In this document: positions 1 to 64,000 of the stretch, piece by piece | How the letters are laid out: each line of letters begins with the position of its first letter | Position numbering within the stretch: position 1 is the first letter of the stretch | Assembly (NCBI GenBank): GCA_017435905.1 | Contig: JAFSEB010000040.1 | Location: 3,796-67,795 of the forward strand | Direction: 5' to 3' | DNA from: Clostridia bacterium | GTDB lineage: Bacteria; Bacillota; Clostridia; Christensenellales; CAG-138 | DNA length: 64,000 nt | Made by a program: the position numbers and the translations under genes | The notes under the pieces: model-generated | Database searches by the model: none | What the model was told of the DNA's origin: nothing | Seen by the model: the letters and a program-made list of their open reading frames with translations, nothing else

Positions 1-77
1 AGCTGCGCACCTACACCACCGCCCGTTACTATACCGATGACGAGATCCTCATTGAGATCACCAAGGGAGGGAAATGA
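1..77 (+). CDS. 3' end of an upstream CDS (partial). Context suggests an aconitase-X catalytic (DUF521-type) subunit.
   Basis: The frame is open from the window edge: ...LRTYTTARYYTDDEILIEITKGGK*. Its TGA (75-77) overlaps the ATG (74-76) of the next gene (ATGA coupling). Identity is guessed only from the DUF126-type neighbour. Confidence 0.3.
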   Translation, partial: LRTYTTARYYTDDEILIEITKGGK

Positions 78-523
78 CCATGAAGAAATTTCAGGGACGT
101 ACCGTAGCCGCCGGCACCGTCACGGCGGAGGCTCTCGTTTCCCACGGCGGCCTCAACACCCTTGCATCCTTCCAGAAGGCGCTGCAGTTCGGCGATAAGA
201 AGGCCACCTGCGGCGACCAGAACAACCCCGACCTGTTCGGCAAGCAGATGGCGGGAAAAGCCCTCTGCCTGCCCCAGACCATCGGCTCCACCACCGGCGG
301 CCTTGTGCTGTACTGCGCCTGCAGCATGCACCGGCAGCCTGCCTGCATGCTCTTCAGCCAGCCCATCGATTCGCTGGCGGCGGCAGGCGCCGTGCTGGCG
401 GATGTGTGGCTGGAGGATGTTTCCATGCCCGTTGTGGACTGCCTTGGCGAGGAGTTCCTCAACTATGTGAAGGACGGCATGAAGATCACCGTCTGCGAGG
501 ACGGATCCGTTACCGTGGAATAA
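74..523 (+). CDS. DUF126 / aconitase-X swivel-domain family protein
   Basis: 149-aa ORF. The core LPQTIGSTTGGLVLY...AAAGAVLADV...MPVVD...ITVCEDGSVTV resembles the small swivel subunit that pairs with DUF521 proteins. An alternative start is ATG 80. Confidence 0.65.
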   Translation: MTMKKFQGRTVAAGTVTAEALVSHGGLNTLASFQKALQFGDKKATCGDQNNPDLFGKQMAGKALCLPQTIGSTTGGLVLYCACSMHRQPACMLFSQPIDSLAAAGAVLADVWLEDVSMPVVDCLGEEFLNYVKDGMKITVCEDGSVTVE

Positions 524-531
524 AAAAACAG

Positions 532-564
532 GCATCCCCCGGCAGGTATCGGGGGATGCTTTTT
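532..564 (+). terminator. Rho-independent terminator
   Basis: GCATCCCCC (532-540) pairs with GGGGGATGC (551-559) and is followed by TTTTT, directly after the stop at 523. Confidence 0.6.
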
Positions 565-604
565 CCGTTTTCCGCCACCCTAAAGAAAAAAGGAGTTTGA
601 AACC

Positions 605-1780
605 ATGGATCGTTACGAACGTGCCCTTGCATTGAAGGAGGAACTCGTCTCCCACAGGCGGTATTTCCATACCCATGCGGAGACGGGTCTTACCATGCCC
701 CTTGCAAAGGCGTATATCAAGGAACAGCTGCAGAAGCTGGGCATCGAAGCGAAGGATTGCGGCGAAGGCGTCACCGCCACCGTGGGCAGCGGCGGCAAGG
801 TGATCCTGCTTCGGGCGGATATGGATGCCCTGCCCATGCGTGAGGAAAGCGGCGAGCCCTTTATGAGCCAAACGGATGCCGCCCACACCTGCGGTCACGA
901 TCTTCACGCCGCCATGCTGCTTGGGGCGGCAAAGCTGCTCAAGGAAAACGAAAGCGCCCTTAAGGGTACCGTGAAGCTGATGTTTCAGCCGGCGGAGGAG
1001 ACCCTTTCCGGCGCAAAGCACATGATCGAACACGGCATCCTGTCGGATCCCCCGGTGGATGCTGCCCTTGGGTACCATGTGAACGGCGGCAGGGAAGCGC
1101 CCGGCGGCTTCCTTTATAACAGCAGCGCTGCCATGATGTTCTCTGCGGATATGTTCCGCATCACATTGAATGGAAAGGGAACTCACGGCGCCTATCCCCA
1201 GCTGGGGGTGGACCCCATCCTCATCGGCAGCCACATCGTCATTGCACTTGAAGCACTTATTGCCCGGGAAACGGATCCGCAGGCGGCTGCGGCGCTTACC
1301 TTCGGCAGCTTTCAGGCAGGTGCGAACACCAACATCATCCCCGAAACGGCGGTGTTGCTCGGTTCCCTCCGCACCAACGATGCGGCGCTCAGAAAGCAGC
1401 TCCTTGCACGCATGGAAGCGGTGGTATCGGGCACGGCGGCGGTCTTTGGCGGCAGCGCAGAGGTGGAGATCCTTTCCGCTGCGCCGCCCCTTGTGACGGA
1501 TGCCGCCATGACGGAGGCGGCGGTGCGCTACATGGGCGAGCTGCCCATCCCCGGCATCAACGGGCAGAACGGCTACAGCGTCAGCGGCTCGGAGGATTTT
1601 GCCTACATTGCCGAGCGTGTGCCGGCTGTTTATATGTTCATTTCCGCCGGCTTCCCCGATGCGAAGGAGACCTACAGCGCCCACAACCCCAAGGTGCGCT
1701 TCAATGAGGATGTGCTGCCCATCGGCACGGCGTGGCTTGCCCACTGCGCCGAAAGGTGGCTGGAGGATAACAGCCGCTGA
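605..1780 (+). CDS. M20D-family amidohydrolase (N-acyl-amino-acid amidohydrolase / hippurate hydrolase-like)
   Basis: 391 aa. It has an AGGAG RBS, the motifs HTCGHDLH, MFQPAEE and GKGTHGAYP, and a length typical of peptidase M20D. Confidence 0.85.
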   Translation: MDRYERALALKEELVSHRRYFHTHAETGLTMPLAKAYIKEQLQKLGIEAKDCGEGVTATVGSGGKVILLRADMDALPMREESGEPFMSQTDAAHTCGHDLHAAMLLGAAKLLKENESALKGTVKLMFQPAEETLSGAKHMIEHGILSDPPVDAALGYHVNGGREAPGGFLYNSSAAMMFSADMFRITLNGKGTHGAYPQLGVDPILIGSHIVIALEALIARETDPQAAAALTFGSFQAGANTNIIPETAVLLGSLRTNDAALRKQLLARMEAVVSGTAAVFGGSAEVEILSAAPPLVTDAAMTEAAVRYMGELPIPGINGQNGYSVSGSEDFAYIAERVPAVYMFISAGFPDAKETYSAHNPKVRFNEDVLPIGTAWLAHCAERWLEDNSR

Positions 1781-1793
1781 CAAAAAACGCACA

Positions 1794-1829
1794 ACACCCC
1801 GGGAAAATGCTTCCCGGGGTGTTTTTTTA
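1794..1829. terminator. Bidirectional terminator between convergent genes
   Basis: ACACCCCGGGAA (1794-1805) pairs with TTCCCGGGGTGT (1811-1822). A T7 run follows and an A-rich run precedes. Confidence 0.6.
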
Positions 1830-2357
1830 TTCGATGATTTCCGGTATGCGGGCATCGACATCGTACTGCGTATCGATCAGCAGGTAAGGGATGCCGCAGC
1901 GCTTCGCCTCCCGAAGCATGTGGGCATTGTCGCAAAGAAGGCTTTCCACGGTGCAGTCTTCATCATCAAGCCTGTTTTCGATGATGTTTGCGTGGCGGCG
2001 GATATCCTCATAATGGGAACGGATATAGCCTTCGCTCATCACAAGGCAGATGCAGCGGATCTTCGCCAGGTAGGCTTCGGAAAAATCCTTCCGGTAATCG
2101 CAGGGGATATAGCAGCCCTCCACGATGAGGTTCTGCCCGTTTTCGATGGCGGTCTTGATCATTTCACGCACAATGGGCCACAAAAGGGCGGTCAGTTCCC
2201 CGTCATCGGAAAGGGGCGTTAAGGCTGTGTGACCGCTGCGGATAAGCCCCATCTTTAAATGGTCGATGGAAAGGTAGGGGTAGTGATACCGCACAAGCAG
2301 CTTTTGCGCAAGGGCGGTCTTCCCCGTGTGGGATGCGCCCGATATCAGTATGACCAT
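1827..2357 (-). CDS. P-loop NTPase / small kinase-like protein
   Basis: Start chosen at ATG 2357 (MVILISGASHTGKT, Walker A) with AGGAGGGAAACGG upstream. The longer ORF to 2564 has no RBS and an implausible N-terminus. Confidence 0.6.
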   Translation of the reverse strand: MVILISGASHTGKTALAQKLLVRYHYPYLSIDHLKMGLIRSGHTALTPLSDDGELTALLWPIVREMIKTAIENGQNLIVEGCYIPCDYRKDFSEAYLAKIRCICLVMSEGYIRSHYEDIRRHANIIENRLDDEDCTVESLLCDNAHMLREAKRCGIPYLLIDTQYDVDARIPEIIE

Positions 2358-2535
2358 CCGTTTCCCTCCTGCTGTCTTCACTGCTTCTATGGTATGACAG
2401 AACCGAAGGGTGCGCAAGAGAAAACTTGCCCGACATGTTCGGGCTTTTTTATGCCCGGAAAGGCACGAAAAAGGCAACATGCATCCGTTCAGTACCAAAA
2501 ACGGTACTTTACGGGAAATTCCTCCGTTTTTTCCC

Positions 2536-2564
2536 TTGATAATTAAAGCCGGATGCACTACCAT
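2536..2564 (+). promoter_or_regulatory. Candidate sigma-70-type promoter of the phage-like operon
   Basis: TTGATA (2536-2541), a 17-nt spacer, then TACCAT (2559-2564). Confidence 0.3.
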
Positions 2565-2576
2565 GTTCTTAAAAAC

Positions 2577-2590
2577 AGAACAAATGTTCT
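2577..2590. promoter_or_regulatory. Cheo-box-like LexA operator (GAAC-N4-GTTC)
   Basis: AGAACAAATGTTCT is a perfect inverted repeat, AGAACA/TGTTCT. It lies 13 nt downstream of the candidate -10 and 25 nt upstream of the ATG at 2615. Confidence 0.45.
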
Positions 2591-2614
2591 AATTACAAAA
2601 GGAGGAAATCGAAC

Positions 2615-3181
2615 ATGAAACAGAAAAACGGTTCCTCCGTGCGCATGATCGAAAACCGCATGGTGGATCCCAACGCCCTTGCCGCACACTACGCCGCTGC
2701 GGCATACGGCGATACAAAGGAACAGGAAAAGGCGGCTTATCGGGAAACGGAAAAAAGGCTGTTCGCCCTTCGGGCGCTGCAGGCACGCATGGCGGAAACG
2801 AAGGAGGAGCTCAGCGAACTTGAAAGCCTTGGCATCGATGCGCTTCGGGAGCACAGCGCTTCCCTTGTCAGGGTGCTGCGCCCCGGCATGCGCCTTGAGC
2901 CGGAGGAGGTGCACCGCATGCAGCTTGATATGCTCCGCGGCAGGCTTGCGGCGGATGAACGGGAGTGGAAGCGGATGCGCATCGCCCTCGATTTCATTCG
3001 GGATGATCCCTACTACCCTGCCGTGGAGGCACGCTACCTGAAGGGCATGGGGGATGGGGATGTGGCGCAGCGGCTTTGCTGTGATCCTTCCACCGTGCGC
3101 CGCAACAGGGTGCGCCTTGTGCGCACGCTGGCCCTTCGCCTTTACGGGCTTGGAGGTGTGCTGTGCGTGAACTCTTACTGA
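2615..3181 (+). CDS. Phage late-gene regulator-like protein (ArpU/RinA / sigma-70 region-4-like HTH). It could double as a small terminase.
   Basis: 188 aa. The C-terminal ...YLKGMGDGDVAQRLCCDPSTVRRNRVRLVRTLALRLYG looks like a sigma region-4 HTH. It sits immediately upstream of terL and overlaps it. Confidence 0.5.
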   Translation: MKQKNGSSVRMIENRMVDPNALAAHYAAAAYGDTKEQEKAAYRETEKRLFALRALQARMAETKEELSELESLGIDALREHSASLVRVLRPGMRLEPEEVHRMQLDMLRGRLAADEREWKRMRIALDFIRDDPYYPAVEARYLKGMGDGDVAQRLCCDPSTVRRNRVRLVRTLALRLYGLGGVLCVNSY

Positions 3182-4506
3182 CGGGTACGCCCAATGCAAG
3201 GCAGGCGGAGTTTTTTCGGGCAACGGCACGCCACACCGCCTACGGCGGCGCCCGGGGCGGCGGCAAAAGCTGGGCCATGCGGCGAAAGCTGGTGCTGCTT
3301 TGCCTTGCTACGCCAAACCTCAATGCGCTGCTGCTGCGCCGCACGCTGCCGGAGCTGAGGGAAAACCATGTGGTGCCCCTTTTGAAGGAGCTTCACGGCG
3401 TGGCGGAATATAACGGCACGGAGCGCACCTTCCGCTTTCCCAACGGATCACGGCTGCGCCTTGGCTACTGCGACGGCGCCAACGATGTGTACCAGTATCA
3501 GGGGCAGGAATACGATGTCATCGGCATGGAGGAAGCCACCCATTTTACAGAGGAACAAATGCGCTTTTTGACCACCTGCAACCGTACCGTAAAGGCGGAT
3601 TTCCGCCCACGGATGTACTATACCTGCAACCCGGGCAACGTGGGGCACGCATGGGTGAAGCGGCTTTTTATCGACAGGCAGTACCAAAGCGGCGAACGGC
3701 CGGAGGATTATGCCTTCATCCCTGCAAGGGTGTGGGACAACAAGGTGCTGCTTGCTGCGGATCCCGATTATGTGCGCCAGCTGCAGGCTTTGCCGGAGGA
3801 GCTTCGCCGTGCCCACCTTGACGGCGACTGGGATGTGCACGCAGGACAGTATTTCCGTGAGTTTTCCCGGGAAAAGCACGTGGCGGAACCCTTTTCCGTC
3901 CCCAAATGGTGGCGGCGCTTCCGCTCCATGGATTGGGGGTACAACGATCCCTGCTGCGTGCTGTGGCATGCGGTGGATGGGGATGGGCGTGTGTTCACCT
4001 ACAGGGAGCTGTATGTGCGGCACACGCAGGCATCGGAGGTGGCAAAGAAGATCATCTCCCTGACGGGGGATGAGGAGATCGCCTATACCGTGGCATCGCC
4101 GGATATGTGGCAGAAACGTGGGGCGGTACTGAAGGCGGAGGGCGGCTTTACCGGCGAGAGCATCGCAGAGCTGTTTGCACGCTTTGGCGTTGCGCTGACC
4201 CCTGCGGACAACGCCCGTGTGGCAGGCTGGCAGCGTGTGAGGGAATACCTTGCGGAAAACGAGGCAGGGGAGCCTTATTGGCAGGTGTTTCCCGATTGCG
4301 TGAACCTGATCCGCACGCTGCCCCTTCTGCAGTTTGACTCCCACAACCGTGAGGATGCTGCCGATGGGGATGACCACGCACCGGAGGCGCTCCGCTATGC
4401 GCTGATGTCACGCCCCCGAAAAAGCGAACAGGCCGCAGCAAGGCGGCAGAAACGTTACGATCCTTTTTCCCAGCCCACCGCCCGTGCAGGCTTTATGGAG
4501 CGCTGA
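3163..4506 (+). CDS. terL: Phage terminase large subunit
   Basis: 447 aa. It has the Walker A-like GGARGGGKS, DVIGMEEATHF, and C-terminal acidic nuclease-type motifs (HLDGDWDV, EDAADGDDHAPEA). The GTG start follows GGAGGTG. Confidence 0.9.
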   Translation: MRELLLTGTPNARQAEFFRATARHTAYGGARGGGKSWAMRRKLVLLCLATPNLNALLLRRTLPELRENHVVPLLKELHGVAEYNGTERTFRFPNGSRLRLGYCDGANDVYQYQGQEYDVIGMEEATHFTEEQMRFLTTCNRTVKADFRPRMYYTCNPGNVGHAWVKRLFIDRQYQSGERPEDYAFIPARVWDNKVLLAADPDYVRQLQALPEELRRAHLDGDWDVHAGQYFREFSREKHVAEPFSVPKWWRRFRSMDWGYNDPCCVLWHAVDGDGRVFTYRELYVRHTQASEVAKKIISLTGDEEIAYTVASPDMWQKRGAVLKAEGGFTGESIAELFARFGVALTPADNARVAGWQRVREYLAENEAGEPYWQVFPDCVNLIRTLPLLQFDSHNREDAADGDDHAPEALRYALMSRPRKSEQAAARRQKRYDPFSQPTARAGFMER

Positions 4507-4565
4507 GGAAACAAACACAGGCATACAACAACACAATACAAAACAAAAAAGAGAGGAAACAAGAT

Positions 4566-6164
4566 ATGACCAACAGCAATCGAAACAAGACCGAACGCCT
4601 TTACGAACTTTTTGAAGAATACCGCAGCGCATATGCCGCCGAATGGGACCGCCTTGAGCGCTGCGAGCGCATCTACCGGGGCGACCACTGGCAGGATGTG
4701 CCGCAGCAGGATGAAAACGAGCCCCGACCCGTAACGCCGGTGCTGCAGTCCACCATTGAAAACGTCCGTGCGGACCTTATTGACAACATGCCGGAGGCTG
4801 TCATCGTCTCCGACGGGGCAGGGCATGAGCGTGTGGCGGAAATGCTCACCGCCCTCATTCGGGAAAACCACCGCCTTTGCCGCTTCGACAGGGAATATGC
4901 CAACATGATGCACGACCTGCTTGTGGGCGGCTACATGGTGCAGGAGACCGGCTACGACAGCGAGCTCAACGGCGGCTTCGGCGCAGCATTTCTCCGTGCG
5001 GTGGATCCCCACAGCATCATGTTCGATCCCCTTGTTGCGGATATCCGCCAGTCGAGGGCGATCTTCAAATTTGCACCCTATCCGCTGGATTGGTTCCGTG
5101 CCCATTATCCCGAGCAGGCGGCGGATATGCGGGAGGATATCTTCCGCCCCGTGCGTGTGCAGGATGACCACCTCCGGCAGGAAAACCGGGATATGGTGCT
5201 GCTCATCGAGGCATGGGAACGGGAATACGACAACGAAAGCGGCAGGCACCGTGTGCACATGACAAAGCTGGCAGGCGGCGTCATCCTTGAGGACAGCCGT
5301 GACCACAAGCCCCAGGGCTATTTTGCCCACGGGGAATATCCCTTTGTGGTGACGCCCCTGTTCCTCCGCAAGGGCACGCCCCTCGGCTACGGGTTTGTGG
5401 ATATGTTCGAGACCCAGCAGCGCTATGCGGATAAGCTCGACCAGATCATCCTGAAAAATGCGCTGATGGCATCCCACAACAAGCTGCTCATCACCGGCGC
5501 TTCCGGCTTCGACCCGGAGGATCTTCGCGACTGGTCCAAGGAGGTGCACCGGGGCGAAAGCCTTGCAGGCGTGACATGGTTCCCCACCGCACCGCTGCCG
5601 GGCTACCTTCTCAGCTACGGGGAGCACATCCGCCAAAGCATCCGTGAGGAATCCGGCACCAACGATTTTTCCCGTGGACAGACCTACGGCGGCGTTACGG
5701 CAGCCTCTGCCATCGCTGCGCTGCAGGAAGCCGGCAGCAAGCGCAGCCGCATGATCGCCCGGGCGGTGCACAGCGCCTTTGAGGAAGCCGTCCGTCAGGA
5801 GCTGGAGGTGGAGCGTGAGTTTTGCGTGCTGCCCCGCCGCATCACCCTTGAAAATGCGGAGACAGGCAGGGAGGAAGCCATCGCCTTCACCGGCGAGACC
5901 ATGTTCGAGCTTACCGCACGCAAAAACCGCCTGCCCCTTGAGTTCGGCGTCAGCGTCAAGGCGCAGAAGGAGAACCGCTTCAGCGTGGCGGCCCATAATG
6001 AGCTTGTGCTGAGCCTTGTGAAGCTCAACATGATCACCCCTGCCATCGGCCTTGATATGCTGCTTTTCGACGGCAAACGGGAAGCGCAGGCGAAGATGCG
6101 TGAGCATCTCCGCATGGAGCAGGAGCAGGCACAGCAGGCGCAGGCTGCACCGCTGCAGCGTTAA
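4566..6164 (+). CDS. Phage portal protein
   Basis: 532 aa with RBS AGAGAGGAAA, located directly after terL. Size, position and the N-terminal ...RIYRGDHWQ... region are typical of portal proteins. The family was not verified by HMM. Confidence 0.75.
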   Translation: MTNSNRNKTERLYELFEEYRSAYAAEWDRLERCERIYRGDHWQDVPQQDENEPRPVTPVLQSTIENVRADLIDNMPEAVIVSDGAGHERVAEMLTALIRENHRLCRFDREYANMMHDLLVGGYMVQETGYDSELNGGFGAAFLRAVDPHSIMFDPLVADIRQSRAIFKFAPYPLDWFRAHYPEQAADMREDIFRPVRVQDDHLRQENRDMVLLIEAWEREYDNESGRHRVHMTKLAGGVILEDSRDHKPQGYFAHGEYPFVVTPLFLRKGTPLGYGFVDMFETQQRYADKLDQIILKNALMASHNKLLITGASGFDPEDLRDWSKEVHRGESLAGVTWFPTAPLPGYLLSYGEHIRQSIREESGTNDFSRGQTYGGVTAASAIAALQEAGSKRSRMIARAVHSAFEEAVRQELEVEREFCVLPRRITLENAETGREEAIAFTGETMFELTARKNRLPLEFGVSVKAQKENRFSVAAHNELVLSLVKLNMITPAIGLDMLLFDGKREAQAKMREHLRMEQEQAQQAQAAPLQR

Positions 6165-6179
6165 CGGGAGGCGCTCCCC

Positions 6180-6386
6180 ATGAAAAAGTTTGAACGCATG
6201 ACGAAGAAGGGAGCGGAGGCAGGGCTTTCCTGCCTTCTCTCCATCTGCACGGATACGGAGCAGAAAGCGGCGGACAGGATCGCAGCGGCAAAGGTGCTCA
6301 TCGACTTCGGCCGCAAGGCGGAAGCAGCGGAGGATGGCGCACTTCGGGTGGTGCTGGAGGGCGTGCCGAAGGAGTTTTTATGTTAA
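6180..6386 (+). CDS. Small hypothetical protein (68 aa) in the phage-like operon
   Basis: A GGGAGG RBS lies 6 nt before the ATG. The gene is tightly packed between the portal gene and the 623-aa gene. No recognisable motif was found. Confidence 0.45.
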   Translation: MKKFERMTKKGAEAGLSCLLSICTDTEQKAADRIAAAKVLIDFGRKAEAAEDGALRVVLEGVPKEFLC

Positions 6387-6413
6387 AAAATTAAGAAAAG
6401 GAAGGAAAAATAC

Positions 6414-8285
6414 ATGTATTGGGAGAATTTATACAATAAGAAGAACAAGGTAAACAAGCCTGTGGAGCTGGATTATTTTCAGCAGGAAAAGGTGAAAGAG
6501 TACCGGCAGCTTGCCGATGATGCAAACCGCTGGCTGGATCTTCCTACGGTACCTTCACGGCTTTCCTCTTCGGGGATCTCTATACCGGGCTTTCTGCATG
6601 AGGAGCAGAATGTCAGGAACATGCAGGCAGCCCTCGGCGTAGAGGAAGACGGCGATTGGGGCCCCGTAACGGAAAAAGCATTCCGCACCACCCTTATCAA
6701 CCAGCGTGACGGGGCGGAAAACGCCATTTCGGAGATATTTGCCGCTGCTGCGGCGGAGCAGGAACGGGCGGAGAAGGCGCAGCCGCAGCTTGCCTACGGC
6801 ACGGCGCAGGTGGGGCAGTACCTTGCCGCACCGGCATCAGTACAGAAACCGGTCTACCTTACCGCAGACGGCAGCCGCACCAATGTACCCACCGGCACTT
6901 CCCCGAAAAAGGAACAGGTCTACCTTACCGCAGACGGCAAGCGCACCAACGTGCCGGGCATCACCGCAAGCCCCGGTTCCTCCGGCAGCAAGGGCAGCAC
7001 CGGTATTGCAGCCTATGACCGCACGATGCAAACGGCAGATGCTTCCAGCCTTGGCAGCACCGCAAAAAATACCCTTGCTGCGCCAAGTTATAACCGCACT
7101 GCCCTTACTGCAGACGAGCCCCACGGCGCCGCAGCGGAGCGTGGGAACATCTACAACACCGCAGACGGCAAACGGACGAATGTGGTAGGCGGCGCACGGA
7201 ACAGCGGCATTGGCAGGCCGACAGCCATGGAAAAAGGAGAACCCATTGCCCGCTTTGGCGGTGCAGTGCCCCAAAACAGCAGCCCGACCGACGGCTATCA
7301 AGGTGGGCCTGTGGATGAGACGGTGCTTAGCAGCAAGACAAGCGAGCTTTTGAGTAACGTAGCGAATCAGATGAAACAAACTTACTTAACATACAAAGTA
7401 GATGCTGAGCCGTGGAGTGAAGAATGGAACATGCAGCGAATGAAGAAAAAAGAGCTGCACGATAATTGGCAAAAGGCGCAGTGGCTTTATTGGGATTATC
7501 TGCTGAATCATGAAACGGATGAAATGAACGCAGATGATGTCTATGCAGTTTCACCGAATCTTTTGATTGATTTGGCTGTAAGCGATGGAAAGGATTCGAT
7601 TGCATCGCACGGATATAACAAGGACAATTATCCGCATGTTTCGGTTATAGATAATGAATTGAAACAGTTCAGAGATGAGGGTGCCTTATACACATATGCG
7701 GGCAGCAAATTGAACTATTATACAAAGGTTAGTGGTTTGGAGCATATGTGCAGCATCTATTCGGTGGATTGGGGAAACGGCAATGTTGAATTCGTTACAG
7801 GACCGATTGTAAGCGGAACAATAATCAAAAACGAAAAGAAAAACACGGAAACCCCAAATGTAATCATGCCGTTTGCTGCGAGCATAATTGGTGCGAAAAA
7901 CTACACCGCTGAAATGGAAAAGATATTCAGAGGCGCAAAAGTTGAGTATGAAGGGATCATTCATTCGCATCCAAGCTATTTATCTGATACTTATGGCTAT
8001 GATAATAACGATGAGTTTTCCTGGGGTGACGGATTAGCTGCGCTGCTTGCAGGCCAAATAACCTTGACAACACAAGATAGTACTATGTTTGTCCTGAACC
8101 AGGATGAGGCACTGGAGGTAGTGATATCAGGATTAAAGGCTGATATTGCAAGACTCTTAAAGAATAGCAACTTAGAAAAAAGAGATGAAATTGATTGGAA
8201 CTCTATCATCCAAAGCTCACAAGATTTCCGCAGGGGAAGAAATTTTACAACTCTTCCGTACCACGCTTTTGACGCACGGGAATAA
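6414..8285 (+). CDS. Modular 623-aa protein with a PG_binding_1-like motif, tandem repeats and a C-terminal HSHP...DEFSWGD (JAB/DUF4329-like?) domain. It is the candidate main gene of a polymorphic locus.
   Basis: RBS AAGGAAGGA. There is no signal peptide and no TM helix. NMQAALGVEEDGDWGPVTEKAFRT is a peptidoglycan-binding-type motif. The motif (V/I)Y(L/N)TADG(S/K)RTNV occurs three times. The C-terminus reads GIIHSHPS-x12-DEFSWGDG...ITLTTQDSTMFVL. Confidence 0.8.
   Translation: MYWENLYNKKNKVNKPVELDYFQQEKVKEYRQLADDANRWLDLPTVPSRLSSSGISIPGFLHEEQNVRNMQAALGVEEDGDWGPVTEKAFRTTLINQRDGAENAISEIFAAAAAEQERAEKAQPQLAYGTAQVGQYLAAPASVQKPVYLTADGSRTNVPTGTSPKKEQVYLTADGKRTNVPGITASPGSSGSKGSTGIAAYDRTMQTADASSLGSTAKNTLAAPSYNRTALTADEPHGAAAERGNIYNTADGKRTNVVGGARNSGIGRPTAMEKGEPIARFGGAVPQNSSPTDGYQGGPVDETVLSSKTSELLSNVANQMKQTYLTYKVDAEPWSEEWNMQRMKKKELHDNWQKAQWLYWDYLLNHETDEMNADDVYAVSPNLLIDLAVSDGKDSIASHGYNKDNYPHVSVIDNELKQFRDEGALYTYAGSKLNYYTKVSGLEHMCSIYSVDWGNGNVEFVTGPIVSGTIIKNEKKNTETPNVIMPFAASIIGAKNYTAEMEKIFRGAKVEYEGIIHSHPSYLSDTYGYDNNDEFSWGDGLAALLAGQITLTTQDSTMFVLNQDEALEVVISGLKADIARLLKNSNLEKRDEIDWNSIIQSSQDFRRGRNFTTLPYHAFDARE
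6851..6955 (+). repeat. In-frame tandem coding repeat (two 39-nt copies, 66-nt period)
   Basis: GGTCTACCTTACCGCAGACGGCA(G/A)(C/G)CGCACCAA(T/C)GT(A/G)CC occurs at 6851-6889 and 6917-6955. A degenerate third copy lies at 7149-7185. Confidence 0.8.
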
Positions 8286-8303
8286 TTAAAAGAGGAGACA
8301 AAC

Positions 8304-8744
8304 ATGGAAAAGAAGGGATATCTGCTTCTCTATACGCTTTGCATTGTGGAGGGCATTGCTCTGATCATATTGTGCGTGTGCGGCGGTGCGTTGGAACTGG
8401 TGCGGGGGCTGTTGGCGCTTTCAGCATATGACTACCCCAACTGGAATATGGAAGTGGCCGCCTATCCGAAAAAGATCGCGTATGTGATCGGCAGGGATAC
8501 GGAAATCGATCTTTCAGGTACTGTTGTCAGTTATACCTTCGGGTGGCACGAACCGGAAGAGGACGAGATTTATGCTTATGATGACCCCATATTCGAAGTG
8601 GATACCTCGGCAGTGGATCTGACGAAGGAAGGGACATATGAAGTCGTCATTTCAACGGTTGATCCTACAGACTATGGTGCCGAATGCATCTTGCCGATCC
8701 AAGTGATCGCACCGCAGGAACAAAGTGCACATGTTATGCCCTGA
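8304..8744 (+). CDS. Single-pass membrane protein with one Big_3-like Ig domain (paralog A)
   Basis: RBS AGAGGAG. The N-terminal TM is LLLYTLCIVEGIALIILCVCGG, followed by YPKKIAYVIGRDTEIDLSG...DLTKEGTYEVVI...CILPIQVIAP. Confidence 0.75.
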   Translation: MEKKGYLLLYTLCIVEGIALIILCVCGGALELVRGLLALSAYDYPNWNMEVAAYPKKIAYVIGRDTEIDLSGTVVSYTFGWHEPEEDEIYAYDDPIFEVDTSAVDLTKEGTYEVVISTVDPTDYGAECILPIQVIAPQEQSAHVMP

Positions 8745-8760
8745 TGCGGGAGGGAAGACG

Positions 8761-9168
8761 ATGAAAAAGCAAAAAGATAATTGGCTGATAACATTGTGGA
8801 TCATTGAAAGCATTGCTCTTATCTGTGCTTTGGTCATGGTCGGACGGGTGCGGAATCTCGATGCAAGCAGGGATACAGATAATCCCGATTTTTATGCAAA
8901 AATCAGAAATTTTCCCGATAAAGTGGTTTATGTGGCGGGCGTGGATACGGAATTGGATCTGCGTGGCTGCACCATATCGGAATCGAGGCTTTTTGGTGCG
9001 GACGACGGGACCGCGGAAGATCTTGTCTCCAACTTAGGCACCCACTTTACCGTTGTGTCGGAAGATATCGACTTTTCCACCCCGGGCATTTATGAAGTGC
9101 GCATCCGTGGTTATGATACGGAATGTGCCTTCCCCATCGAAGTCATCGACCCTGCGGCATTGGAGTAA
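8761..9168 (+). CDS. Single-pass membrane Big_3-like Ig-domain protein (paralog B)
   Basis: Start ATG 8761 follows GGGAGGGAAG. The TM is WLITLWIIESIALICALVMVG, followed by FPDKVVYVAGVDTELDLRG...FSTPGIYEVRI...CAFPIEVIDP. Confidence 0.75.
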   Translation: MKKQKDNWLITLWIIESIALICALVMVGRVRNLDASRDTDNPDFYAKIRNFPDKVVYVAGVDTELDLRGCTISESRLFGADDGTAEDLVSNLGTHFTVVSEDIDFSTPGIYEVRIRGYDTECAFPIEVIDPAALE

Positions 9169-9206
9169 AACCCAAGCCCCGGCACACGGCTTTCCGTGCG
9201 TCGGGG
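9022..9206 (+). repeat. Direct repeat copy 1 (3' end of paralog B plus junction stem-loop)
   Basis: About 97% identical by eye to 11863-12046 (roughly 5 mismatches and 1 indel in 185 nt). Confidence 0.85.
9177..9206 (+). repeat. Conserved cassette-junction stem-loop
   Basis: CCCCGGCACACGG-CTTT-CCGTGCGTCGGGG. Homologous hairpins lie at 10161-10187, 11078-11107, 12018-12046 and 13950-13977. Only a weak T tract follows. Confidence 0.6.
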
Positions 9207-9632
9207 TTTGATGCACCGTTTCCCGGCTATCTCAGGCTGACCGAAAAGAGTGTCGAATACCTCTGCATGCTGCATTCGCATCCCTCACGGCGTGATCCAT
9301 CTGATGATAACGATGAGTTTTCCTGGGGCGACGGCCTTGTTGCAGCTGTTTCCGGCAAAATCTATCTGACCACGCCGCATGGGAATGTTTATGCTTTAAG
9401 TCAGGAAGATGCTAAAACAGTAATTGATACAGGACTCGATTGGGACAAAACTGTTTTTGCCCAAAAGAAGAAGCCGCTTTTGAAGGCGTTGTGGTATGGG
9501 CTCAATCCAACTGATGCTTTTTACTATAATGTGCTTGCTGACTACGATGAACATAGGAAGAAAGCGGCACAAACACTCCCCGGATACAATTATGAGACGT
9601 TTGATGCTAAGACCTATAACACATATAAATGA
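9207..9632 (+). pseudogene. Orphan 5'-truncated copy (CT-1) of the 623-aa protein's C-terminal domain
   Basis: The frame reads ...FPGYLRLTEKSVEYLCMLHSHPSRRDPSDDNDEFSWGDGLVAAVSGKIYLTTPHGNVYAL... and ends at 9632. It starts right at the hairpin with no RBS. The first in-frame ATG after the hairpin is 9267 (MLHSHPS). ORF 9123-9632 overlaps paralog B in another frame. Confidence 0.55.
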
Positions 9633-9655
9633 TCTTTGATACAAGGAAGGCTAAT

Positions 9656-10153
9656 ATGGAGCAAGGGAGCAAGAAGCGGATTTCGAAAGAAATAATTGTG
9701 AAATATGTGGCTGCAATGGCGATTATTATGGTATCTGCGCAGGTGATCTTCAGGGGCTGTTTTCCGTTTTTCTTGCTTGCGAATGGAGTTGAGTCCACAT
9801 ATCCCCAAGGCTACCGTATTCACACGCTCCCTGCAAAACAGGTGTATATAGCGGGACAGGATACGGAACTGGACCTTACCGGGGGCGAAATCTGCCATAG
9901 CAATGAACAAAACGAATTTCCTGAACAGTATGGTTACTGCACAACGGAATACTGTGAAGACCCTATTCCCATGGAAGCGGCATTGGCGGAATATGAATGG
10001 CTGAGCGTTGAAACCGATGCGGATTTTTCCATCCCGGGAGAATATAAGGTGACATTTTGGTATCCTAATTTCTTTGATGGTATGGATGATGGCAAGATGC
10101 TCTCCTGCTCCTTCCCCATCGTTGTCATTGACCCCAAAGATGCAGTCAGATAA
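9656..10153 (+). CDS. Single-pass membrane Big_3-like Ig-domain protein (paralog C)
   Basis: Start ATG 9656 follows AAGGAAGG. The TM is YVAAMAIIMVSAQVIF, followed by LPAKQVYIAGQDTELDLTGG...FSIPGEYKVTF...CSFPIVVIDPKDAVR. Confidence 0.7.
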   Translation: MEQGSKKRISKEIIVKYVAAMAIIMVSAQVIFRGCFPFFLLANGVESTYPQGYRIHTLPAKQVYIAGQDTELDLTGGEICHSNEQNEFPEQYGYCTTEYCEDPIPMEAALAEYEWLSVETDADFSIPGEYKVTFWYPNFFDGMDDGKMLSCSFPIVVIDPKDAVR

Positions 10154-10160
10154 AACGGAT

Positions 10161-10187
10161 CCGGCGTGCGGTTTTTCCGCGCGCCGG
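10161..10187 (+). repeat. Conserved cassette-junction stem-loop (variant)
   Basis: CCGGCGTGCGG-TTTTT-CCGCGCGCCGG, located 8 nt after the stop of paralog C. Confidence 0.5.
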
Positions 10188-10603
10188 GCTTGATGTACCG
10201 CTCGCCCGGCTATCTGAGCTTGATCGAAAACGGAGCAAAAGTGGAGCACCTCGGCATGCTGCATTCGCATCCGTCGAGAGCAAATGGCGAAGATAATGAC
10301 GAGTTTTCTTTGGGCGATGCTATTGTTTCTGTAGTGTCAAGAAGAATCTACTTGACTACGCCAGAGGGATATGTATACGCACTGGACAGGAAAGACGGCT
10401 GGAAACTTATCGTGCCCGGATATAAAAGGGAACGCGTAAATGCCGCTGATTGGCAACTTTATTACGGAAGCGTCACGGAAGAAGAACTTCCTAAATGGAT
10501 CGTGGAAGCTTTAGCCGAAGATTATGTTGCGAAGCAGGATGCAAAATCAAAAGGAAGTAATTTTGTGACGTTTGACATTAATACCTATAACACACGAAAG
10601 TAG
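10188..10603 (+). pseudogene. Orphan 5'-truncated copy (CT-2) of the 623-aa protein's C-terminal domain
   Basis: ...SPGYLSLIENGAKVEHLGMLHSHPSRANGEDNDEFSLGDAIVSVVSRRIYLTTPEGYVYAL...TFDINTYNTRK*. No RBS is present. Candidate starts are GTG 10166 (inside the hairpin) or ATG 10193. Confidence 0.55.
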
Positions 10604-10611
10604 AGGGTTTT

Positions 10612-11070
10612 ATGGACAAAAAACAGACAAGCCGAAGCTGGCTTAAAACGCTGCTGATTGTGGAAAATGTGATCATCATCGCAGTTTTGCTGCACTTTGG
10701 TGTTAAGGAGATCAAGAGAGTGGTAAGTTATATTCGTTATCCAAGCTCTGTGTATGTAATCAACATACATCGCTATCCGGACAAGCTGGTTTACGTTGCC
10801 GGAGAAGATACGGTGCTGGATCTTACCGGAGGCGAACTGTGCCTGAGCAGCGAGGGCGGCTTTACAAACGGGTTTCCTTGCGAATTTAATCCGGAACGGA
10901 AAAACATGGGAGAAGGATATTGTGAGATCGTATATTCTATGACAGAAGATGAATATGAAACGAATGCAGATCTTTCCGTGCCAGGCAGATACTATATTCG
11001 CTTTTCGCTGGATAGAGGAACTTGCTCCTTCCCCATCGTGGTCATCGACCCTAAAGATGCGGTGAAATAA
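10612..11070 (+). CDS. Single-pass membrane Big_3-like Ig-domain protein (paralog D)
   Basis: RBS AGAGGG. The TM is WLKTLLIVENVIIIAVLLHFGV, followed by YPDKLVYVAGEDTVLDLTGG...LSVPGRYYIRF...CSFPIVVIDPKDAVK. Confidence 0.75.
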   Translation: MDKKQTSRSWLKTLLIVENVIIIAVLLHFGVKEIKRVVSYIRYPSSVYVINIHRYPDKLVYVAGEDTVLDLTGGELCLSSEGGFTNGFPCEFNPERKNMGEGYCEIVYSMTEDEYETNADLSVPGRYYIRFSLDRGTCSFPIVVIDPKDAVK

Positions 11071-11077
11071 GCCCAAG

Positions 11078-11107
11078 CCCCGGCACATGGCTTTCCGTGC
11101 GCCGGGG
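11078..11107 (+). repeat. Conserved cassette-junction stem-loop
   Basis: CCCCGGCACATGG-CTTT-CCGTGCGCCGGGG. Confidence 0.55.
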
Positions 11108-11163
11108 CGAATGCACTCTTTGTCCGGCCGGGGCTTCTTAAAGGAAAGCGGAGCAAAGACCAA
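11108..11163 (+). pseudogene. Short remnant of a third orphan C-terminal cassette
   Basis: CGAATGCAC...TCCGGCCGGGGCTTCTTAAAGGAAAGCGGAGCAAAGACCAAG parallels the first ~55 nt of CT-1 and CT-2 (..PGYL.L.E.GAK..). Homology then stops and the next Ig-like gene begins. Confidence 0.4.
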
Positions 11164-11188
11164 GGGCAGTAAATAAAGTGAGGAATCA

Positions 11189-11623
11189 ATGAAAAAAAGC
11201 CATTTGCAGCACGCTTTGCTGCTCTATGTGATTTGTGTTGCTGAAAGCTTGTTTTTAATTGCGTATTCAGCAGCGTGGGTTGGCTCGCGGATCATGGTTT
11301 CCATGTCGAACCCGAGGGACACGGTCAACAGGGTAACGGTCGTGAACTACCCGGAACAGTTGGTATATGTTCTTGGTATAGATACGGAACTGAAACTTGA
11401 CGGTTTGACTGTGGCTTATGCAAAATACGGGGATGATGTGACCGAAAATGATCTCTACGAAATAGGCAGTCAATATGTAACAGTGGATACATCCCGGGTC
11501 GATCTTACAACGCCGGGCGTATACGAAGCATACATCGTGCTGTTTGACACATGCTGCATATTGCCGATAGAGGTTATCGATCTACAGCAATATGCTGCAG
11601 CGGAAGGGGTGGAGCATCGGTGA
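11189..11623 (+). CDS. Single-pass membrane Big_3-like Ig-domain protein (paralog E)
   Basis: RBS GTGAGGA. The TM is ALLLYVICVAESLFLIAYSAAWVG, followed by YPEQLVYVLGIDTELKLDG...LTTPGVYEAYI...CCILPIEVID. Confidence 0.75.
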   Translation: MKKSHLQHALLLYVICVAESLFLIAYSAAWVGSRIMVSMSNPRDTVNRVTVVNYPEQLVYVLGIDTELKLDGLTVAYAKYGDDVTENDLYEIGSQYVTVDTSRVDLTTPGVYEAYIVLFDTCCILPIEVIDLQQYAAAEGVEHR

Positions 11624-12009
11624 AAGCAAAAAAAGACAACTGGCTGATCATATTGTGTGTTGTGGAAAGCATGGCGATCCTTTTGCTCGCAGCATATCAA
11701 TTGCACAGGAAGTACGGCTCGCATATTGAATATTATGCGCTGGCGTCCCATTTACCCAACAAGATCGCATATGTGGCAGGCGTGGATACAGAGCTCGACC
11801 TGACCGGTGCCACCGTTATCGAGTCAAGCAACACAGCGTATGCGGTGGGCGAGGAATACGACCTTGTCTCCAACCTTGGCACCCACTTTACCGTTGTGTC
11901 GGAAGATATCGACTTTTCCACCCCGGGCATTTATGAAGTGCGCATCCGTGGTTATGATACGGAATGTGTCTTCCCCATCGAAGTCATCGACCCTGCGGCA
12001 TTGGAGTAA
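11620..12009 (+). CDS. Single-pass membrane Big_3-like Ig-domain protein (paralog F)
   Basis: The GTG start at 11620 overlaps the stop of paralog E (GTGA) and follows GGAAGGGGTGGAG. The TM is WLIILCVVESMAILLLAAY, followed by LPNKIAYVAGVDTELDLTG. The C-terminal 48 aa are nearly identical to paralog B. Confidence 0.7.
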   Translation: MKAKKDNWLIILCVVESMAILLLAAYQLHRKYGSHIEYYALASHLPNKIAYVAGVDTELDLTGATVIESSNTAYAVGEEYDLVSNLGTHFTVVSEDIDFSTPGIYEVRIRGYDTECVFPIEVIDPAALE

Positions 12010-12046
12010 AACCAAAGCCCCGGCACACGTTTTCCGTGCGTCGGGG
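11863..12046 (+). repeat. Direct repeat copy 2 (3' end of paralog F plus junction stem-loop)
   Basis: About 97% identical to 9022-9206. The hairpin is at 12018-12046. After it only about 10 nt (CGAATGC..) of the orphan-cassette 5' end remain. Confidence 0.85.
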
Positions 12047-12122
12047 CGAATGCTTTTAAAATGGCAAATGCAGTATGCTGCCTGAGGGCGGTATTTGACG
12101 GGATCCGCCGAAGAAAGGCAAG

Positions 12123-12812
12123 CTACTCCCGGCAGCTTGGAGTGCAGGTATGAATGGTCATGATCTTCATCAGGGTGCCGCTTTCTTCGTCCACGGCGGA
12201 ATCAAAGGTCATCTTTGTGCTGAAATCGGCGGATGTGTCGGAAGTGACGGTGAGAGACTCATCAAACGCAGTCGTTCTGAACCACCGCATCTGCATATCA
12301 AGAAGCGCACGGCTTTCCTGCGGATGTTGCGAAGCAAGGTCAGGTGTGTAGATCTCATACAGGGCATCAAGCATTGCCTGAAGTGATACGGGGATCTCAT
12401 CGGGGGCTTCATCCTTTGGCACTACATAGCTGATGATCACCTTGTGTACGGGCAGGTCTGCGTGCATGGGCGGCCAGATACGGGAAAAGCCGGTAAGGGA
12501 AAAGGCGATAAAGGTATCATCCTCCGTGTGGGTGGACATGTTGCGGATATAGAGATCATAGGGCGGCCCGGGGGCTTTCCAGTATCCGTCCGCAAGGATC
12601 TCCACGCCGTCATCGGCAAGGGCTTCATTGCAGCGTGCGATGAGTGCATCGGAGCGGATCTCCAGCCCTGCTTTTTTTCGTTCCCGGGCGGCGGAGGCGA
12701 TGTCGGAGCCGGTCAGCCACTTTGCAATAAAAAGGATGCATGCAAAAACCGCTGCAGCAATCCATATCATGCGGCGAAGGGTGCGGGTCTTTTTGGCGGA
12801 TATGTTTTGCAT
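12123..12812 (-). CDS. Membrane-anchored hypothetical protein (229 aa) on the opposite strand inside the array
   Basis: Start ATG 12812 lies 7 nt after AAGGAG. It has an N-terminal basic stretch plus the TM IWIAAAVFACILFIAKW. No family motif was recognised. Confidence 0.6.
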   Translation of the reverse strand: MQNISAKKTRTLRRMIWIAAAVFACILFIAKWLTGSDIASAARERKKAGLEIRSDALIARCNEALADDGVEILADGYWKAPGPPYDLYIRNMSTHTEDDTFIAFSLTGFSRIWPPMHADLPVHKVIISYVVPKDEAPDEIPVSLQAMLDALYEIYTPDLASQHPQESRALLDMQMRWFRTTAFDESLTVTSDTSADFSTKMTFDSAVDEESGTLMKIMTIHTCTPSCRE

Positions 12813-13015
12813 AGCGGTGCTCCTTACGCTTTTTTCCAATATAGCATGAAAGACGGCATGCGTAAAGCACGGTGAGGTGTCTTATTGACGCACGGGACAG
12901 AAAGGAATATGCTTAGACTGAAGATGACACAGCTTTTGCGCAGCATACGGCTGCGAAAAACGTGGTTCGTATTATATTGGTCACCCGAAACAAACGAAAA
13001 AAGGAGGCGCTGCAC

Positions 13016-13486
13016 ATGGAAAAACAGGAAAAACGCAATAACCTGCTGCGAAGGATCCTGACGGCAGAAAACCTGCTGCTCCTGCTTTTGATCGGCTTTT
13101 TATGGATGCGGTCCTGCGTGGAGAATTTCGACGGTGTGGAGATTCTTTATGATGCCGGCATCCACCGTTGGCCGGATAAGCTCACCTATGTGATCGGCGA
13201 GGATACGGCGCTTGACCTGACGGGCGGCGTGATCTGCGCCCACGAGTATGACCGGCCGGATGAACCTGCCCGTTCCTGCGTTTCCTTTGCAGGGAAAGAA
13301 ATCGACCACGGCGAGGACAGCTTTACCTACACCATGCTGGAAGCCTGGGAAGACGGGGAATTGACATCGGATATCGACTTTACACGGGAAGGGGTATACA
13401 CCGTCAGGATCCTGCATCAGGATTGGACAGAACTGTGTTTCCCCGTAACGGTGGTGGCGCCGGACAGCCCGGCGGCGCCGCACTGA
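13016..13486 (+). CDS. Single-pass membrane Big_3-like Ig-domain protein (paralog G)
   Basis: Start ATG 13016 follows AAGGAGG. The TM is ILTAENLLLLLLIGFLWM, followed by WPDKLTYVIGEDTALDLTGG...FTREGVYTVRI...CFPVTVVAP. Confidence 0.7.
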   Translation: MEKQEKRNNLLRRILTAENLLLLLLIGFLWMRSCVENFDGVEILYDAGIHRWPDKLTYVIGEDTALDLTGGVICAHEYDRPDEPARSCVSFAGKEIDHGEDSFTYTMLEAWEDGELTSDIDFTREGVYTVRILHQDWTELCFPVTVVAPDSPAAPH

Positions 13487-13504
13487 CGGTGAAAGGAGAA
13501 CACC

Positions 13505-13945
13505 ATGGAACGAAAACAGAGCAGCTGGGTGAAAACGCTTTTTATCGTGGAAAACGCCATCCTTGCGGCGGTGCTGCTTTGCTATCTGCTGGTTAAGGGA
13601 ATCATGTGGTATGAAGACGAGTGGGTGCGCCACGGCAACATCCACCGCTATCCCACAAAGCTCACCTATGTGGCAGGTGTGGACAAAGAGCTTGACTTGA
13701 CGGGCGGCGAGGTCTGCTTCAGCACCGGCTTAGACCAATCCAAAGGCATATTCTGCGCTTCCGATGCGGCCCGTGCGGACGGGCAGAAAGGGCGCTGCAA
13801 GGCGATCCTGCCCATGGCGGAGGCGAAGGTTTCCACCAATGCGGATCTGGACGTGCCGGGGCAGTATTATGTGCAGGTGGAATACCGGGATAGCACCTGC
13901 TTCTTCCCCATCGTGGTCATCGACCCCAAAGATGCGGTGAAATAA
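13505..13945 (+). CDS. Single-pass membrane Big_3-like Ig-domain protein (paralog H)
   Basis: RBS AAAGGAGA. The TM is WVKTLFIVENAILAAVLLCYLLV, followed by YPTKLTYVAGVDKELDLTGG...LDVPGQYYVQV...CFFPIVVIDPKDAVK. Confidence 0.75.
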   Translation: MERKQSSWVKTLFIVENAILAAVLLCYLLVKGIMWYEDEWVRHGNIHRYPTKLTYVAGVDKELDLTGGEVCFSTGLDQSKGIFCASDAARADGQKGRCKAILPMAEAKVSTNADLDVPGQYYVQVEYRDSTCFFPIVVIDPKDAVK

Positions 13946-13949
13946 ACAA

Positions 13950-13980
13950 ACAGGCGCACGGCTTTCCGTGCGCCTGTTTT
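13950..13980. terminator. Terminator at the end of the array (homologous to the junction stem-loops), shared with the convergent gene
   Basis: ACAGGCGCACGG-CTTT-CCGTGCGCCTGT, followed by TTTT and preceded by an A-rich run. Confidence 0.7.
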
Positions 13981-13993
13981 GCATTTGCTGCTA

Positions 13994-15274
13994 TTACATG
14001 AATTCCACCGCATCGAAGCGGAAGCCGAGGGGTGCGGCCGCATCCGCTTTGAGGGTGAGGGAAACGGCGGCAAGCTCTGCTGCCTGTGCGGTGCCTGGCG
14101 TGCCCGAAAGGAGCATGCCGTACACGGTGAGACCTTCTGCCGTGCGCACGGCGTCATCCATGCGGAAGGCATAGGGCGCACGGGGGTGGATGGGGATGCG
14201 GTACACGCCGTTTTCATATGCGGTGCCGTCGCCGAGGGTGGCAAGGTCGCCGGGCAGGCTGCCTGTGAAGTAAGATGTGAAGGCGGCGGCGTAATCCGCT
14301 TCGGTCACCTCCGCAAAATAGCCTTCTTCTTCGCCGGTGGTGAGCATATAGGTCATGAAGGCGCTTGCCGCATAGGGGGAGGGGCTGCCGCCTGTAAAGC
14401 CCTCGTAATTGGGGGCGCAGGCAGCGGCGATGGCGGCAAAGCCCGGCAGCAGATGCTCGTATTCCTCCGTGCTGAGGGCATCGCCCACGGCGGCAGGGTA
14501 CAGGGCGCTGCGCTCCACCGTAAAGGAAAGGATGCCCTGTTCCTCCGGGGCAAGAACGCCTGCACGGATGTAGAAGGTATAGCCTGTCTCCGACACGGTG
14601 AAGCCGCTCACAAGGTCAAGGGCCAGGCGCACATCCTCCGGGGCGATATCCGCATAATAGGCGTCGCCGTTGCGGTCGATCTCGTTGAAGATCTGCTGTG
14701 CCACAAGGGCTTCCGGCTCATACTGCCCGGAAAGGGCGGCGAAGGAATATTCCGTGCCGGCGCTGTCCAGCACCAGCGCATGGGGGATGACCTCCTTCGC
14801 TTCGCCGAAATAAACGGTCTCAAGGAACAATATGGCGGTGTATTCGCTGCCGCCGAGAAGCGCATCCGTCACTTCCCAGCTGACGGCGGTGGAAGGGGCT
14901 GCTTCGCCCTCCACCCGGTCCGCAAGGGGCAGCCGCTCCTCACGCACCCGGTCGATGAGCTCCTCCTCATAAAGGGAGACCGCCTCGTTGCGCCCATCCC
15001 CCTCGGGGAACAGGGGCAGGGAGTAGGTGAGCACATAATCCGCCGTTTCCGTATCGCTGCCCTCCGGGAAAAAGAGGGTCTGCTCCTTAAAGGAAGAAAC
15101 GATGGCTTCCCCCGGCGCATCGGCGGCAGGGGTCTCCTGCGGCTCCTCCGTGGGGGCAGGGGTGGAGATCACGCTTTCGCTGCCCACATCCAAAGCGGGA
15201 GCATCCTCTTTGCAGGCGGAAAGGGAAACCATAAGAAACGCTGCAAGGCATGCAGCCAAAAGCCGTTTTGTCAT
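13994..15274 (-). CDS. Putative lipoprotein (426 aa)
   Basis: Start ATG 15274 follows GGAGGT. The signal peptide MTKRLLAACLAAFLMVSLSAC carries a lipobox Cys. The mature part was not assigned (possibly DUF3298/DUF4163-like, unverified). Confidence 0.7.
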   Translation of the reverse strand: MTKRLLAACLAAFLMVSLSACKEDAPALDVGSESVISTPAPTEEPQETPAADAPGEAIVSSFKEQTLFFPEGSDTETADYVLTYSLPLFPEGDGRNEAVSLYEEELIDRVREERLPLADRVEGEAAPSTAVSWEVTDALLGGSEYTAILFLETVYFGEAKEVIPHALVLDSAGTEYSFAALSGQYEPEALVAQQIFNEIDRNGDAYYADIAPEDVRLALDLVSGFTVSETGYTFYIRAGVLAPEEQGILSFTVERSALYPAAVGDALSTEEYEHLLPGFAAIAAACAPNYEGFTGGSPSPYAASAFMTYMLTTGEEEGYFAEVTEADYAAAFTSYFTGSLPGDLATLGDGTAYENGVYRIPIHPRAPYAFRMDDAVRTAEGLTVYGMLLSGTPGTAQAAELAAVSLTLKADAAAPLGFRFDAVEFM

Positions 15275-15425
15275 CGGCATTACCTCCGTAGCTGATAGAA
15301 AAACAGTAACACAACAACACGCACAATTCAACCGAAAAGATTGTAAACAACGCACGGGGATTGCCTTTCCCTGCGCTTGTTGCTATACTGAAACCAATTC
15401 ATGAAAGAAAAAAGGAGCGTTTTTT

Positions 15426-16205
15426 ATGGCACGAGTGTTGGATAAAGAAGCCATTCTTGCACGGCTTTCCGCCCTTCCCGGCGCAGTGGGTTTTTACTAT
15501 AAGGATCTTTTGACCGGCGAGGAGCTCGGCTTCAATGAAAACGAGGAATATGAAGCTGCCAGCGTCATCAAACTGCCCATGTTTGCGGCGGCGGCAAAGC
15601 TGGTGAGCGAAGGCAGGGCAAGCTGGGAAGATCAGCTTCTTTGCAAGGCGGAGGACAGGGTGCCCTCCTGCGGCGTGCTGCGCTTTTTTGACGATGGCAT
15701 CAAGGCTTCCCTGAAGACACTTTGTGCGCTGATGATCACCATCAGCGACAACATGGCCACCAACATCATCATGCGCCATTTCGGCATTGAGAAGCTCAAT
15801 GAAGAGTTCCGTGCCATGGGCCTCCAAAAGACCCACATCGAGCGGCTTCTTTTCGACAGCAAGGCCGGCGCCGAGGGCAAGCAGAACAAGATCGTCCCCA
15901 AGGAGATGGGCATGCTGCTGGAGCAGGTGTGGCGGCATGAGTTTATCGATGAAGCCACCTCCGAAACGGTGGAGGAGATCCTTCTTGAGCAGCAGATCAA
16001 CCACAAGATCCCCGGCTACCTGCCCGGGCATATCGACGTGGCGCACAAGACCGGCGAGGACAGCGGCATCACCAACGATGTGGCGGTGGTCTACGCCAAG
16101 GAACCCTTCGTGATGTGCGTTGCCACCAACCGCACCGATACCACGGCAGCGGAGATCGCCATGCGTGAGATCGCCCTGATGCTGGTGGGGGACGAAGAGG
16201 AATAA
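15426..16205 (+). CDS. Class A beta-lactamase-family serine hydrolase
   Basis: 259 aa with SVIK (SxxK), ISDN (SDN) and HKTG (KTG) motifs in the canonical order. There is no signal peptide, so it may not be a true secreted beta-lactamase. Confidence 0.75.
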   Translation: MARVLDKEAILARLSALPGAVGFYYKDLLTGEELGFNENEEYEAASVIKLPMFAAAAKLVSEGRASWEDQLLCKAEDRVPSCGVLRFFDDGIKASLKTLCALMITISDNMATNIIMRHFGIEKLNEEFRAMGLQKTHIERLLFDSKAGAEGKQNKIVPKEMGMLLEQVWRHEFIDEATSETVEEILLEQQINHKIPGYLPGHIDVAHKTGEDSGITNDVAVVYAKEPFVMCVATNRTDTTAAEIAMREIALMLVGDEEE

Positions 16206-16231
16206 AAGCATATTGTTTCGGAAAAAGAAAA

Positions 16232-16263
16232 AGCGCAGAAGTTCGATCGCTTCTGCGCTTTTA
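16232..16263. terminator. Bidirectional terminator
   Basis: AGCGCAGAAG (16232-16241) pairs with CTTCTGCGCT (16250-16259). It is flanked by A-rich and T-rich runs and sits between convergent genes. Confidence 0.55.
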
Positions 16264-16515
16264 TTCTGTTTTTTCTTCCTGCCCGAGCAGCCACAGTACC
16301 GACACCCCGAGCACCTTTGCAAATACCATCAGCTCATAATCCGCCACGAAGCGGTCTCCCGTTTCGATCTTGCTGATGGCTTCCCGTTCAATGAGCACGC
16401 CGTTCACCTGCATACGGGCAGCAAGATCGGCTTGCGACAGCCTGAGCATGCTGCGCCGCTGGTGGATCCTGTCACCGCAAAGGTTCTTTTCCCCTGCATA
16501 ATCGTAGATCTTCAA
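16261..16515 (-). CDS. XRE-family HTH transcriptional regulator
   Basis: ...RIHQRRSMLRLSQADLAARMQVNGVLIEREAISKIETGDR... is a Cro/C1-type HTH. The preferred start is TTG 16515, 5 nt after GGAGGTG. The alternative ATG 16548 lacks an RBS. Confidence 0.65.
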   Translation of the reverse strand: MKIYDYAGEKNLCGDRIHQRRSMLRLSQADLAARMQVNGVLIEREAISKIETGDRFVADYELMVFAKVLGVSVLWLLGQEEKTE

Positions 16516-16633
16516 GGCTTCACCTCCAATTTGCCTTGACGATACCATCGTTTTCGCATTATCTTGTAATAAAGATTTACAGATGATAAGAAAATGATAC
16601 AAAAAGAGAACGATTCGCACAGGGGAGAGGAAA

Positions 16634-17110
16634 ATGAAGGAAAAGACCTGCTGCTTCAGCGGACACAGGATTTTGCCTGCGGATGAGACCGGTGAGATCA
16701 GAAACCGTATAATCAATGCGGTGCGGGAACTGGTACAGCGATATGATGTCCGCTATTTTGGTGTGGGTGGGGCGATCGGTTTTGATATGCTTGCGGCAGA
16801 GACCTTGTTTGAACTTAGGGATGGCGAGTTTCCGCATATCAAAGTGATCCTCGTGTATCCCTTTCCGGGTTATAACGAAAACTGGAGCACGGCACAAAAA
16901 AACAGGCTTCGCATGCTGCTGCCGAAATTTGATAAAACGGTATGCGTTTCACAGCATGGCAGCCGTGAAGCCTATCTTGCAAGAAACAGGCACCTTGTTG
17001 ACAATGCAAAATTCTGCATTGTTTACTGCAATAAGAAAAGCGGCGGCACGGCATATACGCTTTGGTATGCAAAGGCAAAGGGCGCAGCGGTGTATAACCC
17101 GGCGCAGTGA
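16634..17110 (+). CDS. DUF1273 / YpsA-like SLOG-family protein
   Basis: 158 aa. The N-terminal CCFSGHR motif and ...GGAIGFDMLAAE...GGTAYT... are typical of the DUF1273 family. It is divergent from the XRE gene. Confidence 0.65.
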   Translation: MKEKTCCFSGHRILPADETGEIRNRIINAVRELVQRYDVRYFGVGGAIGFDMLAAETLFELRDGEFPHIKVILVYPFPGYNENWSTAQKNRLRMLLPKFDKTVCVSQHGSREAYLARNRHLVDNAKFCIVYCNKKSGGTAYTLWYAKAKGAAVYNPAQ

Positions 17111-17243
17111 GCCGCATTGTTGCGCCATTCCCTAAATACCATACCAATTCATCCGCTGCCGCTTGCCTTTTCCGCTTTGTTGTGATATCTTCTAATATAT
17201 ATGCCGAAAGATCGGTACAAGACAGAAAAAGGGGACTTTTTTT

Positions 17244-18476
17244 ATGATGAGAAACGCATATGACGTGCTGGAAGAACGCGGCTTTATCAAGCAGTCTTCC
17301 CATCCCGAAGAGCTCAAGGAGCTTTTGAGCAAGGAAAGCGTCACTTTTTATATCGGCTTTGATCCCACGGCGGACAGCCTTCACATCGGTCACTATGTGG
17401 CGCTGATGACCATGGCCCACATGCAGCGCTGCGGCCATAGGCCCATCGTGCTGCTGGGCGGCGGCACCGCTGCCATCGGCGATCCCTCCGGCAAAACGGA
17501 TATGCGCCGCATGATGACCATGGAAGAGCTGGACCACAACGCCTCCTGCTTCCAGAAGCAGATGGCAAGGCTCATCAACTTCGAGGGCGAAAATGCCGCC
17601 ATCCTCGCCAACAACGCAGAGTGGCTCCGCAGCCTCAACTTCCTTGAGTTCATGCGTGATATCGGCGTGCACTTCTCCGTGAACCAGATGCTTCGTGCGG
17701 AATGCTACAAGCAGCGCATGGAGCGCGGTCTCACCTTCTTTGAAATGGGCTACATGCTCATGCAGAGCTACGACTTCCTTATGCTCAACCGCAAGCACGG
17801 CTGCGTGCTGCAGATGGGCGGCGATGACCAGTGGTCCAACATCCTCGGCGGTGCAGACCTCATCCGCCGCAAGGAGCGCAAGGCTGCCTACGCCCTGACC
17901 ACCGCCCTTCTTACCACCAGCGAAGGCAAGAAGATGGGCAAGACCGAAAAGGGCGCCCTGTGGCTCGACCCCGAAAAGACCAGCGTGTACGATTTCTATC
18001 AGTACTGGCGCAACGTGGACGATGCGGACGTGAAGAAGTGCCTGAGCCTTCTCACCTTCATCCCCATGGACGAAGTCAACGCCATGACCGCCGAGGGCGG
18101 TGCGGCGCTCAACGCTGCCAAGCGTACCCTTGCCTTCACCCTCACCGCACAGGTGCACGGCGAAGAGGAAGCCAGGAAAGCCCAGCAGGCGGCGGAAGCC
18201 CTCTTCGGCGGCGGCGGCAACCTTGACAACATGCCCACCGTCACCCTGACGGCAGCGGATGTGGAAGCCACCGGGCTGAAGGTGGTGGATCTTCTTGTGA
18301 TGGGCAAGCTCTGCAAGAGCAAGAGCGATGCACGCCGCATGATCGAAAGCGGTGCGGTGCTCATGGATGACGAAAAGGTCACCGATGTGGCTGCGGCGGC
18401 GGATGCTTCCAGGCTGCAGGGCGGCATCGTCCTCAAGAAGGGCAAGAAGAGCTACGTCCGTATCATCGGCGAATAA
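17244..18476 (+). CDS. tyrS: Tyrosine--tRNA ligase
   Basis: 410 aa with HIGH-type motif SLHIGHY, KMSKS-type KMGKT, and a C-terminal S4-like domain. Confidence 0.95.
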
Positions 18477-18499
18477 GTTTTATCCTCAAAAACCGGAAG

Positions 18500-18524
18500 G
18501 GGCGCAGCTACGCCCCTTTCTTTC
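18500..18524 (+). terminator. Rho-independent terminator after tyrS
   Basis: GGGGCG-CAGCTA-CGCCCC followed by TTTCTTT. Confidence 0.55.
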
Positions 18525-18546
18525 ATCCCTGCGGAAAGGAAGAAAT

Positions 18547-19188
18547 ATGGACGCTTTCAAGACCATCGCCCGTGCCTCGGAAGAGGAATACATCATCAAC
18601 CGCTCCCGCTTTATCGGCCGCTGCTACCCCGTGGAAACGGAGGAGGAAGCCCTTTCCATCCTTGCCGCCATCCGCAAGCAGCATTACGATGCCACCCACA
18701 ACTGCTATGCCTACCGGGTGGGCAAACGGGGTGAGACCGCACGCTTTTCCGATGACGGGGAGCCCTCCGGCACCGCCGGCATGCCCATGATGGAGGTTTT
18801 GACCATGAGCGGTGTTACCAATGTGCTTTGCATCGTGACACGCTATTTCGGCGGCATCCTGCTTGGGGCAGGCGGGCTTGTGCGTGCCTATGCAAAGGGG
18901 GCGGCGGAGGCGGTGCGTGCCGCCGGCGTCATGTACCACATTCCCGGCACCGCCATCGAATTCACGGTGGATTACGGCCGCTACGGTGCGGTGGAAGCCT
19001 ATGTCCGCCAGAATGCGCAGGTGGATGATATCGAGTTTTCCGAAAATGTGAAGATCCGTGTGCTGGTGGAAAGCGGCTGTGCGGAAAGCTTCCAAAAGGA
19101 GATCATTGAGCGCACGGACGGACGTGCCGTGCCTGCCGTGACCGGCGAGGGCTATCTGATCCGCCCGGAAGGTGGGGAAAAATCGTAA
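18547..19188 (+). CDS. YigZ / IMPACT-family protein
   Basis: Start ATG 18547. The motifs are YIINRSRFIGRCYPV, ATHNCYAY and SDDGEPSGTAGMPMMEVL. Confidence 0.8.
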   Translation: MDAFKTIARASEEEYIINRSRFIGRCYPVETEEEALSILAAIRKQHYDATHNCYAYRVGKRGETARFSDDGEPSGTAGMPMMEVLTMSGVTNVLCIVTRYFGGILLGAGGLVRAYAKGAAEAVRAAGVMYHIPGTAIEFTVDYGRYGAVEAYVRQNAQVDDIEFSENVKIRVLVESGCAESFQKEIIERTDGRAVPAVTGEGYLIRPEGGEKS

Positions 19189-19274
19189 ACAATTTGTGCG
19201 CCGCTTTCAAAGCGGCGCAATTTCGTGTATAATAGAATACTGAAAGATTCTGTTCTGTTAAGGAGTTAAAATAG

Positions 19275-20993
19275 ATGATGCTGCGCATGAAAAAACGGCT
19301 TGCCCTTCTCGCCGCCCTGCTGATGGCGGTGCTGCTTTCGGGCAGCGCCCTTGCCGCCGAGATCACCGGCAGCTCCACCCCGGAATCCCTTTCCGCTTCC
19401 GGCAACGTTACCTTCACCTTCAACATCAAAAACACCGGCGAAGCGGATATGACGGATATCCGCATCCTTTACAACGGCAGCGATTTCTTCTCCACCGCCG
19501 ATGTGACCATTGCCCCCGGCGAAACGAAGAGCTTCACAAGCTCGCCGCTGTCCGTGCCGGATGCCCTCATCGGGCAGCCCATTGCCTTTGATGTTACATG
19601 GAACGAAAACGGCGAAAGCAAAAACGCCGCCCCCACGGTCACGGTGCTCAAAAGCGGCGGCACCCTTGGAAATGATCCCCTTGCGCCGCAGCTGCCCCAG
19701 AGCATTTCCGTCACAGCATCCCGCACGGTGAGCGCATCGCAGGCATCCACCGGCGAGGTCATCACCCTCACCTATACCGTCACCAACTCCGGCACCGTTG
19801 CCGTTACCGGCGTTTCCATCACCGATAAGGAGATCGGCGGCAGGGAACCCATGGTGAAGGATATCACCGTGGAGCCGGGCATCCCCTATGTATATACCCA
19901 CGAATATAAAATGGGCAGCTCCACCGTTACAAGCGCCCCCGTTATCGCCTACAAAATGCCCGACGGCACCGACGGTAAGGTCACCGTTTCCGAAAAGGTG
20001 CTGGGCATGGTCAAATCCCGTCTGGATGTGACCGTGACGCCGGGCACCGCCACCGCAGAGGGGCAGAGCTTTTCCCTGACCCTCACCAACAACGGCAACC
20101 AGCGCATCAGCAAGATCAGCGTGAAGGATGAGCTTGGCGTCGTGGTGGCGGAAGGCTTCCAGCTTGCCATCGGCGAAAGCAAGACCCTCACCCACACCGT
20201 GCCCACCACCGAGGCACGCAACGTGGTCTTCTACATCGAGGGCGTTGACGGCGTGAAGCAGCAGTATTCCGACAAAACGGAAAGCTATCCCGTCCGTGCG
20301 TACATCGACCCTGCCCTCATCGGCATCGACTTTTCCGCTGAGGTGGTGGAGACGCTCAACAGCGCAGGCTCCATCACCGTTAACTTCACCGTTACCAATA
20401 CCGGCTCCCTTACCATGCAGAACATGGTTTTGACGGAGCAGGAATACGGCGAGGTGCACAGGCTTGAATCCTTTGCCCCCGGCACGGAAAACATCAACGC
20501 CAAGGTGCATGTGGGCACGCCGAGGGACCTTGTGTTCACCCTGTCGCTCCTTGACCCTTCCGGCAACGAGTATACTTACACCGCCAATATCACCGCAGAC
20601 TATGTGGGCACCGTCACCGAACAGGCGCCGGAAGCCCCTGTACCGGAGGAGGAAGGCGACCTTATTGCAGAGGTGGGCTCTTCCGTCAGCAGTGCTTTGC
20701 GCACGGTGCTCATCGTGCTTGGCATTCTGACGGTGATCGCCCTTGCGGCGCTTCTCATCCTTTCCTCCCTTGAAAAGAAGGAACGGGCACGCCTTGCACG
20801 CCGCCGTGCCATCCGTGAACGCAAGCTCCGTGAGCAGGCGCTGGAGGAAGCCAACGCCCTTGCCCGGGGTGCAAACCGCACCGCACCTTCCGCAAGCGGC
20901 AGCACCCAGCGCATTCCGCCCGTAAGCGGCAATGCGCCCCGTGCGCCCCATGACGGCGGCAGCACCACACGGGTGCCCCCTACAAGGAAATAA
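19275..20993 (+). CDS. Cell-surface protein with repeated DUF11/CARDB-like beta-sandwich domains, a signal peptide and a C-terminal TM anchor
   Basis: The signal peptide is MKKRLALLAALLMAVLLSGSALA. Modules of about 100 aa recur (..VTFTFNIKNTGEADM.., ..ITLTYTVTNSGTVAV.., ..FSLTLTNNGNQRI.., ..ITVNFTVTNTGSLTM..). The C-terminus has the TM VLIVLGILTVIALAALLILSSL plus a basic tail. Confidence 0.7.
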   Translation: MMLRMKKRLALLAALLMAVLLSGSALAAEITGSSTPESLSASGNVTFTFNIKNTGEADMTDIRILYNGSDFFSTADVTIAPGETKSFTSSPLSVPDALIGQPIAFDVTWNENGESKNAAPTVTVLKSGGTLGNDPLAPQLPQSISVTASRTVSASQASTGEVITLTYTVTNSGTVAVTGVSITDKEIGGREPMVKDITVEPGIPYVYTHEYKMGSSTVTSAPVIAYKMPDGTDGKVTVSEKVLGMVKSRLDVTVTPGTATAEGQSFSLTLTNNGNQRISKISVKDELGVVVAEGFQLAIGESKTLTHTVPTTEARNVVFYIEGVDGVKQQYSDKTESYPVRAYIDPALIGIDFSAEVVETLNSAGSITVNFTVTNTGSLTMQNMVLTEQEYGEVHRLESFAPGTENINAKVHVGTPRDLVFTLSLLDPSGNEYTYTANITADYVGTVTEQAPEAPVPEEEGDLIAEVGSSVSSALRTVLIVLGILTVIALAALLILSSLEKKERARLARRRAIRERKLREQALEEANALARGANRTAPSASGSTQRIPPVSGNAPRAPHDGGSTTRVPPTRK

Positions 20994-21013
20994 AAACCGC
21001 ATAAGGAAATGAA

Positions 21014-21044
21014 AATGCCCCGCATCGAAAGGATGCGGGGCATT
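21014..21044. terminator. Terminator hairpin between convergent genes
   Basis: AATGCCCCGCATC-GAAAG-GATGCGGGGCATT. Confidence 0.55.
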
Positions 21045-21056
21045 GCTTATACTTTT

Positions 21057-21587
21057 TTACCTGCAGAACAGCTCGATATAAGTATCGATGGATTCCTGAA
21101 TGACACGCACGGCGGCGGCACGGTCCTGAATTTCATCGGTGACAGTCTGCTTGCGCTCAAGGGACTTGTACACCTGGAAGAAGTGGGACATTTCGTTGAA
21201 CACGTGGCGGGGGATCTCGGAAATGTCGTGGTAGCTGTTGTAGGTGGGATCCTCAAAGGGGATGGCGATGATCTTGTCATCCGCAAAGCCGTTGTCCATC
21301 ATGCTGATCATGCCGATGGGGTAGCAGTGCACAAGGGTCATGGGCTGGATGGGCTCGGAGCAAAGCACGAGAACATCAAGGGGGTCCTTATCCGCTGCAT
21401 AGGTACGGGGAATGAAGCCGTAGTTGGCAGGGTAGTGGGTGGAGGTGTAGAGCACACGGTCCAGGCGAAGAATGCCGGTTTCCTTGTCAAGTTCATACTT
21501 GGTCTTGCTGCCCTTGGCGATCTCGATGACAGCGAGAAAATCTTCCTGCTTGATGCGCTTGGGGGAGATATCGTGCCAAATGTTCAT
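21057..21587 (-). CDS. ppa: Inorganic pyrophosphatase (family I)
   Basis: MNIWHDISP..., AVIEIAKGSKTKYELD and YPANYGFIPRT...DKDPLDVLVL are family I PPase signatures. Start ATG 21587 is preferred over TTG 21614. Confidence 0.9.
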   Translation of the reverse strand: MNIWHDISPKRIKQEDFLAVIEIAKGSKTKYELDKETGILRLDRVLYTSTHYPANYGFIPRTYAADKDPLDVLVLCSEPIQPMTLVHCYPIGMISMMDNGFADDKIIAIPFEDPTYNSYHDISEIPRHVFNEMSHFFQVYKSLERKQTVTDEIQDRAAAVRVIQESIDTYIELFCR

Positions 21588-21794
21588 ATCGACAGATGCC
21601 GCTCCTTTTTTCAATATGATTGATGTATGTAATACATTATATCACCGTATTCGATGGATAGCAAGAAGCGGCGGTGCATGGAGAACGGTAAAAACGCATA
21701 GAATAAAGCTGAAGAAAGGAAGGACAGCAGCGGAAAAATGCAGCGCTGCCGCCCGAAACGGAAACCGATCATAAAAAGAAAGGCTGACCTTGCC

Positions 21795-22277
21795 ATGAAA
21801 ACCGAACGGAACAAGCTGAAACACATTTTGATCGCCGTGGCTTTGCCCCTTGCGGTGGGCGGACTTGCGGCGCTTCTTACCAAAAACAGCATGGATATTT
21901 ATGATGATATCGTTAAGCCCGCCTTTGCGCCGCCGGGGAAGCTGTTCCCCTTTGTGTGGGGTGCGCTGTACCTGCTGATGGGCATCGGCAGCTATCTTGT
22001 GTACAAAGCGGATGCACCCACGGCGCAGCGAAACGGCGCCCTTGTGCCATACGGGCTGCAGCTTCTTGTGAACTTCTTCTGGCCGCTGCTGTTTTTCAAG
22101 CTGCAGGCGTTCCTGTTTGCCTTCGTGTGGCTGCTGCTGCTCCTGTTCCTTGTGATCGCCATGATACTTGCGTTCATGAAGGTATCAAAGACCGCCGCAT
22201 GGCTGCAGCTGCCCTATGCGCTGTGGGCAGGGTTTGCGGCGTGCCTCAACTTTGCCGTTTGGTATCTGAACCGCTGA
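21795..22277 (+). CDS. TspO/MBR-family tryptophan-rich sensory protein
   Basis: Five-TM protein with KPAFAPPG, FVWGALYLLMGIGSY, NFFWPLLFF and LPYALWAGFAACLNFAVW. Confidence 0.8.
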   Translation: MKTERNKLKHILIAVALPLAVGGLAALLTKNSMDIYDDIVKPAFAPPGKLFPFVWGALYLLMGIGSYLVYKADAPTAQRNGALVPYGLQLLVNFFWPLLFFKLQAFLFAFVWLLLLLFLVIAMILAFMKVSKTAAWLQLPYALWAGFAACLNFAVWYLNR

Positions 22278-22962
22278 GGGGCACCACCTCGCACACCGTC
22301 AGCATGCCGTCCTTCACACGGAAGCGCACATCAAACCCGGCGAACTCGAAGCCGTAGCGCTCATTGGGATCGTTTCGGTAGGCAGGGCGTGGGTCCTGCG
22401 CCAGGGATGCCTTGAGGGCATCCCGTTTTTCCGCCGGGATCATGGACAGCCATTCCTCCGGGAATTCCACATCAAGGGAATAGGCATACTTTTCGCCGGC
22501 AAAGCCATCGAGCGCATCGGGATGGGAATCGGTAAAGGTCAGGTAGGGCTTGATGTCGTAAATGGGGGTGCCGTTCATCAGGTCCGCACCGGAAACGATG
22601 AGCACCGTGCCAAGGTTCGGCCTTTCCTCCATGCGGAGGAGCTTCACGCTTGAAAGCCCGATGGGGTTCGGGCGGAAGGGGGAACGGGTGGCGAACACGC
22701 CCATGCGCTTGTTGCCGCCAAGGCGGGGCGGCTTCACCATGGGCGACCAGCCTTCCTTTTCCACCATGGAAAAGCCCCAGATGAGCCAGATGTGGGAATA
22801 TCCATCAAGCCCCCGAAGGGCGTTGCGGTCACGGTATTCGCTTTCAAAGACGATCATGCACTCCTGCTCGGGCACAAGACCGCTTTGCCTTGGGATGCCG
22901 AATTTGGTGGTAAAATCGCTTTTGATGCGTGCAATGACTTTGAGTTCAACACTATCGCGCAT
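22246..22962 (-). CDS. trmO: TsaA/YaeB-family tRNA methyltransferase (TrmO-like)
   Basis: Motifs are KFGIPRQSGL, SHIWLIWGFS, PPRLGGNKRMGVFATRSPFRPNPIGLS and a C-terminal extension. Confidence 0.75.
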   Translation of the reverse strand: MRDSVELKVIARIKSDFTTKFGIPRQSGLVPEQECMIVFESEYRDRNALRGLDGYSHIWLIWGFSMVEKEGWSPMVKPPRLGGNKRMGVFATRSPFRPNPIGLSSVKLLRMEERPNLGTVLIVSGADLMNGTPIYDIKPYLTFTDSHPDALDGFAGEKYAYSLDVEFPEEWLSMIPAEKRDALKASLAQDPRPAYRNDPNERYGFEFAGFDVRFRVKDGMLTVCEVVPLSGSDTKRQS

Positions 22963-23229
22963 GGTCGTCCTTCCGCGCCCAAAGGGGCGCTTTTTTCTTG
23001 CTTTTCTTCATTTTACCCCCTTCCGCCGGGAAAGAAAAGGGTGTGGATTAAGCACACGTTATGGGAAAAGCGGTTTTCGGGCAAATATTGTATCATTTTT
23101 TCATCGCAGAGCGAAGAAAGTGCCTACCTTTTGGAGGAAATATGGTTTACAATAATAGTGTGTATATTATAAATATGATGAGCCGGCAGGAACAGCCCCT
23201 GCCGAAAGAAGAACAAGAGGTGAATAACG

Positions 23230-25074
23230 ATGCGGAAACATCTGGATGAAACGGCGGTGTACCTGTTCAATCAGGGCAAAAACGCCTACGCCTACAGGGA
23301 GCTTGGCTGCCACCGTGTCGATGAAGAATCCGATACATACCGTTTTGCCGTTTGGGCGCCAAATGCCCACGCTGTGAGCGTGGTGGGCAGCTTTAACGGT
23401 TACGATGCTTTTGCCGCACCCATGGAGCGCTTCGGCGAAACCGGCGTGTGGTGCTGCTGCGTCGAACATGTACATAAGGGTGATACCTACAAGTTCGCCA
23501 TTCAGACTGCAAACGGCCAGATGCTTTACAAGGCGGATCCCTTTGCGGTCTATGCCCAGCACCGACCCGATACCGCCTCCGTGGTGTGGGATGGCGAGGA
23601 CTATATCTGGAGGGATGCTGCCCACATGGAGGCACGCCGCCGTGCAAATGCCCACACCGCCCCCATGAGCATTTACGAGGTGCATCTTGGCTCCTGGCGC
23701 AAGGGGCTTGATTACGATGCCCTTGCTTATCAGCTTGTGAACTATCTCGTCGAGATGGGCTATACCCATGTGGAGCTGATGCCCCTTTCCGAATATCCCC
23801 TTGATGACAGCTGGGGCTATCAGGTCACGGGCTATTATGCCATCACATCACGCTACGGCACGCCGGAACAGTTCAAAGCCCTTGTGGATGCCTGCCACCG
23901 TGCCGGCATCGGCGTGATCCTTGACTGGGTGCCTGCCCACTTCACAAAGGATGCCCACGGGCTGCGCCGCTTTGACGGCACCGCCCTTTTTGAGCACCCC
24001 GACCCCCGCCGGGGCGAACAGCCGGAGTGGGGCACCATGGTGTTCGACCTTTCCCGCAGCGAGGTCAGGGGCTTCCTGATCTCCAATGCCGTGTTCCTTT
24101 TGAAGGAATACCATATCGACGGCCTTCGGGTGGATGCGGTAAGCAGCATGCTGTACCTTGATTACGGTCACGGCAGCGATTTCCTGCCCAACGAGGAGGG
24201 CGGCAGGGAAAACCTGCACGCCATCAGCTTCTTTAAAGAGCTTTCCGAGACCGTGCACAGGGAGTGCCCCGGTGCGCTCCTGATCGCAGAGGAAAGCACC
24301 GCCTTCCCCCGTGTGACGGGCAAGGTGGAAGAGGGCGGACTCGGCTTTGACTTCAAGTGGAACATGGGCTGGATGAACGACACCCTTTCCTACTGCAAGC
24401 TGGACAGCATCTACCGCCAATACCACCACGATAAGCTGACCTTCTCCATGTGCTACGCCTTTTCGGAGCACTATACGCTGCCCTTTTCCCATGATGAGGT
24501 GGTGCACCTGAAAAACTCCCTCATCGGCCGCTTCCCCGGCAGCTATGATGAAATGTTCATGCAGCTTCGCATGCTCTATATGTACCAGTATGCCCACCCC
24601 GGCAAGAAGCTGCTGTTCATGGGCGGTGAGTTCGGCCAGTTTGCGGAGTGGGATTTCCGCCGCAGCCTTGACTGGCACCTGCTCGATTATCCCCAGCATG
24701 CGGCGCTGCGGGAATTTGTCAAATCCCTCAACCGCCTTTACAGGAACACCCCTGCCCTCTATTCCCGTGATGACGGCTGGGAGGGCTTCGAGTGGCGCAG
24801 CGTGGATGATGCTGCCCAAAGCGTCATCGCCTTCAGCCGCTTCGGGGAGGATGGGGAGATCCTCTGCTGCTATAACTTCACCCCCGTGGCACGCATGCCC
24901 TACGGCATCCCCCTCAGGAAGGAAGCAAAGCTGACAAGGCTGCTTTCCTCCAAACTGACGGATGCCCCTGCCACCTTGATGACGGAGCATGCGGAGGATG
25001 GCAGCATTTATGCGCCCATTCCCCTTTCCGGATTTGAAGCTGTATTTTACCGGGTGGAATATACCGGGAAATGA
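23230..25074 (+). CDS. glgB: 1,4-alpha-glucan branching enzyme
   Basis: 614 aa of GH13 type with GIGVILDWVPAHF, DGLRVDAVSSMLY, LIAEEST and SHDEVVH. It is the first gene of a glg operon. Confidence 0.95.
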   Translation: MRKHLDETAVYLFNQGKNAYAYRELGCHRVDEESDTYRFAVWAPNAHAVSVVGSFNGYDAFAAPMERFGETGVWCCCVEHVHKGDTYKFAIQTANGQMLYKADPFAVYAQHRPDTASVVWDGEDYIWRDAAHMEARRRANAHTAPMSIYEVHLGSWRKGLDYDALAYQLVNYLVEMGYTHVELMPLSEYPLDDSWGYQVTGYYAITSRYGTPEQFKALVDACHRAGIGVILDWVPAHFTKDAHGLRRFDGTALFEHPDPRRGEQPEWGTMVFDLSRSEVRGFLISNAVFLLKEYHIDGLRVDAVSSMLYLDYGHGSDFLPNEEGGRENLHAISFFKELSETVHRECPGALLIAEESTAFPRVTGKVEEGGLGFDFKWNMGWMNDTLSYCKLDSIYRQYHHDKLTFSMCYAFSEHYTLPFSHDEVVHLKNSLIGRFPGSYDEMFMQLRMLYMYQYAHPGKKLLFMGGEFGQFAEWDFRRSLDWHLLDYPQHAALREFVKSLNRLYRNTPALYSRDDGWEGFEWRSVDDAAQSVIAFSRFGEDGEILCCYNFTPVARMPYGIPLRKEAKLTRLLSSKLTDAPATLMTEHAEDGSIYAPIPLSGFEAVFYRVEYTGK

Positions 25075-25117
25075 TCCATAAACAGGACACCACAAATCAC
25101 ATTCAGGAGGAACGCGC

Positions 25118-26344
25118 ATGATCAAGAAACGCATGGTCGCAATGCTGCTGGCGGGCGGCCAGGGCACACGTCTCGGCGTGCTTACCAACCGCACCGCAAA
25201 ACCTGCAGTCCCCTTCGGCGGAAAATACCGCATCATCGATTTTCCGCTCTCAAATTGTGTCAATTCCGGCATTGACACGGTGGGTGTCCTCACCCAGTAT
25301 GAGCCCCTTGAACTCAACAGCTACCTTGGCAACGGCAGCGCATGGGACCTTGACCGCACCACCGGCGGCGTTTACGTGCTGCCGCCCTATGTATCCGGTT
25401 CCACCGGCGAATGGTATTCCGGCACCGCCAACGCCATCTGCCAGAACATGGCATTCATTGAGCAGTATTCCCCCGAATATGTGCTCATCCTTTCCGGCGA
25501 CCATATCTACAAGATGGATTATGCCGACATGCTCAAGCACCATGTGGAAAAGGGTGCGGATGCCACCATCGCCGTGCTGGAAGTCCCCATGGAGGAAGCC
25601 CACCGCTTCGGCATCATGAACACGGACGGGGAAAGCCGCATTGTGGAATTTGAAGAGAAGCCCAAGCACCCCAAGAGCAACAACGCTTCCATGGGCATCT
25701 ACATCTTCAACTGGCCGGTGCTGCGTGCTTACCTTGCGGAGGATAACAAGGATACCGCCTCCGCCCACGATTTCGGCAAGAACATCATTCCCAAAATGCT
25801 CAACAGCGGCAAGCGCATGTTCGCCTACCGCTTCAAGGGCTATTGGAAGGATGTGGGTACCGTGCAGAGCCTTTGGGAGGCCAACATGGACCTCATCGAG
25901 GAAAAGCCGGAGCTTGACCTGAACGATAAGGAATGGCGCATCTACAGCCGCAGCGCCATTTTGCCTGCCCACTACCTGGGCAAGGAAAGCAGCGTTTGCC
26001 GCTCCATCATCACCGAGGGCTGCTATGTGGATGGCAGCGTATCCCACAGCGTGCTCTTCTCCGGCGCCAACATCGGCGAGGGCGCCGTGGTGAAGGATTC
26101 CGTGGTGCTGCCCGGCGCACGCATCGGCGCAAATGCGGTGGTAACAAAGGCCATCATCGGCGAAAACGCCGTGGTGGGCGACGGCGCCGTGCTTGGTGCC
26201 GCACCGGAAGAAGGGGAAAGCTACGATACCTCCCTTACCGGGGATATCACCCTTGTTGCAAGCAATACCGCCATCCGGCAGGGGGCAAGGGTGCCCGCCG
26301 GCATGATCGTCAATCAGGACATTATCGGCAGCAAGGAGGGCTAA
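25118..26344 (+). CDS. glgC: Glucose-1-phosphate adenylyltransferase
   Basis: Motifs are [29 protein letters not shown] and [10 protein letters not shown], with left-handed beta-helix repeats at the C-terminus. Confidence 0.95.
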
Positions 26345-26347
26345 ACC

Positions 26348-27472
26348 ATGGCAGATAAAGCATTCGGCCTCATCTACACCGGCAGTTCCAATATGCAGCT
26401 TCGGGAATTGACCTACTCCCGCTCCGTGGCGGCGGTGCCCTTTGCCGGCCGCTACCGCTGTGTGGACTTCATCCTCTCGAACCTTGTGAACACGGGCATC
26501 ACCAACGTGGGCATCATCACCCAGAAAAACTACCATTCCCTGATGGATCACCTGGAATCCGGCAAGGAATGGGATCTGCACCGCAAGCGTGACGGTCTTT
26601 TCATCCTGCCGCCCTTTGTGACAAGGGACAATACCGGCCTTTACCGGGGCACGGTGGATGCACTCCGCTCCGTGCTCGGCTACATCCGCCGCAGCGCACA
26701 GCGCTATGTGATCCTCACCGGCAGCCACACCATTTTCAACACCACCTTTGATGACATGCTGCAGCAGCACATTATGACCGGTGCGGATATCACCGTGATG
26801 TACAACGAGGAGAATTCCCTCAACACGGATGAACAGTATGACGACCTGCGCCTTACCATGCAGCAGAACGGCCGTGTGATCGACCTTGAATACAACCCCT
26901 ACCGCACGGAAAGCCGCTGCCGCAGCTGCGATGTGTTCATCATGGAAAAAACGCTGCTGGAGTACCTCATTGAGGAAGCGGCAGCCCACGACCTTCTTGA
27001 CTTCACAAGGGATATCCTCCTTAAGAAGGTGAACGATCTGAAGATCTACGGCTGGCGTTACGGCGGCTATGTGGCAAGGCTTGAATCCCTGAGCGAATTC
27101 TTCCGCTACAACATGGCGGTGCTCGAGCGCCCCGTCAGGGAGGATCTTTTCAATCCCGAGCATCCCATCTACACCAAGGTCAAGGACGAAGCGCCTGCCC
27201 GTTACGGCATCGATGCTTCCGTGAAAAACAGCCTTGTGGCGGACGGCTGCCTTGTGGAAGGCACCGTGGAAAACAGCATCCTGTTCCGGGGTGTGCATGT
27301 AGCGAAGGGCGCTGCGGTGAAAAACTGCATCCTCATGCAGGCCACCGAGGTGCAGAGCGGTGCGGAGCTTTCCTATGTGGCGCTTGACAAGGGCGTGCTT
27401 GTCAGGAAGGACCGCCGCCTTGTAGGCTACGAAGGCTTCCCCATCATCATCCGAAAGGGCAGCGTGATCTGA
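26348..27472 (+). CDS. glgD: Glucose-1-phosphate adenylyltransferase regulatory subunit GlgD
   Basis: It is a paralog of glgC lacking the GGxGxRL motif (starts FGLIYTGSS...). The position between glgC and glgA is typical of Firmicutes. Confidence 0.85.
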   Translation: MADKAFGLIYTGSSNMQLRELTYSRSVAAVPFAGRYRCVDFILSNLVNTGITNVGIITQKNYHSLMDHLESGKEWDLHRKRDGLFILPPFVTRDNTGLYRGTVDALRSVLGYIRRSAQRYVILTGSHTIFNTTFDDMLQQHIMTGADITVMYNEENSLNTDEQYDDLRLTMQQNGRVIDLEYNPYRTESRCRSCDVFIMEKTLLEYLIEEAAAHDLLDFTRDILLKKVNDLKIYGWRYGGYVARLESLSEFFRYNMAVLERPVREDLFNPEHPIYTKVKDEAPARYGIDASVKNSLVADGCLVEGTVENSILFRGVHVAKGAAVKNCILMQATEVQSGAELSYVALDKGVLVRKDRRLVGYEGFPIIIRKGSVI

Positions 27473-27534
27473 ACAGAACAGAACAAACAGGAAGCGGCAG
27501 GCGTTTTCGCCTGCCGCAAACGGAAAGGAAACCT

Positions 27535-29001
27535 ATGACGAAAAAACGTGATCTGCCCCACATGCGTGTGCTGTTTGCGGCATCCGAATGCCTGCCCTTC
27601 ATCAAGACCGGCGGCCTTGCGGATGTGGCCGGTGCGCTGCCGAAGCAGCTTAACAAAAACGGCACCGATGCAAGGGTAGTGCTGCCCCTTTACAGGCGTG
27701 TTTGGGAAAAATGGGGCGAGCGCATGGAGCGCCTTTGCGAATTTCCCGTGCAGCTTGGCTGGCGCTGCCAGCCCTGTGCGGTATATACCCTGACAAGGGA
27801 AGGCGTGACATATTATTTCCTTGAAAACGAATACTATTTTGGCCGGGATTATATCTACGGCAATTTCGATAGCGAAGAGGCGGAGCGCTTCGGCTTCTTC
27901 TCCAAGGCGATCCTTGAAATGATGCCCCGCATCGGCTTTGTGCCGGAGGTGCTGCACCTGAACGACTGGCAGTGCGCCATGTGTGCGCCGCTTCTGAAGC
28001 TGCAGTATGCAAAGGATCCTGCCTACAGCCGCACAAGGGTGCTGATGACCATTCACAACCTGAAATTTCAGGGCGTGTTTGACCGCGGCTTTACGGAGGA
28101 ACTGCTTTCCCTTGGCAGCGCCGCCTTCGATCACCGCTGCCTTGAGTTTTACGGCGCCGTGAATTACCTCAAGGGCGGCATCGTGTATGCGGACAGGGTC
28201 AGCACCGTGAGCCCCACCTATGCAAGGGAGATATTGACCCCCTATTACGGCGAGCGGCTTGACGGCGTTCTTCGGGAGCGTGAAAATGCCCTTACCGGCC
28301 TTCTGAACGGCATCGATGCGGATTTATTCGATCCGGAAACGGATCCTGCCCTTGCGGCAAACTACAGCATCGGCGATATGGCGGGCAAAGCCCTCTGCAA
28401 GGAGGCGCTTCTTAAGGAGTTCGGCCTCAGCGTATCGGCGGAGACTCCCGTTGCCGCCGTGGTCACAAGGCTTACCGACCAGAAGGGTCTTGACCTTATT
28501 GCCCATGTGCTCGACGAGATGATGTGCCTTGATATGGCACTTGTGGTGCTCGGCACCGGCGAAAAGCGGTATGAGGAAATGTTCGCCCGGGCGGCGGAAC
28601 GCTATCGGGGGCGTGTGGGCGTGCGCCTTGCCTACGATGAAGCCCTTTCCCACCGCATCTACGCAGGCGCAGACCTGTTCCTGATGCCCTCACGCTTTGA
28701 GCCCTGCGGCCTTTCCCAGCTCATCGCATTGCGCTACGGCGCCGTGCCCGTGGTGAGGGAGACCGGCGGCCTTGCGGACAGCGTGGCGCCCTACAACAAA
28801 TATACCGATACGGGCGTGGGCTTTGCCTTCCTCAACTACAACGCCCATGAGCTTCTTTACACCGTGCAGCATGCGGCAGCCTACTACCACGGCGACAAGG
28901 AAATGTGGGAACGCCTCGTGCGCCGGGGCATGGAAATGGACTATTCCTGGGAAGAAGCATCCGCCCGGTACGAGGACCTTTATGCCCACATGATCTCCTG
29001 A
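27535..29001 (+). CDS. glgA: Glycogen synthase (ADP-glucose type)
   Basis: Motifs are ECLPFIKTGGLADV, HLNDWQ, PSRFEPCGLSQL and RETGGLADSV. Confidence 0.95.
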   Translation: MTKKRDLPHMRVLFAASECLPFIKTGGLADVAGALPKQLNKNGTDARVVLPLYRRVWEKWGERMERLCEFPVQLGWRCQPCAVYTLTREGVTYYFLENEYYFGRDYIYGNFDSEEAERFGFFSKAILEMMPRIGFVPEVLHLNDWQCAMCAPLLKLQYAKDPAYSRTRVLMTIHNLKFQGVFDRGFTEELLSLGSAAFDHRCLEFYGAVNYLKGGIVYADRVSTVSPTYAREILTPYYGERLDGVLRERENALTGLLNGIDADLFDPETDPALAANYSIGDMAGKALCKEALLKEFGLSVSAETPVAAVVTRLTDQKGLDLIAHVLDEMMCLDMALVVLGTGEKRYEEMFARAAERYRGRVGVRLAYDEALSHRIYAGADLFLMPSRFEPCGLSQLIALRYGAVPVVRETGGLADSVAPYNKYTDTGVGFAFLNYNAHELLYTVQHAAAYYHGDKEMWERLVRRGMEMDYSWEEASARYEDLYAHMIS

Positions 29002-29131
29002 AACGGGGAGAACAGATGCAGCATTTCCCCGAAACTTGCCCGTTGAAAGGGAAAAAAGAATGTGATACAATGCCCACAGCGCAAAATATGCGCTGCACAA
29101 AAGAAAAAAACCATAACGGAGGAAATAACAA

Positions 29132-29329
29132 ATGATCAACAAGCATATGACCATCGAGCAGGTTCTTCGCACCGATATCGGCACCGCAGAAGTTTTCATG
29201 GAGTGCGGCATGCATTGCCTCGGCTGCGTGATGGCGAAGGGTGAAGACCTTGAGCAGGCTTGCGCCGTGCACGGCATCGATGCGGATGTTCTTGTCGCCA
29301 AGCTCAACGAGTACATTGAAAACAAATAA
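29132..29329 (+). CDS. DUF1858-type small redox/disulfide domain protein
   Basis: 65 aa with ...VFMECGMHCLGCVMAKGEDLEQAC..., the CxxC-containing DUF1858 pattern. RBS ACGGAGG. Confidence 0.6.
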   Translation: MINKHMTIEQVLRTDIGTAEVFMECGMHCLGCVMAKGEDLEQACAVHGIDADVLVAKLNEYIENK

Positions 29330-29827
29330 ATGAAGCGCCGCTTCCATACGAAACAGCTTGTGCAAAGCGCCCTGATCGGGGCGCTTTATGCCGTTGTGAC
29401 CATGATCTGTGCGCCCATCAGCTTCTCGTTCGTGCAGGTGCGCATATCGGAAGCGCTGACGGTGCTGCCCTATGTGACGCCCGTGGGCGTGCCGGGGCTT
29501 TTCGTCGGCTGCCTTGCCGCCAACTTCATCTGCGGCGCTCCCCTTTACGATGTGATCTTCGGCAGCCTTGCAACGCTGATCGGTGCGCTGCTCACCTACC
29601 TTGTCAGGCGGCAGGGGCTGTCCAAGTGGCTGGCGCCCATGCCCCCCGTTATCGTGAATGCGCTCATTGTGGGTGCGCTGATGAAATACGTCTACATGCC
29701 CGGCGAGATCGGCTTCCTTGCAGCCGCCGCCTATGTGGCATTGGGGCAGCTCATCGCCTGCTACGGGCTTGGCATGCCGCTGCTGGCGCTGGTGGAAAAG
29801 TATAAAGACAGGCTTTTTAAAGCGTAA
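29330..29827 (+). CDS. queT: QueT-family queuosine-precursor transporter
   Basis: 165-aa multi-TM protein with LVQSALIGALYAVVTMICAPISFSFVQVRISEALTVLPY, typical of QueT. Confidence 0.7.
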   Translation: MKRRFHTKQLVQSALIGALYAVVTMICAPISFSFVQVRISEALTVLPYVTPVGVPGLFVGCLAANFICGAPLYDVIFGSLATLIGALLTYLVRRQGLSKWLAPMPPVIVNALIVGALMKYVYMPGEIGFLAAAAYVALGQLIACYGLGMPLLALVEKYKDRLFKA

Positions 29828-29828
29828 G

Positions 29829-29867
29829 AAAAACCGCTCCCGAAGGAGCGGTGCGCATAAAACAGTT
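29829..29867 (-). repeat. Copy L1 of a ~40-nt hairpin-containing repeat family (left boundary of AT-rich islet 1)
   Basis: AAAAA-CCGCTCC-CGAA-GGAGCGG-TGCGCA-TAAAACAGTT. Its reverse complement matches 30694-30734. A perfect 12-bp hairpin follows at 29868-29897. Confidence 0.7.
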
Positions 29868-29975
29868 AACAGGCACAGCAAAACAGCTGTGCCTGTTCTT
29901 GTATATCCGTATCAATTATGATACTATAAAAGCAGTTCAATAAATGCGAATTCTGTGAACGGATTATATCACACC

Positions 29976-30554
29976 ATGATTGCAGAATTGAGAGGTGCTT
30001 TTGTGCGGCGGAAAACAGACCGGTACACAGTTAAAGTAAGTCGCTGGCTCATTATTCTTGCCTCCCTGTGCGTTTTATTTGGCGTTTTCTGCGTCGTGCT
30101 TCCTCATATTGCACCCCGCGTTAGTTATGATTCATTACAGATGAAGGAAGTAACGATCAGCAAATTCAAACATCACTATGGCGGCAGAACCGGTGCCAGC
30201 TACGACTACATTCGCACAACGGATGGCGAAAAATTCAACCTTTCGGGCGACTATCAGCGAGAACAGCTGCAGGAATTGCTGACAGAAGGTAAAACAGCAA
30301 CCGTTAAATGGTATAAGAACGAACCATTTTGGACGCTCCTTGTAGAGGAAATGTATGTTGACGGAGAACGAGTTGTAACATACGATAACGATAAACCTAT
30401 CTCTTGGAAGCCTCCGTTGATTGTCGGTTCTTGCTACATTGTGCTTGGAATAGGCTGCTTTTTATGTTTTTTGTTATTTATGAAAACAAATAGAAAAAGA
30501 CGGAAAAAACGCGATAAGAAAACACAACGAAATTACGGAAATAAAGCAGAATAA
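29976..30554 (+). CDS. Hypothetical two-TM membrane protein (AT-rich islet 1)
   Basis: The ORF is open over 29955-30554. The start is uncertain: GTG 29955, ATG 29976, or GTG 30003, which has GAGAGGTG 5 nt upstream. TM helices are WLIILASLCVLFGVFCVVL and LIVGSCYIVLGIGCFLCFLLF, with a K/R-rich tail. GC is clearly lower than in the flanks. Confidence 0.55.
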   Translation: MIAELRGAFVRRKTDRYTVKVSRWLIILASLCVLFGVFCVVLPHIAPRVSYDSLQMKEVTISKFKHHYGGRTGASYDYIRTTDGEKFNLSGDYQREQLQELLTEGKTATVKWYKNEPFWTLLVEEMYVDGERVVTYDNDKPISWKPPLIVGSCYIVLGIGCFLCFLLFMKTNRKRRKKRDKKTQRNYGNKAE

Positions 30555-30693
30555 ACCTGTTCGAGCATTTTCCGTTTATTGGACAGTAAGGGCGCACTTC
30601 CACACACCGGTCGATGTAATACGTAATATGCAGGTTTACACCGCGCGATTGCAAAATAAAAAACCTCCCTATGAAAATCTCATAGGGAGGTTT

Positions 30694-30734
30694 AACTGTT
30701 TTACAAACACCCGCTCCAAAGGAGCGGTTTTTTT
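30694..30734 (+). repeat. Copy R1 of the repeat family (right boundary of islet 1). It also has the form of a rho-independent terminator.
   Basis: AACTGTTTTA-CAAACA-CCCGCTCC-AAA-GGAGCGG-TTTTTTT. It is preceded by a perfect 11-bp hairpin at 30664-30690. Confidence 0.7.
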
Positions 30735-30743
30735 ATATGCTGT

Positions 30744-31544
30744 TTACACCGTCAGCGTGAAGCCCACGCCCACTTCTTTCACATCAAAATGCTGCGCAAG
30801 CATGGTCTTCACCGCAAGGGAAGTGCAGTGGCAGGGGTACAGCGTTTTAACGCCGAGGGCAAGAAGCCGCTCCGTGACGAAAGCCGCCTGCTCATTGCAA
30901 TCGAAAAGATGCAGACCGCCGAGGATGCCGGCAATGCGGCTTTCCCCCGTCAGGGCGCTGGCGTACTGCACCATGTTGCAGATGCCTGCGTGGGAACAGC
31001 CTGTGAGGATGAACAGCCCATCCGCCGTGGTAATGGCAAGGGCGGTATCGTCAAGAAGAAAGTCCGGTTCAAAGACGCCGCAGCGGTCGGTCTCGCCCAC
31101 CGCAGGCGCTTCAAGAGGATTCACCCGGGGGATCTCCCCAAGGAAAAGCACATTCGGTGCGATCTCCTTCGGCACGTTGGAAAGGCACAGCTTTGCATGG
31201 CAGGGCAGGGCGGCAGGGTCGAAGGGAATGCCCACATCAAGCCCGTCGCAGCGCTTTTTGAGCAGCGCATCCGGGTGAAGGTGGATGTTCACATTCCCGG
31301 GGTGGGCGGCAAGGAAGGGAAGAAGACCGCCGGTGTGGTCGTTGTGCCCGTGGGAGATGACTACATCCGTCACCTTGGAAAGGTCTATGCCCATCCTGCC
31401 TGCGTTTTCAAGGGTCACGGCGGAATAGCCCGTGTCGAGCAGGATGCTCTTTTCCCCGGTGTTGAGCAGGTAGGCTGCCGCCGGCTCGCCAAGGTAATAT
31501 TGGTCGATATAGGTATAGTTGTCCATCAAAACGGTGATCTTCAT
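30744..31544 (-). CDS. MBL-fold metallo-hydrolase
   Basis: 266 aa with the ISHGHNDHTGG (HxHxDH) motif. Confidence 0.8.
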   Translation of the reverse strand: MKITVLMDNYTYIDQYYLGEPAAAYLLNTGEKSILLDTGYSAVTLENAGRMGIDLSKVTDVVISHGHNDHTGGLLPFLAAHPGNVNIHLHPDALLKKRCDGLDVGIPFDPAALPCHAKLCLSNVPKEIAPNVLFLGEIPRVNPLEAPAVGETDRCGVFEPDFLLDDTALAITTADGLFILTGCSHAGICNMVQYASALTGESRIAGILGGLHLFDCNEQAAFVTERLLALGVKTLYPCHCTSLAVKTMLAQHFDVKEVGVGFTLTV

Positions 31545-31547
31545 CCG

Positions 31548-32747
31548 TTACCTCGTTTTTTCAAAGGGTCTTGTGCCGTCAAGAAGCCGCAGCGTCATAT
31601 CGAAAAGATACTGCACGCCGTAGGGCAGCGCTTCCTGATCAAGCTTGTATTTGGCGTTGTGGTGGGGCATATCGCAGCCCTTTTCCGGCGCACGGGAACC
31701 AAGCTCCACAAAGAAGCCCGGCCGCCCTTCGAGGAAGGCGTAGAAATCCTCGCCGGGCATGATGGGGTCGATGCGGTCGATGTGCGCCTCGCCGAAACGG
31801 GAAAGGAGCGTATCCTCCGCAAGGGCGTAAAGTGCGGCATCGTTGAAAACGGAGGCATAGCCCGCATCCCAAATATAATCATAGCCTGCGCCGGCACTCA
31901 TGCACACGCCGGCGGTGATCTCGCCGATCAGCCGCTCGATCTTCTTCCTTGTTTCCGGGGAGAAGGAGCGCACCGCACCCGTCAGCGTCATTTCATTGGG
32001 CAGGATGTTGTAGGCGGTGCCGGCGTTTGCCATGCACACGGATACGATGACGGGATCGTTCGCCGCCACACGGCGGGAGGAGATGGTCTGCAGGGCAAGG
32101 ATAAGCTGCGCTGCGGTGACGATCACATCGGTGCCCTGTTCCGGGAAGGAGCAGTGGGCGCCCTTGCCTTTAACGGTGATGTCGAACCTGTCCACGGCGG
32201 CGGTCAGCACGCCGCTGCGGATGCCGAACACGCCGGTATCCCAGTTGGTGGAAAGGTGCAGCCCCAGCATGGCATCCACGCCCTCCGCTGCGCCGGCACG
32301 CACCATTTCCACGGCACCGCCCGGGGGCAGCTCCTCCGCATGCTGGAAAAAGAGCCGTGCTTCGCCGGAAAAGGCGGAGCGGTTTTCGCTCAAAAGCTTT
32401 GCAAGCCCAAGCAGGATGGCGGTATGCCCATCGTGACCGCAGGCGTGCATCACGCCCGGGTTTTTCGAGCGGTAGGGAAGATCCGTTTCCTCCTGAATGG
32501 GCAGGGCATCGATATCCCCACGGATACCGATGACCGCCTGCTTGCCCTGCTTTTCGCCGAAAATATGCGCTACAAGTCCCGTTTTCGTGGGGCGGCTGAT
32601 GCGGACGCCTTCCATGGCGGAAAGGGCTTTTTCAAGGTAGGCGGTGGTGCTGAACTCCGCAAAGGAAAGTTCCGGGTTTTCGTGCAGGTGCTCCTGCCAT
32701 GCAAAAAGCTGCGGCCTGAGCGCATCGGTGCGGTGGTCAAAGGGCAT
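31548..32747 (-). CDS. M20D-family amidohydrolase (second copy in the window)
   Basis: 399 aa with HACGHDGH, FFQHAEE and GKGAHCSFP, the same architecture as 605-1780. Confidence 0.85.
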   Translation of the reverse strand: MPFDHRTDALRPQLFAWQEHLHENPELSFAEFSTTAYLEKALSAMEGVRISRPTKTGLVAHIFGEKQGKQAVIGIRGDIDALPIQEETDLPYRSKNPGVMHACGHDGHTAILLGLAKLLSENRSAFSGEARLFFQHAEELPPGGAVEMVRAGAAEGVDAMLGLHLSTNWDTGVFGIRSGVLTAAVDRFDITVKGKGAHCSFPEQGTDVIVTAAQLILALQTISSRRVAANDPVIVSVCMANAGTAYNILPNEMTLTGAVRSFSPETRKKIERLIGEITAGVCMSAGAGYDYIWDAGYASVFNDAALYALAEDTLLSRFGEAHIDRIDPIMPGEDFYAFLEGRPGFFVELGSRAPEKGCDMPHHNAKYKLDQEALPYGVQYLFDMTLRLLDGTRPFEKTR

Positions 32748-32765
32748 GGGGAAAACTCCTTCCGG

Positions 32766-34310
32766 TTATTTTCGGGGAAGATCCTGATACAGTTCGCCGG
32801 GCAGCTTTTCGCTGTCCGCCGTTTTGCGGTTAAGCCCAAGGCTGTTGGCAATGCCGAGAAGCTCGGCGTGCAGCGTTTCGACCGCTGCATCGATGGCTTC
32901 GTGGTCAAGGGGTACGTCTGTGGAAACGCCTGCCTCACGGGTGATGAGGGGAATCAGGGCGCTGAGCGCTTCTTCGGCGGTATCACGCTGCTTTTTGAGG
33001 GTCTCCGCTTCCGGCGTAAATGCGCCGAGGCGGAAAAGCTCCGTTTCCGCAAGGGAAAGGATGTATTCTGCGCCGCTCACATAGTGTGAAGCGGTCAATG
33101 CGGATTTTTCGCCCTTCACATGGGCGATATCCGCCGTGGGATCGGGGACAATGGTGGTGCGGAATACCTTTTCGATGAGCGCCACCAGCTTTTCGTTATT
33201 GAGCACATAATAGCTTGCACCGCCGTAGGAGGTATTGCTCACATATTCGCCCTTGAGGGTATGGCGGTTGAGGGTATCCTCGGTAAGGTTCATGCCCAGC
33301 ACGCCCAGGGCGGCGATCTGCTCTGCAGTCAGATTCGTTACCACATAGTCTTTCACGGAATTGTAGACCGCAACCAGATTTTTGAGCTGGTCACGGGATT
33401 TCAGCTGCTCGAACACCGTGAACAGGATGCGCTGCTGCCTGTCGGCACGTCCCACATCCGTGCTGATGCCCTTTCGCGCACGGCAGTAGTCGAGCACCTG
33501 CTGCCCGTCAAGGTGCTGGTAGCCCGTTTCAAGGATGCGCCCGTTGAGCTCAATGCGCACATCCACATCGTACCAAATGCCGCCCATGGCATCCACCACC
33601 GCCTTGAGACCGGTCATGTTCACGCCGGCATAGTAATCGATGGGAATGCCGCCAAGGAGCTTCGATACGCTTTCCATGGCATACGCAAAGCCCTTGCCTT
33701 CTGCGCTGCCGCCCTTTGCAAAGGCGGCGTTGATCTTCCAGTGACCGTTGCCGTAGACCTCGCCGGTATCGGTATATACCCTTGAGAAGGTATCACGGGG
33801 AATGGAGATCAGGTCAGCCTTTTCCCGCTTGAAGTCCACCGTCAGAAGCATGAGCACGTCGCTGCGGAAGTTGTTCTTTTCATCCCGGTAATAGCCGCTG
33901 TCCTTATCGTTGCGCTCCGGGCTTTCATCCCAGCCCAGCATCAGGATGTTCACCCTGTTTTTCATGAAGGAAAGGTCGGCAAGCTCCTGCGGCGTGTAGG
34001 TGGGCGCAGGTGCAGGTGTGGGAGTCGGCTCCGGCGTAGGCGAGGGCGTGGGCGACGGCGAAGCCGTGGGTGCGGCAGTCGGCGAAGGCGTGGGCGCAGG
34101 CGTCGGTGCAGGCGTCGGTTCCGCCGTGGGTGTGGGCGCCGCTGTGGGCACGGGCGTGGGCTGCCCGGGGAATGCGCTCATGGGGTCCACGAACATCACG
34201 TAGAGAAAGCGTGCGGCAACGCCCGCCAGCGCAAGAAGCGCTGCGGCGATGAGTGCAATGCAGATCTTTTGTGCCCGGGAAAGGGGCTTTTTTTCTTTTT
34301 TTCCGTCCAT
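32766..34310 (-). CDS. LytR-CpsA-Psr (LCP) family protein
   Basis: Start ATG 34310 (MDGKKEKK), a TM helix, a P/T-rich linker, then NILMLGWDE...[10 protein letters not shown]...ISIPRDT. The longer ORF to 34706 is an artefact. Confidence 0.85.
33990..34160 (-). repeat. Low-complexity Pro/Thr/Ala-rich linker coding region in the LCP gene
   Basis: Encodes [57 protein letters not shown]. Confidence 0.7.
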
Positions 34311-34390
34311 AAAACCAGTATACCACAGATGAGACCCTTTCGTATGTGGAAAAGAAAAACAAACAGGAAATAATTGCAGATTTGCGAAAC

Positions 34391-34420
34391 AAAAAAGCCG
34401 CACGGCGGTGCCGTGCGGCT
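34391..34420 (-). terminator. Terminator after the APC permease gene
   Basis: On the + strand AAAAA precedes AGCCGCACGG-CGGTG-CCGTGCGGCT, giving a T run after the hairpin on the - strand. Confidence 0.55.
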
Positions 34421-34435
34421 TTGGTGATTCTTTGA

Positions 34436-35791
34436 TCAGATCTTCTGCTCCTTGCGGAAGAAGAAGCCGATGACCATGAAGATGACGAAGGCCACAAGGT
34501 AGGATACCACGGTGGCGCTGTGGGCGAAGATGGCTGCCACTACCATGAAGATGCTGCCGAGGGCGGCAAGGGGGAAGGCTCCGAAACGCTGCAGCTTGGA
34601 AAGGGACTGTTCCTTCTTCATGGCGATGAAGAAGATGGGCAGGTAAGCCGCATAAATGGTGATGATGGGCAGCTCGGAGGAATCGAACCTGAAGAAGCCG
34701 AACCAACCGGAAGTCAGCTGGGAGCCGTAGAAGTACAGCAGCCAGAAGGCGCAGAAGAACAGGCCGAGAACCGCGCTGTTGGTGGGCATATCCGTGGTGG
34801 GATCCACCTGGGAGAATACCTTCGGGGCAGGGCCGCGGCCGCGGACGGCAATGGCATACATACCGCGGCTGGTGCCGAGCATGAGGCCGTTGAGGGTGCC
34901 AAGGCAGGAGATGACCACCAGCACGGAAAGGACGGTGCCGCCAACCCTGGAGAAGAGGGTTTCGAAGGCAACACGTACGCCGGCTTCGCCGCTTTCCATC
35001 AGGACGGCGTTGGTCACGGTGCCGGAAAGGCCGATGTAGTAGAGAATATAGGTGGCAGCCACGATGAGGGTACCGATGACGAGGGCGCGGGGCAGGTTCT
35101 TCTTGGCATCCTTCAGCTCCGCATTAATGCTCGTGGCGATGATCCAGCCTTCAAATGCAAAGGCGGTGGCCACCACGGCGGTGAAAAGCGCCATGCCCGG
35201 GTTCTTGGAAGGATCCACAACGGTGGTGAAGTTTTCAACGGTCATGCCGTTCACAAGGCCCACAATGATGCCCACAACTGCCATCAGCGCAAGGGGGACC
35301 ATCTTGATGACGGTGGTGGAAACCTGGAACTTACCCGCAAGGATGGGGGAGATGGTGTTGAGCACATAGCTGGCAATGAGGAAGAAGCCCGCAATGGTCA
35401 GGCACTCTGCGCCGGTGACGGAGAAGCCCAGCAGCACGCAGAGATAGCGGGAGCTGACCCATGCAAGCACGCTGGTCATGGAGGGGTAATACATGGTGGC
35501 AAGGAACCAGCCCACATAGTAGGCGTAGTTTTTGCCGACGATGGCTTCCGAATAGTCCACAATGCCGTTCACACGCTCATAGCGGGTGGCAAGGAGGGAG
35601 AACGCATAGGCACAGGCCACCATGATGGCGGCACCCACGCACCATGCGAGGATGCCGAGGGGCAGGTTGCCGCCGGTTTCGTTGAGGATCTTTTCCGCTT
35701 TGAAAAAGACGCCGCTGCCGATGACGATGCCTACGACCATGCAGATGGCAGTAAACAAGCCATACTTTTTGTGCAATCCGTTGTTGCTCAT
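34436..35791 (-). CDS. APC-superfamily amino-acid permease
   Basis: 451 aa, about 12 TM helices, with an N-terminal [22 protein letters not shown] motif. Confidence 0.85.
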
Positions 35792-35925
35792 TTGATGAAT
35801 GCTCCGTTTCTTTGGTGTTATTTTAATTTAAAAAATTGAGATAATTATTGCGCAGCCGGGTATTTCTTCCATAGGGAAGGGGCGGCAGCGCATCACATAA
35901 GATAATATATAAAATGTGACGAAAA

Positions 35926-35954
35926 CAGCATACCTTAACTGCACCTTTCTGTCA
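35926..35954 (-). promoter_or_regulatory. Candidate promoter of the permease gene
   Basis: The - strand reads TTGACA, a 17-nt spacer, then TATGCT. This leaves a ~125-nt leader with two hairpins. Confidence 0.4.
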
Positions 35955-36088
35955 ACTTTTTTGGTCAAAAATATGAAAATATTATGAAAAGCGAGACTCC
36001 TCCCTGTGACGAAGCTCCACAAAAGTGACGGAACATGATATACTATGATATTAAGGTAAAAAACAGGTAAACACACAAGAGGGACTCT

Positions 36089-36940
36089 ATGCGCATTTCG
36101 CTTTTTATACCCGCCGTTGATGCGGCGCTTGCCCAAAGCGGGCTTTCCTTCCTTTCCACGGTGATCGATATCCTGATCACCTTCCTGCTGGCGGTAATTG
36201 TGATCGCCGCTGCAAAGCGCATCCTTTCCGGCATCGTCAAAAGCCGGGCAGGCATGCTGGAGGAGCAGAAGGCACGAAGGCTCATGACGGCATGCACGCT
36301 TCTGATGAGCATCATCCGCTATGCGGTGAGCTTCATTGCCATCGCCATTGCGGTGGGTGAGCTTGGCTATTCCGGCGCCATGAATTCCATGCTGGCGGCG
36401 GCAGGCATCGGCAGCCTTGCCATCGGCATCGGCGCACAGAACATCATCAAGGATGTGGCGGCAGGCGTTTCCATGCTCTTTGAAGACCAGCTCAGCGTGG
36501 GGGATTACGTATCCCTTGCCGGCGTTACCGGCACGGTGGAGGCGGTATCCCTTCGCACGGTGACGGTGCGCCAATACGGCGGCGAGGTGAGCATCATCCC
36601 CAACGGCAGCATCGGTGTGCTGACCAACTATTCCCGCACCGACTCCCTTGCCGTGGTGGAGCTGCCCGTTTCCCCGGAGGCGGATATCCCCTTCGCCCTT
36701 TCCCTCATGAAAGAGGAGGCGGAGCGTTACCATGGCGAGCTCAGCGAGACCGCCGCAGCGGCGCCGGAGGTAGTGGGCGCTGTAAAGCTGCAGGGCGGCG
36801 AAACGGTGCTGCGTGTGGTGCAGCGTGTGAAGCCCCTTGAACATTGGGGCGTGGAGAGGGAGCTGAGAAAGCGCATCCTCGGCCGGTTTGTGAAGGAGGG
36901 CATCCCCCTGCCGAAGGCGAGGGTGGAGCTTCTCAAATAA
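36089..36940 (+). CDS. Small-conductance mechanosensitive channel (MscS family)
   Basis: 283 aa with N-terminal TM helices, then GAQNIIKDVAAGVSMLFEDQLSVGDYV...GTVEAVSLRTVTVR...IIPNGSI. Confidence 0.85.
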   Translation: MRISLFIPAVDAALAQSGLSFLSTVIDILITFLLAVIVIAAAKRILSGIVKSRAGMLEEQKARRLMTACTLLMSIIRYAVSFIAIAIAVGELGYSGAMNSMLAAAGIGSLAIGIGAQNIIKDVAAGVSMLFEDQLSVGDYVSLAGVTGTVEAVSLRTVTVRQYGGEVSIIPNGSIGVLTNYSRTDSLAVVELPVSPEADIPFALSLMKEEAERYHGELSETAAAAPEVVGAVKLQGGETVLRVVQRVKPLEHWGVERELRKRILGRFVKEGIPLPKARVELLK

Positions 36941-36951
36941 GGAGTGGAAAG

Positions 36952-37170
36952 ATGATCGAACATTTTGAGCTTGGGGATCATATCGTGATGAAAAAGCCCC
37001 ATGCCTGCGGCGCCAACGAGTGGATCGTGACCCGCACGGGGGCGGATATCAAGCTGCGCTGCAGCCGCTGCGACCGGCTGGTGATGCTGGACAGGGGAGA
37101 TTTCCTTCGCAGCGCACGGAAAAACCTGACACAGAAGAAAGAGGAAAACCATGGCGGAGAAGATCGATAA
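36952..37170 (+). CDS. DUF951-family small protein
   Basis: Start ATG 36952 follows GGAGTGGAAAG. ...VMKKPHACGANEWIVTRTGADIKLRCSRCDRLVML is the DUF951 pattern. It overlaps lepB by 20 nt. Confidence 0.6.
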   Translation: MIEHFELGDHIVMKKPHACGANEWIVTRTGADIKLRCSRCDRLVMLDRGDFLRSARKNLTQKKEENHGGEDR

Positions 37171-37741
37171 AACTTTGCGTGCGGCGCTTTTGAAGGATGC
37201 GGAGGCCATCCACGCAAAGGATGCGCCCTATAAGCGTGCGGCGGATAAGGAATTCATCCTGTGGCTTGTGATCGTGCTGGCGCTGGCGCTGGCGGTGCGG
37301 CTTTTCGTGTTTGAACCCGTGCGTGTGGTGGGCGACTCCATGCACGATACCCTTGTGAACGGGGAAAGGATGCTGGTGGAAAAGGTCAGCTATCTGTTCC
37401 GTGAACCGCAGCGCAGCGATATCATCATCTGCTTCTATCCCCACCATACCACAAGCTGCGTGAAGCGTGTGATCGGCATCGGCGGCGACACCGTGGCGAT
37501 CCGTGACGGCATCCTGTACCTGAACGGGGAAAAGCTCGATGAGTCCGCATATTGGGAAGACAGGATCGATCAGGATATGGAGGAATACATTGTGCCGGAA
37601 GGCCATGTGTTCGTGGTGGGCGACAACCGCAACGAATCCTCCGACAGCCGCAGCGTGCTGGTAGGCGCCATCCCCCTTGAACGGGTGGTGGGCAAGGTGA
37701 TCGGCGTTGTGTGGCCCCTTGATGAAGCAAGGCGTGTTTGA
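37151..37741 (+). CDS. lepB: Signal peptidase I
   Basis: Has a TM helix, GDSMHDTL (Ser box), VKRVIGIGGDTV (Lys box) and VVGDNRNESSDSR. Confidence 0.9.
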   Translation: MAEKIDKTLRAALLKDAEAIHAKDAPYKRAADKEFILWLVIVLALALAVRLFVFEPVRVVGDSMHDTLVNGERMLVEKVSYLFREPQRSDIIICFYPHHTTSCVKRVIGIGGDTVAIRDGILYLNGEKLDESAYWEDRIDQDMEEYIVPEGHVFVVGDNRNESSDSRSVLVGAIPLERVVGKVIGVVWPLDEARRV

Positions 37742-37760
37742 GCATAAAGGCGGAGCGGCA

Positions 37761-38333
37761 ATGGAAAGCAAAGAAAGCATCACAAAAGAAATGCCCCTTC
37801 GGCGCACGGCGGGCAGGGAAAAGGAATACCGCACGCTCAGAATGTACACCTGGGTGTTCACGCTGCTGGCGTCCGCCGCATTGGTGGCGGTGCTCTTTAC
37901 GGCGTGGCTTTTCGGCGTGCAGGTAAGGGATGTGGGCATGGCGCCTGCCGTTATGCCCGGGGATGTGATCCTGTTCGACAGGCTTGCAAAGCATGTGAAA
38001 GCGCCTGCCCGGGGCGATATTCTTGCCTACAGCAGCGTGACCGGCTCCGGCACGTATATCGGCCGCATCGTGGGTCTGCCCGGGGAAAGGGTGGATGTAT
38101 ACGACGGCAGGGTCTACATCGGCGGCGTACTTCTTGATGAGCGCAGCTATGCTTCGGGCGCCCTTTCCGGCAGCATCGAAGCGCACACCGTGCCGGAAGG
38201 ATACTATTTCATCCTGCCAGACGACAGGGAACATGCCCTTGTGGATGCGGACAAGCTGACCGTGGAGGCATCACGCATCCGGGGCAGGGCGTTCATCCGT
38301 GTGTCGCCCCTTAGCAGGCTCGGCATATTTTAA
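37761..38333 (+). CDS. Signal-peptidase-I-like paralog lacking the Ser/Lys catalytic dyad
   Basis: Start ATG 37761. It aligns to lepB, but the boxes read DVGMAPAV (Ser replaced by Gly), IGRIVGLPGERV (Lys replaced by Gly) and ILPDDREHAL. Confidence 0.7.
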   Translation: MESKESITKEMPLRRTAGREKEYRTLRMYTWVFTLLASAALVAVLFTAWLFGVQVRDVGMAPAVMPGDVILFDRLAKHVKAPARGDILAYSSVTGSGTYIGRIVGLPGERVDVYDGRVYIGGVLLDERSYASGALSGSIEAHTVPEGYYFILPDDREHALVDADKLTVEASRIRGRAFIRVSPLSRLGIF

Positions 38334-38369
38334 AAGGAAGCTGCCGCTTTGAAAACAGTGCATAAAATG

Positions 38370-38413
38370 AAAAAAAGCCTCCGGCTCATTCGGCGGAGAT
38401 TCATAAAACAGTG
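38370..38413 (-). repeat. Copy L2 of the ~40-nt repeat family (left boundary of AT-rich islet 2)
   Basis: AAAAAAA-GCCTCCGGCTCATTCGGCGGAGATTCA-TAAAACAGTG. It is about 80% identical to the reverse complement of 39274-39315. Confidence 0.65.
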
Positions 38414-38415
38414 AA

Positions 38416-38452
38416 TCCGACCTATGCTTACGATCATAGGTCGGACTTTTTG
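38416..38452 (+). terminator. Rho-independent terminator
   Basis: TCCGACCTATG (38416-38426) pairs perfectly with CATAGGTCGGA (38435-38445), followed by CTTTTTG. Confidence 0.7.
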
Positions 38453-38577
38453 TAATATACTTCGTTTTAGGGCAAAACCGAACACCGCACGATACATCCA
38501 GCAGAGGTGTATAGAAGTGCGCCCTTAATTCGGTTCAGCGAACTGGTCTATGCGACATTCGCCGTATGCTTTACATT

Positions 38578-39156
38578 TTATCTTCTGCGACCTTCCCGGT
38601 GGAAAAAGTATCCGAGGTTGATTCTAACCTCCCTGCGACCGATATCGTTGTTCGTATAGCAGCAGGTATCAAAGCCTATCAGTTCAAACCCCTGATGAAG
38701 ATAGAACCCGATAGCATTTGTATTGCAGGACTGCGTCTCCAATATGATGGCACGCCTGTTCTGACAGAGAGCAACTTCCTTTGCTTTATTCATCAACTGC
38801 CTTCCGATGCCTTTTCCACGAAGCGAATCACACACCCATAGTTCTGTAACCATGAGTCTGTTAGACCACTCCTCCGGGCACACTTCAATACATGCCATCA
38901 ATTCTCCTGCATCGTTCACAACACCGTAGGCTTCCGCCTTCTCCCAATGATCCTGATATAGTGAATCTGGGAAATCATACTCCTCCGGCGTGTGAACGAT
39001 CTCCTTTTCCGCTGGTTTTTTAACGATGGATACAGTGCAACCTTCATGATGAAACGGGCTTATCTCAAGGTCATAATAGCTGTTGCTTCTGGTAGTCAGG
39101 GGGATGGTGGTGCCTTTCCATCTATCTTTTGGCAATGCGACAATTTCATAATTCAT
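38578..39156 (-). CDS. GNAT N-acetyltransferase, streptothricin-acetyltransferase-like
   Basis: 192 aa. The C-terminal half ...LWVCDSLRGKGIGRQLMNKAKEVA...AIILETQSCNTNAIGFYLHQGFELIGFDTCCYTN... matches the Sat/Nat-type GNAT pattern as I recall it. The region is AT-rich. Confidence 0.7.
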   Translation of the reverse strand: MNYEIVALPKDRWKGTTIPLTTRSNSYYDLEISPFHHEGCTVSIVKKPAEKEIVHTPEEYDFPDSLYQDHWEKAEAYGVVNDAGELMACIEVCPEEWSNRLMVTELWVCDSLRGKGIGRQLMNKAKEVALCQNRRAIILETQSCNTNAIGFYLHQGFELIGFDTCCYTNNDIGRREVRINLGYFFHREGRRR

Positions 39157-39273
39157 ACATTCTCTCTCCGTTCCTCAAATTCAGGTTTGTTGTTCTGCTG
39201 ATATTGTAACATAGTAGCTGACAATAACAATCAATATCTTTCGCAACCATCGTCTCGGGCGATATTACGGGAA

Positions 39274-39315
39274 AACTGTTTTACGGACACCCGCCCTTTG
39301 AGCCGGAGGCTTTTT
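39274..39315 (+). repeat. Copy R2 of the repeat family (right boundary of islet 2)
   Basis: AACTGTTTTA-CGGACA-CCCGCCCTTTGAGCCGGAGGC-TTTTT. The first 21 nt are nearly identical to R1 (AACTGTTTTACAAACACCCGC). Confidence 0.65.
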
Positions 39316-39321
39316 GTTTTG

Positions 39322-40287
39322 TTATGTGCCGAACCCAACGACCCTGTGGGGCTCATAGGGCTCTTCGAGGAAGGCGACATCCGCATCCGTCAGGGCAACG
39401 TTGAATACGCCCACGGCGTCATCCAGGTACTTGGCCTTCGTTGCGCCGATGATGGGGGCGGTGATGCCCTTTTTGAACTGCCACGCCAAAGCCACCTGCG
39501 TCATGGTGGCGCCGTATTGTTCGGCGACCGCATGCACACGCCTTGCGATCTCCCTGTCCGTTGCCTCCGTGCGGTCGTACTTGCCGGCAGCGGTGGTGTC
39601 GGTCTTGCTGCGGTGGGTGTCCGCATTCCATTCGGGGCGGGCAAGCCTGCCGGCAGCAAGGGAACTGAAGGGGGTCAGGGCGACCTTTTCCTGCAGGCAG
39701 AGGGGAATGATCTCCCGTTCATCCTCCCGGTAAAGGAGGTTGTAGTGGTTCTGCATGGCAACAAAGGGCGTCCAGCCGTTACGCTGTGCGCACACCTGCA
39801 TGGTATGGAAGCGGTAGCCGTACATGGCGGAAGCGCCGAGGGCACGCACCTTGCCCGCCTTGACGATGGTGTCAAGGGCTTCGAGGGTCTCCTCGATGGG
39901 GGTGGTGGGATCGAACCGGTGGAGGATGTAAAGATCCACATAGTCCGTGCCGAGCCGCTTGAGAGAAAGGTCGATCTCCCGGAAGATGGCCTTTTTGGAA
40001 AGGTGACCTTCGTTGAAGTAGACCTTTGTGGCAATGACCACTTTGTCACGGGGCACAAGGTTTTTGAGCGCACGGCCAAGGTATTCTTCGCTGGTGCCGT
40101 GGGAATAGGTGTTGGCGGTATCGAAGAAGTTGATGCCAAGATCGAGCGCCCGTTTCACGATGACTTCCGTGGCGGCAGGGTCAAGGGTCCACACGTGGGA
40201 ATCCGGCGAAGGTTCGCCGAAGCTGAGGCAGCCGAGACAGAGCCTTGAGATCTCAATGCCGGAATTGCCGAGGGTGGTGTATTGCAT
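39322..40287 (-). CDS. Aldo/keto reductase
   Basis: 321 aa with LGCLSFG, INFFDTANTYSHGTSEE, DYVDLYILHRFD and ALGASAMY. Confidence 0.9.
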   Translation of the reverse strand: MQYTTLGNSGIEISRLCLGCLSFGEPSPDSHVWTLDPAATEVIVKRALDLGINFFDTANTYSHGTSEEYLGRALKNLVPRDKVVIATKVYFNEGHLSKKAIFREIDLSLKRLGTDYVDLYILHRFDPTTPIEETLEALDTIVKAGKVRALGASAMYGYRFHTMQVCAQRNGWTPFVAMQNHYNLLYREDEREIIPLCLQEKVALTPFSSLAAGRLARPEWNADTHRSKTDTTAAGKYDRTEATDREIARRVHAVAEQYGATMTQVALAWQFKKGITAPIIGATKAKYLDDAVGVFNVALTDADVAFLEEPYEPHRVVGFGT

Positions 40288-40323
40288 GCGGATCTCCTTC
40301 CTGCGGTGGGGTAAAGGGAATGC

Positions 40324-41469
40324 TTATTCTGCGAGGGCAGCCATGTAAGCGCCGACAGCGGTGCCTTCCTTCACGGCAACGCCGCAGGCCTTGAGGGAGC
40401 GCTCTACGCAGCCGAGGGTCTGCACGAGGGTGTTGATGTCGATGTTGCCCATGTGGCCGAGGCGGAAAGCCTTGCCGGCATAAGCGCCGAGGGCACCGGC
40501 AACGATGGCGCCTTCTTCAAACATGCAGTTGCGGAACTTGGCATCTTCCACGCCTTCGGGGTAGATGCACACGCTGAGGGTGCTGGCACGGCACTCTTCG
40601 TTGGCAAGGATCTTGAAGCCGAGGGCTTCCATGGCCTTATGGACGGCCTTGGCATGCTTGGCATGGCGCTCCGCACGGGCCTTGAGGCCTTCCTCTGCGA
40701 TGATGGCGGTGGATTCCTTCATTGCCCAAACCAGGTTGACGGCGGGGGTGGCGAAGTACTTGCCGGGGTTCTCCATGATGGGCAGCCACTTTTCAAAGTC
40801 CACATAGTACTCGGGGATGGTGCCGAGGGCCTTGCGGCGCTCAAGGGCCTTCTTGCCTGCCCAGACGATGAACATGCCGGGGCATACGCCAAAGGCCTTC
40901 TGGGAACCGGTGAGCATGACGTCGATGTTCATGCCGTCCACATCCGCATATTCGCCGGCGGTGGCGGCAACGCCGTCCACGATGTAGAGGGTCTCGGGGA
41001 ACTTGGCAGCCACTTTGCCGATCTCGGCGATGGGAGCCACAACGGCGGTGGAGGTGTCAACATGGGTAACGGTCATGACGGCATAGTTCTTCTCGGCGAG
41101 CTTCTTTTCGATCTCGGCGGGGGAAACGCAGGTGCCCCACTCTGCCTTGATGACATCCACATTGAGGCCCTTGCGGGTGCAGATCTCGATGAACCTGTCG
41201 CCGAAGAAGCCGTTGCTGACGATCAGCACGTTGTCGCCGCGCTTGGTGGTGTTGGCGATGGCCATTTCCATGGCGAGGGTGCCGGTGCCGGCGAGGGGGA
41301 AGGTCTGGCCGCCGCAGTTGAAGAGCTTGCCGAGGTCATCGATGAGTTCTTTGTAATCCTTGACGAAGCGGGGATCGCCGAAGGCCTGGATCTCACGGCC
41401 CATCTGCTCCTGAATGGACTTCACGACCGGGGTGGGGCCCGGGATCATGACGAGAACGTTCTTTTCCAT
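40324..41469 (-). CDS. Class V PLP aminotransferase (serine-pyruvate / alanine-glyoxylate type)
   Basis: 381 aa with MIPGPTPV at the N-terminus and the SQKAF PLP-lysine region. Confidence 0.85.
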   Translation of the reverse strand: MEKNVLVMIPGPTPVVKSIQEQMGREIQAFGDPRFVKDYKELIDDLGKLFNCGGQTFPLAGTGTLAMEMAIANTTKRGDNVLIVSNGFFGDRFIEICTRKGLNVDVIKAEWGTCVSPAEIEKKLAEKNYAVMTVTHVDTSTAVVAPIAEIGKVAAKFPETLYIVDGVAATAGEYADVDGMNIDVMLTGSQKAFGVCPGMFIVWAGKKALERRKALGTIPEYYVDFEKWLPIMENPGKYFATPAVNLVWAMKESTAIIAEEGLKARAERHAKHAKAVHKAMEALGFKILANEECRASTLSVCIYPEGVEDAKFRNCMFEEGAIVAGALGAYAGKAFRLGHMGNIDINTLVQTLGCVERSLKACGVAVKEGTAVGAYMAALAE

Positions 41470-41530
41470 AGTGTTTCTCCTTTTTTAGTTGATTCAATTT
41501 TGAAAGCCCGAAGGGGCTATAAAACGCAGT

Positions 41531-42424
41531 TTATGCGCGCACTTCCACGCCCGCATATTCGAGGGCTTCACGGATCTGCCTGCGGACATCCTCATTGGGG
41601 AGGCGCAGGGGCAGACGGGGCTCGCCGCCGAAGAGGCCCATGTATTCCATGGCGACCTTCAGACCGCCGATGCCGAACTTGGTGGTGACGGCAGCGTTGA
41701 TGGGGATCAGGCGCTTTGCAAGGGCACGGCACTCATCGTACTTGCCTTCGTTGTAAAGCTCGATCATGGAGGCGCACTCGTTGGGGAAGATGTTGGAAAG
41801 GGCCAGCGTGCCGCCCTTGGCGCCGAGGAACAGGGCGGGGAGCAGGAATGCCCAGTTGCCTGCGAGCACGGAGAAATCCTTTTCGCAGTTGAAGATGGTC
41901 TGGCAGATCTGCACGATGTTGCCGGAGGTATCCTTTACGCCCACGATGTTGGGGTGCTTGGAAAGACGGCAAAGCAGCTCATAGGAGGTGTTCACGCCGG
42001 CGTTGAGGGGCATGTTGTACACGATGATGGGCAGGGGGGATTTGTCCGCCAGGGTGGTGTAGTAGTTTTCAAGGTTGGCATCGTTCATGGCGCCCTTGAA
42101 GTAGAAGGGGGTGACTACGAGGGCTGCATCGGCGCCGCAGTCTGCGGAGACCTGGCAGAGGTGGAGCGTTTCATCCATGCAGTTGCTGCCGGTGCCGACC
42201 ACAACGCGCTTTTTGCCGTCGATCACTTTGCAGCAGTGGCGGATGAGCTCTTCCTTTTCGCTTTCGCGCAGGGAGGTGAACTCGCCGTTGGAGCCCATGA
42301 CTACGATGCCTTCGAGCTTGGAAGAAGTCCAGAACTCCATGTTCTTGTCCAGCTTGTCATAAGCGATCTCGCCGTTCACAAAGGGGGTCGCAATGGGACA
42401 GTAGATGCCTTTCAGTTCAAACAT
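41531..42424 (-). CDS. DapA-family (dihydrodipicolinate synthase / N-acetylneuraminate lyase-type) aldolase
   Basis: Start ATG 42424 follows GGAGGT. Motifs are GIYCPIATPF, VMGSNGEFTSL, PIIVYNMP and GVKDTSG. Confidence 0.85.
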   Translation of the reverse strand: MFELKGIYCPIATPFVNGEIAYDKLDKNMEFWTSSKLEGIVVMGSNGEFTSLRESEKEELIRHCCKVIDGKKRVVVGTGSNCMDETLHLCQVSADCGADAALVVTPFYFKGAMNDANLENYYTTLADKSPLPIIVYNMPLNAGVNTSYELLCRLSKHPNIVGVKDTSGNIVQICQTIFNCEKDFSVLAGNWAFLLPALFLGAKGGTLALSNIFPNECASMIELYNEGKYDECRALAKRLIPINAAVTTKFGIGGLKVAMEYMGLFGGEPRLPLRLPNEDVRRQIREALEYAGVEVRA

Positions 42425-42570
42425 AATAACCTCCGGTTTTGATATTACTGTATGATCTGCCGCACGGGCGGCTGTGTTCCATGTTCCATTATCCGATGAG
42501 GGGTGGATATTCGTCAAATACACAGAAAGGAAGGGAATTATTGATGCAAATCAATAAGAAAAGAGGTCCG

Positions 42571-43533
42571 TCAGGGGGAGACAAGGTCGTGCATATCGAG
42601 CTTGAGCGCCAGTTCAATGAATGCGCCGGCGGCTTTGGAAATGTAGCGCTTGCGCTTGTGCACCATGTTCACGCTGCGTGTGGTGTTATCCGCACCGATC
42701 TTGTAGTAAACAAGCTCATTGCCGGGGCTGGAAAGCTTCACGGCGGTGTCGGAGATGAAGGTGACGCCAAGGTGCTGCTTTGCAAGGCTGTAAACGGTGG
42801 CAAGCTGGTTGAGGTACATGAACACGTGGGGCTCAAAGCCGCTTTCCCGGCAGAAGCGCAGACCACGGTTGTGGAGGTCGTACCCACGCTCCAGCATCAG
42901 GAAGGGGTGCTTTTCAAAGGGGGTGAGGGAGATGGCAGGGCAAGCGGTACCGACATGCTTGTCCGCAAGGATATCCGCTGCGGTGAGCATGGCTTTTTCG
43001 TTGCTGCGGTTGATAGGATCGTTGGCAGGCACCGCAAGAAGGATATGTTCTTCAAAGAGGGGATAGATGCGGAAAAGCTCCGGATCGAAATCGTGGCACT
43101 CGATGAGAAGGTCCGCATCGCCGTTGAGGATGATCTCCTGCAGGGAATGGAGGTCCGACTCAGCGATATTCACCTTGATATCCGGATACAGGTGCAGGAA
43201 TTTGGCAAGGTAACGGGGCAGCAGGTAGCTTGCGAACATGTGGGGCACGCCGATGGTCAGGCTGCCGGTCTTCAGCTCCCTGTAATCTTCAAGGTAGGTC
43301 TGCATATCCTGCTCAATGGCAAGGAGCTTCTGGATCTCGTTGATGATGATGACGCCGGCATCCGTCAGCTTCACGGGCATGGTGCTCCGGTCGAAGATCT
43401 GCACGCCGATCTCGCTTTCGTAGCGCTTGATGGTCAGGCTCAGAGAGGATTGGGAAAGAAAGAGCTTCTGGGCAGCCTTGGAAAAGCTGCTTTCACGGTA
43501 AACTTCATAAATATAATGCAGAACACGGAACAT
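42571..43533 (-). CDS. LysR-family transcriptional regulator
   Basis: 320 aa with the N-terminal wHTH SFSKAAQKLFLSQSSLSLTIKRYE and a C-terminal substrate-binding domain. Confidence 0.9.
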   Translation of the reverse strand: MFRVLHYIYEVYRESSFSKAAQKLFLSQSSLSLTIKRYESEIGVQIFDRSTMPVKLTDAGVIIINEIQKLLAIEQDMQTYLEDYRELKTGSLTIGVPHMFASYLLPRYLAKFLHLYPDIKVNIAESDLHSLQEIILNGDADLLIECHDFDPELFRIYPLFEEHILLAVPANDPINRSNEKAMLTAADILADKHVGTACPAISLTPFEKHPFLMLERGYDLHNRGLRFCRESGFEPHVFMYLNQLATVYSLAKQHLGVTFISDTAVKLSSPGNELVYYKIGADNTTRSVNMVHKRKRYISKAAGAFIELALKLDMHDLVSP

Positions 43534-43571
43534 GGCTTGGATCTCCTTCCTGCTTCCTGTGAGGGCTCGTG

Positions 43572-44093
43572 TTATTTCAGGGGATTGGGCAGGTTCTGCG
43601 AAAGCGCACTTTCGTAATCGTCATGCAGCAGGTACAAACAGGATTCCATTACCTTGAAAAAAGCGTCGATCTGTTCGGAGGTGTAGTGCTCCGTCAGCTG
43701 TTTGAAGAATTCGCCCGTCTTTTCATCGTCGTATTTCAGGTGGGCTTTCGTCAGCTGCTTTCCCTTGGGCGTTGCCCAAAGTGACATGCGCTTTTTGTGG
43801 AACTCCTGGCTGGTCTTGATCACAAGCCCCTTGTCGATCAGCTTGGTGACGACCTGGGAGATGGCGCCCTTGCTGCGGTTGCTTTTCTTGGCAAGCTCCG
43901 TGACGGTGATGCCGGGGTTGAAGTAGATCTTTTCCAGCAGGTGCGCCTCCACGGGAGAGTACAGTTCGCCGGTGCCGTAATCCTTCAGCTTCATGTTGCG
44001 GTCGGTATAGCGGAGCGAATAGTCGAAAATAAGGTTGCTCAGCTGATAATGGGGGTAGCTTTCCCAGACATTTTCCTGATGGATGACGAGCAT
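43572..44093 (-). CDS. MarR-family transcriptional regulator
   Basis: Start ATG 44093. ...ITVTELAKKSNRSKGAISQVVTKLIDKGLVIK... is a winged HTH. Confidence 0.7.
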   Translation of the reverse strand: MLVIHQENVWESYPHYQLSNLIFDYSLRYTDRNMKLKDYGTGELYSPVEAHLLEKIYFNPGITVTELAKKSNRSKGAISQVVTKLIDKGLVIKTSQEFHKKRMSLWATPKGKQLTKAHLKYDDEKTGEFFKQLTEHYTSEQIDAFFKVMESCLYLLHDDYESALSQNLPNPLK

Positions 44094-44332
44094 AGGCGGG
44101 TGTTCCTTTCTTTGCCGCAGGGGCACGGGAGCGGCATATGTTGTGTTCTTAGTGCATATATGTGCTAAACATGGTGGTGGCAAAGTTGAATGATGGAAAG
44201 GAATTTTCAGAGAATGTGAAATATTTCACTAAATTAAATTACAACCACGGTTTGAAAAAGATGTTTCACGCCGAAACAACTTGCCACGGCTACATTATAT
44301 ATCTGTTTTTTTTGAAAAACAATGCCCGTGAC

Positions 44333-44361
44333 AAAAAAAGCGCCGGAAAAAATCCGGCGCT
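44333..44361 (-). terminator. Terminator after the RraA-like gene
   Basis: On the + strand A6 precedes AGCGCCGGA-AAAAA-TCCGGCGCT. Confidence 0.5.
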
Positions 44362-44372
44362 CGGTCAGCCTA

Positions 44373-45038
44373 TCAGTCCTTTTTGCGCAGCTCAAGCAGC
44401 ATGGGCACGGTGTTGGTCTCGAACAGGCGCTCGATGTCCCAGCCGGGGAGCTCGCCGCGGCCGAAGATCTGGCGCTGGGTGACCTCAGCGGCAACGGACT
44501 CTTCGGACTTGCGGAGGGCATCTTCGTAGCCGTCCGGGGGAAGAACGACAACGCCGTCCGCATCGCCGAAGACGATGTCGCCGGGGTTGACGATGGTGCC
44601 GGAGCAGGTGATCGGGATCTGGACTTCGCCGGTCACGCCGAGGATGACGGTGGTCACGCAGGAAATACCGGTGCAGAACACGGGGATATCCAGCTTTTTA
44701 ATGGCGACGGAGTCGGTAGCGGGGCCGTCGATGACAAGGCCTGCCATGCCGCAGCCCTGGGCATAGGTGGCAACCATTTCGCCGCAGCAGGCGAAGGTGT
44801 CATCACCGCAGCGGTCCACGACGATAACGCTGCCCTTGGGAGCCTTGGAGATGGCGTAGTAGATACCGCAGGAATCCTTGCCGGGGATACGGAGGGTGTA
44901 GGCAGGGCCCACCATGCGGCGTTCGCCGATGTTGAGGGGTTTCATTTCGGGGCGCATGTAACCGCCGCCGATGTAGTGGCCCATGGTAGCAGGGTCAACG
45001 GCTTTGAAACGGCGAATGAGTTCTTCGGAAAGTGCCAT
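44373..45038 (-). CDS. RraA-family protein / HMG-CHA aldolase-like
   Basis: Start ATG 45038 follows AAGGAGG. Motifs are GSVIVVD...FACCGEMVATYAQGCGMAGLVIDGPATD and GDIVFGDADGVVV. Confidence 0.8.
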   Translation of the reverse strand: MALSEELIRRFKAVDPATMGHYIGGGYMRPEMKPLNIGERRMVGPAYTLRIPGKDSCGIYYAISKAPKGSVIVVDRCGDDTFACCGEMVATYAQGCGMAGLVIDGPATDSVAIKKLDIPVFCTGISCVTTVILGVTGEVQIPITCSGTIVNPGDIVFGDADGVVVLPPDGYEDALRKSEESVAAEVTQRQIFGRGELPGWDIERLFETNTVPMLLELRKKD

Positions 45039-45158
45039 TGGTTTGTTCCTCCTTGAGAAGTATGTTTTTTCAATTTTCAATAAAGAAAATAATGGTGAAA
45101 AATGGGCAAAAAGTGTTTAACACCGAACCAACGTAAAACAAAAATAAAAACTTCCGTA

Positions 45159-45187
45159 TTGACAAAATAGAAACGGGTCTTTATACT
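45159..45187 (+). promoter_or_regulatory. Candidate promoter of ABC operon 1
   Basis: TTGACA (45159-45164), a 17-nt spacer, then TATACT (45182-45187). This leaves a ~270-nt leader. Confidence 0.45.
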
Positions 45188-45465
45188 TTGAATCAAGTTC
45201 AGAGGCTGAACACCCTGCTCGATTTGTATGTTAACAGGCTGGGTAAGAAAAGTCAACACACCATTATTGTGAATTGTGCCGTAACCGGCGCAGGAGAAAA
45301 AAGCACTTCGGGCAAAGGATCGCCGTCTGAGATCAACTGTGAAATAGCTGAGCGTATTGATAGAAGGATATAACGTTTTTAAATGAACGAAATAACATAT
45401 TTAATTATGTTATATAAATTTGCGAACCCTGCGTTCGCACAATAAAAAACCAGGAGGAAACAAAA

Positions 45466-47070
45466 GTGAAACGTACACTGGCACTGCTTCTTGCACTGCT
45501 GCTTGTTGCTTTCGCATTCGTTGGCTGCAAAGAAGTTACCACCGACGAACCCAGCAACGAGCCCGCCACCAGCACTGCTCCCGAAACTTCCACCGCTCCC
45601 GAAGCTTCCGGCAGTGAATCCACCGAGACTGCTGACAAGGTACAGAAGGACACCATCGTTCTTGTTACCGAGTCCGAGCCCGAGACCCTCGACCCCGCCA
45701 GCGCCAACACCGACGCGATCTGCATCGTTCTTGGCATGATCGGTGATCACCTCTTCGATCTCCAGGCTGACGGCACCATGACCCTCGGCGGCGTCTGCGA
45801 GTCCTACGAAATGGTTGACGATACCACCGTTAACTTCGTGCTCAAGGAAGGCCTCAAGTGGTCCAACGGCGAGCCCCTCACCGCCAGCGACATCGTTTGG
45901 GAACTCAACCGTCTGAAGGAAGCCCCCCGCAGCGCCTCCAACTTCGCATTCGTGAACCCCGAAGGCACTGTTGCTACCGATGACACCCACTTCACCATCA
46001 AGATGAACCAGGCATGGGCCCCCTTCCAGAACACCCTTTCCACCGGCCGCGGTACCCTCGTAAGCCAGAAGGCATTCGAGACCATGGGCGAAGCCGACTT
46101 CAGCCGTGCTCCCATCTGCTCCGGTCCTTACAAGGTTGTTGAATGGCTCCCCGGCACTTCCATCTCCCTCACCCGTAACGAGCATTACTGGGGCGAGCCT
46201 GCGAAGACCGAGAACATCCTCATCAAGTTCATCCCCGAAGCCACCAGCCGCGTTATTGAGTGCGAAACCGGTGCTGCCGACATCGCTTACTACATCGAAG
46301 GTAACGACGTTGCCCGTGTTGACGAACTCGAAAACTACCGCATCGAGTCCGGTCATGCTTACCGCTACCTCGTAATCACCTACAGCATGCAGCACGAGAT
46401 CCTCAAGAACCAGGATGTTCGTTATGCTCTGTCCTACGCTATCGATAAGGAAATCCTCGTTGAGGCTTCCACCGATGGTCTCGGCCGTGTTAACAACGGT
46501 ATGATCTCTATGCCTGCCAGCGACTGGAAGGAAATGGAGCCCTGGCCCTATGATGTTGAGAAGGCTAAGGAATATCTGGCCAAGGCCGGCTATCCCGACG
46601 GTTTCGACATCGAGCTCCACATCGAGCCCCTGCCCGTTTACGAAAAGGCTGCTGAGATCCTCCAGGCCATGTGGGCTGAGATCGGCGTTAACGTGAACAT
46701 CGTTTCCAGCGCTCTTGCTACCTACGATGCCGCCAACAACGGCCAGTTCCAGATCTGCATCCGTGACTCCACGGCTTCCGAGGCTTCCAACATGTACATC
46801 ATCTACGAGTCCTCCTTCGGTTCCCGTATGCAGGGCAACGATGATTGGCTCGATGCGAAGCTCCTCGAGCTCCGTACCTACTACTACGACGATCCGCAGC
46901 GCGAAGTCTGCATCGACGAAGTGAACAACTACCTCTACGAGAAGCGTTATTCCTATCCCTACGGCAATATGCCCATCAACTATGCGGTCAGCGAGAAGCT
47001 CGAAGGCTTCGAGTTCCATCCCGCCATTGACCACATGAAGCACATTGCCGACTGGGTAGTTTACGAATAA
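45466..47070 (+). CDS. ABC transporter substrate-binding lipoprotein (family 5, peptide/nickel type)
   Basis: The GTG start follows AGGAGG. It has the lipobox FAFVGC, a TSTAPE-rich linker, then a typical SBP_bac_5 body. Confidence 0.9.
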   Translation: MKRTLALLLALLLVAFAFVGCKEVTTDEPSNEPATSTAPETSTAPEASGSESTETADKVQKDTIVLVTESEPETLDPASANTDAICIVLGMIGDHLFDLQADGTMTLGGVCESYEMVDDTTVNFVLKEGLKWSNGEPLTASDIVWELNRLKEAPRSASNFAFVNPEGTVATDDTHFTIKMNQAWAPFQNTLSTGRGTLVSQKAFETMGEADFSRAPICSGPYKVVEWLPGTSISLTRNEHYWGEPAKTENILIKFIPEATSRVIECETGAADIAYYIEGNDVARVDELENYRIESGHAYRYLVITYSMQHEILKNQDVRYALSYAIDKEILVEASTDGLGRVNNGMISMPASDWKEMEPWPYDVEKAKEYLAKAGYPDGFDIELHIEPLPVYEKAAEILQAMWAEIGVNVNIVSSALATYDAANNGQFQICIRDSTASEASNMYIIYESSFGSRMQGNDDWLDAKLLELRTYYYDDPQREVCIDEVNNYLYEKRYSYPYGNMPINYAVSEKLEGFEFHPAIDHMKHIADWVVYE

Positions 47071-47186
47071 GCTTCAGCAGCGAAACAAAACCAATAGCGG
47101 CGGCACTTTAGCCGCATAGAGGGCCGGCTGCCGGGCTGAGAGCCCGGCAGCCGGTTTTTCCAAGATTTATAGCCGGAGGAAACAAG

Positions 47187-48155
47187 ATGCTCAAGTACAT
47201 CTTTAAGAGGATCATCATGATGATCCCGGTAATGCTTGGCGTAACGTTCATTACATTTTCCATGATGTATTTTTCGCCGGGTGAGACTGCGGATTATATC
47301 CTCGGTGAATTGGCCACAGAAGAAGATAAGGCCCTTTTCAACGAGCAGAACGGTCTGAACCGACCCTTTATTGTGCAATATGTAAGTTATGTGGCAGACG
47401 CGGTCACCGGCGATTTCGGCATTTCCTATGCTACCCGCCAGCCCGTTATGAAAGAGATTATGTCAGCCTTCCCCACGACGATGAAACTTTCGCTTTGGGC
47501 GGAGGTGTTCGCCATTGTGATCGGCGTAACGCTGGGCGTTGTCTCCGCAGTGAAGCAGTATAGCTTCCTCGATAACGCCACCCGTATGTTTGCAATGATC
47601 GGTGTATCTCTCCCCAGCTTCTGGGAAGGTCTTATGCTGATCATTCTGTTCTCGGTCGTCCTCGGATGGCTGCCGCCTTCCGGCCTTTCCAGCTGGAAGC
47701 ACTGGATCCTTCCCGCTTTCACCCTGAGCACCTGGGGCCTTGCCGCCTGCATGCGTATGACCCGTTCCAGCATGCTGGAGGCCATCCGTGAGGACTATGT
47801 CCGCACGGCACGTGCCAAGGGCCAGAGTGAGATCGTGGTGATCATGAAGCACGCATTCCGCAATGCCGTGCTGCCCATCATCACCGTTGCCGGTACCGAC
47901 TTTGCAAAGCTCCTTGGCGGCGCAGCGGTTATCGAAACGGTATTCTCCATCAACGGTATCGGTAAGCTCATCGTTGACGGCATCAACACCAAGAATGCAC
48001 CCCTTGTACAGGGCGGCATCCTGTTCGTTGCCATTGCGATGTCCCTGATCAACCTGATGATCGACATCATCTATGCATTTGTTGACCCGCGCATCCGTTC
48101 CCAGTATGTCAGCGGCAAAAAGACAAAGGCCCCCAAGAAAGAGAAGGTGAGCTAA
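47187..48155 (+). CDS. ABC permease (OppB/DppB type)
   Basis: 322 aa starting MLKYIFKRI... with the EAA-loop region ...YVRTARAKG.... Confidence 0.9.
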   Translation: MLKYIFKRIIMMIPVMLGVTFITFSMMYFSPGETADYILGELATEEDKALFNEQNGLNRPFIVQYVSYVADAVTGDFGISYATRQPVMKEIMSAFPTTMKLSLWAEVFAIVIGVTLGVVSAVKQYSFLDNATRMFAMIGVSLPSFWEGLMLIILFSVVLGWLPPSGLSSWKHWILPAFTLSTWGLAACMRMTRSSMLEAIREDYVRTARAKGQSEIVVIMKHAFRNAVLPIITVAGTDFAKLLGGAAVIETVFSINGIGKLIVDGINTKNAPLVQGGILFVAIAMSLINLMIDIIYAFVDPRIRSQYVSGKKTKAPKKEKVS

Positions 48156-49061
48156 ATGGCTGCGATCAAGAATAAAAAGCAAGCTGTAAATGCTTCTTCC
48201 AATGAAGTTGCTGTTGGCGGTCACGGTCAGGCAAAAGAGATCATCGGTCGCTTCATGCGCAACAAGGCTGCTGTGTTCGGCCTTGTGATCGTTGCATTCC
48301 TTCTCATTGCTGCCATGTTCCCCCAGCTGTTCACCAAGTATGATCCCATTGCGCAGGATCTTCGTGCCCGCTTCCTCCCGCCGAGCAGCGAACACCTTTT
48401 CGGCACGGATGAATACGGCCGCGACATTTTCTCCCGTGTTATCTACGGCTGCCGCACCTCCATGGAGATCGGCCTTGTGACCGTTGCCATCTCCTGCGTC
48501 GTGGGCGTTGTGATCGGCGCAGTTGCCGGCTTCTACAGCGGCGTGACCGATAACGTGCTGATGCGCTTCATCGACATCCTGATGGCCATCCCGAACACGC
48601 TCCTTGGTATCTCCATCGTAGCGGCCCTCGGCAGCACCATCCCGAACCTGATCATCGCACTTTCCATCGGCTCCATTGCAGGCTATGCCCGTGTTACCCG
48701 TGTCAGCGTGCTTTCCACCAAGGGCACCGAATACGTGGAAGCGGCATATTCCACCGGCGCCAGCGATGCACGCATCATCTTCAAGTACATCCTGCCCAAC
48801 TGCCTTGCGCCCATCATCGTGCAGGCGACCATGAGCATTGCGACCACCATCATGTCCGCAACGGGTCTTAGCTTCCTTGGCCTCGGCGTTCCGCCACCGA
48901 CTCCGGAATGGGGCTCCATGGCGTCTTCCGCCCGTGCCTATATCCGCGACTACTGGTGGCTGGTCACTTTCCCGGGTCTTGCCATCATGACGGCTGCGTT
49001 CTCCTTCAACCTCTTCGGAGACGGCCTGCGTGACGCACTCGATCCCAAGCTCAAGACCTAA
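48156..49061 (+). CDS. ABC permease (OppC/DppC type)
   Basis: 301 aa with ...LFGTDEYGRDIFSRVIYG... and six TM helices. Confidence 0.9.
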   Translation: MAAIKNKKQAVNASSNEVAVGGHGQAKEIIGRFMRNKAAVFGLVIVAFLLIAAMFPQLFTKYDPIAQDLRARFLPPSSEHLFGTDEYGRDIFSRVIYGCRTSMEIGLVTVAISCVVGVVIGAVAGFYSGVTDNVLMRFIDILMAIPNTLLGISIVAALGSTIPNLIIALSIGSIAGYARVTRVSVLSTKGTEYVEAAYSTGASDARIIFKYILPNCLAPIIVQATMSIATTIMSATGLSFLGLGVPPPTPEWGSMASSARAYIRDYWWLVTFPGLAIMTAAFSFNLFGDGLRDALDPKLKT

Positions 49062-49075
49062 TGAGGTGAAAAACT

Positions 49076-50050
49076 ATGAGCGAAAACATTCTTGAAATCA
49101 AAGACCTTTATGTGCAGTACAGTGCCGGTAAGGACACCGTGCGTGCGGTAAACGGCATCACCCTTTCCCTTGAAAAGGGCGAATCCCTCGGCCTTGTGGG
49201 CGAGACCGGCGCCGGTAAGACCACCACTGCCCTTTCCATCATGGGCCTGATCCCCAACCCTCCGGGAAAGATCACCGGCGGTGAGATCCTCTACCGCGGC
49301 GAGAACCTCCGTGAGAAGAGCGAGAAGGAAATGCGCAAGATCCGCGGCCACGAGATCTCCATGATCTTCCAGGATCCCATGACGGCGCTCAACCCCATGC
49401 TTACCGTCGGCGACCAGATCGCAGAGGTCATCCGTCTGCATCAGAACGTCACCAAGGCGGAAGCCTTCCAGCGTGCGAAGGAAATGATGGAAGTCGTCGG
49501 CATCGAAGGCGGCCGTGCCAACGAGTATCCCCACCAGTTCTCCGGCGGCATGAAGCAGCGTATCGTTATCGCGATCGCCCTTGCCTGTAACCCCTCCCTG
49601 CTCATTGCAGACGAGCCCACCACCGCCCTTGACGTGACCATTCAGGCGCAGGTGCTCGAGCTCATCGAGCAGCTCAAGCGCAAGTATGATACCTCCCTCT
49701 TGCTCATCACCCATGACCTTGGCGTTGTGGCGGAAGTGTGCAACAAGGTCGCCATCATCTATGCGGGCGAGATCGTGGAATACGGCACGCTGGCCCACAT
49801 CTACAAGAATCCTTCTCACCCCTATACCATCGGCCTGTTCGGTTCCATCCCGAACCTCAACGAGACCGTGACCCGCCTCAAGCCCATCCCCGGCCTGATG
49901 CCCGACCCCACCAAGCTGCCCGAAGGCTGCGCCTTTGCGGAGCGCTGCGGCGAGGCCTGCGAGAAGTGCATGAAGGGTGCTGTGCCTTACATTGAGATCG
50001 AGCCCGGCCACATGGTGCGCTGCACGAAGTTTGCGGGAAAGGAGAACTGA
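49076..50050 (+). CDS. ABC ATP-binding protein (OppD/DppD type)
   Basis: Has Walker A GETGAGKT, signature FSGGMKQR, Walker B LLIADEPT and a C-terminal oligopeptide-type extension. Confidence 0.9.
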
Positions 50051-50051
50051 T

Positions 50052-51014
50052 ATGTCTACCTTAGTTGAAGTCCAAAACTTAAAGAAATACTTCAAGACCC
50101 CCCGCGGCCTGCTCCACGCTGTGGATGATATCAACTTCAAGATCGAGCGCGGCCAGACCCTCGGCGTGGTCGGCGAGTCCGGCTGCGGCAAGTCCACCCT
50201 GGGCCGTACGGTCATCCACCTGCACGAGCGCACGGACGGCAAGATCTTCTTTGACGGCCGTGATGTGAGCGACCTTTCCAAGCAGGAGCTTAAGGAATTC
50301 CGCTCCCATGTGCAGATGATCTTCCAGGATCCCTTCTCCTCGCTCAACCCCCGTATGAGCGTCAGCCAGCTCATCGCTGAGCCCCTTCTGATCTACAAGA
50401 CCACGAAGAACTCTGCCGAGCTCGGCAAGGAAGTGGGCCGCCTGATGGACACCGTCGGTCTTGCAAGGCGCTTTGCCAATTCCTATCCCCACGAGCTGGA
50501 CGGCGGCCGCCGTCAGCGTATCGGCATTGCCCGTGCGCTGGCGCTGAACCCGGAATTCATCGTTTGCGATGAGCCGGTTTCCGCCCTTGACGTTTCCATT
50601 CAGGCACAGATCCTGAACCTGATGCAGGACCTGCAGGATGAGTTCGACCTCACCTACATGTTCATCACCCACAACATGAGCGTTGTGAAGCACATCAGCG
50701 ACAACATCATGATCATGTACCTTGGCAACATGGTGGAGTTCTCTTCTGCGGAGGAGATCTTCAAGAACCGCCTGCATCCCTATACCAAGGCGCTGCTTGC
50801 GGCCGTGCCGATCCCGGAGATCATCGAAGGCAGGAAGCGCCAGCTTCTGACCGGCGAGATCACTTCGCCCATCGACCCGAAGCCCGGCTGCCGTTTTGCT
50901 GCACGCTGCCCCTATGCAACGGATATCTGCCATCAGGAAAATCCGCAGCTTGAGGAAGCGATCGAAGGCCATTTCGTGGCCTGCCACAATGTAAAGGAAA
51001 TCAATCAGCTGTAA
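50052..51014 (+). CDS. ABC ATP-binding protein (OppF/DppF type)
   Basis: Start ATG 50052. Has GESGCGKST, LDGGRRQR and FIVCDEPVS. Confidence 0.9.
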   Translation: MSTLVEVQNLKKYFKTPRGLLHAVDDINFKIERGQTLGVVGESGCGKSTLGRTVIHLHERTDGKIFFDGRDVSDLSKQELKEFRSHVQMIFQDPFSSLNPRMSVSQLIAEPLLIYKTTKNSAELGKEVGRLMDTVGLARRFANSYPHELDGGRRQRIGIARALALNPEFIVCDEPVSALDVSIQAQILNLMQDLQDEFDLTYMFITHNMSVVKHISDNIMIMYLGNMVEFSSAEEIFKNRLHPYTKALLAAVPIPEIIEGRKRQLLTGEITSPIDPKPGCRFAARCPYATDICHQENPQLEEAIEGHFVACHNVKEINQL

Positions 51015-51045
51015 GCTGATGAATGCGGAGGAGAAAACAAATACT

Positions 51046-51795
51046 ATGCAGAACACCAATTGGATCAAACTGATGAGCTCCACCGAGTTTGCGGAGCGCA
51101 AAAAGACTTGTGACACCGTGATCATCCCCGTTGGTGCCATCGAAGTTTACGGTCCCCATATGCCCATGGGCAGCGACATCATCTGCGCACAGGATATCGC
51201 AGAGCGTGTTGCGGAGCGTGTCAACGCCATGATCGGCCCCTCCCTTGAGGTCGGCGAATCCTATTCCCTCACCAAGTATCCCGGCACCCTGTACATCCGT
51301 CCCAGCACCTGGACCGCCATCATCGAGGACTACATGACCTCCCTGCTGCACCTTGGCTTCAAGAACTTCATGTTCATCAACGGCCATGCGGGCAACGTGC
51401 CCATGGTCGGTCAGGTTTGCCGTCCCCTCGAGCGTGAGCTTGGCATCAAGTGTGCACAGGTAGACTGGTGGCGCTTCACCCGCAACCAGGCCCTCGGCGT
51501 ATGCGAGACCACCGGCTGGATGTGCCACGGCCATGCCAGCGAGTGCGGCACTTCCGTCATGCTCCACCTCCATCCCGAGTATGTGGATATGTCCAAGGCT
51601 GAAAAGGTCACCCCCAAAGAGGGCGATGAATACGAAAAGTACGGCGACATCATCGACTTCACCGTGTTCAACGAGACCACCGAAAACGGCATCCTTGGCG
51701 ACGCCACCATCGCCACCGCCGAAAAGGGCAAGGAAGTTGTGGAACGCTGCGTAGCCCGCATTGCGGAGTACATGCAGTGGAAGTTCAACTGCTGA
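51046..51795 (+). CDS. Creatininase-family amidohydrolase
   Basis: ...DTVIIPVGAIEVYGPHMPMGSD...FINGHAGN...HASECGTS... matches the creatinine amidohydrolase family pattern. The alternative start is ATG 51019. Confidence 0.75.
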   Translation: MQNTNWIKLMSSTEFAERKKTCDTVIIPVGAIEVYGPHMPMGSDIICAQDIAERVAERVNAMIGPSLEVGESYSLTKYPGTLYIRPSTWTAIIEDYMTSLLHLGFKNFMFINGHAGNVPMVGQVCRPLERELGIKCAQVDWWRFTRNQALGVCETTGWMCHGHASECGTSVMLHLHPEYVDMSKAEKVTPKEGDEYEKYGDIIDFTVFNETTENGILGDATIATAEKGKEVVERCVARIAEYMQWKFNC

Positions 51796-51823
51796 GCAAC
51801 AGATCCTGAAGGGAGATAAAACC

Positions 51824-52663
51824 ATGTTTGATAAGAAGTACATTGCTGCATGCATCCAGCTTGACACCAACGACAACTACGAGCACAACCTGAAGTGCGC
51901 TGCGGAGCTCATCGGCGAAGCCGCCGGCCGTGGCGCCAAGCTCATCACCATGCCGGAAAACTGGACCTACCAGGGCCATGACTACCGTGACTATGCGGAA
52001 GATATGCCCGGCGGCCGTACCTGCACCATGCTCAGCGAGCTTGCCAAGAAGTACAACATGTGGATCCACAGCGGCAGCTCCAGCCAGAAGAACCCCAACC
52101 CCGAAGATCCCCGTCCCCTGAACACCAGCATGCTCATCAACCCCAACGGCGAGCTTGTTGCCAAGTACACCAAGGTTCATATGTTTGACGTGGATATCAT
52201 CGGCGGCGGCAGCTTCCGTGAGTCCGAGAGCAAGTGCCCCGGCAACGAGATCGTTGTGTACGACACCAAGGAAGTCGGTAAGCTCGGTCTTGCCATCTGC
52301 TACGACCTCCGCTTCCCGGAGCAGTTCCGTCTGATGGCTATGGAAGGTGCGGATGTGTTCTTCAACCCCGCCAGCTTCGTTCTCATGAGTGGCAAGGATC
52401 ACTGGGAAGTGCTCCTCCGTGCCCGTGCCATTGAAAACAGCTGCTACCTGATGGCTGCCGACCAGTGCGGCGTCAAGTATGACGGCCCCACCTACGGCCG
52501 TTCCATCATCATCGATCCCTGGGGCAACGTCATTGCCAAGGCGCCGGACTATCCCTGCGTCATCACTGCGGAGATCGATCCCAACTATCGCATGAAGGTC
52601 AAGAAGCAGGTCATCACCCTTGAAAACAGGCGTGAAGACGTGTACAACCTCAGCAAGGTCTAA
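51824..52663 (+). CDS. Carbon-nitrogen hydrolase (nitrilase superfamily), paralog 1
   Basis: 279 aa with the E-K-C triad context: MPENW, AKYTKVH and LAICYDLRFPE. Confidence 0.85.
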   Translation: MFDKKYIAACIQLDTNDNYEHNLKCAAELIGEAAGRGAKLITMPENWTYQGHDYRDYAEDMPGGRTCTMLSELAKKYNMWIHSGSSSQKNPNPEDPRPLNTSMLINPNGELVAKYTKVHMFDVDIIGGGSFRESESKCPGNEIVVYDTKEVGKLGLAICYDLRFPEQFRLMAMEGADVFFNPASFVLMSGKDHWEVLLRARAIENSCYLMAADQCGVKYDGPTYGRSIIIDPWGNVIAKAPDYPCVITAEIDPNYRMKVKKQVITLENRREDVYNLSKV

Positions 52664-52672
52664 GCGATACGG

Positions 52673-52710
52673 GCGGCGCGGGAGAGATCCCTCTCCCACG
52701 CCGCATTTTT
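52673..52710 (+). terminator. Terminator-like hairpin between the two nitrilase paralogs
   Basis: GCGGCGCGGGAGAG-ATCC-CTCTCCCACGCCGC followed by ATTTTT. Confidence 0.5.
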
Positions 52711-52752
52711 ACGTCCAAATTTTACCAATAATACAGCAAGAGGGAAAAGATC

Positions 52753-53592
52753 ATGTTCGAAAACAAATACGTTGCTGCGGTCATCCAGCTTGACACCAAC
52801 GAAAATTACGAAGAAAACCTGAAAGCGGCTGCGGACTTTATCGGCGAAGCCAGCGCACGTCAGGCAAAGCTCGTTACCCTGCCCGAAAACTGGACCTATC
52901 AGGGCAATGATTACCGTGACTATGCGGAAGATATGCCCGGCGGCCGTCTTGCCACCATGCTCAGCGAGCTGGCGGTGAAGTACAACATGTGGATCCACAG
53001 CGGCAGCTCCAGCGAAAAGAACGAGAACCCTGCAGATCCCCGTCCCCACAACACCAGCATGCTCTTCAACCCCAAGGGCGAGCTTGTTGCCAAGTACCGC
53101 AAGATCCATGCTTCCGATATGGATGTTGCCGGCGCCCACGCCTACCGTGAGAGCGACCACAAGTGCCCCGGCAAGGATATCGTGGTTTACGATACCAAGG
53201 AGATCGGTAAGCTGGGTCTTTCCATCTGCTACGACCTTCGCTTCCCCGAGCTTTTCCGCCTGATGGCGCTTGACGGTGCGGATCTGTTCTTCGTGCCCTC
53301 CAGCTTCTACCTGATGACCGGTAAGGACCACTGGGACATCCTGCTCCAGAGCCGCGCCATTGAAAACAGCTGCTACCTGATGGCCGGCGGCCAGTGCGGC
53401 GTGAAGTACGACGGCCCCACCTACGGCCGTTCCCTCATCATCGATCCCTGGGGCAACATCATCGCCAAGGCTTCCGACAAGCCCTGCGTGATCACCGCCG
53501 AGATCGATCCCGAATACCGCATGAAGGTCAAGAAGCAGGTCATCACCCTTGAAAACAGGCGTGAGGACGTATACAGGCTCTTCAAGAAATAA
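52753..53592 (+). CDS. Carbon-nitrogen hydrolase (nitrilase superfamily), paralog 2
   Basis: 279 aa, about 75% identical by eye to paralog 1, with the triad context conserved (LPENW, AKYRKIH, LSICYDLRFPE). Confidence 0.85.
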   Translation: MFENKYVAAVIQLDTNENYEENLKAAADFIGEASARQAKLVTLPENWTYQGNDYRDYAEDMPGGRLATMLSELAVKYNMWIHSGSSSEKNENPADPRPHNTSMLFNPKGELVAKYRKIHASDMDVAGAHAYRESDHKCPGKDIVVYDTKEIGKLGLSICYDLRFPELFRLMALDGADLFFVPSSFYLMTGKDHWDILLQSRAIENSCYLMAGGQCGVKYDGPTYGRSLIIDPWGNIIAKASDKPCVITAEIDPEYRMKVKKQVITLENRREDVYRLFKK

Positions 53593-53614
53593 TCTTATTT
53601 TCGGCACTTTGCTG

Positions 53615-53650
53615 GAACGCTCCGCAGCGCTTGCTGCGGGGCGTTCTTTC
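53615..53650 (+). terminator. Rho-independent terminator
   Basis: GAACGCTCCGCAGC-GCTT-GCTGCGGGGCGTTC followed by TTTC. Confidence 0.55.
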
Positions 53651-53794
53651 TGCCTTTTGTATGAAAAATGCGCTGCGCTCTTGCAAATGCGCAGCGTTTG
53701 TGTAAAATATAACAGGGAGCCGAAAAGAGCGGCTTTTCGGACATTTTTTCTGCAAAACAAGCGCCTGCTGCGGCGCGGCAAGGAACGGTTTTTT

Positions 53795-54157
53795 ATGAAA
53801 TATCTCACCCAGCTTCTGATCATTTTCGCCTTTACCTTTCTCGGTGAGGCGCTGAGCGCATTGCTGCCGCTGCCCATCCCGGCATCCATCTACGGGCTGG
53901 TGCTTCTTTTTCTTGCGCTGAAGCTGAAGCTGGTGCGCACGCAGCAGGTGGAGGATGTGGGCAGCTTCTTTATCAGCCTGCTGCCGATCCTGTTCGTGGC
54001 GCCCATGGTGGACCTGATGGACTGCTGGGAAACGCTGCGCAGTGCGCTGCTGCCTTCCCTTGCGGTGATCGTGGTCTCCACGGTGTTCGTTTTCTACATT
54101 TCCGGCAGGGTCACGGAACTTGTGCTGCGCAAGCAGGAGGAAAAGCACCATGACTGA
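53795..54157 (+). CDS. CidA/LrgA-family holin-like protein
   Basis: Start ATG 53795. The 120-aa, four-TM protein reads LLIIFAFTFLGEALSALLPLPIPASIYGLVLLFLAL. It overlaps the next gene by 8 nt. Confidence 0.8.
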   Translation: MKYLTQLLIIFAFTFLGEALSALLPLPIPASIYGLVLLFLALKLKLVRTQQVEDVGSFFISLLPILFVAPMVDLMDCWETLRSALLPSLAVIVVSTVFVFYISGRVTELVLRKQEEKHHD

Positions 54158-54845
54158 GTTTCTTTCCGAAAACGCACTCTGGGCGCTGACGCTGACCGTT
54201 GCGGCATATCAGCTTGGGGCGTGGGTGCAGAAAAAGACACGCATTGCCGCCCTGTCGCCCATCCTGACGGGCGCCGCCCTCGTTATCGTGCTGCTGATCG
54301 TGCTGAAAGTGCCCAACGCACAGTACCAGGCCGGTATGACCCATTTATCCTTCCTCTTAACGCCCTGCACGGTCTGCTTTGGGATTCCCCTCTATAAGCA
54401 GCTCGACCGCCTCAAAGGCAATTTAACGGCGATTTTCGCAGGGGTCTTCGCAGGCGCAGCGGCAAGCATTTTTCTGATCGCCGGCATGTGCTTCTTCCTG
54501 CGCACGGAAAACGCCGTCAGCATTGCGCTGCTGCCCAAGAGCATCACCACCGCCATGGCGCTGCCCCTGAGCGAAAAGGCAGGCGGTCTTGTGCCGCTGA
54601 CGGCAGCTGCGGTGATCCTTTCGGGCATCCTTGGCAACGTGGCAGGCGAGGGGATCGCAAAGGCTTCGAAGATATGCCACCCCATTGCCAAGGGCGTTGC
54701 CTTCGGCACCGCATCCCACGTGGCAGGCACCGCAAAAGCGGCGGAGCTTGATGAGCTGACGGGCGCCGTCAGCAGCCTCTCCCTTGTGGTGGCAGGCATT
54801 TTGACGGCAGTGCTGATGCCCTTCCTGCTGCCGCTGTTTGCATAA
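54150..54845 (+). CDS. LrgB/CidB-family membrane protein
   Basis: Start ATG 54150 follows AGGAGG. 231 aa with ...LLPKSITTAMALPLSE...FGTASHVAGTA.... Confidence 0.85.
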   Translation: MTEFLSENALWALTLTVAAYQLGAWVQKKTRIAALSPILTGAALVIVLLIVLKVPNAQYQAGMTHLSFLLTPCTVCFGIPLYKQLDRLKGNLTAIFAGVFAGAAASIFLIAGMCFFLRTENAVSIALLPKSITTAMALPLSEKAGGLVPLTAAAVILSGILGNVAGEGIAKASKICHPIAKGVAFGTASHVAGTAKAAELDELTGAVSSLSLVVAGILTAVLMPFLLPLFA

Positions 54846-55116
54846 CCACCAATGCATGTTGGGGCTGAAGAACTGCGCCAAATATGCGCCTGCTCCCTGA
54901 AGGGCTCCGGCATCTCATTCTAAAGGCCCGTGAACCGTCGGTTCACGGGCTTCTGCGTGCCCCCCTTATTACGGGGCAGGGATCTTCCGTAATCTTTCAT
55001 GACGGTGCCGATATGAAATACGCTGCGCCGTTTATGCAGCAGAAACAGGATTTCCCTTTCATGGAAGGGAAATTTGCTGTATGATATAAAATTGGAAACC
55101 TTTGTGGGAGGAAAAC

Positions 55117-56283
55117 ATGGCAACGCTGCTGCTGATCGTGATCTACGTCGCCTTTGTGGGGCTTGGAGTGCCGGACTCGCTGTTCGGCACGGCTTGGCCT
55201 GCCATTTATGCGCAGTGGGGTCTGCCGGTATCCTTTGCCACATTTGTCAATTCCATCAACTCGGTGTTTTCCTTTTTGTCGAGCCTTGTGAGCGCAAGAG
55301 TCATAAACCGCCTTGGTACCTATAAGGTGGCGCTCATTTCCACCGCCCTGACAGCGGTGGCGCTTTTCGGCTTTTCCGTGGCGCCAAGCTTCATTTGGTT
55401 CGTGCTGCTCTCCATTCCCCTTGGCTTTGGCGGCGGCTGTATCGATGCTGCCCTCAACGGCTATGTGGCCATCCACTACAGTGCGCTCCATATGAATATG
55501 CTGCACTGCTCCTACGGCATCGGCGTTACCGTCAGCCCCTTCATCCTTTCCTTTGCCCTTGCAGGACCGGGCGGCTGGCGGGGCGGCTACCGGGCGGTGG
55601 TGCTGCTGCAGCTTATCATCACGGTCATCGTGGCGGCTTCGCTGCCCCTGTGGCGCAAACAGAGCGGCGGCAACAGTTTGGTGGAGCCGGAAAGCAGGGA
55701 TGTTCCCTTCCGGGAGCTGGTGCGCATCAAGGGCGTGCCTGCCACATGGGTGCTGTTCTTTTCTGCCTGCGCCATTGAATCCACCTGCGGGCAATGGGGC
55801 AGCACGTTTCTTGTGGAAGCGAAGGGCTTCGGGGCGGATGTGGCGGCAGGCTTCGTGTCGCTTTATTATCTCGGACTTGCCCTGGGGCGGTTTTTCTCCG
55901 GCATCCTCTCCCTGCGGCTGAGCGCAGGCAGGCTGGTGGTTCTGGGCGAGTGCATCGTGGGAACGGCCATCATCCTGCTGATTTTGCCCCTTGGCAGCGT
56001 TGTGGCTGCGGCAGGGCTCTTCCTTGCGGGCTTCGGCATCGGCCCCATATACCCGAATCTCATGCACATGACGCCCTACCGCTTCGGCATTGAGGCGGCA
56101 CGCTCCGTCATGGGCACGCAGGCAGCCTGCGCAAGCCTCGGCTTCATGACCATGCCTGCCCTGTTCGGGCTCGTCGCACAGCTGATCGATCCTGCCATGC
56201 TGCCGTATTTCGTGCTGTGCCTGTTCCTGATCCTTGCCATCGTGACAGCTGCTTCCAAAACCGCAAGGCTGAAACGGGATTGA
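55117..56283 (+). CDS. MFS transporter
   Basis: Start ATG 55117 follows GGGAGG. The 388-aa protein has 12 predicted TM helices with MFS-like spacing. Confidence 0.8.
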   Translation: MATLLLIVIYVAFVGLGVPDSLFGTAWPAIYAQWGLPVSFATFVNSINSVFSFLSSLVSARVINRLGTYKVALISTALTAVALFGFSVAPSFIWFVLLSIPLGFGGGCIDAALNGYVAIHYSALHMNMLHCSYGIGVTVSPFILSFALAGPGGWRGGYRAVVLLQLIITVIVAASLPLWRKQSGGNSLVEPESRDVPFRELVRIKGVPATWVLFFSACAIESTCGQWGSTFLVEAKGFGADVAAGFVSLYYLGLALGRFFSGILSLRLSAGRLVVLGECIVGTAIILLILPLGSVVAAAGLFLAGFGIGPIYPNLMHMTPYRFGIEAARSVMGTQAACASLGFMTMPALFGLVAQLIDPAMLPYFVLCLFLILAIVTAASKTARLKRD

Positions 56284-56307
56284 TACCCGAAAGGAAAAAC
56301 GAACCTT

Positions 56308-57144
56308 ATGCTGTATTTGCTTCTTGCGATCCTGACGAGCGCACTCAACACCGTGGTGATGCGCCTGAGTGAAAAACACATTTCCGGCAAAATGCCCCTG
56401 CTGGCGGTGAGCTATACGGTCAGCCTTGTGCTGGCAGGCGGCTGCATGCTCCTCGGCGGCCAGCCCGTGACGGGGGAGGGCATGGGCACCGCCCTGTGGA
56501 TGGGCGGCGTGAACGGCATTTTCTATGTGCTGGGCTTTGTGATGCTGCAGCTGAACGTGAGCCGCAACGGCGTGGTGCTGAGCGCTACCTTTATGAAGCT
56601 CGGTCTTCTGGTACCGCTTCTCATGTCCGTGCTGTTTTTCGGCGAGATCCCCGGCGGTCTGCAGATCGTGGGCATCCTGATGGCGATAGCGGCCATCGTG
56701 CTCATCCATTATGAGAAGGAAGAGACTGTGATGCGCTTTCGCATCGGTCTGCCGCTGCTGCTTCTTGCAGGCGGCTGTTCCGATATCATGAGCAAGATCT
56801 TTGAGGAAACGGGTCCGCTGCAGTTTTCCGACCTGTTCCTGCTGTGTACCTTTGTGATGGCGGTCATCCTCTGCACGGGCATGATGCTGCTGCGCCATGA
56901 GCGACCCCATGCAAAGGATGTGCTCTTCGGCGCCCTTATCGGCATCCCGAATTATTTTTCCGCCCGTGTTATCCTCAAGGCCATCGAGCACCTGCCTGCG
57001 GTGGTGGTATTCCCCACCTACAACGCCGGCGCCATCGTGGCGGTGAGCCTTGCAGGCGTGCTGCTGTTCCATGAAAAGCTCGGCAGGCGCCAATGGATCG
57101 CCGTGGGCATCATCCTTGCTGCCATCGTGCTGCTGAACATCTGA
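56308..57144 (+). CDS. DMT-superfamily (EamA-like) membrane protein
   Basis: 278 aa, about 10 TM helices arranged as two similar halves. The family assignment is tentative. Confidence 0.55.
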   Translation: MLYLLLAILTSALNTVVMRLSEKHISGKMPLLAVSYTVSLVLAGGCMLLGGQPVTGEGMGTALWMGGVNGIFYVLGFVMLQLNVSRNGVVLSATFMKLGLLVPLLMSVLFFGEIPGGLQIVGILMAIAAIVLIHYEKEETVMRFRIGLPLLLLAGGCSDIMSKIFEETGPLQFSDLFLLCTFVMAVILCTGMMLLRHERPHAKDVLFGALIGIPNYFSARVILKAIEHLPAVVVFPTYNAGAIVAVSLAGVLLFHEKLGRRQWIAVGIILAAIVLLNI

Positions 57145-57163
57145 AACGGACGGATACCGTAAA

Positions 57164-57194
57164 AGCCCCGAAGGTGCTGCCTTCGGGGCTTTCT
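57164..57194 (+). terminator. Rho-independent terminator
   Basis: AGCCCCGAAGG-TGCTG-CCTTCGGGGCT followed by TTCT. Confidence 0.6.
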
Positions 57195-57336
57195 GCATAG
57201 CGCAGGGGTTTCCTGCATGTGGTTCATGGTGCAGCAAAGAGGGCAAAAGAAGAGACTTTCCGCCCCATATAAAGCGGAAGGAGAACACCTTTGCGCCGCA
57301 CGGGGAGACCGCATGGATGAATACTTTTTTGCATAC

Positions 57337-57364
57337 AAAAAGGCCGGGGCAAAATGCCCCGGCC
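57337..57364 (-). terminator. Terminator of ABC operon 2
   Basis: On the + strand AAAAA precedes GGCCGGGGC-AAAAT-GCCCCGGCC, downstream of the - strand SBP gene. Confidence 0.5.
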
Positions 57365-57391
57365 CTGTTGTCCGTTTAGAAGATGCTTAAA

Positions 57392-59104
57392 TTAAGCAAG
57401 CTTCATGGTCGGCCAGGAGAACCTGTTCCAGTAACCGCTGTCTTCCCACTGGGTCTGCCAGCCGGTCCAACCGGAAGCATAGGCTTCAAGACCGATGTCG
57501 CCGTAAGCGATGATGTAGGGAACATCCTCATAGATGATCTCGAGCATTTCGTGAACGATCTTCACGCGCTCTTCCTCATCGAGGGTCTGGGCCTGCTTGA
57601 CATACAGCTCATCGTAGTAGGGGTTGCTGTAGTTGCAGTCGCTGCGGCCGCCGATGTTGTCGGTGATCATGATGGAGAGGGTGTAGGACGGATCGTCGGG
57701 ACCAAGATCCCAACCCCAGATATAGATATCGGTGTCGAAGTTCTGGTCGTAGATGATCTCGTTCATGCGAGCACCGTCAACCCAGATGATCTCGATGTCG
57801 ATACCGATCTTTTCGATGTCGCTCTCAACGAGGAGACCCATTTCACGGGCGTTCTCTTCGATAACAGCCATACGGAAGGCAAGGGGAGCGCCGTCAGCGG
57901 ACTCACGGATGCCGTCGCCGTCGGTGTCCTTATAGCCATTGGCCTCAAGGAGGGCCTTACCGGCTTCGGGATCGTAGGGCCTGTAGAGGGGATGGTTCTC
58001 GTCGAAGGTGACGTGATACTTACCGTGGGTAGCGGGGAGGAGGCACTTCTCGGTGAGTGCGATGCCGCCCTTGTAGTAATCGATGATGGTCTGGTAGTTG
58101 ATGGAGTAGTCGATCGCCTGACGGATGACCTTGTCAAGGATCAGGGGATTGCCCTTGGAGGCGGGATCCTGCCAGCAGTTGAAGCCGATCTCGCGCCAAC
58201 CGGACTGGTTGAAGCGGTGAGCGGTAACGCCTTCGGAGTTCTCGGCAGCCTCGAGCTGGGTGGTGGTGATGGTGCAGTAGTCGATATCGCCGGCCTGGAG
58301 AGCCTGGAACATAGCGTCGTTATCGGAGAAGTTGACGAACATCAGCTCATCGAAACCGGTAACGGGGGTGCCCCAGTAATTTTCGTTGGCGCCAAGGCGG
58401 ACATACTCGTCAACTTTGTCGTCGATGTAGTAGAACATGCCGGTACCAACGGGGTTGGCGTTCTCAAATGCAGCGATCTCTTCGTAGCTCTGGAACTGGT
58501 TCCAGATGTGCTCGGGGGTAATCATGAGGCCGAGGCAGACGATGATGTCAGCCTTGGGAGCTTCGGTGGTGATGGAGAAGGTGTAATCGTCGATGAGCTG
58601 ATAATCCTTGATCCACTTCATGTTGGCCCAGGTGATCGGGATCTCATACTCGATAGCCATGCGGTAGGAGTTATAAACGTCGTTGGCGTCCATAGTCTCG
58701 CCGTCATGCCATTTTACGCCTTCACGGATCTTGAAGGTCCAGGTGCAGCCGTCGGGGCTGACTTCCCAGCTCTCCGCGAGAACGCCCATGAGCTCGTTGT
58801 TGGGATCCTTGGTGCAGAGGCTCTCATAGATGTTGTCCTTGAACATCAGGTTGCCTGCGCTGACAACGGAGACGTAGGGGTTCTTGGTGTCGGCCCAGGT
58901 GCCCATGTTGCCGTAGCGGAACACGATGGGTTCGTCAGTTGCTTCAGGAGCTTCGGATGCTTCGGGAGCGGTGGAAGCTTCGGGAGCAGTGGAGGTTTCG
59001 GGGGCAGTGGAGGTCTCGGGTTCGGTGCCGGCGGGCTTACCGCAAGCTGCGAACGCAAGAGCCATCATGCAAACCACCAGGATGAGGGAAATCCATTTTT
59101 TCAT
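57392..59104 (-). CDS. ABC transporter substrate-binding lipoprotein (family 5)
   Basis: Start ATG 59104 (MKKWISLILVVCMMALAFAAC lipobox), a TSTAPE/ASTAPE-rich linker, then an SBP_bac_5 body. Confidence 0.9.
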   Translation of the reverse strand: MKKWISLILVVCMMALAFAACGKPAGTEPETSTAPETSTAPEASTAPEASEAPEATDEPIVFRYGNMGTWADTKNPYVSVVSAGNLMFKDNIYESLCTKDPNNELMGVLAESWEVSPDGCTWTFKIREGVKWHDGETMDANDVYNSYRMAIEYEIPITWANMKWIKDYQLIDDYTFSITTEAPKADIIVCLGLMITPEHIWNQFQSYEEIAAFENANPVGTGMFYYIDDKVDEYVRLGANENYWGTPVTGFDELMFVNFSDNDAMFQALQAGDIDYCTITTTQLEAAENSEGVTAHRFNQSGWREIGFNCWQDPASKGNPLILDKVIRQAIDYSINYQTIIDYYKGGIALTEKCLLPATHGKYHVTFDENHPLYRPYDPEAGKALLEANGYKDTDGDGIRESADGAPLAFRMAVIEENAREMGLLVESDIEKIGIDIEIIWVDGARMNEIIYDQNFDTDIYIWGWDLGPDDPSYTLSIMITDNIGGRSDCNYSNPYYDELYVKQAQTLDEEERVKIVHEMLEIIYEDVPYIIAYGDIGLEAYASGWTGWQTQWEDSGYWNRFSWPTMKLA

Positions 59105-59181
59105 TGTTCGTCCTCCTGTTTTTTGGTTTTGATGTTTGTATCTAACGCCGGGTATCCGGCAGAAACACAAGGGGATGAGGA

Positions 59182-60210
59182 TCAATCCTCTTCGTCGTTC
59201 AGCTGACCGATGGGCTGCGGGAAGTGGCAGCAGATGTAATGGTCTTCGCCGATGGGACGGTACTCGGGGTCTTCCTCGAAGCAGCGCTGCTGTGCGATGG
59301 GGCAGCGGGATGCGAAGCGGCAGCCCTTGGGCAGGTTGACGGGGGAGCTGGTTTCGCCTTCAAGGATGATGCGCTTCATGCGGCGCTTCTCGCCGACCAT
59401 GGCAAGAACGCTGGTGAGCGCCTGGGAGTAGGGGTGCAGACAGCCGCCTGCAATGATATCCGCAGGACCGTATTCCACGATGCGGCCCATGTACATGATG
59501 GCGACATGGTCGCTGATGAGCCATGCAAGGGAAAGGTCATGGGTGATGAAGAGGATGCTGGCGCCCTTTTCTTCCTTCAGGCCCACGAAGAGCTTGAGGA
59601 TGTTGGCACGCACGGAAGCATCCAGCATGGAAACGGGTTCGTCCGCCACGATGAATTCGGGAGCCATGATGAAGCAGGTGGCAATGCTCACACGCTGCCT
59701 CTGGCCGCCGGAAAGCTCATGGGGATAGCGGTACAGGTAATCCACCGCCGGGCGAAGGCCCGCAAACTCCAGCGCCTGAATGGCAAGCATTTCCTTTTCC
59801 GCAAGGTTGGCATCGGAGTTGGTGAGGGTCAGCGGCTCGGTGACGATATCAAATACCGTGAAACGGGGATTCAGGCTCTGGTAAGGATCCTGGAAGATCA
59901 TCTGGGCATGCTTGCGGAATTCACGGTTCCATGCCTTGCTCTTCTTGCCGGTGATGGATTCGCCGTTGAAGATGATGTCGCCGGCGGTGGTGTCCGCAAG
60001 GCGCAGGATGGCACGGCCGGTGGTGGTCTTACCGCTGCCGGATTCGCCTACCAGTGAAACGATCTCGCCCCGGGCGATGTCAAGGTTGATCTTATCCACC
60101 GCATGCACGATCTTCTTGTCACGCAGGATGTATTCCTTGATGAAGCCCTGACGGATGTTAAAGTTTACCTCTACATCTTTCAAGGAGACGATGGGGTCTT
60201 TATCTGCCAT
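59182..60210 (-). CDS. ABC ATP-binding protein (OppF type)
   Basis: Has GESGSGKTT, LSGGQRQR and FIVADEPVS. Its start overlaps the upstream stop (TAATG). Confidence 0.9.
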   Translation of the reverse strand: MADKDPIVSLKDVEVNFNIRQGFIKEYILRDKKIVHAVDKINLDIARGEIVSLVGESGSGKTTTGRAILRLADTTAGDIIFNGESITGKKSKAWNREFRKHAQMIFQDPYQSLNPRFTVFDIVTEPLTLTNSDANLAEKEMLAIQALEFAGLRPAVDYLYRYPHELSGGQRQRVSIATCFIMAPEFIVADEPVSMLDASVRANILKLFVGLKEEKGASILFITHDLSLAWLISDHVAIMYMGRIVEYGPADIIAGGCLHPYSQALTSVLAMVGEKRRMKRIILEGETSSPVNLPKGCRFASRCPIAQQRCFEEDPEYRPIGEDHYICCHFPQPIGQLNDEED

Positions 60211-61181
60211 TATTGATTACCTCCCCTCAGATGACATGCAACAAAGTGTTCGCCGCCCATATCCACAAGCGGGGGCTCCTTGCAGTCGCACAGGCCCTTG
60301 ACGGCATGCTCGCAGCGTGCGTTGAAGCGGCAGCCTGCCGGCGGATTGAACAGATCCGGCGGATCGCCGGGGATGGATTCAACCATCACACGGGGCTGGT
60401 AGATGTTGGGGAAGGCGTGGATCAGCTTGTCGGTGTAGGGGTGCAGGGTCTTCCTGACAACAACATCCGTCTTGCCGTATTCCACGATCTTGCCCGCATA
60501 CATGACCGCAATGCGGTCGCAGGTCTCGGTGATGATGGAAAGGTCGTGGGTGATCATGAGCATGCTCATGTTGAGCTTATGGCGAAGGTCGTTGATCAGG
60601 TCGATGATCTGCGCCTGCACCATGACGTCGAGCGCCGTGGTGGGTTCGTCACCGATGACGAGCTTCGGGTTGCAGGCGAGTGCCATGGCGATGATCGCCC
60701 TCTGGCGCATGCCGCCGGAAAACTCATGGGGATAAGCGTTTACACGCTTCACATCGATGCCAACGAGATCGAAGAGACCCTTGACCCTTTCAAGGGCATC
60801 ACGCTTGGTGACCTTCTCGTGGAGCAGGATGGCTTCTACGATCTGGTCGGAAACCTTCTGCACCGGGTTGAGGGCGTTCATGGCGCCCTGGAAGATCATG
60901 GAAGCCTGTGCCCAGCGGAAATCACGCAGCTCTTTTTCCGGCAGGTTGGTGATATCACGGCCCTCAAAGAGGATCTGGCCGCTGTGGATATAACCGTTGT
61001 CCGGAAGCAGACGGATGGTGGAAAGGGCGGTGGTGGTCTTACCGCAGCCGGATTCACCGACAAGGCCGATGCTCTCGCTGTGGTTCAGGAAGAAGCTGAC
61101 GCCGTCAACAGCCTTAACTTCGCCTGCAGTGATCTTAAAATAGGTTCGGAGGTCTTTTACCTCAAGGAGTCTTTCACTCAT
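60210..61181 (-). CDS. ABC ATP-binding protein (OppD type)
   Basis: Has GESGCGKTT, FSGGMRQR and LVIGDEPTT. Confidence 0.9.
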   Translation of the reverse strand: MSERLLEVKDLRTYFKITAGEVKAVDGVSFFLNHSESIGLVGESGCGKTTTALSTIRLLPDNGYIHSGQILFEGRDITNLPEKELRDFRWAQASMIFQGAMNALNPVQKVSDQIVEAILLHEKVTKRDALERVKGLFDLVGIDVKRVNAYPHEFSGGMRQRAIIAMALACNPKLVIGDEPTTALDVMVQAQIIDLINDLRHKLNMSMLMITHDLSIITETCDRIAVMYAGKIVEYGKTDVVVRKTLHPYTDKLIHAFPNIYQPRVMVESIPGDPPDLFNPPAGCRFNARCEHAVKGLCDCKEPPLVDMGGEHFVACHLRGGNQ

Positions 61182-61183
61182 AA

Positions 61184-62128
61184 TCAGCGCCTCCTCAGTT
61201 TCGGATTCAGGATCTCGTCAAAGCCATAGCCGATGAACACGAAGCTGGCGGCGAGAAGCACGATGCAAAGACCGGCGGGCAGGAACAGCCACAGCGCACC
61301 GCCGGAAACAGCGCCCTGCTGGCGTGCGCTGCGAAGCAGCTGGCCCCAGGTGGGAACGCTGGGATCGCCGATGCCAAGGAAGGCAAGGGTGGTCTCGGAA
61401 ATGATGGCGTTCTGCACGGTGAGAACGAGTTCCGCAAAGATCAGCGGGAACACGTTGGGCAGAATGTGCTTGAACATGATGTAGCTTTCGCTGGCGCCGA
61501 CGGCACGGGCACGCTCAATGTAGGTGCGCTGCTTGATGGAAAGGGTCTGGGAACGCACAAGACGGGCGGTGCCGGTCCAGCCGGTAAGGCCGAGGATCCA
61601 GATGATGTTGGTGAAGTTCTGACCTACGATGGCGGCAAGTACCAGCATCAGCGGCAGGGAGGGGACCATCATGAAGGCCTCCGTAATACGCATGACGATG
61701 GTATCGTAAAGACCGCCGATGTAGGCGGAGGAAATACCCACGACGGTGCCGATGACGGCGATGATCAGCGTAACGAACACGCCGATGGCAAGGGACGCTT
61801 TCGCACCGTAGATGAGGATACCGAGGACGTCACGGCCAAGCTCATCAAAGCCGAGGGGATATTCCGGGGTCGGCGCACCGACACGGGGGCCGAGTGCATA
61901 TGCCTCATGGTCGTATTCATAGAACAGCGGTACCACGAAGGCAAGGATGAAGAAGCACGCCAGCAGGCAGCAGCCGAACACAGCACGCTTGTTGCCGAAG
62001 AACAGCTTCATGTTCATCTTGCGCTTGCGGGCACGGAGCTCCTTTTCACGCTGCTTGAGCTGCTCGAGCAGCTCGGGGGAAAGCTGCTGCGCTTCGGGGG
62101 TATTGGCGGTATTCTTGATGTTTTCCAT
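61184..62128 (-). CDS. ABC permease (OppC type)
   Basis: 314 aa with ...PLGFDELGRDVLGILIYG... and six TM helices. Confidence 0.9.
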   Translation of the reverse strand: MENIKNTANTPEAQQLSPELLEQLKQREKELRARKRKMNMKLFFGNKRAVFGCCLLACFFILAFVVPLFYEYDHEAYALGPRVGAPTPEYPLGFDELGRDVLGILIYGAKASLAIGVFVTLIIAVIGTVVGISSAYIGGLYDTIVMRITEAFMMVPSLPLMLVLAAIVGQNFTNIIWILGLTGWTGTARLVRSQTLSIKQRTYIERARAVGASESYIMFKHILPNVFPLIFAELVLTVQNAIISETTLAFLGIGDPSVPTWGQLLRSARQQGAVSGGALWLFLPAGLCIVLLAASFVFIGYGFDEILNPKLRRR

Positions 62129-62142
62129 GAATCTTCGCCTCC

Positions 62143-63117
62143 TTATTCAACCCTGACGCGCGGGTCAATGTAGGTGTAGAGAATATCAAGCACGAAGTTG
62201 GCGATAATAACCATCAGTGCAATGATATAGTTGGAAGCCTGCAGCATCGGGTAGTCCCTTCGCATAACGGAGTCTACCATAACACGGCCCATGCCCGGCC
62301 AGGTGAAGAGCACTTCGATGGAGAAGGCACCGGTGATGATGAACGCAAGGCTCATGACGATCATGTTGGTGGTAGGCAGCATGGCGTTGGGCACGATATG
62401 GCGGTTGCGCACCTGGCGCTCGCTGAGGCCCTTGGCACGGGCGGTGAGAACGAAGTCCTCGCCGTAAATATCAACGATACTGCCGCGCATGATCATCAGG
62501 TAGCTGCCGAAGCATGCCAGCGCATAGGAGATGGCAGGAAGCGCAAGGTGGCGGAACAGGTCTTTGAGGTATGCCCAGTTGACCGAATTATACTGCACAC
62601 CTGCCGTGAGCATGCCGTTGAAGGGCGCCCACCCAAGCTTGACGCCGAAGATCAGCAGGAAGATCATGGCGAGCCAGAAACTCGGCACGGCGTAAACGAG
62701 CATTGTGAAGGAGGTAATGCCGATATCCAGTTTCTTGCCGTGATGTGCACCGGCAATAATACCGCCTACAACACCTATTATGATGCTGAGCGGTACCGAT
62801 GCGGCACCAAGGATCAGCGTGTTGGCGATCTTATCCTTCAGCACCGTCCAGACATCTTCGCGATACTGGAACGATTGACCGAAATCAAAGGTGATCATGG
62901 ACTTAAGGTAGTTGAGGAACTGGATCGGCAGGGGCTTGTCAAGGCCGTAGAGCTTCTCCATGGCGGCACGGGCTTCCGGATCGGAAACGATTTCCTTCGA
63001 AAGCATGGCGACCGGATCGCCGGGCATCAAACGGAACAGCACGAAGTTAAAGGTAACGACGAACAGAAATACGAAAAGCGTATACATCAGTCGTTTTGAA
63101 AGATACCGTAAACTCAC
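62143..63117 (-). CDS. ABC permease (OppB type)
   Basis: 324 aa starting MSLRYLSKRLMYTLF..., with ...FVLTARAKGLSE.... Confidence 0.9.
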   Translation of the reverse strand: MSLRYLSKRLMYTLFVFLFVVTFNFVLFRLMPGDPVAMLSKEIVSDPEARAAMEKLYGLDKPLPIQFLNYLKSMITFDFGQSFQYREDVWTVLKDKIANTLILGAASVPLSIIIGVVGGIIAGAHHGKKLDIGITSFTMLVYAVPSFWLAMIFLLIFGVKLGWAPFNGMLTAGVQYNSVNWAYLKDLFRHLALPAISYALACFGSYLMIMRGSIVDIYGEDFVLTARAKGLSERQVRNRHIVPNAMLPTTNMIVMSLAFIITGAFSIEVLFTWPGMGRVMVDSVMRRDYPMLQASNYIIALMVIIANFVLDILYTYIDPRVRVE

Positions 63118-63887
63118 TTCTTCTTCATTCTCCTTCCCTTAGTGGGTTTATATGATCCTGCCCGGGGGGGCTGTTATACCGGGGGGAGCAGGTCATAGCA
63201 AATTCAGACACGATGACAATTGTATTCTTTTTTCCCTCTCAGTAAAGGGATTTTGTCGAAAAGCAAAATGACATTTTTGCATCTTAAAATTGCAGGATGA
63301 GCCGGGAATGTAATAACGTTTTTTACATGGAAAACAAAAAAATATTTGTCCTCGCATGAAAGAAAGTGTGCGCTGCAAAGGTTCAAAGAAACAGCAGTTG
63401 GGCAGACACCGAAAAACGATTGCTGCCGAACACACAAAAGCTAATAAATGCATACTAAATATTACGAAAGGTAATGCAATATTAATGTTCACATAAAAAT
63501 ATGTAAATTATATTTTAAACTTATTATACAGGAGCAGCGGGAATACCGCAAGCGACAATTTGTATTAAAATTGGAACTTCTTAGTGGGCTTTATATATAT
63601 AAAACGGCGAAAAATACGTGGAAAACATTGATAAAAAACAAACAAGTTGTACGGAAAAACACCTGCGCCATATCGCTTTGTCAGGGCAGAAAAGGGGTTG
63701 TTTCTGCGCTAACAATGAAGGAAATGAAAACAAAAACTTTCATTTTCATAAAAGCAAAAATGCGATACGGAAAAAGAAAAAAATTCCCCGGGGGTAGTCA
63801 CTCTTTTCGGGAAAGAACGTTTCTGCTATACTGTAAGAAACGGCGCAAGGCCAATTTTTAATTCGTAAGAAAGGGACTGTTTTATAT

Positions 63888-64000
63888 ATGGGAATGGTAC
63901 TGTTAACCGCCCTCGGTGTGGGCGGTGCAACGGCGATCGGCGCCGTGCTGGGCGTCATCTTCAAAAAAACAACGCACAAATTCAGCGACACTGTGCTGTC
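63888..64000 (+). CDS. 5' end of a membrane protein gene (partial). Possibly a ZIP-family metal transporter.
   Basis: The frame is open to the window end: MGMVLLTALGVGGATAIGAVLGVIFKKTTHKFSDTVL.... It opens with a hydrophobic helix. The family is only guessed. Confidence 0.35.
   Translation, partial: MGMVLLTALGVGGATAIGAVLGVIFKKTTHKFSDTVL

Follow-up and report, generated by a model that had tools for sequence, protein, structure and literature searches.

What does a locus do in which DNA-packaging genes of phage type run directly into an array of small membrane-protein genes? Such a locus occurs in an uncultured gut Clostridia bacterium, within a 64-kb stretch of DNA (the window), where an earlier note had read positions 2536–13980 as a phage packaging remnant continuing into a polymorphic-toxin-like gene. 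All elements described there were recovered at their positions (Table 1). A promoter-like site and a LexA-type box are followed by genes for a sigma-like regulator, TerL, a portal protein, a 68-aa protein and a modular 623-aa protein. Downstream lie eight membrane-anchored Ig-like paralogues, two 3′ fragments of the 623-aa gene that lack promoters, and a membrane-protein gene on the minus strand. The genes flanking the locus are housekeeping genes, and the GC content of the array is below that of the flanks.

Table 1 Features of the locus, in window coordinates
Feature	Position	Strand	Remarks
Palindrome AGTACC-N6-GGTACT	2491–2508		Upstream of operon promoter, conserved; read from sequence
Promoter-like site, sigma-70-type, TTGATA-17-TACCAT	2536–2564	+	Consensus match only
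Candidate LexA (Cheo)-type operator AGAACAAATGTTCT	2577–2590		13 nt 3′ of –10 hexamer, 25 nt 5′ of start codon
188-aa sigma-like/HTH phage-type transcriptional regulator	2615–3181	+	phrog_36, 7.6e-8
Large terminase TerL, intact	3163–4506	+	Terminase_6N 4e-12, phrog_979 3.5e-52
P22-type portal protein, intact	4566–6164	+	P22_portal 1.5e-22, phrog_156 1.4e-54
Conserved 68-aa protein	6180–6386	+	Homologues adjoin terL-portal in 19 loci
Main gene, 623-aa ORF	6414–8285	+	
Constant N-terminal part of main toxin gene	6414–7205	+	98.5% identical to L001 up to 7205
Variable C-terminal module of main toxin gene	7206–8285	+	Helical pre-toxin region and JAB/JAMM (Tox-JAB-2-like) domain, E..HSH..SWGD
TM + Ig-like gene 1	8304–8744	+	Candidate cognate immunity gene of main C-terminus; Shine-Dalgarno upstream
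TM + Ig-like gene 2	8761–9168	+	3′ end 9019–9206 96% identical to 11860–12046
Orphan C-terminal fragment 1	9123–9632	+	HSHP to stop codon; no catalytic Glu, no Shine-Dalgarno
TM + Ig-like gene 3	9656–10153	+	Paired with orphan fragment 1
Orphan C-terminal fragment 2	10166–10603	+	HSHP to stop codon; no Shine-Dalgarno
TM + Ig-like gene 4	10612–11070	+	Paired with orphan fragment 2
TM + Ig-like gene 5	11189–11623	+	
TM + Ig-like gene 6	11620–12009	+	GTG start; C-terminal half near-identical to that of gene 2
238-aa TM-anchored protein	12123–12839	–	Own promoter-like site 12866–12838, terminator-like site 12139–12119
TM + Ig-like gene 7	13016–13486	+	Promoter-like site upstream, 12885–12913
TM + Ig-like gene 8	13505–13945	+	
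Palindromic hairpin, strong, 14-bp stem	13948–13979		Closes locus; common to convergent lipoprotein gene

The Cheo-type box of the earlier note was borne out: it is the sole GAAC-N4-GTTC in the window (chance expectation 0.7), and such a box is kept 21–26 nt upstream of the orthologous regulator gene in six other loci (seven in all), among which the surrounding intergenic sequence has diverged. A palindrome similar to the one preceding the promoter occupies the same relative position upstream of L001, L009, L012, L013, L014 and L015, its arms carrying one or two substitutions in L009, L013 and L014. For the regulator, thought to be ArpU/sigma-like, the match to phrog_36 supported a phage-type regulator, the sigma70-ECF profile TIGR02937 stayed below the cut-off (8e-4), and ArpU was not confirmed. 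The terL and portal genes proved intact, as claimed, the Walker A motif GGARGGGKS and the nuclease aspartates of TerL being legible directly in the sequence. The 68-aa protein is tentatively viewed as a possible TerS-like C-terminal remnant, its C-terminal tail giving a weak match to the TerS family (hhalign probability 10%). As stated before, capsid, tail, lysis and integrase genes are missing: no head, tail, lysis or integrase homologues were found anywhere in the 64 kb, and tblastn of the window with the relatives' head genes gave no match.

Substitution rates showed that these genes are maintained. Values of dN/dS were 0.25 for the regulator and 0.085 for terL (both against L009) and 0.17 each for the portal and 68-aa genes; with dS saturated, this range of 0.08–0.25 equals the constraint on the flanking beta-lactamase gene. 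Furthermore, several species have every ORF intact, and terL-portal pairs without capsid genes persist in about 19. The strong purifying selection on TerL and portal (0.08–0.17) shows that the packaging module is not in decay, which corrects its earlier description as a remnant. Regulator, TerL, portal and 68-aa gene form a conserved operon of phage or GTA origin, probably under SOS control. The earlier note had also raised the case that homologous loci lie in complete prophages, as ordinary virion components. About 45 more distant species (group A) possess a complete ten-gene head operon that is conserved across species. Besides TerS, TerL and portal it includes a candidate scaffold and the major capsid gene; these two lie 3′ of the portal gene, and toxin or Ig-like genes are absent from the operon, an outcome that favours the toxin reading.

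Comparison with near-identical strains (96–98% DNA identity) revealed that homology stops within the 623-aa gene, at 7205–7266, where other C-termini are carried. The window is 98.5% identical to L001 over 2401–7205 and 96.5% identical to L002 up to 7266, with no relation beyond in either case; GC drops from 0.60 to 0.41 at this junction. Likewise, the 95% identity between P0001 and the 623-aa protein is confined to the N-terminal 42%. Strain-to-strain replacement of the C-terminus, on which the earlier note had staked its toxin reading, was thus observed. At least three C-terminus types exist as main genes or orphans, and each is followed by a membrane protein specific to it: JAB C-termini with a TM-Ig partner (window, L002, L003/L012, L008, L009, L014, L082-84, L086), P0001-type C-termini with a 238-aa protein, and L013-type C-termini with a 111–118-aa TM protein. 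The arrangement of main gene, small gene and orphan cassettes recurs in at least five species, supporting the polymorphic-toxin reading.

The claim that no known module is recognisable held in part: no secretion signal or known trafficking domain was found in the toxin, which has no signal peptide. However, the constant part contains a PG_binding_1-like motif (residues about 60–95; the L015 orthologue matches this profile barely over the cut-off, 4.9e-5, 23.9 bits) and three to four TADGxRTNV repeats, and the C-terminus is predicted to be a divergent JAB/JAMM domain of Tox-JAB-2/DUF4329-like type. Its matches to DUF4329 and Prok-JAB were sub-threshold (14.6–17.5 bits against a Pfam cut-off of 28.6), and its profile retrieved only 43 clusters among 1.84 billion proteins, including Rhs-linked members such as P0072 (RHS_repeat 3.5e-12, DUF4329 1.2e-5). 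Across the family, the JAMM residues are well kept (E 25/25, HxH 35/35, S 31/35, D 34/35). An AF2 model of the C-terminal module (pLDDT 90.5) gave BRCC36, Rpn11 and CSN5 as top Foldseek matches, with weak E-values (best 4e-3).

The interleaving of eight TM + Ig-like paralogues with 5′-truncated C-terminus copies was confirmed as well. The copies are 28–33% identical to the C-terminus of the 623-aa protein, with the HSHPS...NDEFSxGD block invariant. They extend from about 15–50 residues before HSHP through the stop codon, so that the catalytic Glu is missing; the tail of fragment 2 resembles the L012/P0003 main C-terminus. The paralogues (22–36% mutual identity, 12 invariant columns) each combine one TM helix with a beta domain, modelled by AF2 (pLDDT 89) as a beta-sandwich closest in fold to bacterial Ig-like, Big_3 and Rib domains. 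A Shine-Dalgarno sequence precedes every Ig-like gene and neither orphan fragment; gene 6 has one before GTG 11620, most likely its start rather than ATG 11551. From the positive-inside rule, conserved cysteines and the lipobox version of the partner protein in one distant relative, we infer that the Ig-like domains face outward. Identity of C-terminal tails correlated with that of the next Ig-like protein (Mantel r = 0.38, p = 0.011, n = 11), which simple linkage could also cause. The 238-aa gene has a homologue in L015, convergent and directly after a P0001-type main gene, and is a candidate orphan immunity gene for this alternative C-terminus.

We consider it likely that the locus is a chromosomal polymorphic toxin–immunity locus, of a family not described before, which has been added at the 3′ end of a DNA-packaging operon. 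Its main protein would join a constant N-terminal part to an exchangeable C-terminal module, here a Tox-JAB-2-like (DUF4329) JAMM/JAB metallohydrolase, and the small membrane-anchored protein after each C-terminus type would be its immunity protein; that of the JAB type would cross the membrane once and expose an Ig-like domain outside the cytoplasm.

This toxin–immunity model gives no reason for the retention of TerL and portal. One is offered by MuF-like capsid or GTA delivery, in which the toxin binds the portal or is loaded into capsids encoded elsewhere in the genome (a split GTA-like element) and particles bring it into neighbouring cells; TerL, portal and 68-aa protein would be kept because they build the vehicle. 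Their strong constraint without adjacent capsid genes agrees with this, as do the toxin gene one small gene 3′ of the portal in at least five species and the position of the major capsid gene in the capsid-less relatives L033, L038 and L049, some 7 kb upstream, indicating that a head gene set can be dispersed. The group A operon, with its P22-type portal and virion genes, resembles in gene content the ten-ORF GTA I of a candidate podovirus-like GTA of Faecalibacterium, whose GTA II, with tail and lysis genes, lies 125 kb away (bioRxiv 10.1101/2024.11.15.623857); the window lineage differs in retaining only TerL, portal and the 68-aa gene, regulator and toxin array replacing TerS and head genes. 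The MuF polymorphic toxins that temperate phages carry (Jamet et al. 2017, PMC5576092), named the 'MuF phage-capsid-like system' by Zhang et al. (2012, PMC3482391), who proposed head packaging for them, likewise have a variable-C-terminus toxin gene just 3′ of the portal in a terminase-portal module, then a small gene, in gut Firmicutes and partly in prophage remnants. However, Pfam detected a MuF domain in no member of our family, profile comparison linked the toxin's N-terminal half in no way to c9, a protein of the virion module, and head genes are absent from the window and from within 10 kb in L012–L015. Also unlike MuF loci, ours has an orphan C-terminus/immunity cassette array and membrane-anchored immunity candidates, whose outward orientation fits an outside-acting toxin better than a cytoplasm-injected one. 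Portal linkage is clade-specific, since the same toxin family adjoins alanine racemase in L087 and forms tandem toxin–immunity pairs in L086, without a portal gene. We regard such delivery as unlikely.

A phage-derived, endolysin-like wall hydrolase for the producer's own lysis or remodelling, with Ig-like proteins as regulators or inhibitors and no inter-bacterial weapon, would suit the peptidoglycan-binding motif joined to an enzymatic domain, the lack of a signal peptide, the late-operon-like setting and the SOS-type box. Strain-specific C-terminus replacement, orphan 3′ fragment arrays and eight diversified partners are foreign to endolysins, Rhs toxins bear the same C-terminal domain, and no holin was found adjoining the locus, making this role quite improbable. 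Hardly credible is a prophage in decay to which unrelated surface-protein genes have hitch-hiked, the whole lacking any toxin–immunity function: the missing capsid, tail, lysis and integrase genes and the low GC of the array would fit, but intact ORFs in several species speak against it, and the dN/dS values together with the conservation of operator and catalytic motif largely refute it.

The preferred toxin–immunity reading finds parallels in other systems. Tox-JAB domains occur in polymorphic toxins (PMC3482391), and Rhs and other Tox-JAB-2 (DUF4329) toxins share the E, H[ST]H, S, D motif, the nearest folds (JAB/MPN) and family members at Rhs C-termini (P0072, P0069). The window C-terminus differs in scoring under the Pfam threshold and in a longer spacer from HxH to S..D; in place of Rhs, PAAR or LXG the N-terminus is of PG_binding-like type, and a TM Ig-like protein stands where Imm-NTF2-2 or a cytoplasmic CdiI-like partner would be expected. 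Extracytoplasmic immunity, called unusual in the earlier note, has a precedent in the Tox-JAB-1/Imm65 pair of Bacteroidetes (PMC3482391), compared here by description: a JAB-type toxin with a membrane-tethered immunity protein, the lipoprotein Imm65, but in another lineage, with an Rhs-borne toxin and an immunity protein of a different, alpha+beta fold. CDI (cdiA-CT/cdiI) and Rhs orphan arrays also place 5′-truncated C-terminus fragments, each paired with an immunity gene, after a main gene, and short conserved junctions could permit replacement of the main C-terminus. Unlike them, the window has no VENN or PxxxxDPxGL demarcation motif, two-partner secretion or T6SS; its whole-module breakpoint follows the TADGxRTNV..GGAR repeats, and its orphans start within the catalytic domain, directly ahead of HSHP.

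Colicins and pyocins are SOS-regulated bacteriocins freed by lysis, with a LexA-type operator, no signal peptide and linked immunity genes. The present locus shares the upstream operator, a toxin without signal peptide and linked candidate immunity genes, but it is chromosomal, lies in a phage-packaging operon of a Clostridia bacterium with no lysis gene seen, and its toxin has a peptidoglycan-binding motif. Because the toxin lacks a signal peptide, it may be freed by lysis of a DNA-damaged subpopulation expressing the operon, as with colicins or phage-borne toxins. The peptidoglycan-binding motif and the outward-facing immunity proteins suggest action at the cell envelope; canonical Tox-JAB-2 is a proposed nuclease with cytoplasmic immunity (PMC3482391, PMC10469887), so we only infer an envelope target here. 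The Ig-like proteins might neutralise the toxin by binding the variable part of its domain after HSHP. Silent 3′ toxin fragments with expressed immunity genes, together with an orphan immunity gene for a sister strain's C-terminus, would protect against relatives, and the orphan cassettes may be raw material for C-terminus replacement via the HSHP..NDEFSWGD block and gene-end repeats. The main gene probably encodes a bacteria-killing toxin, and it is the active end of this toxin that strains exchange.

An ORF map and translations reproduced the locus as the earlier note had described it (regulator, terL, portal gene, 68-aa ORF, 623-aa ORF and array), except for the ArpU part of its "ArpU/sigma-like" label, as neither NCBIfam nor Pfam supported an ArpU identity for the 188-aa protein. 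The array 3′ of the 623-aa ORF comprised eight paralogues, each combining one TM helix with a beta domain, and contained two 5′-truncated copies of the C-terminus of the 623-aa protein. No head, tail, lysis or integrase genes were found in the 64 kb window, tblastn searches of the window with the head genes of relatives gave no matches, and the remainder of the window consisted of housekeeping genes. The GC content dropped from about 0.58–0.61 in the flanks to 0.46–0.50 over 7–12 kb. The flanking lipoprotein and beta-lactamase genes stayed beside the portal gene or the array in four related loci (L004, L008, L009 and L018), and this neighbourhood was kept even where the other (upstream) flank differed. 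Window positions 24000–64000 held genes of the LrgA and LrgB (holin/antiholin-like) families, two Opp-type ABC transporter sets, glycogen synthesis genes and two signal peptidase genes, all of these being located by region only; secretion-system and phage families were absent among the 25 of 45 families listed there. The final kilobase (63001–64000) had a GC content of 0.40.

Features of the toxin locus and its flank, in window coordinates
Feature	Position	Strand	Evidence or remark
Promoter-like site	2536–2564	+	consensus match
Perfect 14-bp palindrome AGAACAAATGTTCT	2577–2590		
188-aa regulator gene	2615–3181	+	phrog_36 7.6e-8; sigma70-ECF 8e-4, below threshold
terL	3163–4506	+	Terminase_6N 4e-12; phrog_979 3.5e-52
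P22-type portal gene	4566–6164	+	1.5e-22; phrog_156 1.4e-54
68-aa ORF	6180–6386	+	
623-aa ORF	6414–8285	+	zero families above threshold in any library
C-terminus copy, 5′-truncated	9123–9632		orphan fragment
C-terminus copy, 5′-truncated	10166–10603		orphan fragment
238-aa protein gene	12123–12839	-	lone minus-strand gene of the array; candidate orphan immunity gene
Lipoprotein gene, 427–453 aa	13994–15355	-	no family match; flanks locus
Class A beta-lactamase gene	15426–16205	+	Beta-lactamase2 2.6e-61; flanks locus

Replacement of the C-terminus between near-identical strains, which the earlier note had set as a check on its model, was seen against two related contigs. Homologues of the 623-aa protein were rare: just three were found among 5.8 billion proteins, a repeat protein search (word index, alignment A3), limited to 8000 candidates, returned the same three and added none, and a scan of viral contigs gave no matches. 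The homologue P0001, from a Clostridia MAG, was 95% identical over the N-terminal 42% of the 623-aa protein and unrelated beyond. Its contig, L001, shared the kinase, regulator, terL, portal and 68-aa genes with the window, and DNA identity was 98.5% for 2401–7205, where homology ended; against the second contig, L002, identity was 96.5% up to 7266, and homology ended there. A GC step from about 0.60 to 0.41 lay near 7350, within the 623-aa gene. Close strains therefore combine a constant N-terminus with differing C-termini, as in the definition of polymorphic toxins (PMC3482391). The same order of regulator, terL, portal gene, 68-aa gene, main gene and array occurred in at least five species (the window, L012 (= L003), L009/L013, L014 and L015), these loci having been found via the Ig-like family and the portal gene. 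At least three C-terminus types were distinguished, each with its own downstream partner. Type 1, the JAB-like C-terminus (window, L002, L003/L012, L008, L009, L014, L082–84 and L086), was always followed by a TM-Ig gene, for main genes and fragments alike. Type 2, the P0001-type C-terminus, was also present in L015 (46% identity), where a convergent homologue of the window's 238-aa protein comes after it. Type 3, the C-terminus of the main gene in L013, was seen again as an orphan in L009 (191 aa, 79% identity) and in L014; in both loci a TM protein of 111–118 aa comes next. Pfam gave no matches for the P0001-type and L013-type C-termini or their partner proteins. The main toxin gene of L013 (8045–10273) contained an in-frame stop between 8497 and 8534, representing either a nonsense mutation or a sequencing error.

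A small gene thus adjoins the C-terminus and co-varies with its type, its immunity role being putative, and the array holds orphan cassettes in the form of the two C-terminus fragments and the candidate immunity gene on the minus strand. Since the P0001-type toxin gene of L015 is followed by a convergent homologue of it, the 238-aa gene of the window is best read as a candidate orphan immunity gene against the toxin of the sister strain L001. It has promoter-like and terminator-like sites of its own; a remnant of a P0001-type C-terminus was sought beside it and was absent. Within type 1, pairwise identity of the C-terminal tails correlated with that of the Ig ectodomains encoded directly after them (Mantel r = 0.38, p = 0.011, n = 11), which fits cassettes moving or evolving as units, a pattern that linkage alone could also yield. 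A Shine-Dalgarno sequence preceded every Ig-like gene and none of the orphan C-terminus fragments. Repeats at array junctions (9019–9206 vs 11860–12046, 96%; 11020–11103 vs 13895–13974, 86%; 8000–8059 vs 9302–9361, 82%, corresponding to the HSHP..NDEFSWGD block) could serve as recombination sites.

To place the type 1 C-terminus, we combined profile, motif and structure comparisons. Two window fragments gave sub-threshold matches to DUF4329 (0.004 and 0.03) and Prok-JAB (0.011); the DUF4329 family PF14220 stayed below its gathering cut-off of 28.6 bits on both fragments (14.6 and 17.5 bits) and did not match the 623-aa protein. A C-terminus profile run against 1.84 billion representatives retrieved only 43 proteins. 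About ten of these were short orphans sharing a start position in the profile just before HSHP, several were full-length proteins with PG-binding-like N-termini, and two were Rhs-borne copies: P0072, with RHS_repeat (3.5e-12) and DUF4329 (1.2e-5, 25.6 bits), and P0069, which opens with the end of an Rhs core. The JAMM signature was kept, with E in 25/25, HxH in 35/35, S in 31/35 and D in 34/35 sequences (alignment A7), and the C-terminus conforms to the motif "E, H[ST]H, S, D" that was described for Tox-JAB-2 (Zhang et al., PMC3482391) and DUF4329. Its AF2 model (pLDDT 90.5, pTM 0.81) found JAMM proteins as all of its best PDB structure matches (BRCC36, Rpn11/Rpn8 and CSN5), with weak scores (E 4e-3 to 0.7, TM-scores 0.17–0.33). 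The C-terminus profile had zero matches among PDB sequences, and Foldseek of the model against viral structures gave no informative match. Because the motif is present but the Pfam threshold was missed and the fold scores are weak, we treat the type 1 C-terminus as a probable divergent member or sister of Tox-JAB-2. Nuclease activity is presumed for canonical DUF4329 toxins, whose immunity is taken to be cytoplasmic (PMC3482391, PMC10469887), and Tox-JAB-1 pairs with lipoprotein immunity (PMC3482391).

The partners of this C-terminus form a small family of 31 clusters among 5.8 billion proteins, for which Pfam returned InlK_D3 at 0.088 only. In its AF2 model (pLDDT 89), the first Ig-like protein has one long N-terminal helix that leads into a sandwich of seven strands, and the nearest structures by Foldseek were Bacteroides cell-surface proteins (best E 4e-3, probability 1.0), then Big_3, Rib and InlK. 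The proteins have Lys-rich N-termini and conserved cysteines in the beta domain, which, together with a lipobox-bearing homologue in L086, suggest that the Ig-like domain faces outward. In this locus of a more distant lineage (220–4870), two full-length toxins of the family lie in tandem, and after each comes a protein with a pair of Ig-like domains; one of these two proteins carries the lipobox. A Glu was found within the predicted TM helix in seven of the eight window paralogues (8304–13945; I[VI]E[NSG], VAES or VVES), the third paralogue (9656–10153) having IVKY at this position; the residue also occurred in several relatives, e.g. L012 and L084. Being unusual for a simple membrane anchor, it may hint at an interaction within the membrane.

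The palindrome AGAACAAATGTTCT was the sole GAAC-N4-GTTC in the window. This LexA-type box follows the -10 hexamer by 13 nt, and in L001, L009, L012, L013, L014 (with one substitution) and L015 it was kept 21–26 nt before the regulator gene, amid otherwise diverged intergenic DNA. A putative LexA (SOS) site is hence placed at the promoter and conserved across orthologous loci, and the most economical reading is that DNA damage would induce the operon, which the sigma-like protein would then activate. A second palindrome, AGTACC-N6-GGTACT (2491–2508), precedes the box by about 70 nt and the -35 hexamer by about 30 nt. Similar palindromes occupied the same relative position in L001, L009 and L012–L015, those of L009, L013 and L014 carrying one or two substitutions in the arms; the element may represent another operator.

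The packaging genes had been regarded as a remnant. Comparison of the window with L009, both devoid of capsid genes, gave dN/dS values of 0.085 for terL, 0.17 for the portal gene, 0.17 for the 68-aa gene and 0.25 for the regulator (flanking beta-lactamase 0.17, lipoprotein 0.20; dS about 1–1.3), demonstrating purifying selection on terL and the portal gene. The packaging genes are thus not in decay. A portal profile searched against species-representative genomes recovered 68 loci in MAGs of Clostridia, Christensenellales and Oscillospiraceae from ruminant and human guts, which fell into two groups. Group A (about 45 species; terL ~62–66% identical) has a conserved ten-gene operon with TerS, TerL, portal, a candidate scaffold gene assigned by position only (no family match), the major capsid (phrog_1357, 1e-68), a virion structural protein and others. 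The operon, exemplified by L026 (8161–16731), includes a virion protein of 478 aa and a further protein of 277 aa, and conservation in this group ends about 6.5 kb past the portal gene. In organisation it resembles GTA I, an operon of the candidate podovirus-like gene transfer agent reported for Faecalibacterium, in which tail and lysis genes are found at a distance of 125 kb (bioRxiv 10.1101/2024.11.15.623857). Of the TerS, TerL, portal, scaffold and major capsid genes that make up a GTA or complete head module in one operon, the window has TerL and portal only. Group B (about 19 species; L016–L030, L033, L038, L048 and L049; terL 69–91% identical) has terL–portal alone among housekeeping genes such as those for PolA, TyrRS, TrkAH and pyruvate phosphate dikinase. 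These pairs are intact, often accompanied by a homologue of the 68-aa gene, and under purifying selection (pN 0.13–0.30 vs pS 0.58–0.86). In L033, L038 and L049 the major capsid gene was found on the same strand, about 7 kb upstream; in L027 it lay there on the opposite strand. In L004 and L018 the next gene after portal is the lipoprotein gene found at the end of the window locus; toxin arrays were confined to the subgroup nearest the window. A relation of the 68-aa protein to TerS (family c12) is tentative, the match covering just 21 columns of the C-terminal tail at 10% probability.

How the toxin might be delivered was then considered from its N-terminus and its gene context. That the toxin carries no known trafficking module, as claimed from the sequence at the outset, was borne out by Pfam, NCBIfam and PHROGs, which revealed no signal-type, LXG, WXG, Rhs, PAAR, MuF or TPS domain and only a PG_binding_1-like motif, above threshold in the L015 orthologue (4.9e-5). 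This motif and the outward-facing partners suggest that the toxin activity is envelope-directed. Loading onto phage- or GTA-like particles would recall MuF toxins (PMC5576092), whose gene directly follows the portal gene inside a capsid-bearing (pro)phage, whereas here one 68-aa gene lies between; capsid and other head genes were absent from the window and within 10 kb in L012–L015. A MuF domain (PF04233, PF06152) was not matched by Pfam in the window protein at E ≤ 0.1 or in relatives at E ≤ 0.01–0.05, and homology of the N-terminal half of the toxin to the virion-module protein c9 was rejected (hhalign probability 0.14%). One c9 member, L032 16476–17270, has an N-terminal PG-binding-like motif (GYxPP..V..LQ..LGV..DG.WGP.T..AY) very like that of the toxins, which is missing in the other 41 members. 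Moreover, the same toxin family occurs as two tandem toxin–immunity pairs (immunity putative) in L086 and adjoins alanine racemase in L087, with neither a portal gene nor a LexA box upstream of the toxin gene in the latter. The link between toxin and portal is clade-specific. Taken together, the L086 and L087 toxins, the c9 mismatch and the absent MuF domain make capsid-mediated delivery less probable and favour a model in which the array would have been added at the 3′ end of an operon that is conserved and probably SOS-controlled.

We know of no described function for a capsid-less TerL–portal pair. The retention of TerL, portal and 68-aa protein over tens of percent divergence without adjacent capsids leads to a further reading, in which these proteins, the 68-aa one being TerS-like, would form, alone or with distant capsids, a domesticated machine, induced by the SOS response, for loading or exporting the toxin. 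We consider this improbable; if true, it would constitute a phage-packaging-derived toxin delivery distinct from MuF, T6SS, PVC and tailocins.

The C-terminus swaps, partner genes and orphan cassettes support the polymorphic-toxin reading proposed earlier, with putative toxicity and neutralisation, and so the assignment of the locus to the general class of polymorphic toxin systems. It would work most like phage-associated (MuF-type) and orphan-array (CDI/Rhs) systems, and it falls outside the MuF, Rhs, CDI and LXG classes, all four. To our knowledge, few antagonism systems have been characterised in gut and rumen Clostridia; the locus would add a new polymorphic-toxin family with a PG-binding-type N-terminus, a JAMM C-terminus and membrane-anchored Ig-like partners. 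It also exposes a conserved capsid-less TerL–portal pair in about 19 species, related to a GTA-like ten-gene head operon, and leaves two alternatives, namely that toxin and packaging genes cooperate or that they merely share an SOS-controlled promoter. For the function of JAB toxins, the outward-facing partners argue that at least this Tox-JAB branch may act at the cell envelope.

Follow-up and report, generated by a model that had tools for sequence, protein, structure and literature searches.

A GC-mosaic gene beside a phage-type portal gene in Christensenellales: a candidate polymorphic toxin with an exchangeable JAB/MPN-like domain

The 64-kb window analysed here (the whole stretch of DNA under study) carries, downstream of a phage-type portal gene, an open reading frame whose base composition changes abruptly in mid-gene. 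Is this a truly chimeric gene, and if so, which parts are exchanged and what does the product do? The ORF (6414..8285, plus strand) encodes 623 aa, as an earlier note on this DNA had reported, and starts with ATG behind the Shine-Dalgarno (SD) sequence GGAAGG. A two-segment maximum-likelihood split placed the break at nt 7348 (LLR 30.7), with a GC content of 0.588 before it and 0.407 after it. None of 300 codon shuffles of the ORF matched this LLR, and twelve other genes of the window scored 0.9–9.4 in the same test. GC3 dropped as well, from 0.65 to 0.42 with the split at codon 320 (LLR 16.6), so the break was not just an effect of the Ala/Gly/Pro-rich linker. In sliding windows, GC was 0.60–0.65 from 6600 to 7350 and 0.40–0.41 from 7350 to 8250. 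The GC3 of individual genes was 0.71–0.80 for housekeeping genes, 0.71–0.76 for the terminase large subunit (TerL) and portal, 0.65 and 0.42 for the N- and C-terminal halves of the ORF, 0.46–0.61 for the cassettes behind it (8304–12009) and 0.69–0.73 for paralogs G and H (13016–13945). The GC-rich and AT-rich halves described in the earlier note, the low GC across the downstream array and the GC-richer paralogs at its end were thereby all recovered; the array (GC 0.45–0.50) is less AT-rich than the C-terminal half of the ORF itself. The gene is a genuine mosaic of a stable GC-rich front and an exchangeable AT-rich, putatively enzymatic domain.

The conserved GC-rich N-terminal module (6414..7200, plus strand; 96–98% DNA identity to the related contigs L001 and L002) is made up of a short leader, a motif resembling PG_binding and a linker that is rich in Pro, Ser, Thr and Ala and bears repeats; repeat families D7 and D9 fall within the module. 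The half-motif, NMQAALGVEEDGDWGPVTEKAFRT, resembles PG_binding_1 and occupies residues 69–92 (nt 6618–6689); three 12-residue repeats follow at residues 147–158, 169–180 and 246–257 (nt 6852–6887, 6918–6953 and 7149–7184). The earlier note had called the motif peptidoglycan-binding-type. The positions of motif and repeats were confirmed, and relatives aligned to residues 48–101 match PG_binding_1 (P0013 with 67.7 bits over several half-repeats; P0044, P0005 and P0014 with 17–19 bits), with PG_binding_3 also matched among relatives of the module, but in the 623-aa protein itself the motif was sub-threshold, with no Pfam match to PG_binding_1 (PF01471) at E ≤ 0.1. Residues 1–310 matched no family in Pfam, NCBIfam or PHROG except one weak PHROG of unknown function, and scans with the same libraries recognised no trafficking domain (MuF, LXG, WXG, signal peptide) on the protein. 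In Pfam, NCBIfam, PHROGs and PADLOC, neither the whole protein nor either half gave a family above threshold; the carrier domain of the toxin candidate matched no known family. The maximum of the Kyte-Doolittle 19-residue mean was 0.93 and a hydrophobic segment was found nowhere in the protein, which therefore has neither a Sec signal nor a membrane anchor, consistent with the lack of a signal peptide reported before. Kinship of the N-terminus with the particle's own wall-binding protein, the PG_binding_1 protein G8 of the structural module, was considered and rejected since BLASTP gave no match.

The AT-rich C-terminal module (7347..8285, plus strand) comprises a helical pre-domain and a JAB/MPN-like core that is suggested by alignment A3, AF2 and weak Foldseek and Pfam matches. 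Tox-JAB-2 domains are defined by the residues E, H[ST]H, S and D (PMC3482391), and this pattern is present as E443 (nt 7740), H517-S-H519 (nt 7962–7970) and S536 with D539 (nt 8016–8030). The 13-sequence alignment A3 shows no variation at E113, H187, H189 and D209 and almost none at S188, corresponding to E443, H517, H519, D539 and S518 in protein numbering; S536 lies within FSWGD. The AF2 model of the domain had a mean pLDDT of 81.7. Its Foldseek matches in the PDB were weak (E 3.7e-3 to 5e-2, TM 0.20–0.25), the nine best being JAMM/MPN proteins (BRCC36, Npl4, Rpn11-type), followed by Cap3 and CSN5; a viral fold library gave nothing meaningful. DUF4329 (PF14220) gave no Pfam match on the full 623-aa protein. 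Sub-threshold matches to DUF4329 and Prok-JAB were found in 4/13 and 3/13 family members (best E 0.0066 and 0.0074), none attaining the Pfam gathering score (best 17.5 bits vs. 28.6); two orphan fragments of the domain, described below, scored 17.5 and 14.6 bits against DUF4329 (threshold 28.6). PDB sequence searches with the C-terminal half and profile A3 yielded one chance match and spurious ones, the latter reflecting one beta-hairpin motif shared with designed repeat proteins. We infer that the module acts as a metal-dependent hydrolase of JAB/MPN type, its nearest counterparts being the toxin domains of Tox-JAB-2/DUF4329. The family to which it belongs is very rare: 1.8 billion representative proteins yielded 41 relatives, the C-terminal profile had no relative in IMG/VR and the 623-aa protein had no tblastn match in GenBank phages.

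Related loci revealed where the gene is exchanged. In the first exchange zone (7200..7350, plus strand), homology ends at approximately 7200 in L001, 7260 in L002 and 7330 in L003, close to the GC change-point; before divergence, the 5' half shares 84–98% DNA identity with these three contigs. L001, a Clostridia MAG sharing the left flank, matches window positions 1808–7205 at 98.2% identity and is unrelated beyond. The L001 protein P0001 keeps 95% identity through residues 1–265 and then continues into a different C-terminal domain, which also occurs in L012 and P0013 and for which neither Pfam nor the PDB gave a relative. L002 matches positions 5901–7266 at 96.5% identity, after which it encodes another variant of the JAB-like domain. 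The C-terminal domain also occurs behind quite different N-termini (P0004, P0005, P0014 and P0044). Swapped C-termini on one N-terminus, together with the significant breakpoint, support the chimeric origin suggested in the earlier note. The composition contrast is shared by the relatives, with a GC of 0.59–0.65 in the N-terminal and 0.37–0.48 in the C-terminal part in six of seven; the front of the seventh, the L012 gene, was lower at 0.49, still with the GC-rich front and AT-rich back.

A second exchange zone (7962..8030, plus strand; repeat families D8 and D11) coincides with the catalytic motif (HSHP...NDEFSWGD); of the DNA common to the main gene and the orphan fragments, this stretch is the best conserved. 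Window positions 8000–9066, i.e. the toxin tail and two immunity genes, recur with 99.6% identity in L117–L119, where they form a displaced, silent downstream cassette behind an orphan-1-like head, and P0003 is a chimeric protein that matches the exchange at nt 8000. The proposal that the C-terminus moves together with the downstream cassettes was thus borne out in another strain. Conspecific contig pairs catch cassette replacement in the act, with one exchange point within the catalytic motif. L004 and L011 are 98.9% identical over 10.5 kb, up to toxin residue 168, and the toxin tail of L004 with its immunity gene is the downstream orphan pair of L011 (97.4% identical). L003 and L009 are 99.6% identical; L009 has the domain in intact form, and L003 has it as an orphan that retains part of the linker, this truncated orphan beginning within a repeat unit. 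The C-terminal module is replaced by homologous recombination at the linker (approximately 7200–7350) and at the catalytic motif (approximately 7962–8030), the exchanged unit takes in the downstream small genes, and the N-terminal module is lineage-stable.

The first of these small genes, Imm1 (8304..8744, plus strand; 146 aa), starts 19 nt past the toxin stop with its own SD and encodes the candidate cognate immunity protein. It combines an N-terminal membrane anchor (TM segment 7–25 with a K/R-rich N-flank) with an Ig-like domain; the AF2 model (pLDDT 84.6) consists of a long helix followed by a beta-sandwich, and Foldseek matched Big_3, Rib, InlK and PKD surface domains. In all, the array holds eight Imm paralogs and two C-terminal fragments, each fragment being followed by an Imm paralog, all on the plus strand: Imm2 (8761..9168; alignment A2), which in L117 and L118 accompanies the toxin tail and Imm1, orphan fragment 1 (9198..9632), Imm3 (9656..10153), orphan fragment 2 (10166..10603; DUF4329 E = 0.0042, below threshold), Imm4 (10612–11070), Imm5 (11189–11623), Imm6 (11620–12009), Imm7 (13016–13486) and Imm8 (13505–13945). 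Every Imm gene has an SD; the orphan fragments lack one and are promoterless. Fragment 1 also lacks the Glu-bearing half of the domain and begins in the 3' arm of the preceding GC-rich hairpin (9173..9210, plus strand), which marks a cassette junction and has sister hairpins at 10156–10192, 11071–11114, 12017–12047 and 13948–13979; the dG values of the hairpins are −23.5 to −29.5 kcal/mol, and repeat families D6 and D10 belong here. The AT-rich cassettes depart from the GC-rich host composition, and the most distal Imm7 and Imm8 are host-like in GC3 (0.69 and 0.73). At the array border lies p238 (12123..12839, minus strand; 238 aa, membrane-anchored), which has homologs in L005/L006, L012, L035 and L117; the one in L012 is directly behind the P0001-type toxin. 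The lipobox protein lipo453 (13994..15355, minus strand) closes the variable region in all relatives: its homolog ends the array in L010, L031 and L034–L036 and directly follows the portal in L013 and L030. Comparable arrays were present in L003, L009, L011, L031 and L035. Displaced C-termini persist, together with their partner genes, as fragments that have no promoter, giving the array at 8304–13945.

All eight Imm paralogs have the TM anchor and a positively charged N-flank, and the L007 homologs have a lipobox, the partner being a lipoprotein in distant relatives. The partner of Tox-JAB-1, Imm65, is likewise a lipoprotein (PMC3482391). An immunity family of membrane-anchored or lipoprotein Ig-like proteins appears to be undescribed. 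A Mantel test of toxin-tail against adjacent Imm similarity in 16 pairs yielded r = 0.11 and was not significant (800/5000 permutations), so we dropped the idea of sequence co-evolution and base the putative cognate pairing on physical co-transfer.

The mosaic gene sits in a phage-derived block. Its left end is a small HTH/sigma-like protein (2615..3181, plus strand; 188 aa; phrog_36 7.6e-8, weak sigma-70 ECF) in the position of a terminase small subunit, which also precedes TerL in L001, L004 and L009–L012. TerL (3163..4506, plus strand; 447 aa; phrog_979 3.5e-52) and a portal of P22/SU10 type (4566..6164, plus strand; 532 aa; phrog_156 1.4e-54), whose orthologs in L001 and L004 match Pfam P22_portal/SU10_portal, are followed by orf68 (6180..6386, plus strand; 68 aa), between portal and next head gene. 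The latter had no match in Pfam, PHROGs or NCBIfam and is kept in L001, L002, L004, L009–L012, L014, L021 and L086. The order portal, orf68, toxin, with one small ORF in between, recurs in L001, L004 and L009–L012, and in related genomes genes of the toxin family sit behind either the portal or the major capsid gene. In canonical clusters (L088, L091, L099 and L100), a toxin gene occurs neither between portal and scaffold nor behind the capsid gene, which makes the toxin gene an accessory insert; they encode NlpC/P60 and PG_binding_1 proteins of their own. An SU10 adaptor match was obtained as well. In L005 and L006, the toxin gene adjoins tyrS, with no terminase or portal there.

The portal is at most 30% identical to any of 50,697 GenBank phage records; its relatives (47–88%) occurred in 21 species-level genomes, and capsid-gene relatives in 80 (55–85% identity, two outliers at 39–40%). 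The dN/dS of the phage-derived genes was 0.03–0.22, indicating purifying selection. TerL shares 84% aa identity with that of L004 (dN/dS 0.087); compared to L001, synonymous to non-synonymous changes were 7:1 in TerL and 4:1 in the HTH/sigma-like gene. We rejected TerL and portal as a decaying remnant, given 22 synonymous vs. 3 non-synonymous changes against a near-identical strain and the retention of the pair in many species. An intact prophage was likewise dropped, as no capsid, tail or lysis genes were found within the 64-kb window; co-production of the toxin with particles is hence extrapolated from related genomes. There, TerL and portal lie between moxR/transglutaminase and polA/coaE, and the capsid module beside iscRSU or pepF, the two parts being on different contigs of the same MAGs; the window's own genome shows the TerL-portal part only. 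At least 80 Christensenellales-like species share the conserved phage-derived set, whose genes are often distributed over separate housekeeping loci, and the host element looks like a domesticated, GTA-like one. GTA-like packaging has been reported in Christensenellaceae, where the gene cluster was not assigned (PMC12946183), and the conserved, split, phage-derived gene set indicated by this context may underlie it. The Faecalibacterium podovirus-like FpGTA (PMC12946183) similarly has TerS-like, TerL, portal, scaffold and capsid genes of short-tailed-phage type, is near-ubiquitous in a gut Clostridia clade and is split over at least two chromosomal loci; a toxin as cargo has not been reported for it.

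Judged by the generic features of polymorphic toxins (Zhang 2012, PMC3482391; Jamet 2017, PMC5576092), the locus has a conserved N-terminus with C-termini that differ between close relatives, a small downstream gene that co-travels with the C-terminal domain (Imm1 in L117–L119; L004/L011) and orphan C-terminal cassettes with immunity genes downstream. Probably, then, 6414–8285 serves as the main gene in a locus for a polymorphic toxin and its immunity proteins, with a target outside the cytoplasm; toxicity, immunity and delivery route are inferred. Polymorphic toxins shape strain coexistence in dense communities, e.g. the gut. The partner proteins, all membrane-anchored, would present their Ig-like domain outside; these outward-facing partners and the PG_binding-like motif suggest that the target is probably in the cell envelope rather than the cytoplasm, an isopeptide-type cross-link of peptidoglycan being one example. 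The Imm proteins would neutralise incoming toxin at the cell surface. The missing signal peptide and the accessory place in a head/packaging operon (TerS-like, TerL, portal, orf68) suggest that the toxin is most likely made together with particles. It would be released on lysis of the producer or, with lower probability, travel within or on the capsid; our best guess for export is such a non-classical route, by lysis or capsid association, as the earlier note had put it. The outside-facing immunity proteins hint at an envelope activity of a toxin-type JAB, rather than the nuclease role proposed earlier.

A more elaborate version, which we regard as possible but improbable, is that Christensenellales produce vertically inherited, GTA-like, podovirus-derived particles armed with an exchangeable toxin, a cell-wall-cutting JAB isopeptidase. 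The N-terminal module would load the 623-aa protein into or onto the capsid for delivery to neighbouring cells, where the isopeptidase would cut the wall from the outer side if not intercepted by a matching Ig-like immunity protein anchored to the surface. If true, this would be the first link of gene transfer agents with polymorphic toxins and the first Tox-JAB domain given an envelope target.

The same anatomy might serve entry and exclusion instead of killing: the protein would be an ejected or virion-associated wall-degrading protein that breaches the wall of the recipient for DNA delivery. Its C-terminus would diversify in an arms race with the Ig-like paralogs, membrane-anchored superinfection-exclusion proteins amassed by resident elements against incoming particles. 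Podovirus-type internal proteins commonly bear wall-degrading domains, e.g. T7 gp16, and elements of this type (P22/SU10 portal, SU10 adaptor) often have them. The place in the head operon beside a portal or capsid gene and the combination of a PG_binding-like motif with a hydrolase-type domain would also fit, and exclusion would need extracytoplasmic partners. However, the four canonical clusters do without the gene, which is hence dispensable for particle function, and already have their own NlpC/P60 and PG_binding_1 proteins; it stands beside tyrS in L005 and L006; and silent orphan fragments typify toxin loci, not structural genes. We consider this explanation unlikely. A mere artefact, i.e. 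a metagenomic mis-join of two populations at a repeat or a GC drop caused by amino-acid content alone, is the least credible of all and close to negligible. Related contigs do often end in or just after the gene (L001 inside it, L004 after the first Imm), which indicates that assemblers struggle here, but the reading frame is unbroken over the junction, GC3 changes along with GC1 and GC2, independent assemblies (L009, L011, L012 and L008) have complete front/back genes followed by arrays, and positions 8000–9066 recur almost unchanged in three other samples.

Zhang et al. (PMC3482391) put forward a nuclease role for toxin JAB domains, whose clades resemble RadC-like nucleases, and noted that a few immunity proteins with TM helices may block uptake. 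The protein could accordingly be a nuclease-type JAB toxin that acts in the cytoplasm after injection via capsid or portal, as in the MuF model, while the anchored paralogs block its uptake. The resemblance of toxin JAB clades to RadC-like nucleases and the position in the packaging module favour this scenario. It would oblige the producer to have an intracellular antidote, of which there is no sign: the small genes of the array all encode an anchor and an Ig-like domain; the lipoprotein or anchored partners and the PG_binding-like motif indicate the envelope, and Pfam and PHROGs scans gave no MuF domain. We find it quite improbable. A nuclease role would conflict with an envelope target.

The polymorphic toxin/immunity reading places the locus near several known systems. 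Toxins encoded beside the portal in a packaging module have a precedent in the MuF polymorphic toxins of temperate phages (PMC5576092; the 'MuF phage-capsid-like system' of PMC3482391), which share the position just 3' of the portal and beside terminase genes, a constant N-terminal part with a variable C-terminal toxin domain and small ORFs behind it, the lack of a classical secretion signal, and an occurrence in prophage remnants of gut Firmicutes. Here, in contrast, no MuF domain was detected (PF04233/PF06152: no Pfam match at E ≤ 0.1; no PHROG head-morphogenesis family), a 68-aa ORF intervenes between portal and toxin, the candidate immunity proteins are membrane-anchored and Ig-like instead of small and cytosolic, long orphan-cassette arrays are present, and the host element looks less like a temperate phage than like a GTA-like gene set that is split and vertically inherited. 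With the Tox-JAB-2/DUF4329 (PF14220) domains of Rhs, T6SS and T7SS toxins, the protein has in common the E, H[ST]H, S, D pattern, the location at the extreme C-terminus of a polymorphic protein and weak, recurrent Pfam matches to DUF4329 and Prok-JAB, all below gathering score. It differs in a longer spacer (14–19 residues) between HxH and S-x-x-D, a helical pre-domain of approximately 85 residues, an N-terminal carrier that is not Rhs, LXG or WXG, and an anchored Ig-like partner, the known partner of Tox-JAB-2 being NTF2-like and cytosolic (E. coli only).

In CdiA-CT/CdiI and Rhs loci, displaced 3' fragments and immunity genes pile up downstream, and the fragments keep a conserved stretch for recombination back into the main gene. 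The array studied here resembles them in both respects and in its AT-rich cassettes within a GC-richer host. It is set apart by its Gram-positive, phage-derived context, by the GC-rich hairpins at the junctions and by two nested exchange points, one of them within the catalytic motif, so that the last approximately 95 residues and the immunity genes can be swapped alone.

The open reading frame at 6414–8285 (+), preceded by a good ribosome-binding site, encodes 623 residues. In a sliding profile, its GC content fell from 0.60–0.65 over 6600–7350 to 0.40–0.41 over 7350–8250. A two-segment likelihood fit placed the break at nt 7348 (0.588 vs 0.407, LLR 30.7). The observed LLR was reached in none of 300 codon shuffles of the gene, and twelve other genes of the window gave values of 0.9–9.4 in the same comparison. 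GC3 broke at codon 320 (0.65 vs 0.42, LLR 16.6). Since GC3 shifted too, the break was a change in codon usage and not merely an effect of the Ala/Gly/Pro-rich linker. The GC-rich front and AT-rich back that the earlier note had described within this gene were thus confirmed. Across the features of the window, the per-gene GC3 formed a gradient, from the housekeeping genes (0.71–0.80) and the terminase (TerL) and portal genes (0.71–0.76) over the front half (0.65) and back half (0.42) of the 623-residue gene to the downstream cassettes up to 12009 (0.46–0.61) and the two most distal paralogs (0.69 and 0.73).

The left flank of the window was shared with L001, a contig of a Clostridia MAG. Positions 1808–7205 were 98.2% identical to it and the sequences were unrelated thereafter; the L001 protein was 95% identical over residues 1–265 and then continued into a different, uncharacterised domain. 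Positions 5901–7266 were 96.5% identical to L002, which then had a different version of the window protein's domain type, and positions 6936–7318 were 83.6% identical to L003, with divergent sequence beyond. According to windowed identities, the breakpoints of the three loci lay at about 7200, 7260 and 7330, adjoining the GC change-point, and the linker is the first exchange zone of the gene. The front was more GC-rich than the back in every relative examined (front 0.59–0.65 and back 0.37–0.48 in six of seven; the front of the L012 gene had 0.49). The C-terminal domain was also present behind unrelated N-termini (P0004, P0005, P0014 and P0044).

In two further conspecific pairs, the replacement of the C-terminus was seen in progress. 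L004 and L011 were 98.9% identical over 10.5 kb, as far as residue 168 of the toxin candidate, beyond which the C-terminus of L011 differed; the tail of L004 and its partner gene recurred farther down the L011 array (97.4% identity). L003 and L009 were 99.6% identical, and the domain of the intact L009 gene was found in L003 as a truncated copy that started within a linker repeat, behind other cassettes. A second exchange zone is apparent inside the C-terminal domain. Window positions 8000–9066, comprising the last 95 residues of the toxin candidate and the first two downstream paralogs (Imm1 and Imm2), were 99.6% identical to L117–L119. Upstream of nt 8000, these contigs resembled the first orphan fragment of the window, and their cassettes were placed after the membrane protein gene p238 or after another Imm gene. 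The junction at nt 8000 fell within the conserved HSHP...NDEFSWGD stretch, the most highly conserved DNA that main gene and orphans have in common (repeat families D8 and D11). The breakpoints in the relatives and the recurrence of cassettes therefore support the proposal that the gene is a chimera, with the same N-terminus joined to different C-termini in L001, L002, L003 and the L004/L011 pair. The exchanged unit includes downstream genes, as had also been proposed (8000–9066 in L117–L119; the L004 tail with its partner in L011).

The N-terminal module of the window protein had no Pfam match. Relatives aligned to its residues 48–101 matched PG_binding_1 and PG_binding_3, and one relative with five repeats scored well above the threshold. 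The motif (residues 69–92) and the three 12-residue repeats that the earlier note had listed were present, and its reading that a signal peptide is absent held, as the protein has no hydrophobic segment at all. In an alignment of 13 relatives, Glu, His-x-His and Asp of the C-terminal module were invariant and a Ser was nearly so (E443, H517, H519, D539 and S518/S536 in the window protein). The same residue pattern is given for Tox-JAB-2, which overlaps Pfam DUF4329 (Zhang et al., PMC3482391). Sub-threshold matches to DUF4329 and Prok-JAB recurred in both orphans and in 4 and 3 of the 13 relatives, respectively. In an AlphaFold model (pLDDT 81.7), a helical pre-domain preceded an alpha/beta core, and the nine best PDB matches of the model were all JAMM/MPN proteins, with weak E-values. 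From the motif and the weak fold matches, we concluded that the domain probably has a JAB-type fold and active site. The domain is closest to Tox-JAB-2/DUF4329, although all Pfam matches were below threshold, with neither the orphans nor the 13 relatives ever reaching it for DUF4329 or Prok-JAB.

The array downstream of the toxin candidate (8304–13945) contained eight paralogous genes of candidate immunity proteins (Imm1–Imm8; 129–165 codons, counted from starts preceded by a Shine-Dalgarno sequence; alignment A2). Interleaved with them were two orphan fragments (9198–9632 and 10166–10603), homologous to the last 115–140 residues of the toxin candidate (alignment A1). A Shine-Dalgarno sequence was found upstream of all eight paralogs and of neither orphan. 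Related GC-rich hairpins (9173–9210, 10156–10192, 11071–11114, 12017–12047 and 13948–13979; dG −23 to −29 kcal/mol) trailed Imm genes and marked the cassette junctions; only the last copy had the T-run typical of a terminator. Both orphans began in the 3' arm of a strong hairpin trailing the preceding gene, and the junction peptide AFRAPGRMHSLSG... was also found at the head of orphan ORFs from other metagenomes (P0028, P0030, P0037 and P0047). Every Imm paralog had one hydrophobic helix near the N-terminus with Lys/Arg before it, while distant homologs in L007 had a lipobox instead. In the Imm1 model (pLDDT 84.6), a long helix led into a beta-sandwich that matched Big_3, Rib, InlK and PKD surface domains, and one relative passed the InlK_D3 threshold. 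An acidic residue inside the membrane helix was kept in 8/8 paralogs (residues about 10–20), in the motif (I/V/A)(V/I/A)E(N/S/G), e.g. CIVEGIAL, WIIESIAL and LIVENVII. Because this charge is conserved in a single-pass helix, it suggests an intramembrane interaction. A similarity correlation test for pairing of cognate toxin tails and Imm proteins was negative, and the putative cognate pairing rests on co-transfer.

The array was followed by the genes of the membrane-anchored p238 (12123–12839) and the lipoprotein lipo453 (13994–15355), both on the opposite strand (−). Many relatives have conserved copies of both at the edges of their variable region. Since p238 directly followed an alternative toxin of the P0001 type in L012, it may be what confers immunity to that domain. 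The portal gene of L013 and L030 had lipo453 directly after it, with no toxin between. The GC3 of the lipo453 gene had its change-point around codon 56 (LLR 15.4), roughly coinciding with the end of the signal/lipobox region; the whole-gene GC LLR of 9.4 was reached in 1 of 300 shuffles. Past lipo453 lay ordinary chromosomal genes, namely a class A beta-lactamase-like gene, tyrS and glycogen genes. The beta-lactamase-like gene (15426–16205, +; Beta-lactamase2, 2.6e-61) adjoined the island, and its position relative to lipo453 and tyrS was kept in L005, L031 and L034.

Upstream of the toxin candidate were genes for a small HTH/sigma-like protein in the small-terminase position (2615–3181), a large terminase (3163–4506) and a P22/SU10-type portal (4566–6164), followed by orf68, a conserved 68-codon ORF (6180–6386). 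Nowhere in the 64-kb window was there a gene for capsid, tail or lysis functions, for an integrase or for replication. An AAA_33/zeta-toxin-like kinase gene (1827–2564, −), conserved in L001, lay at the left border of this phage-derived block and had a GC content of 0.52, below its neighbours. That the terminase-portal-orf68 block is a random remnant was rejected: it had 22 synonymous to 3 non-synonymous changes relative to L001 and a dN/dS of 0.09–0.22 relative to L004 (69–84% amino acid identity, different chromosomal neighbours), and relatives of the portal and the matching major capsid gene occurred in 21 and 80 species-level genomes, respectively. The carriers, which came from gut, rumen and digesters, were all Christensenellales-like Clostridia. 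Canonically, the genes were ordered TerL, portal, (orf68), scaffold, capsid, SU10-type adaptor, virion proteins and NlpC/P60. In many genomes the set was split into two loci with housekeeping genes on their flanks, with TerL-portal between moxR/transglutaminase and polA/coaE and the capsid module adjoining iscRSU or pepF. Both parts were found on different contigs of the same MAGs; for the window's own genome, the TerL-portal part alone was visible. The variable region in the window's lineage was bracketed by orf68 and lipo453, near tyrS, as also in L013 and L031. Portal identity to any GenBank phage was at most 30%.

Such a conserved, split gene set fits a domesticated, GTA-like element. A podovirus-like GTA with two loci was described in Faecalibacterium in a 2026 study, which also reported GTA-like DNA packaging in Christensenellaceae, with the genes not assigned (PMC12946183). 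The podovirus-type head/packaging set (window 2615–6386; L009–L030, L037–L116), conserved under purifying selection in at least 80 species-level genomes, may be the gene cluster behind this packaging. Toxin genes of the family sat in one of two places, behind portal-orf68 or immediately behind the capsid gene; canonical clusters had no such gene, and the toxin gene was an accessory insert in the head-gene operon. In toxin-free species (L018, L020, L022 and L026), two to three paralogous lipoproteins of ~235 aa (family F4, lipobox LVSC/LASC) were encoded between portal and polA, about 1.5–5 kb downstream of the portal; they may represent a further immunity-like array that no longer has its toxin.

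At the sequence level, the locus shows that the C-terminus is replaced as a module and transferred together with downstream genes, that silent fragments and spare partner genes have accumulated, and that the cassettes are of foreign composition. These are defining traits of polymorphic toxin/immunity loci (PMC3482391, PMC5576092). Among known systems, the MuF toxin family comes closest in concept, with the toxin in the packaging module beside the portal (PMC3482391, PMC5576092), but no MuF domain was detectable in the window protein, and the carrier and immunity type differ. In their dynamics, the cassettes are similar to the orphan modules known from CdiA and Rhs. The C-terminal domain would be a metal-dependent hydrolase with a target probably outside the membrane, because all partners expose an Ig-like domain there and a wall-binding-like motif is present in the carrier. 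Enzymes of the JAB type are isopeptidases, so a peptidoglycan cross-link is chemically plausible as the target. At the surface, the partners would act as immunity proteins. Export is the weakest step of this mechanism, as neither a trafficking domain of the known types nor a signal peptide was found in the toxin candidate. Release by lysis along with particles seems most likely, and carriage by the capsid is possible.

The toxin family was very rare, with 41 matches among 1.84 billion representative proteins, 3 in a word-indexed search and none in IMG/VR or GenBank phages; its relatives were mostly on short metagenomic contigs or in MAGs. In a Christensenellales prophage-like region (L008:5353–7173 and 8121–10786), three successive genes directly after the major capsid gene were likewise GC-rich at the start and AT-rich at the end. 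The first of the three (606 aa) combined PG_binding-like motifs with an uncharacterised C-terminal domain.

Follow-up and report, generated by a model that had tools for sequence, protein, structure and literature searches.

The eight paralogous genes found in the window (i.e. the whole stretch of 64,000 nucleotides of Clostridia DNA analysed here) probably encode the extracytoplasmic immunity proteins of a polymorphic toxin-immunity locus, a reading to which we give a probability of roughly 0.6. These proteins, hereafter TM-Ig, most likely constitute a surface-exposed stockpile, each member being matched to an exchangeable tail of the adjoining phage-derived toxin, and thereby a previously undescribed immunity family of gut Clostridia. 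The reading stems from the orphan HSHP cassettes and module-end hairpins interleaved with the paralogs and from the kinship of the HSHP domain with toxins, which together point to toxin-immunity modules (Table 1); the first-pass annotation proposed no function and left this context unused. We infer that the 623-aa protein encoded upstream is toxic, that TM-Ig proteins bind and neutralise it directly and that its target lies in the cell envelope.

Table 1. Features of the array and of the island upstream of it (positions in the window)
Feature	Position	Strand	Description
TerS-like protein	2615..3181	+	188 aa; island start; 5' of TerL
Large terminase (TerL)	3163..4506	+	Pfam Terminase_6N 4e-12, Terminase_3
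Portal protein	4566..6164	+	phrog_156 portal 1.4e-54
p68	6180..6386	+	68 aa; between portal and predicted toxin gene
Predicted polymorphic toxin	6414..8285	+	623 aa; conserved N-terminal part, variable C-terminal half from ~residue 310
Paralog A	8304..8744	+	146 aa; TM-Ig; opens A-B pair 3' of full-length predicted toxin
Paralog B	8761..9168	+	135 aa; TM-Ig
GC-rich module-end hairpin after B	9173..9210	+	-29.2 kcal/mol, z -5.9
Orphan HSHP 3' cassette 1	9222..9632	+	JAB domain C-terminal half only
Paralog C	9656..10153	+	165 aa; immediately 3' of cassette 1; TM Lys replaces Glu
GC-rich module-end hairpin after C	10160..10188	+	-25 to -26 kcal/mol
Orphan HSHP 3' cassette 2	10193..10603	+	second HSHP 3' copy within array
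Paralog D	10612..11070	+	152 aa; immediately 3' of cassette 2
GC-rich module-end hairpin after D	11077..11108	+	-29.7 kcal/mol
Paralog E	11189..11623	+	144 aa; opens E-F pair; toxin cassette upstream absent
Paralog F	11620..12009	+	129 aa; GTG start overlaps E stop
GC-rich module-end hairpin after F	12017..12047	+	-23.5 kcal/mol
m238	12123..12839	-	238 aa; N-terminally membrane-anchored
Paralog G	13016..13486	+	156 aa; opens G-H pair
Paralog H	13505..13945	+	146 aa; structure-model copy
Terminator-like hairpin with T tail	13948..13979	+	array end; -27 kcal/mol

The first-pass annotation had described eight paralogs at 8304-13945, and all eight ORFs (129-165 aa, + strand) were confirmed, with a similarity far above chance: a family profile matched every copy (E 4e-27 to 6e-49) and the best pairwise BLASTP values were 4e-51 (B/F) and 3e-40 (D/H), a few pairs (C/E, E/G) being connected only via other paralogs. 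A Shine-Dalgarno-like purine run lies 6-10 nt upstream of each copy, and paralog H is identical to NCBI IJO10_04135 (Clostridia bacterium MAG). The motif proposed earlier was recovered, i.e. (Y/F/L/W)PxK..Y(V/I).G.D..L.L.G followed by D(L/F)..(P/E)G.Y and C.(F/L)P(I/V).V(I/V), as was the tight translational spacing of the pairs (GTGA overlap for E/F, gaps of 16 nt for A-B and 18 nt for G-H). The split into two subfamilies is real, except that the C-terminus of A reads PIQVIAP and not PIEVID as had been stated. The short type (A, B, E, F) contains few Cys, and the long type (C, D, H and also G) carries an insert with 3-4 ectodomain Cys. Paralogs B and F form a mosaic, their 3' 160 nt being ~97 % identical and their 5' parts ~55 %, which points to recombination between paralogs.

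In each paralog, a basic N-terminus and a single TM helix precede a predicted Ig-like beta-sandwich. The AlphaFold model of paralog H (pLDDT 88) places such a sandwich behind one long N-terminal helix; its top Foldseek matches were bacterial and phage Ig-like surface domains, and its best BFVD matches were phage LRR/Ig proteins. Hence the Ig-like fold claimed by the first-pass annotation is confidently predicted, but its assignment to Big_3 was only partly sustained: none of the window copies matched Pfam Big_3 significantly (best E 0.23, paralog G), and it was a distant family member that exceeded the Pfam gathering scores of InlK_D3 and Big_3. The TM-Ig family itself was not found in Pfam, NCBIfam, PHROGs or PADLOC. 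Basic N-termini, lipobox variants among family members and the ectodomain Cys of the long type are signals of extracytoplasmic location, and this topology suggests that the Ig-like domain lies outside the cytoplasm.

The Glu reported in the TM helix of seven of the eight copies was found in A (IVEG), B (IIES), D (IVEN), E (VAES), F (VVES), G (TAEN) and H (IVEN), paralog C carrying Lys (IVKY) in this column. It lies within the predicted membrane span, 5-10 residues from the cytoplasmic end of the hydrophobic stretch, i.e. towards the inner leaflet and not quite in the middle of the helix, where it had been placed. Its conservation holds in the window but is not family-wide (26 of 39 non-redundant TM-type members), and lipoprotein members of the family are devoid of it. 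One may speculate that it acts in TM-TM contact, helix-helix association being the more probable role, or in charge sensing; the immunity model assigns no role to it, which counts against that model.

The 623-aa protein combines a PG_binding_1-like motif near residue 69 and three Y(L/N)TADGxRTNV repeats in its N-terminal part with a JAB-like E...HSHP...SxxD domain at ~7542-8282; neither a signal peptide nor a TM segment was detected in it, nor was any recognised trafficking domain (MuF, LXG, RHS or PAAR), a negative result that weighs against the immunity reading. By its sequence relationships, the HSHP domain is a divergent relative of DUF4329, which corresponds to Tox-JAB-2 of Zhang et al. 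2012 (PMC3482391), a predicted polymorphic-toxin domain characterised by the residues E, H[ST]H, S and D. Sub-threshold DUF4329 matches were obtained for 21 of 28 HSHP-domain members, and among 1.84 billion proteins the HSHP profile picked up P0086 (E 2.4e-6), which exceeds the DUF4329 gathering score, and the RHS C-terminal fusion P0105 (RHS_repeat plus DUF4329, 1e-5). Three further profile matches (P0104, P0099 and P0102) are RHS C-terminal fusions bearing the RHS-core end motif. The top Foldseek matches of the domain model (pLDDT 87.5) were MPN/JAB proteins, all weak (best E 0.024). Toxin JAB domains are predicted nucleases (Zhang et al. 2012, PMC3482391); such an activity would need a cytoplasmic immunity protein and thus counts against extracytoplasmic immunity.

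The array lies in a phage-derived island. The dN/dS values were 0.06-0.09 for TerL (five genomes) and 0.03-0.15 for the portal. The TerS-like protein, with only a weak sigma-70 region-4-like similarity, keeps its position 5' of TerL in related genomes, p68 is kept at the same position in all related loci, and m238 recurs within TM-Ig arrays of other genomes; family searches gave no match for p68 or m238. No capsid or tail gene occurs within 10 kb in any genome examined.

Within the array, both orphan cassettes are promoter-less and devoid of the Glu-bearing N-half, of a Shine-Dalgarno sequence and of a proper start. In cassette 1 the Met that directly precedes HSHP is the sole in-frame start past the hairpin; compared with cassette 2, 1 nt has been deleted, which throws the upstream ATG out of frame. 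Each cassette is followed by one paralog (C and D, respectively) and then by a strong hairpin. The cassettes are bordered upstream by about 20 codons of homology right before HSHP, and downstream by the conserved gene end ...C.FPI.VI.P... and the hairpin, so homologous recombination could exchange a toxin tail together with its immunity gene.

Linkage between the two families was assessed at 24 HSHP 3' ends, i.e. those of the window and of 20 or more related loci: a TM-Ig family member lies at most 200 nt downstream in 24 of 24 cases (18 non-redundant). A phyletic survey started from relatives of the portal in the window and covered 22 loci, one on a viral contig and 21 in genomes. TM-Ig genes were present in L043-L045, each with an HSHP 3' end, and absent from the 18 loci devoid of HSHP; in L046, where the sequence breaks off within the toxin gene and holds just its beginning, they were not seen. 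The association extends to distant relatives, since lipoprotein members of the family directly follow E...H(T/I)HP...SxxD ORFs on six metagenome contigs (L023, L025, L027, L032, L034 and L036), a PG-binding-like + JAB protein (P0072) precedes a lipoprotein with the family motif in L040, and JAB-clade relatives regularly precede membrane-anchored or lipoprotein genes in L038, L039 and L041. Three or four contigs carrying family members with no JAB-like gene nearby are too short to judge. Far from being a common housekeeping family unlinked to the HSHP gene, TM-Ig is rare and tightly linked to it elsewhere; the three supports of the first-pass interpretation, i.e. a predicted Ig-like fold, a Glu inside the membrane span and the HSHP linkage, all held.

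Identity between toxin tails was correlated with identity between the downstream Ig ectodomains (r = 0.80, Mantel p = 2e-4); once near-identical pairs were removed, r fell to 0.48. Such co-variation of neighbouring genes can come from shared inheritance alone. In the closest relative genome (L043), the portal is 88 % identical to that of the window and the toxin 70-90 % across much of its N-terminal part (peak at ~residues 200-290), with only ~30 % identity from ~residue 310, and the place of A-B behind the full-length toxin is taken by a G-like/H-like pair. A cassette has thus been replaced between these two genomes, and we infer that recombination is an ongoing process.

In the proposed mechanism, the 623-aa protein would be a toxin whose variable C-terminal half ends in a JAB-type metallohydrolase domain. 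Modules run from a toxin 3' end through one or two TM-Ig genes to a hairpin, and silent 3' cassettes are kept downstream of the expressed toxin gene. TM-Ig proteins may insert N-in/C-out, exposing the Ig-like domain at the outer side of the membrane; an incoming toxin would there be bound by its cognate variable tail and blocked. Binding at this face would imply an envelope-directed toxin, with peptidoglycan or a precursor as a plausible target. The copies left unpaired, E-F and G-H, may be immunity genes retained against toxin variants of neighbouring strains. Simple one-to-one immunity does not explain the gene counts: the Ig genes number eight against three toxin ends, and some modules hold two of them.

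The same excess of Ig genes, together with the frequency of Big_3/InlK-type Ig-like domains in adhesins, would suit an expanding set of small adhesin- or receptor-like surface proteins functionally unrelated to HSHP, their adjacency reflecting a recombination-prone island. We hold this to be highly improbable, as the adjacency at every HSHP end, the phyletic co-occurrence and the distant JAB linkage would be very unlikely with no functional tie. Linkage and co-variation show specific pairing only, and apply likewise to a quite unlikely reading in which the Ig domain binds the cognate toxin tail and holds, presents or helps export the enzyme on the producer surface without neutralising it, as a chaperone or a cohesin-dockerin-like pair would. 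For a toxin devoid of an export signal one can conceive of a dedicated partner, and the translationally coupled Ig genes could form a complex. However, E-F and G-H persist with no toxin cassette, which suits stockpiled immunity instead, channel formation is impossible for the lipoprotein variants, and TipC, the best-studied analogue of the same architecture, is an inhibitor.

A conflict between phages, in place of antagonism between bacteria, is a reading that we consider unlikely. The 623-aa protein would then be a virion-carried wall hydrolase ejected at infection, and TM-Ig proteins would confer superinfection exclusion by inhibiting, at the outer membrane face, the counterpart of this enzyme in related incoming phages, much as Spackle of T4 inhibits the gp5 lysozyme. 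The gene stands straight after TerL, portal and p68, in the slot of head-internal MuF proteins; its PG_binding_1-like motif, the occurrence of a related JAB protein beside an endolysin (NlpC/P60) and a holin on phage contig L041, and the missing secretion signal, which suits virion cargo, all favour this. Against it stand the lack of capsid and tail genes noted above, the failure to find the family in IMG/VR or GenBank phages at the sensitivity used, the presence of the same toxin domain on RHS proteins, which are interbacterial toxins, and the stored orphan cassettes, a typical polymorphic-toxin feature.

Among known systems, the toxin-immunity locus proposed here recalls TelC/TipC of Streptococcus intermedius (PMC6193138; bioRxiv 10.1101/2022.01.07.475358). 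TelC is a T7SS LXG toxin acting outside the membrane, and in TipC an N-terminal TM segment is followed by an inhibitory domain at the C-terminus that faces the wall zone; tipC operons hold several paralogs, some of them non-protective, and conserved 5' and 3' blocks promote recombination between them. The array displays the same architecture, tandem paralogy, conserved gene-end blocks and, in B/F, a mosaic. There is, however, no sequence similarity, the crescent alpha/beta fold of TipC differs from the Ig-like beta-sandwich, the window toxin is JAB-like and not a lipid II phosphatase, the LXG domain and T7SS context are absent, and orphan toxin cassettes alternate with immunity genes in the window.

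With Tox-JAB-2, found at RHS C-termini and in phages (PMC3482391), the HSHP domain shares the catalytic pattern, but the window domains fall under the DUF4329 gathering score and have an HSH-SxxD spacing of 13-17 residues; the reported immunity protein is cytoplasmic and NTF2-like (PMC3482391), unlike the membrane-anchored candidates described here. The partner of Tox-JAB-1 is the lipoprotein immunity protein Imm65 (Zhang et al. 2012, PMC3482391). The partners described here, membrane-anchored proteins or lipoproteins, form a parallel to it, although a Pfam scan of the paralogs gave no match to Imm families. The Ig-like domain resembles Big_3 (PF07523) and InlK_D3 (PF18981) in its predicted beta-sandwich and in the motif P.K..Y..G..LDL.G ... 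G.Y.V, but stands as a single domain on a TM anchor rather than in an array within a large wall-anchored protein, and the long-type paralogs have a Cys-rich insert.

MuF polymorphic toxins of temperate phages (Jamet et al. 2017, PMC5576092) likewise have a toxin gene directly 3' of the portal in gut Firmicutes prophages or remnants and, like the prophage toxin Bxa with its two immunity proteins (PMC11699363), a variable C-terminus followed by one or more immunity genes. The window differs by a toxin with no detectable MuF domain, a 68-aa gene separating portal and toxin, membrane-anchored candidate immunity proteins and a terminase-portal module with no structural genes; orphan cassettes did not come up in a term search of Jamet et al. 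2017 (PMC5576092). Rhs/CdiA-type cassettes, i.e. promoter-less 3' toxin fragments kept downstream of the expressed gene, with their own immunity gene and a short homologous leader (PMC3482391), are similar in layout. One cassette class of the window nevertheless opens within the catalytic domain, right ahead of the HSH metal ligands, so that the Glu-bearing N-half stays constant while the ligand half and tail are exchanged, whereas a longer class swaps everything from ~residue 310.

The eight TM-Ig paralogs A to H are proposed here to represent a new membrane-anchored family of immunity proteins with an Ig-like domain, directed against a putative Tox-JAB-2-like polymorphic toxin with orphan cassettes, a reading to which we give a probability of roughly 0.6. 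The putative toxin is the predicted 623-aa protein encoded just upstream of the array, with its C-terminal HSHP domain (E...HSHP...SxxD). The positions of the features discussed are collected in the table.

Features of the toxin/Ig locus and its surroundings (positions in the window)
Feature	Position	Strand	Remarks
245-aa P-loop protein	1827-2564	-	just upstream of island
TerS-like, TerL, portal, p68	2615-6386		upstream of toxin; portal = phrog_156 (1e-54)
Portal	4566-6164
p68 (68-aa gene)	6180-6386		between portal and toxin
Putative toxin	6414-8285	+	623 aa
Y(L/N)TADG(S/K)RTNV copies	6853-7184		three, toxin residues 148-258
TM-Ig genes A-H	8304-13945	+	eight, 129-165 aa; corrected starts: B 8761, G 13016
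Stretch shared by B and F	9019-9188, 11860-12029		170 nt, 97% identical, hairpin included
Orphan cassette 1	about 9222-9632	+	ahead of C; truncated copy of toxin C-terminus
Orphan cassette 2	about 10193-10603	+	ahead of D; truncated copy of toxin C-terminus
Module-end hairpins	9173-9210, 10160-10188, 11077-11108, 12017-12047, 13948-13979		five, mutually homologous, GC-rich
m238	12123-12839	-	238 aa, N-terminal membrane anchor

The first-pass annotation had described eight paralogous single-pass membrane proteins, and this observation is real and non-random. All eight ORFs were recovered and can be aligned end to end; the family profile matches each copy with E-values of 4e-27 to 6e-49, and pairwise BLASTP reaches 4e-51. 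Amino-acid identity among them is 22-47%, a distance at which synonymous sites are saturated, and each gene is preceded by a Shine-Dalgarno-like sequence. The basic N-terminus followed by one transmembrane (TM) helix was borne out (a single hydrophobic stretch per copy, Kyte-Doolittle 1.7-2.6 over 19 residues), as were the ectodomain motifs, the GTGA overlap of E and F and the close spacing of A-B and G-H. The C-terminus PIEVID assigned to A was misread, this protein ending in PIQVIAP. The glutamate noted in the TM helix of seven of the eight copies does lie within the hydrophobic stretch, toward its cytoplasmic side, C having a lysine in the same column. An acidic TM residue is common across the family but, being found in only 26 of the 39 non-redundant TM-type members, does not define it; we infer that this glutamate could help helices to associate, as part of a polar E-N/E-S clamp. 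Overall, the earlier structural reading was largely right, but it offered no functional reading and gave too little weight to genomic context.

The ectodomain had been called Big_3-like, which is fair for the fold class; membership of the Pfam family is not demonstrated, since an Ig-like fold is predicted but Pfam scores are low. The AlphaFold model of H (34-sequence alignment, pLDDT 87.8) consists of a helix at residues 5-37 followed by a beta-sandwich of seven or eight strands. With this model, Foldseek retrieved solely Ig-like domains from bacterial surface proteins (best 4fd0, E 4e-3; the Big_3 NMR structure 2kpn at E 0.13), and in the viral structure library the best matches were Ig-like domains of phage LRR proteins (E 4e-4, rmsd 2.8 Å over 98 columns). 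In Pfam, no window copy reached the gathering score of Big_3 (best G, E 0.23, 12.2 bits vs 21.2) or of InlK_D3 (best A, E 0.088), whereas a distant member, the two-domain lipoprotein of metagenome contig L027, passes both (InlK_D3 27.5 vs 25; Big_3 21.9 vs 21.2). The TM-Ig family is thus best regarded as a divergent offshoot rather than a recognised member of either family. It is also very rare: 31 clusters were found among 5.8 billion proteins, none of them informatively named or assigned a Pfam domain, together with six loci in 185,579 species-representative genomes and 26 metagenome loci, while IMG/VR yielded no member. Searches of Pfam, PHROGs, NCBIfam and PADLOC returned nothing significant for the paralogs, the 623-aa protein, p68, m238 or the 453-aa lipoprotein encoded beyond the array. 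Distant family members carry a lipobox signal peptide in place of the TM helix and long-type members have three to four ectodomain cysteines; taken with the basic N-termini, these features would place the Ig domain outside the cytoplasm.

Regarding the 623-aa protein, we conclude that the HSHP domain is probably a divergent Tox-JAB-2-like domain and the protein a putative toxin. Full-length members share a glutamate in SG(L/Q)EHMC, then HSH, then FSWGD, all invariant or nearly so, an order that matches the E, H[ST]H, S, D of DUF4329, i.e. Tox-JAB-2, described as a polymorphic-toxin domain by Zhang et al. 2012 (PMC3482391). The HSHP sequences of the window score below the DUF4329 gathering threshold in Pfam (orphan cassette 1 at E 0.032); sub-threshold DUF4329 matches were obtained for 21 of 28 HSHP family members (best 1.5e-4) and Prok-JAB matches for four. 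Single-sequence searching with the toxin C-terminus found two proteins only, so that profile searching was needed. Run against 1.84 billion representatives, the HSHP profile recovered 58 proteins. Among them, P0086 (E 2.4e-6) itself passes DUF4329 (30.3 vs 28.6); P0105 has an HSHP-type domain after the end of an RHS core (RHS_repeat, and DUF4329 at 1e-5), and in P0104, P0099 and P0102 the domain likewise follows the end of the core, marked by the motif ...YDP.TGRF...DPTGH. Matches of the profile to PDB sequences were spurious hits to PQQ/beta-propeller proteins, aligned to a GKIYLTTPxGxVYAL strand pair, and the multi-stretch matches P0085, P0087-P0098, P0100 and P0101 were discounted as being of the same kind. 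The AlphaFold model of the domain (pLDDT 87.5, pTM 0.87) found MPN/JAB proteins as its best PDB matches with Foldseek, namely Npl4, a BRCA1-A complex subunit, Rpn11/Rpn8, CSN6 and the Prp8 Jab1 domain, all of them weak (E 0.02 or higher, TM below 0.3).

In the rest of the protein, neither a signal peptide, a TM or hydrophobic segment nor a known trafficking domain was detected; residues 1-376, searched for trafficking or secretion domains, gave no match in Pfam, PHROG or NCBIfam, and the whole protein matched nothing in GenBank phages. A PG_binding_1-like motif lies at residue 69 in the N-terminal part and is followed by the three copies of Y(L/N)TADG(S/K)RTNV, which correspond to DNA repeats D7 and D8 and are partly conserved in L043, the closest genome.

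The link between TM-Ig genes and the HSHP gene, checked in other genomes, held throughout: profile scans of all fetched loci placed a TM-Ig gene within 200 nt 3' of every HSHP 3' end (24 of 24, 18 of them non-redundant). A search with the portal added 22 loci, one of them on a viral contig and the other 21 in genomes. Of these, L043-L045 have TM-Ig genes, each with an HSHP 3' end, and the 18 loci without HSHP lack TM-Ig genes; in L046 none was seen, the available stretch breaking off partway through the toxin gene. Linkage extends to the evolutionarily far more distant lipoprotein members, since on six metagenome contigs a JAB-like ORF (E...H(T/I)HP...SxxD), in one case matching DUF4329 at 3e-4, lies immediately upstream. 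On L027 (372-5367), the JAB-like ORF and the two-domain Ig lipoprotein gene are followed by genes for an RHS-repeat/Peptidase_M91 protein and a SUKH (SMI1_KNR4) immunity protein, so that this stretch looks like a composite polymorphic-toxin island. L040 encodes a protein with PG-binding-like and JAB parts and then a lipoprotein with the family motif. Relatives of the JAB clade in L038, L039 and L041 precede unrelated membrane-anchored or lipoprotein genes. On the phage-like contig L041 (3817-7799), an NlpC/P60 endolysin and a holin immediately precede P0071 (PG-binding-like and JAB). The two paralogous genes that follow P0071 share the C-terminus PRGLLERI(T/A)GGKLP and may encode extracytoplasmic partners of this clade that belong to a second family, unrelated to the TM-Ig proteins.

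Toxin tails fall into discrete types, and their identity correlates with that of the downstream Ig ectodomains (r = 0.80, Mantel p = 2e-4; r = 0.48 without near-identical pairs). This co-variation shows that the modules are inherited as units; by itself it is no proof of binding. Comparison with L043, whose portal is 88% identical to that of the window, revealed the pattern expected of cassette replacement: much of the N-terminal part is 70-90% identical between the two toxins, with a peak at about residues 200-290, but identity is only about 30% from about residue 310, and downstream of the L043 toxin stands a G-like/H-like pair instead of A-B, the window's own G-H lying toxin-less at the far end of the array. 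Within the array, B and F are mosaic, their 3' 160 nt and hairpin being about 97% identical and the remainder about 55%, which points to a recent gene conversion or mosaic duplication.

The two orphan cassettes run from about 20 codons before HSHP through the stop codon and thus omit the upstream half of the domain with its conserved SG(L/Q)EHMC glutamate. They have no Shine-Dalgarno sequence or proper start, and cassette 1 has no usable start 3' of the preceding hairpin. Orphan toxin cassettes with their own Ig genes also occur in L001, L006, L017 and L043. The hairpins, with energies of -23.5 to -29.7 kcal/mol and z-scores of -3.3 to -5.9 (core GGCRCAYGG-YTTT-CCGTGCGYC), stand 3' of B, C, D, F and H, with none of this kind after A or G. 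In other genomes, most family genes also have a hairpin of comparable strength behind them. A terminator scan picked up only the hairpin 3' of H. The other four, lacking a T tail, were missed, which is why we speak of module-end hairpins rather than of proven terminators; these four may be recombination or processing signals instead. The peptide FRA(S/P)G read after B, C, D, F and H, considered as a remnant of a toxin ORF, proved to be the translated conserved hairpin.

Hairpin positions and truncated copies together divide the locus into the modules [toxin-A-B], [cassette 1-C], [cassette 2-D], [E-F] and [G-H], each closed by a hairpin, with m238 on the minus strand between the last two. Full-length toxins precede pairs of Ig genes. 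As family genes elsewhere mostly end in the same ...FPIQVISPDYVE sequence and then a hairpin, this end would form a conserved 3' recombination block, the counterpart of the 5' leader before HSHP. The protein m238, which interrupts the array, matched no known family; homologues occur inside the arrays of L008, L009, L014, L018, L028 and L046, where several of them lie a short way upstream of a second long HSHP gene and are transcribed away from it. G+C content at 8001-12000 (toxin tail and most of the array) is 47-48%, compared with 57-60% in the terminase/portal and host genes on either side, which is consistent with horizontally exchanged cassettes.

The orphan terminase-portal module upstream recurs at loci L043-L064 and is intact in about 20 species-level genomes of Clostridia/Christensenellales type. 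Nearly every one of the 21 species-level genome loci carries intact TerL and portal genes (portal identity 47-88%), and the closest sequenced phage portals are less than 30% identical. The module sits among housekeeping genes, in neighbourhoods that differ between genomes, and no capsid or tail gene was found within 10 kb of it in the genomes examined. Its dN/dS is 0.03-0.2 at dS up to 1.6, values equally low in the adjoining host beta-lactamase-family gene, so that purifying selection on the module matches that on host genes. In one subclade only, the toxin/Ig array has been inserted between portal/p68 and the gene for the 453-aa lipoprotein. The 245-aa P-loop protein on the other side of the module has weak similarity to AAA_33 (E 6e-5) and Zeta_toxin (4e-4), both below threshold. 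Intact genes, low dN/dS and the lack of capsid and tail genes nearby led us to reject both a complete prophage and an ordinary decaying stump; the module looks like a domesticated one, or like one piece of a split element, and not like one in decay. One could go further and suppose that TerS, TerL, portal and p68 form a domesticated phage-derived apparatus, or half of a split particle-forming element, that packages or delivers the signal-less JAB toxin encoded directly after the portal, while the TM-Ig proteins give surface immunity to this particle-borne toxin acting on the wall. We regard this as improbable, though Gram-positive gut bacteria would then have a new way of delivering interbacterial toxins.

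Several features known from polymorphic toxins were found together here: a conserved N-terminal part with a variable C-terminus, a co-varying downstream gene and orphan cassettes. The locus would then be a polymorphic toxin-immunity system in which the TM-Ig proteins, as type II membrane proteins, bind the cognate toxin tail through their Ig domain and block it on the outer side of the membrane. Blocking at that site would imply a toxin target in the cell envelope, with which the PG_binding_1-like motif of the toxin and the lysis-module neighbourhood of its relative in L041 are consistent. Placement of the toxin gene after a portal could also suggest that the TM-Ig proteins serve in superinfection exclusion against a virion-borne hydrolase; we disfavour this explanation because no structural genes were found nearby, viral collections yielded no family member and the toxin-type domain also occurs fused to RHS proteins. 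The existence of unpaired Ig genes likewise speaks against the TM-Ig proteins being docking or export partners of the toxin, and the linkage data contradict the notion that they are unrelated adhesins. We also rejected a holin/antiholin role, which the eight copies, the lipoprotein variants and the large folded ectodomain make unlikely.

If the toxin-immunity interpretation is right, its interest rests on an unrecognised immunity family, an implied extracytoplasmic JAB toxin and an odd, conserved terminase-portal neighbour. A family made of one Ig-like domain on a membrane anchor would be easily overlooked, such domains being commonly taken for adhesins. JAB-type toxin domains are so far known from prediction only and guessed to be nucleases; at least one Tox-JAB-2-like branch would act outside the cytoplasmic membrane, and its target could then be tested directly, in assays with sacculi or lipid II. 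The cassette system would be able to swap part of a catalytic domain along with the immunity gene. The system would furthermore link a polymorphic toxin with an orphan terminase-portal pair whose conservation is unusual, in gut Clostridia that are abundant but uncultured and in which mechanisms of strain competition are poorly known.

Three known systems invite comparison. Tox-JAB-1, a related domain, is paired with the lipoprotein immunity protein Imm65 (Zhang et al. 2012, PMC3482391). MuF phage toxins are encoded just downstream of the portal, as is the toxin here, and the order portal-p68-toxin is the same in all related loci; unlike them, the 623-aa protein has no detectable N-terminal MuF domain (Phage_Mu_F, PF04233, and Phage_min_cap2, PF06152, gave no Pfam match at E up to 1). 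Among the systems that have been studied, TelC/TipC comes closest: its immunity protein is anchored by a TM segment, faces the wall zone and occurs as several tandem paralogs, with recombination through conserved end blocks (PMC6193138; bioRxiv 10.1101/2022.01.07.475358). The TM-Ig proteins share with TipC the N-terminal anchor architecture, tandem paralogy beside a (here putative) toxin and, judging from basic N-termini, lipobox variants and ectodomain cysteines, probably the extracytoplasmic topology; their fold being different, they are analogues of TipC rather than members of its family.
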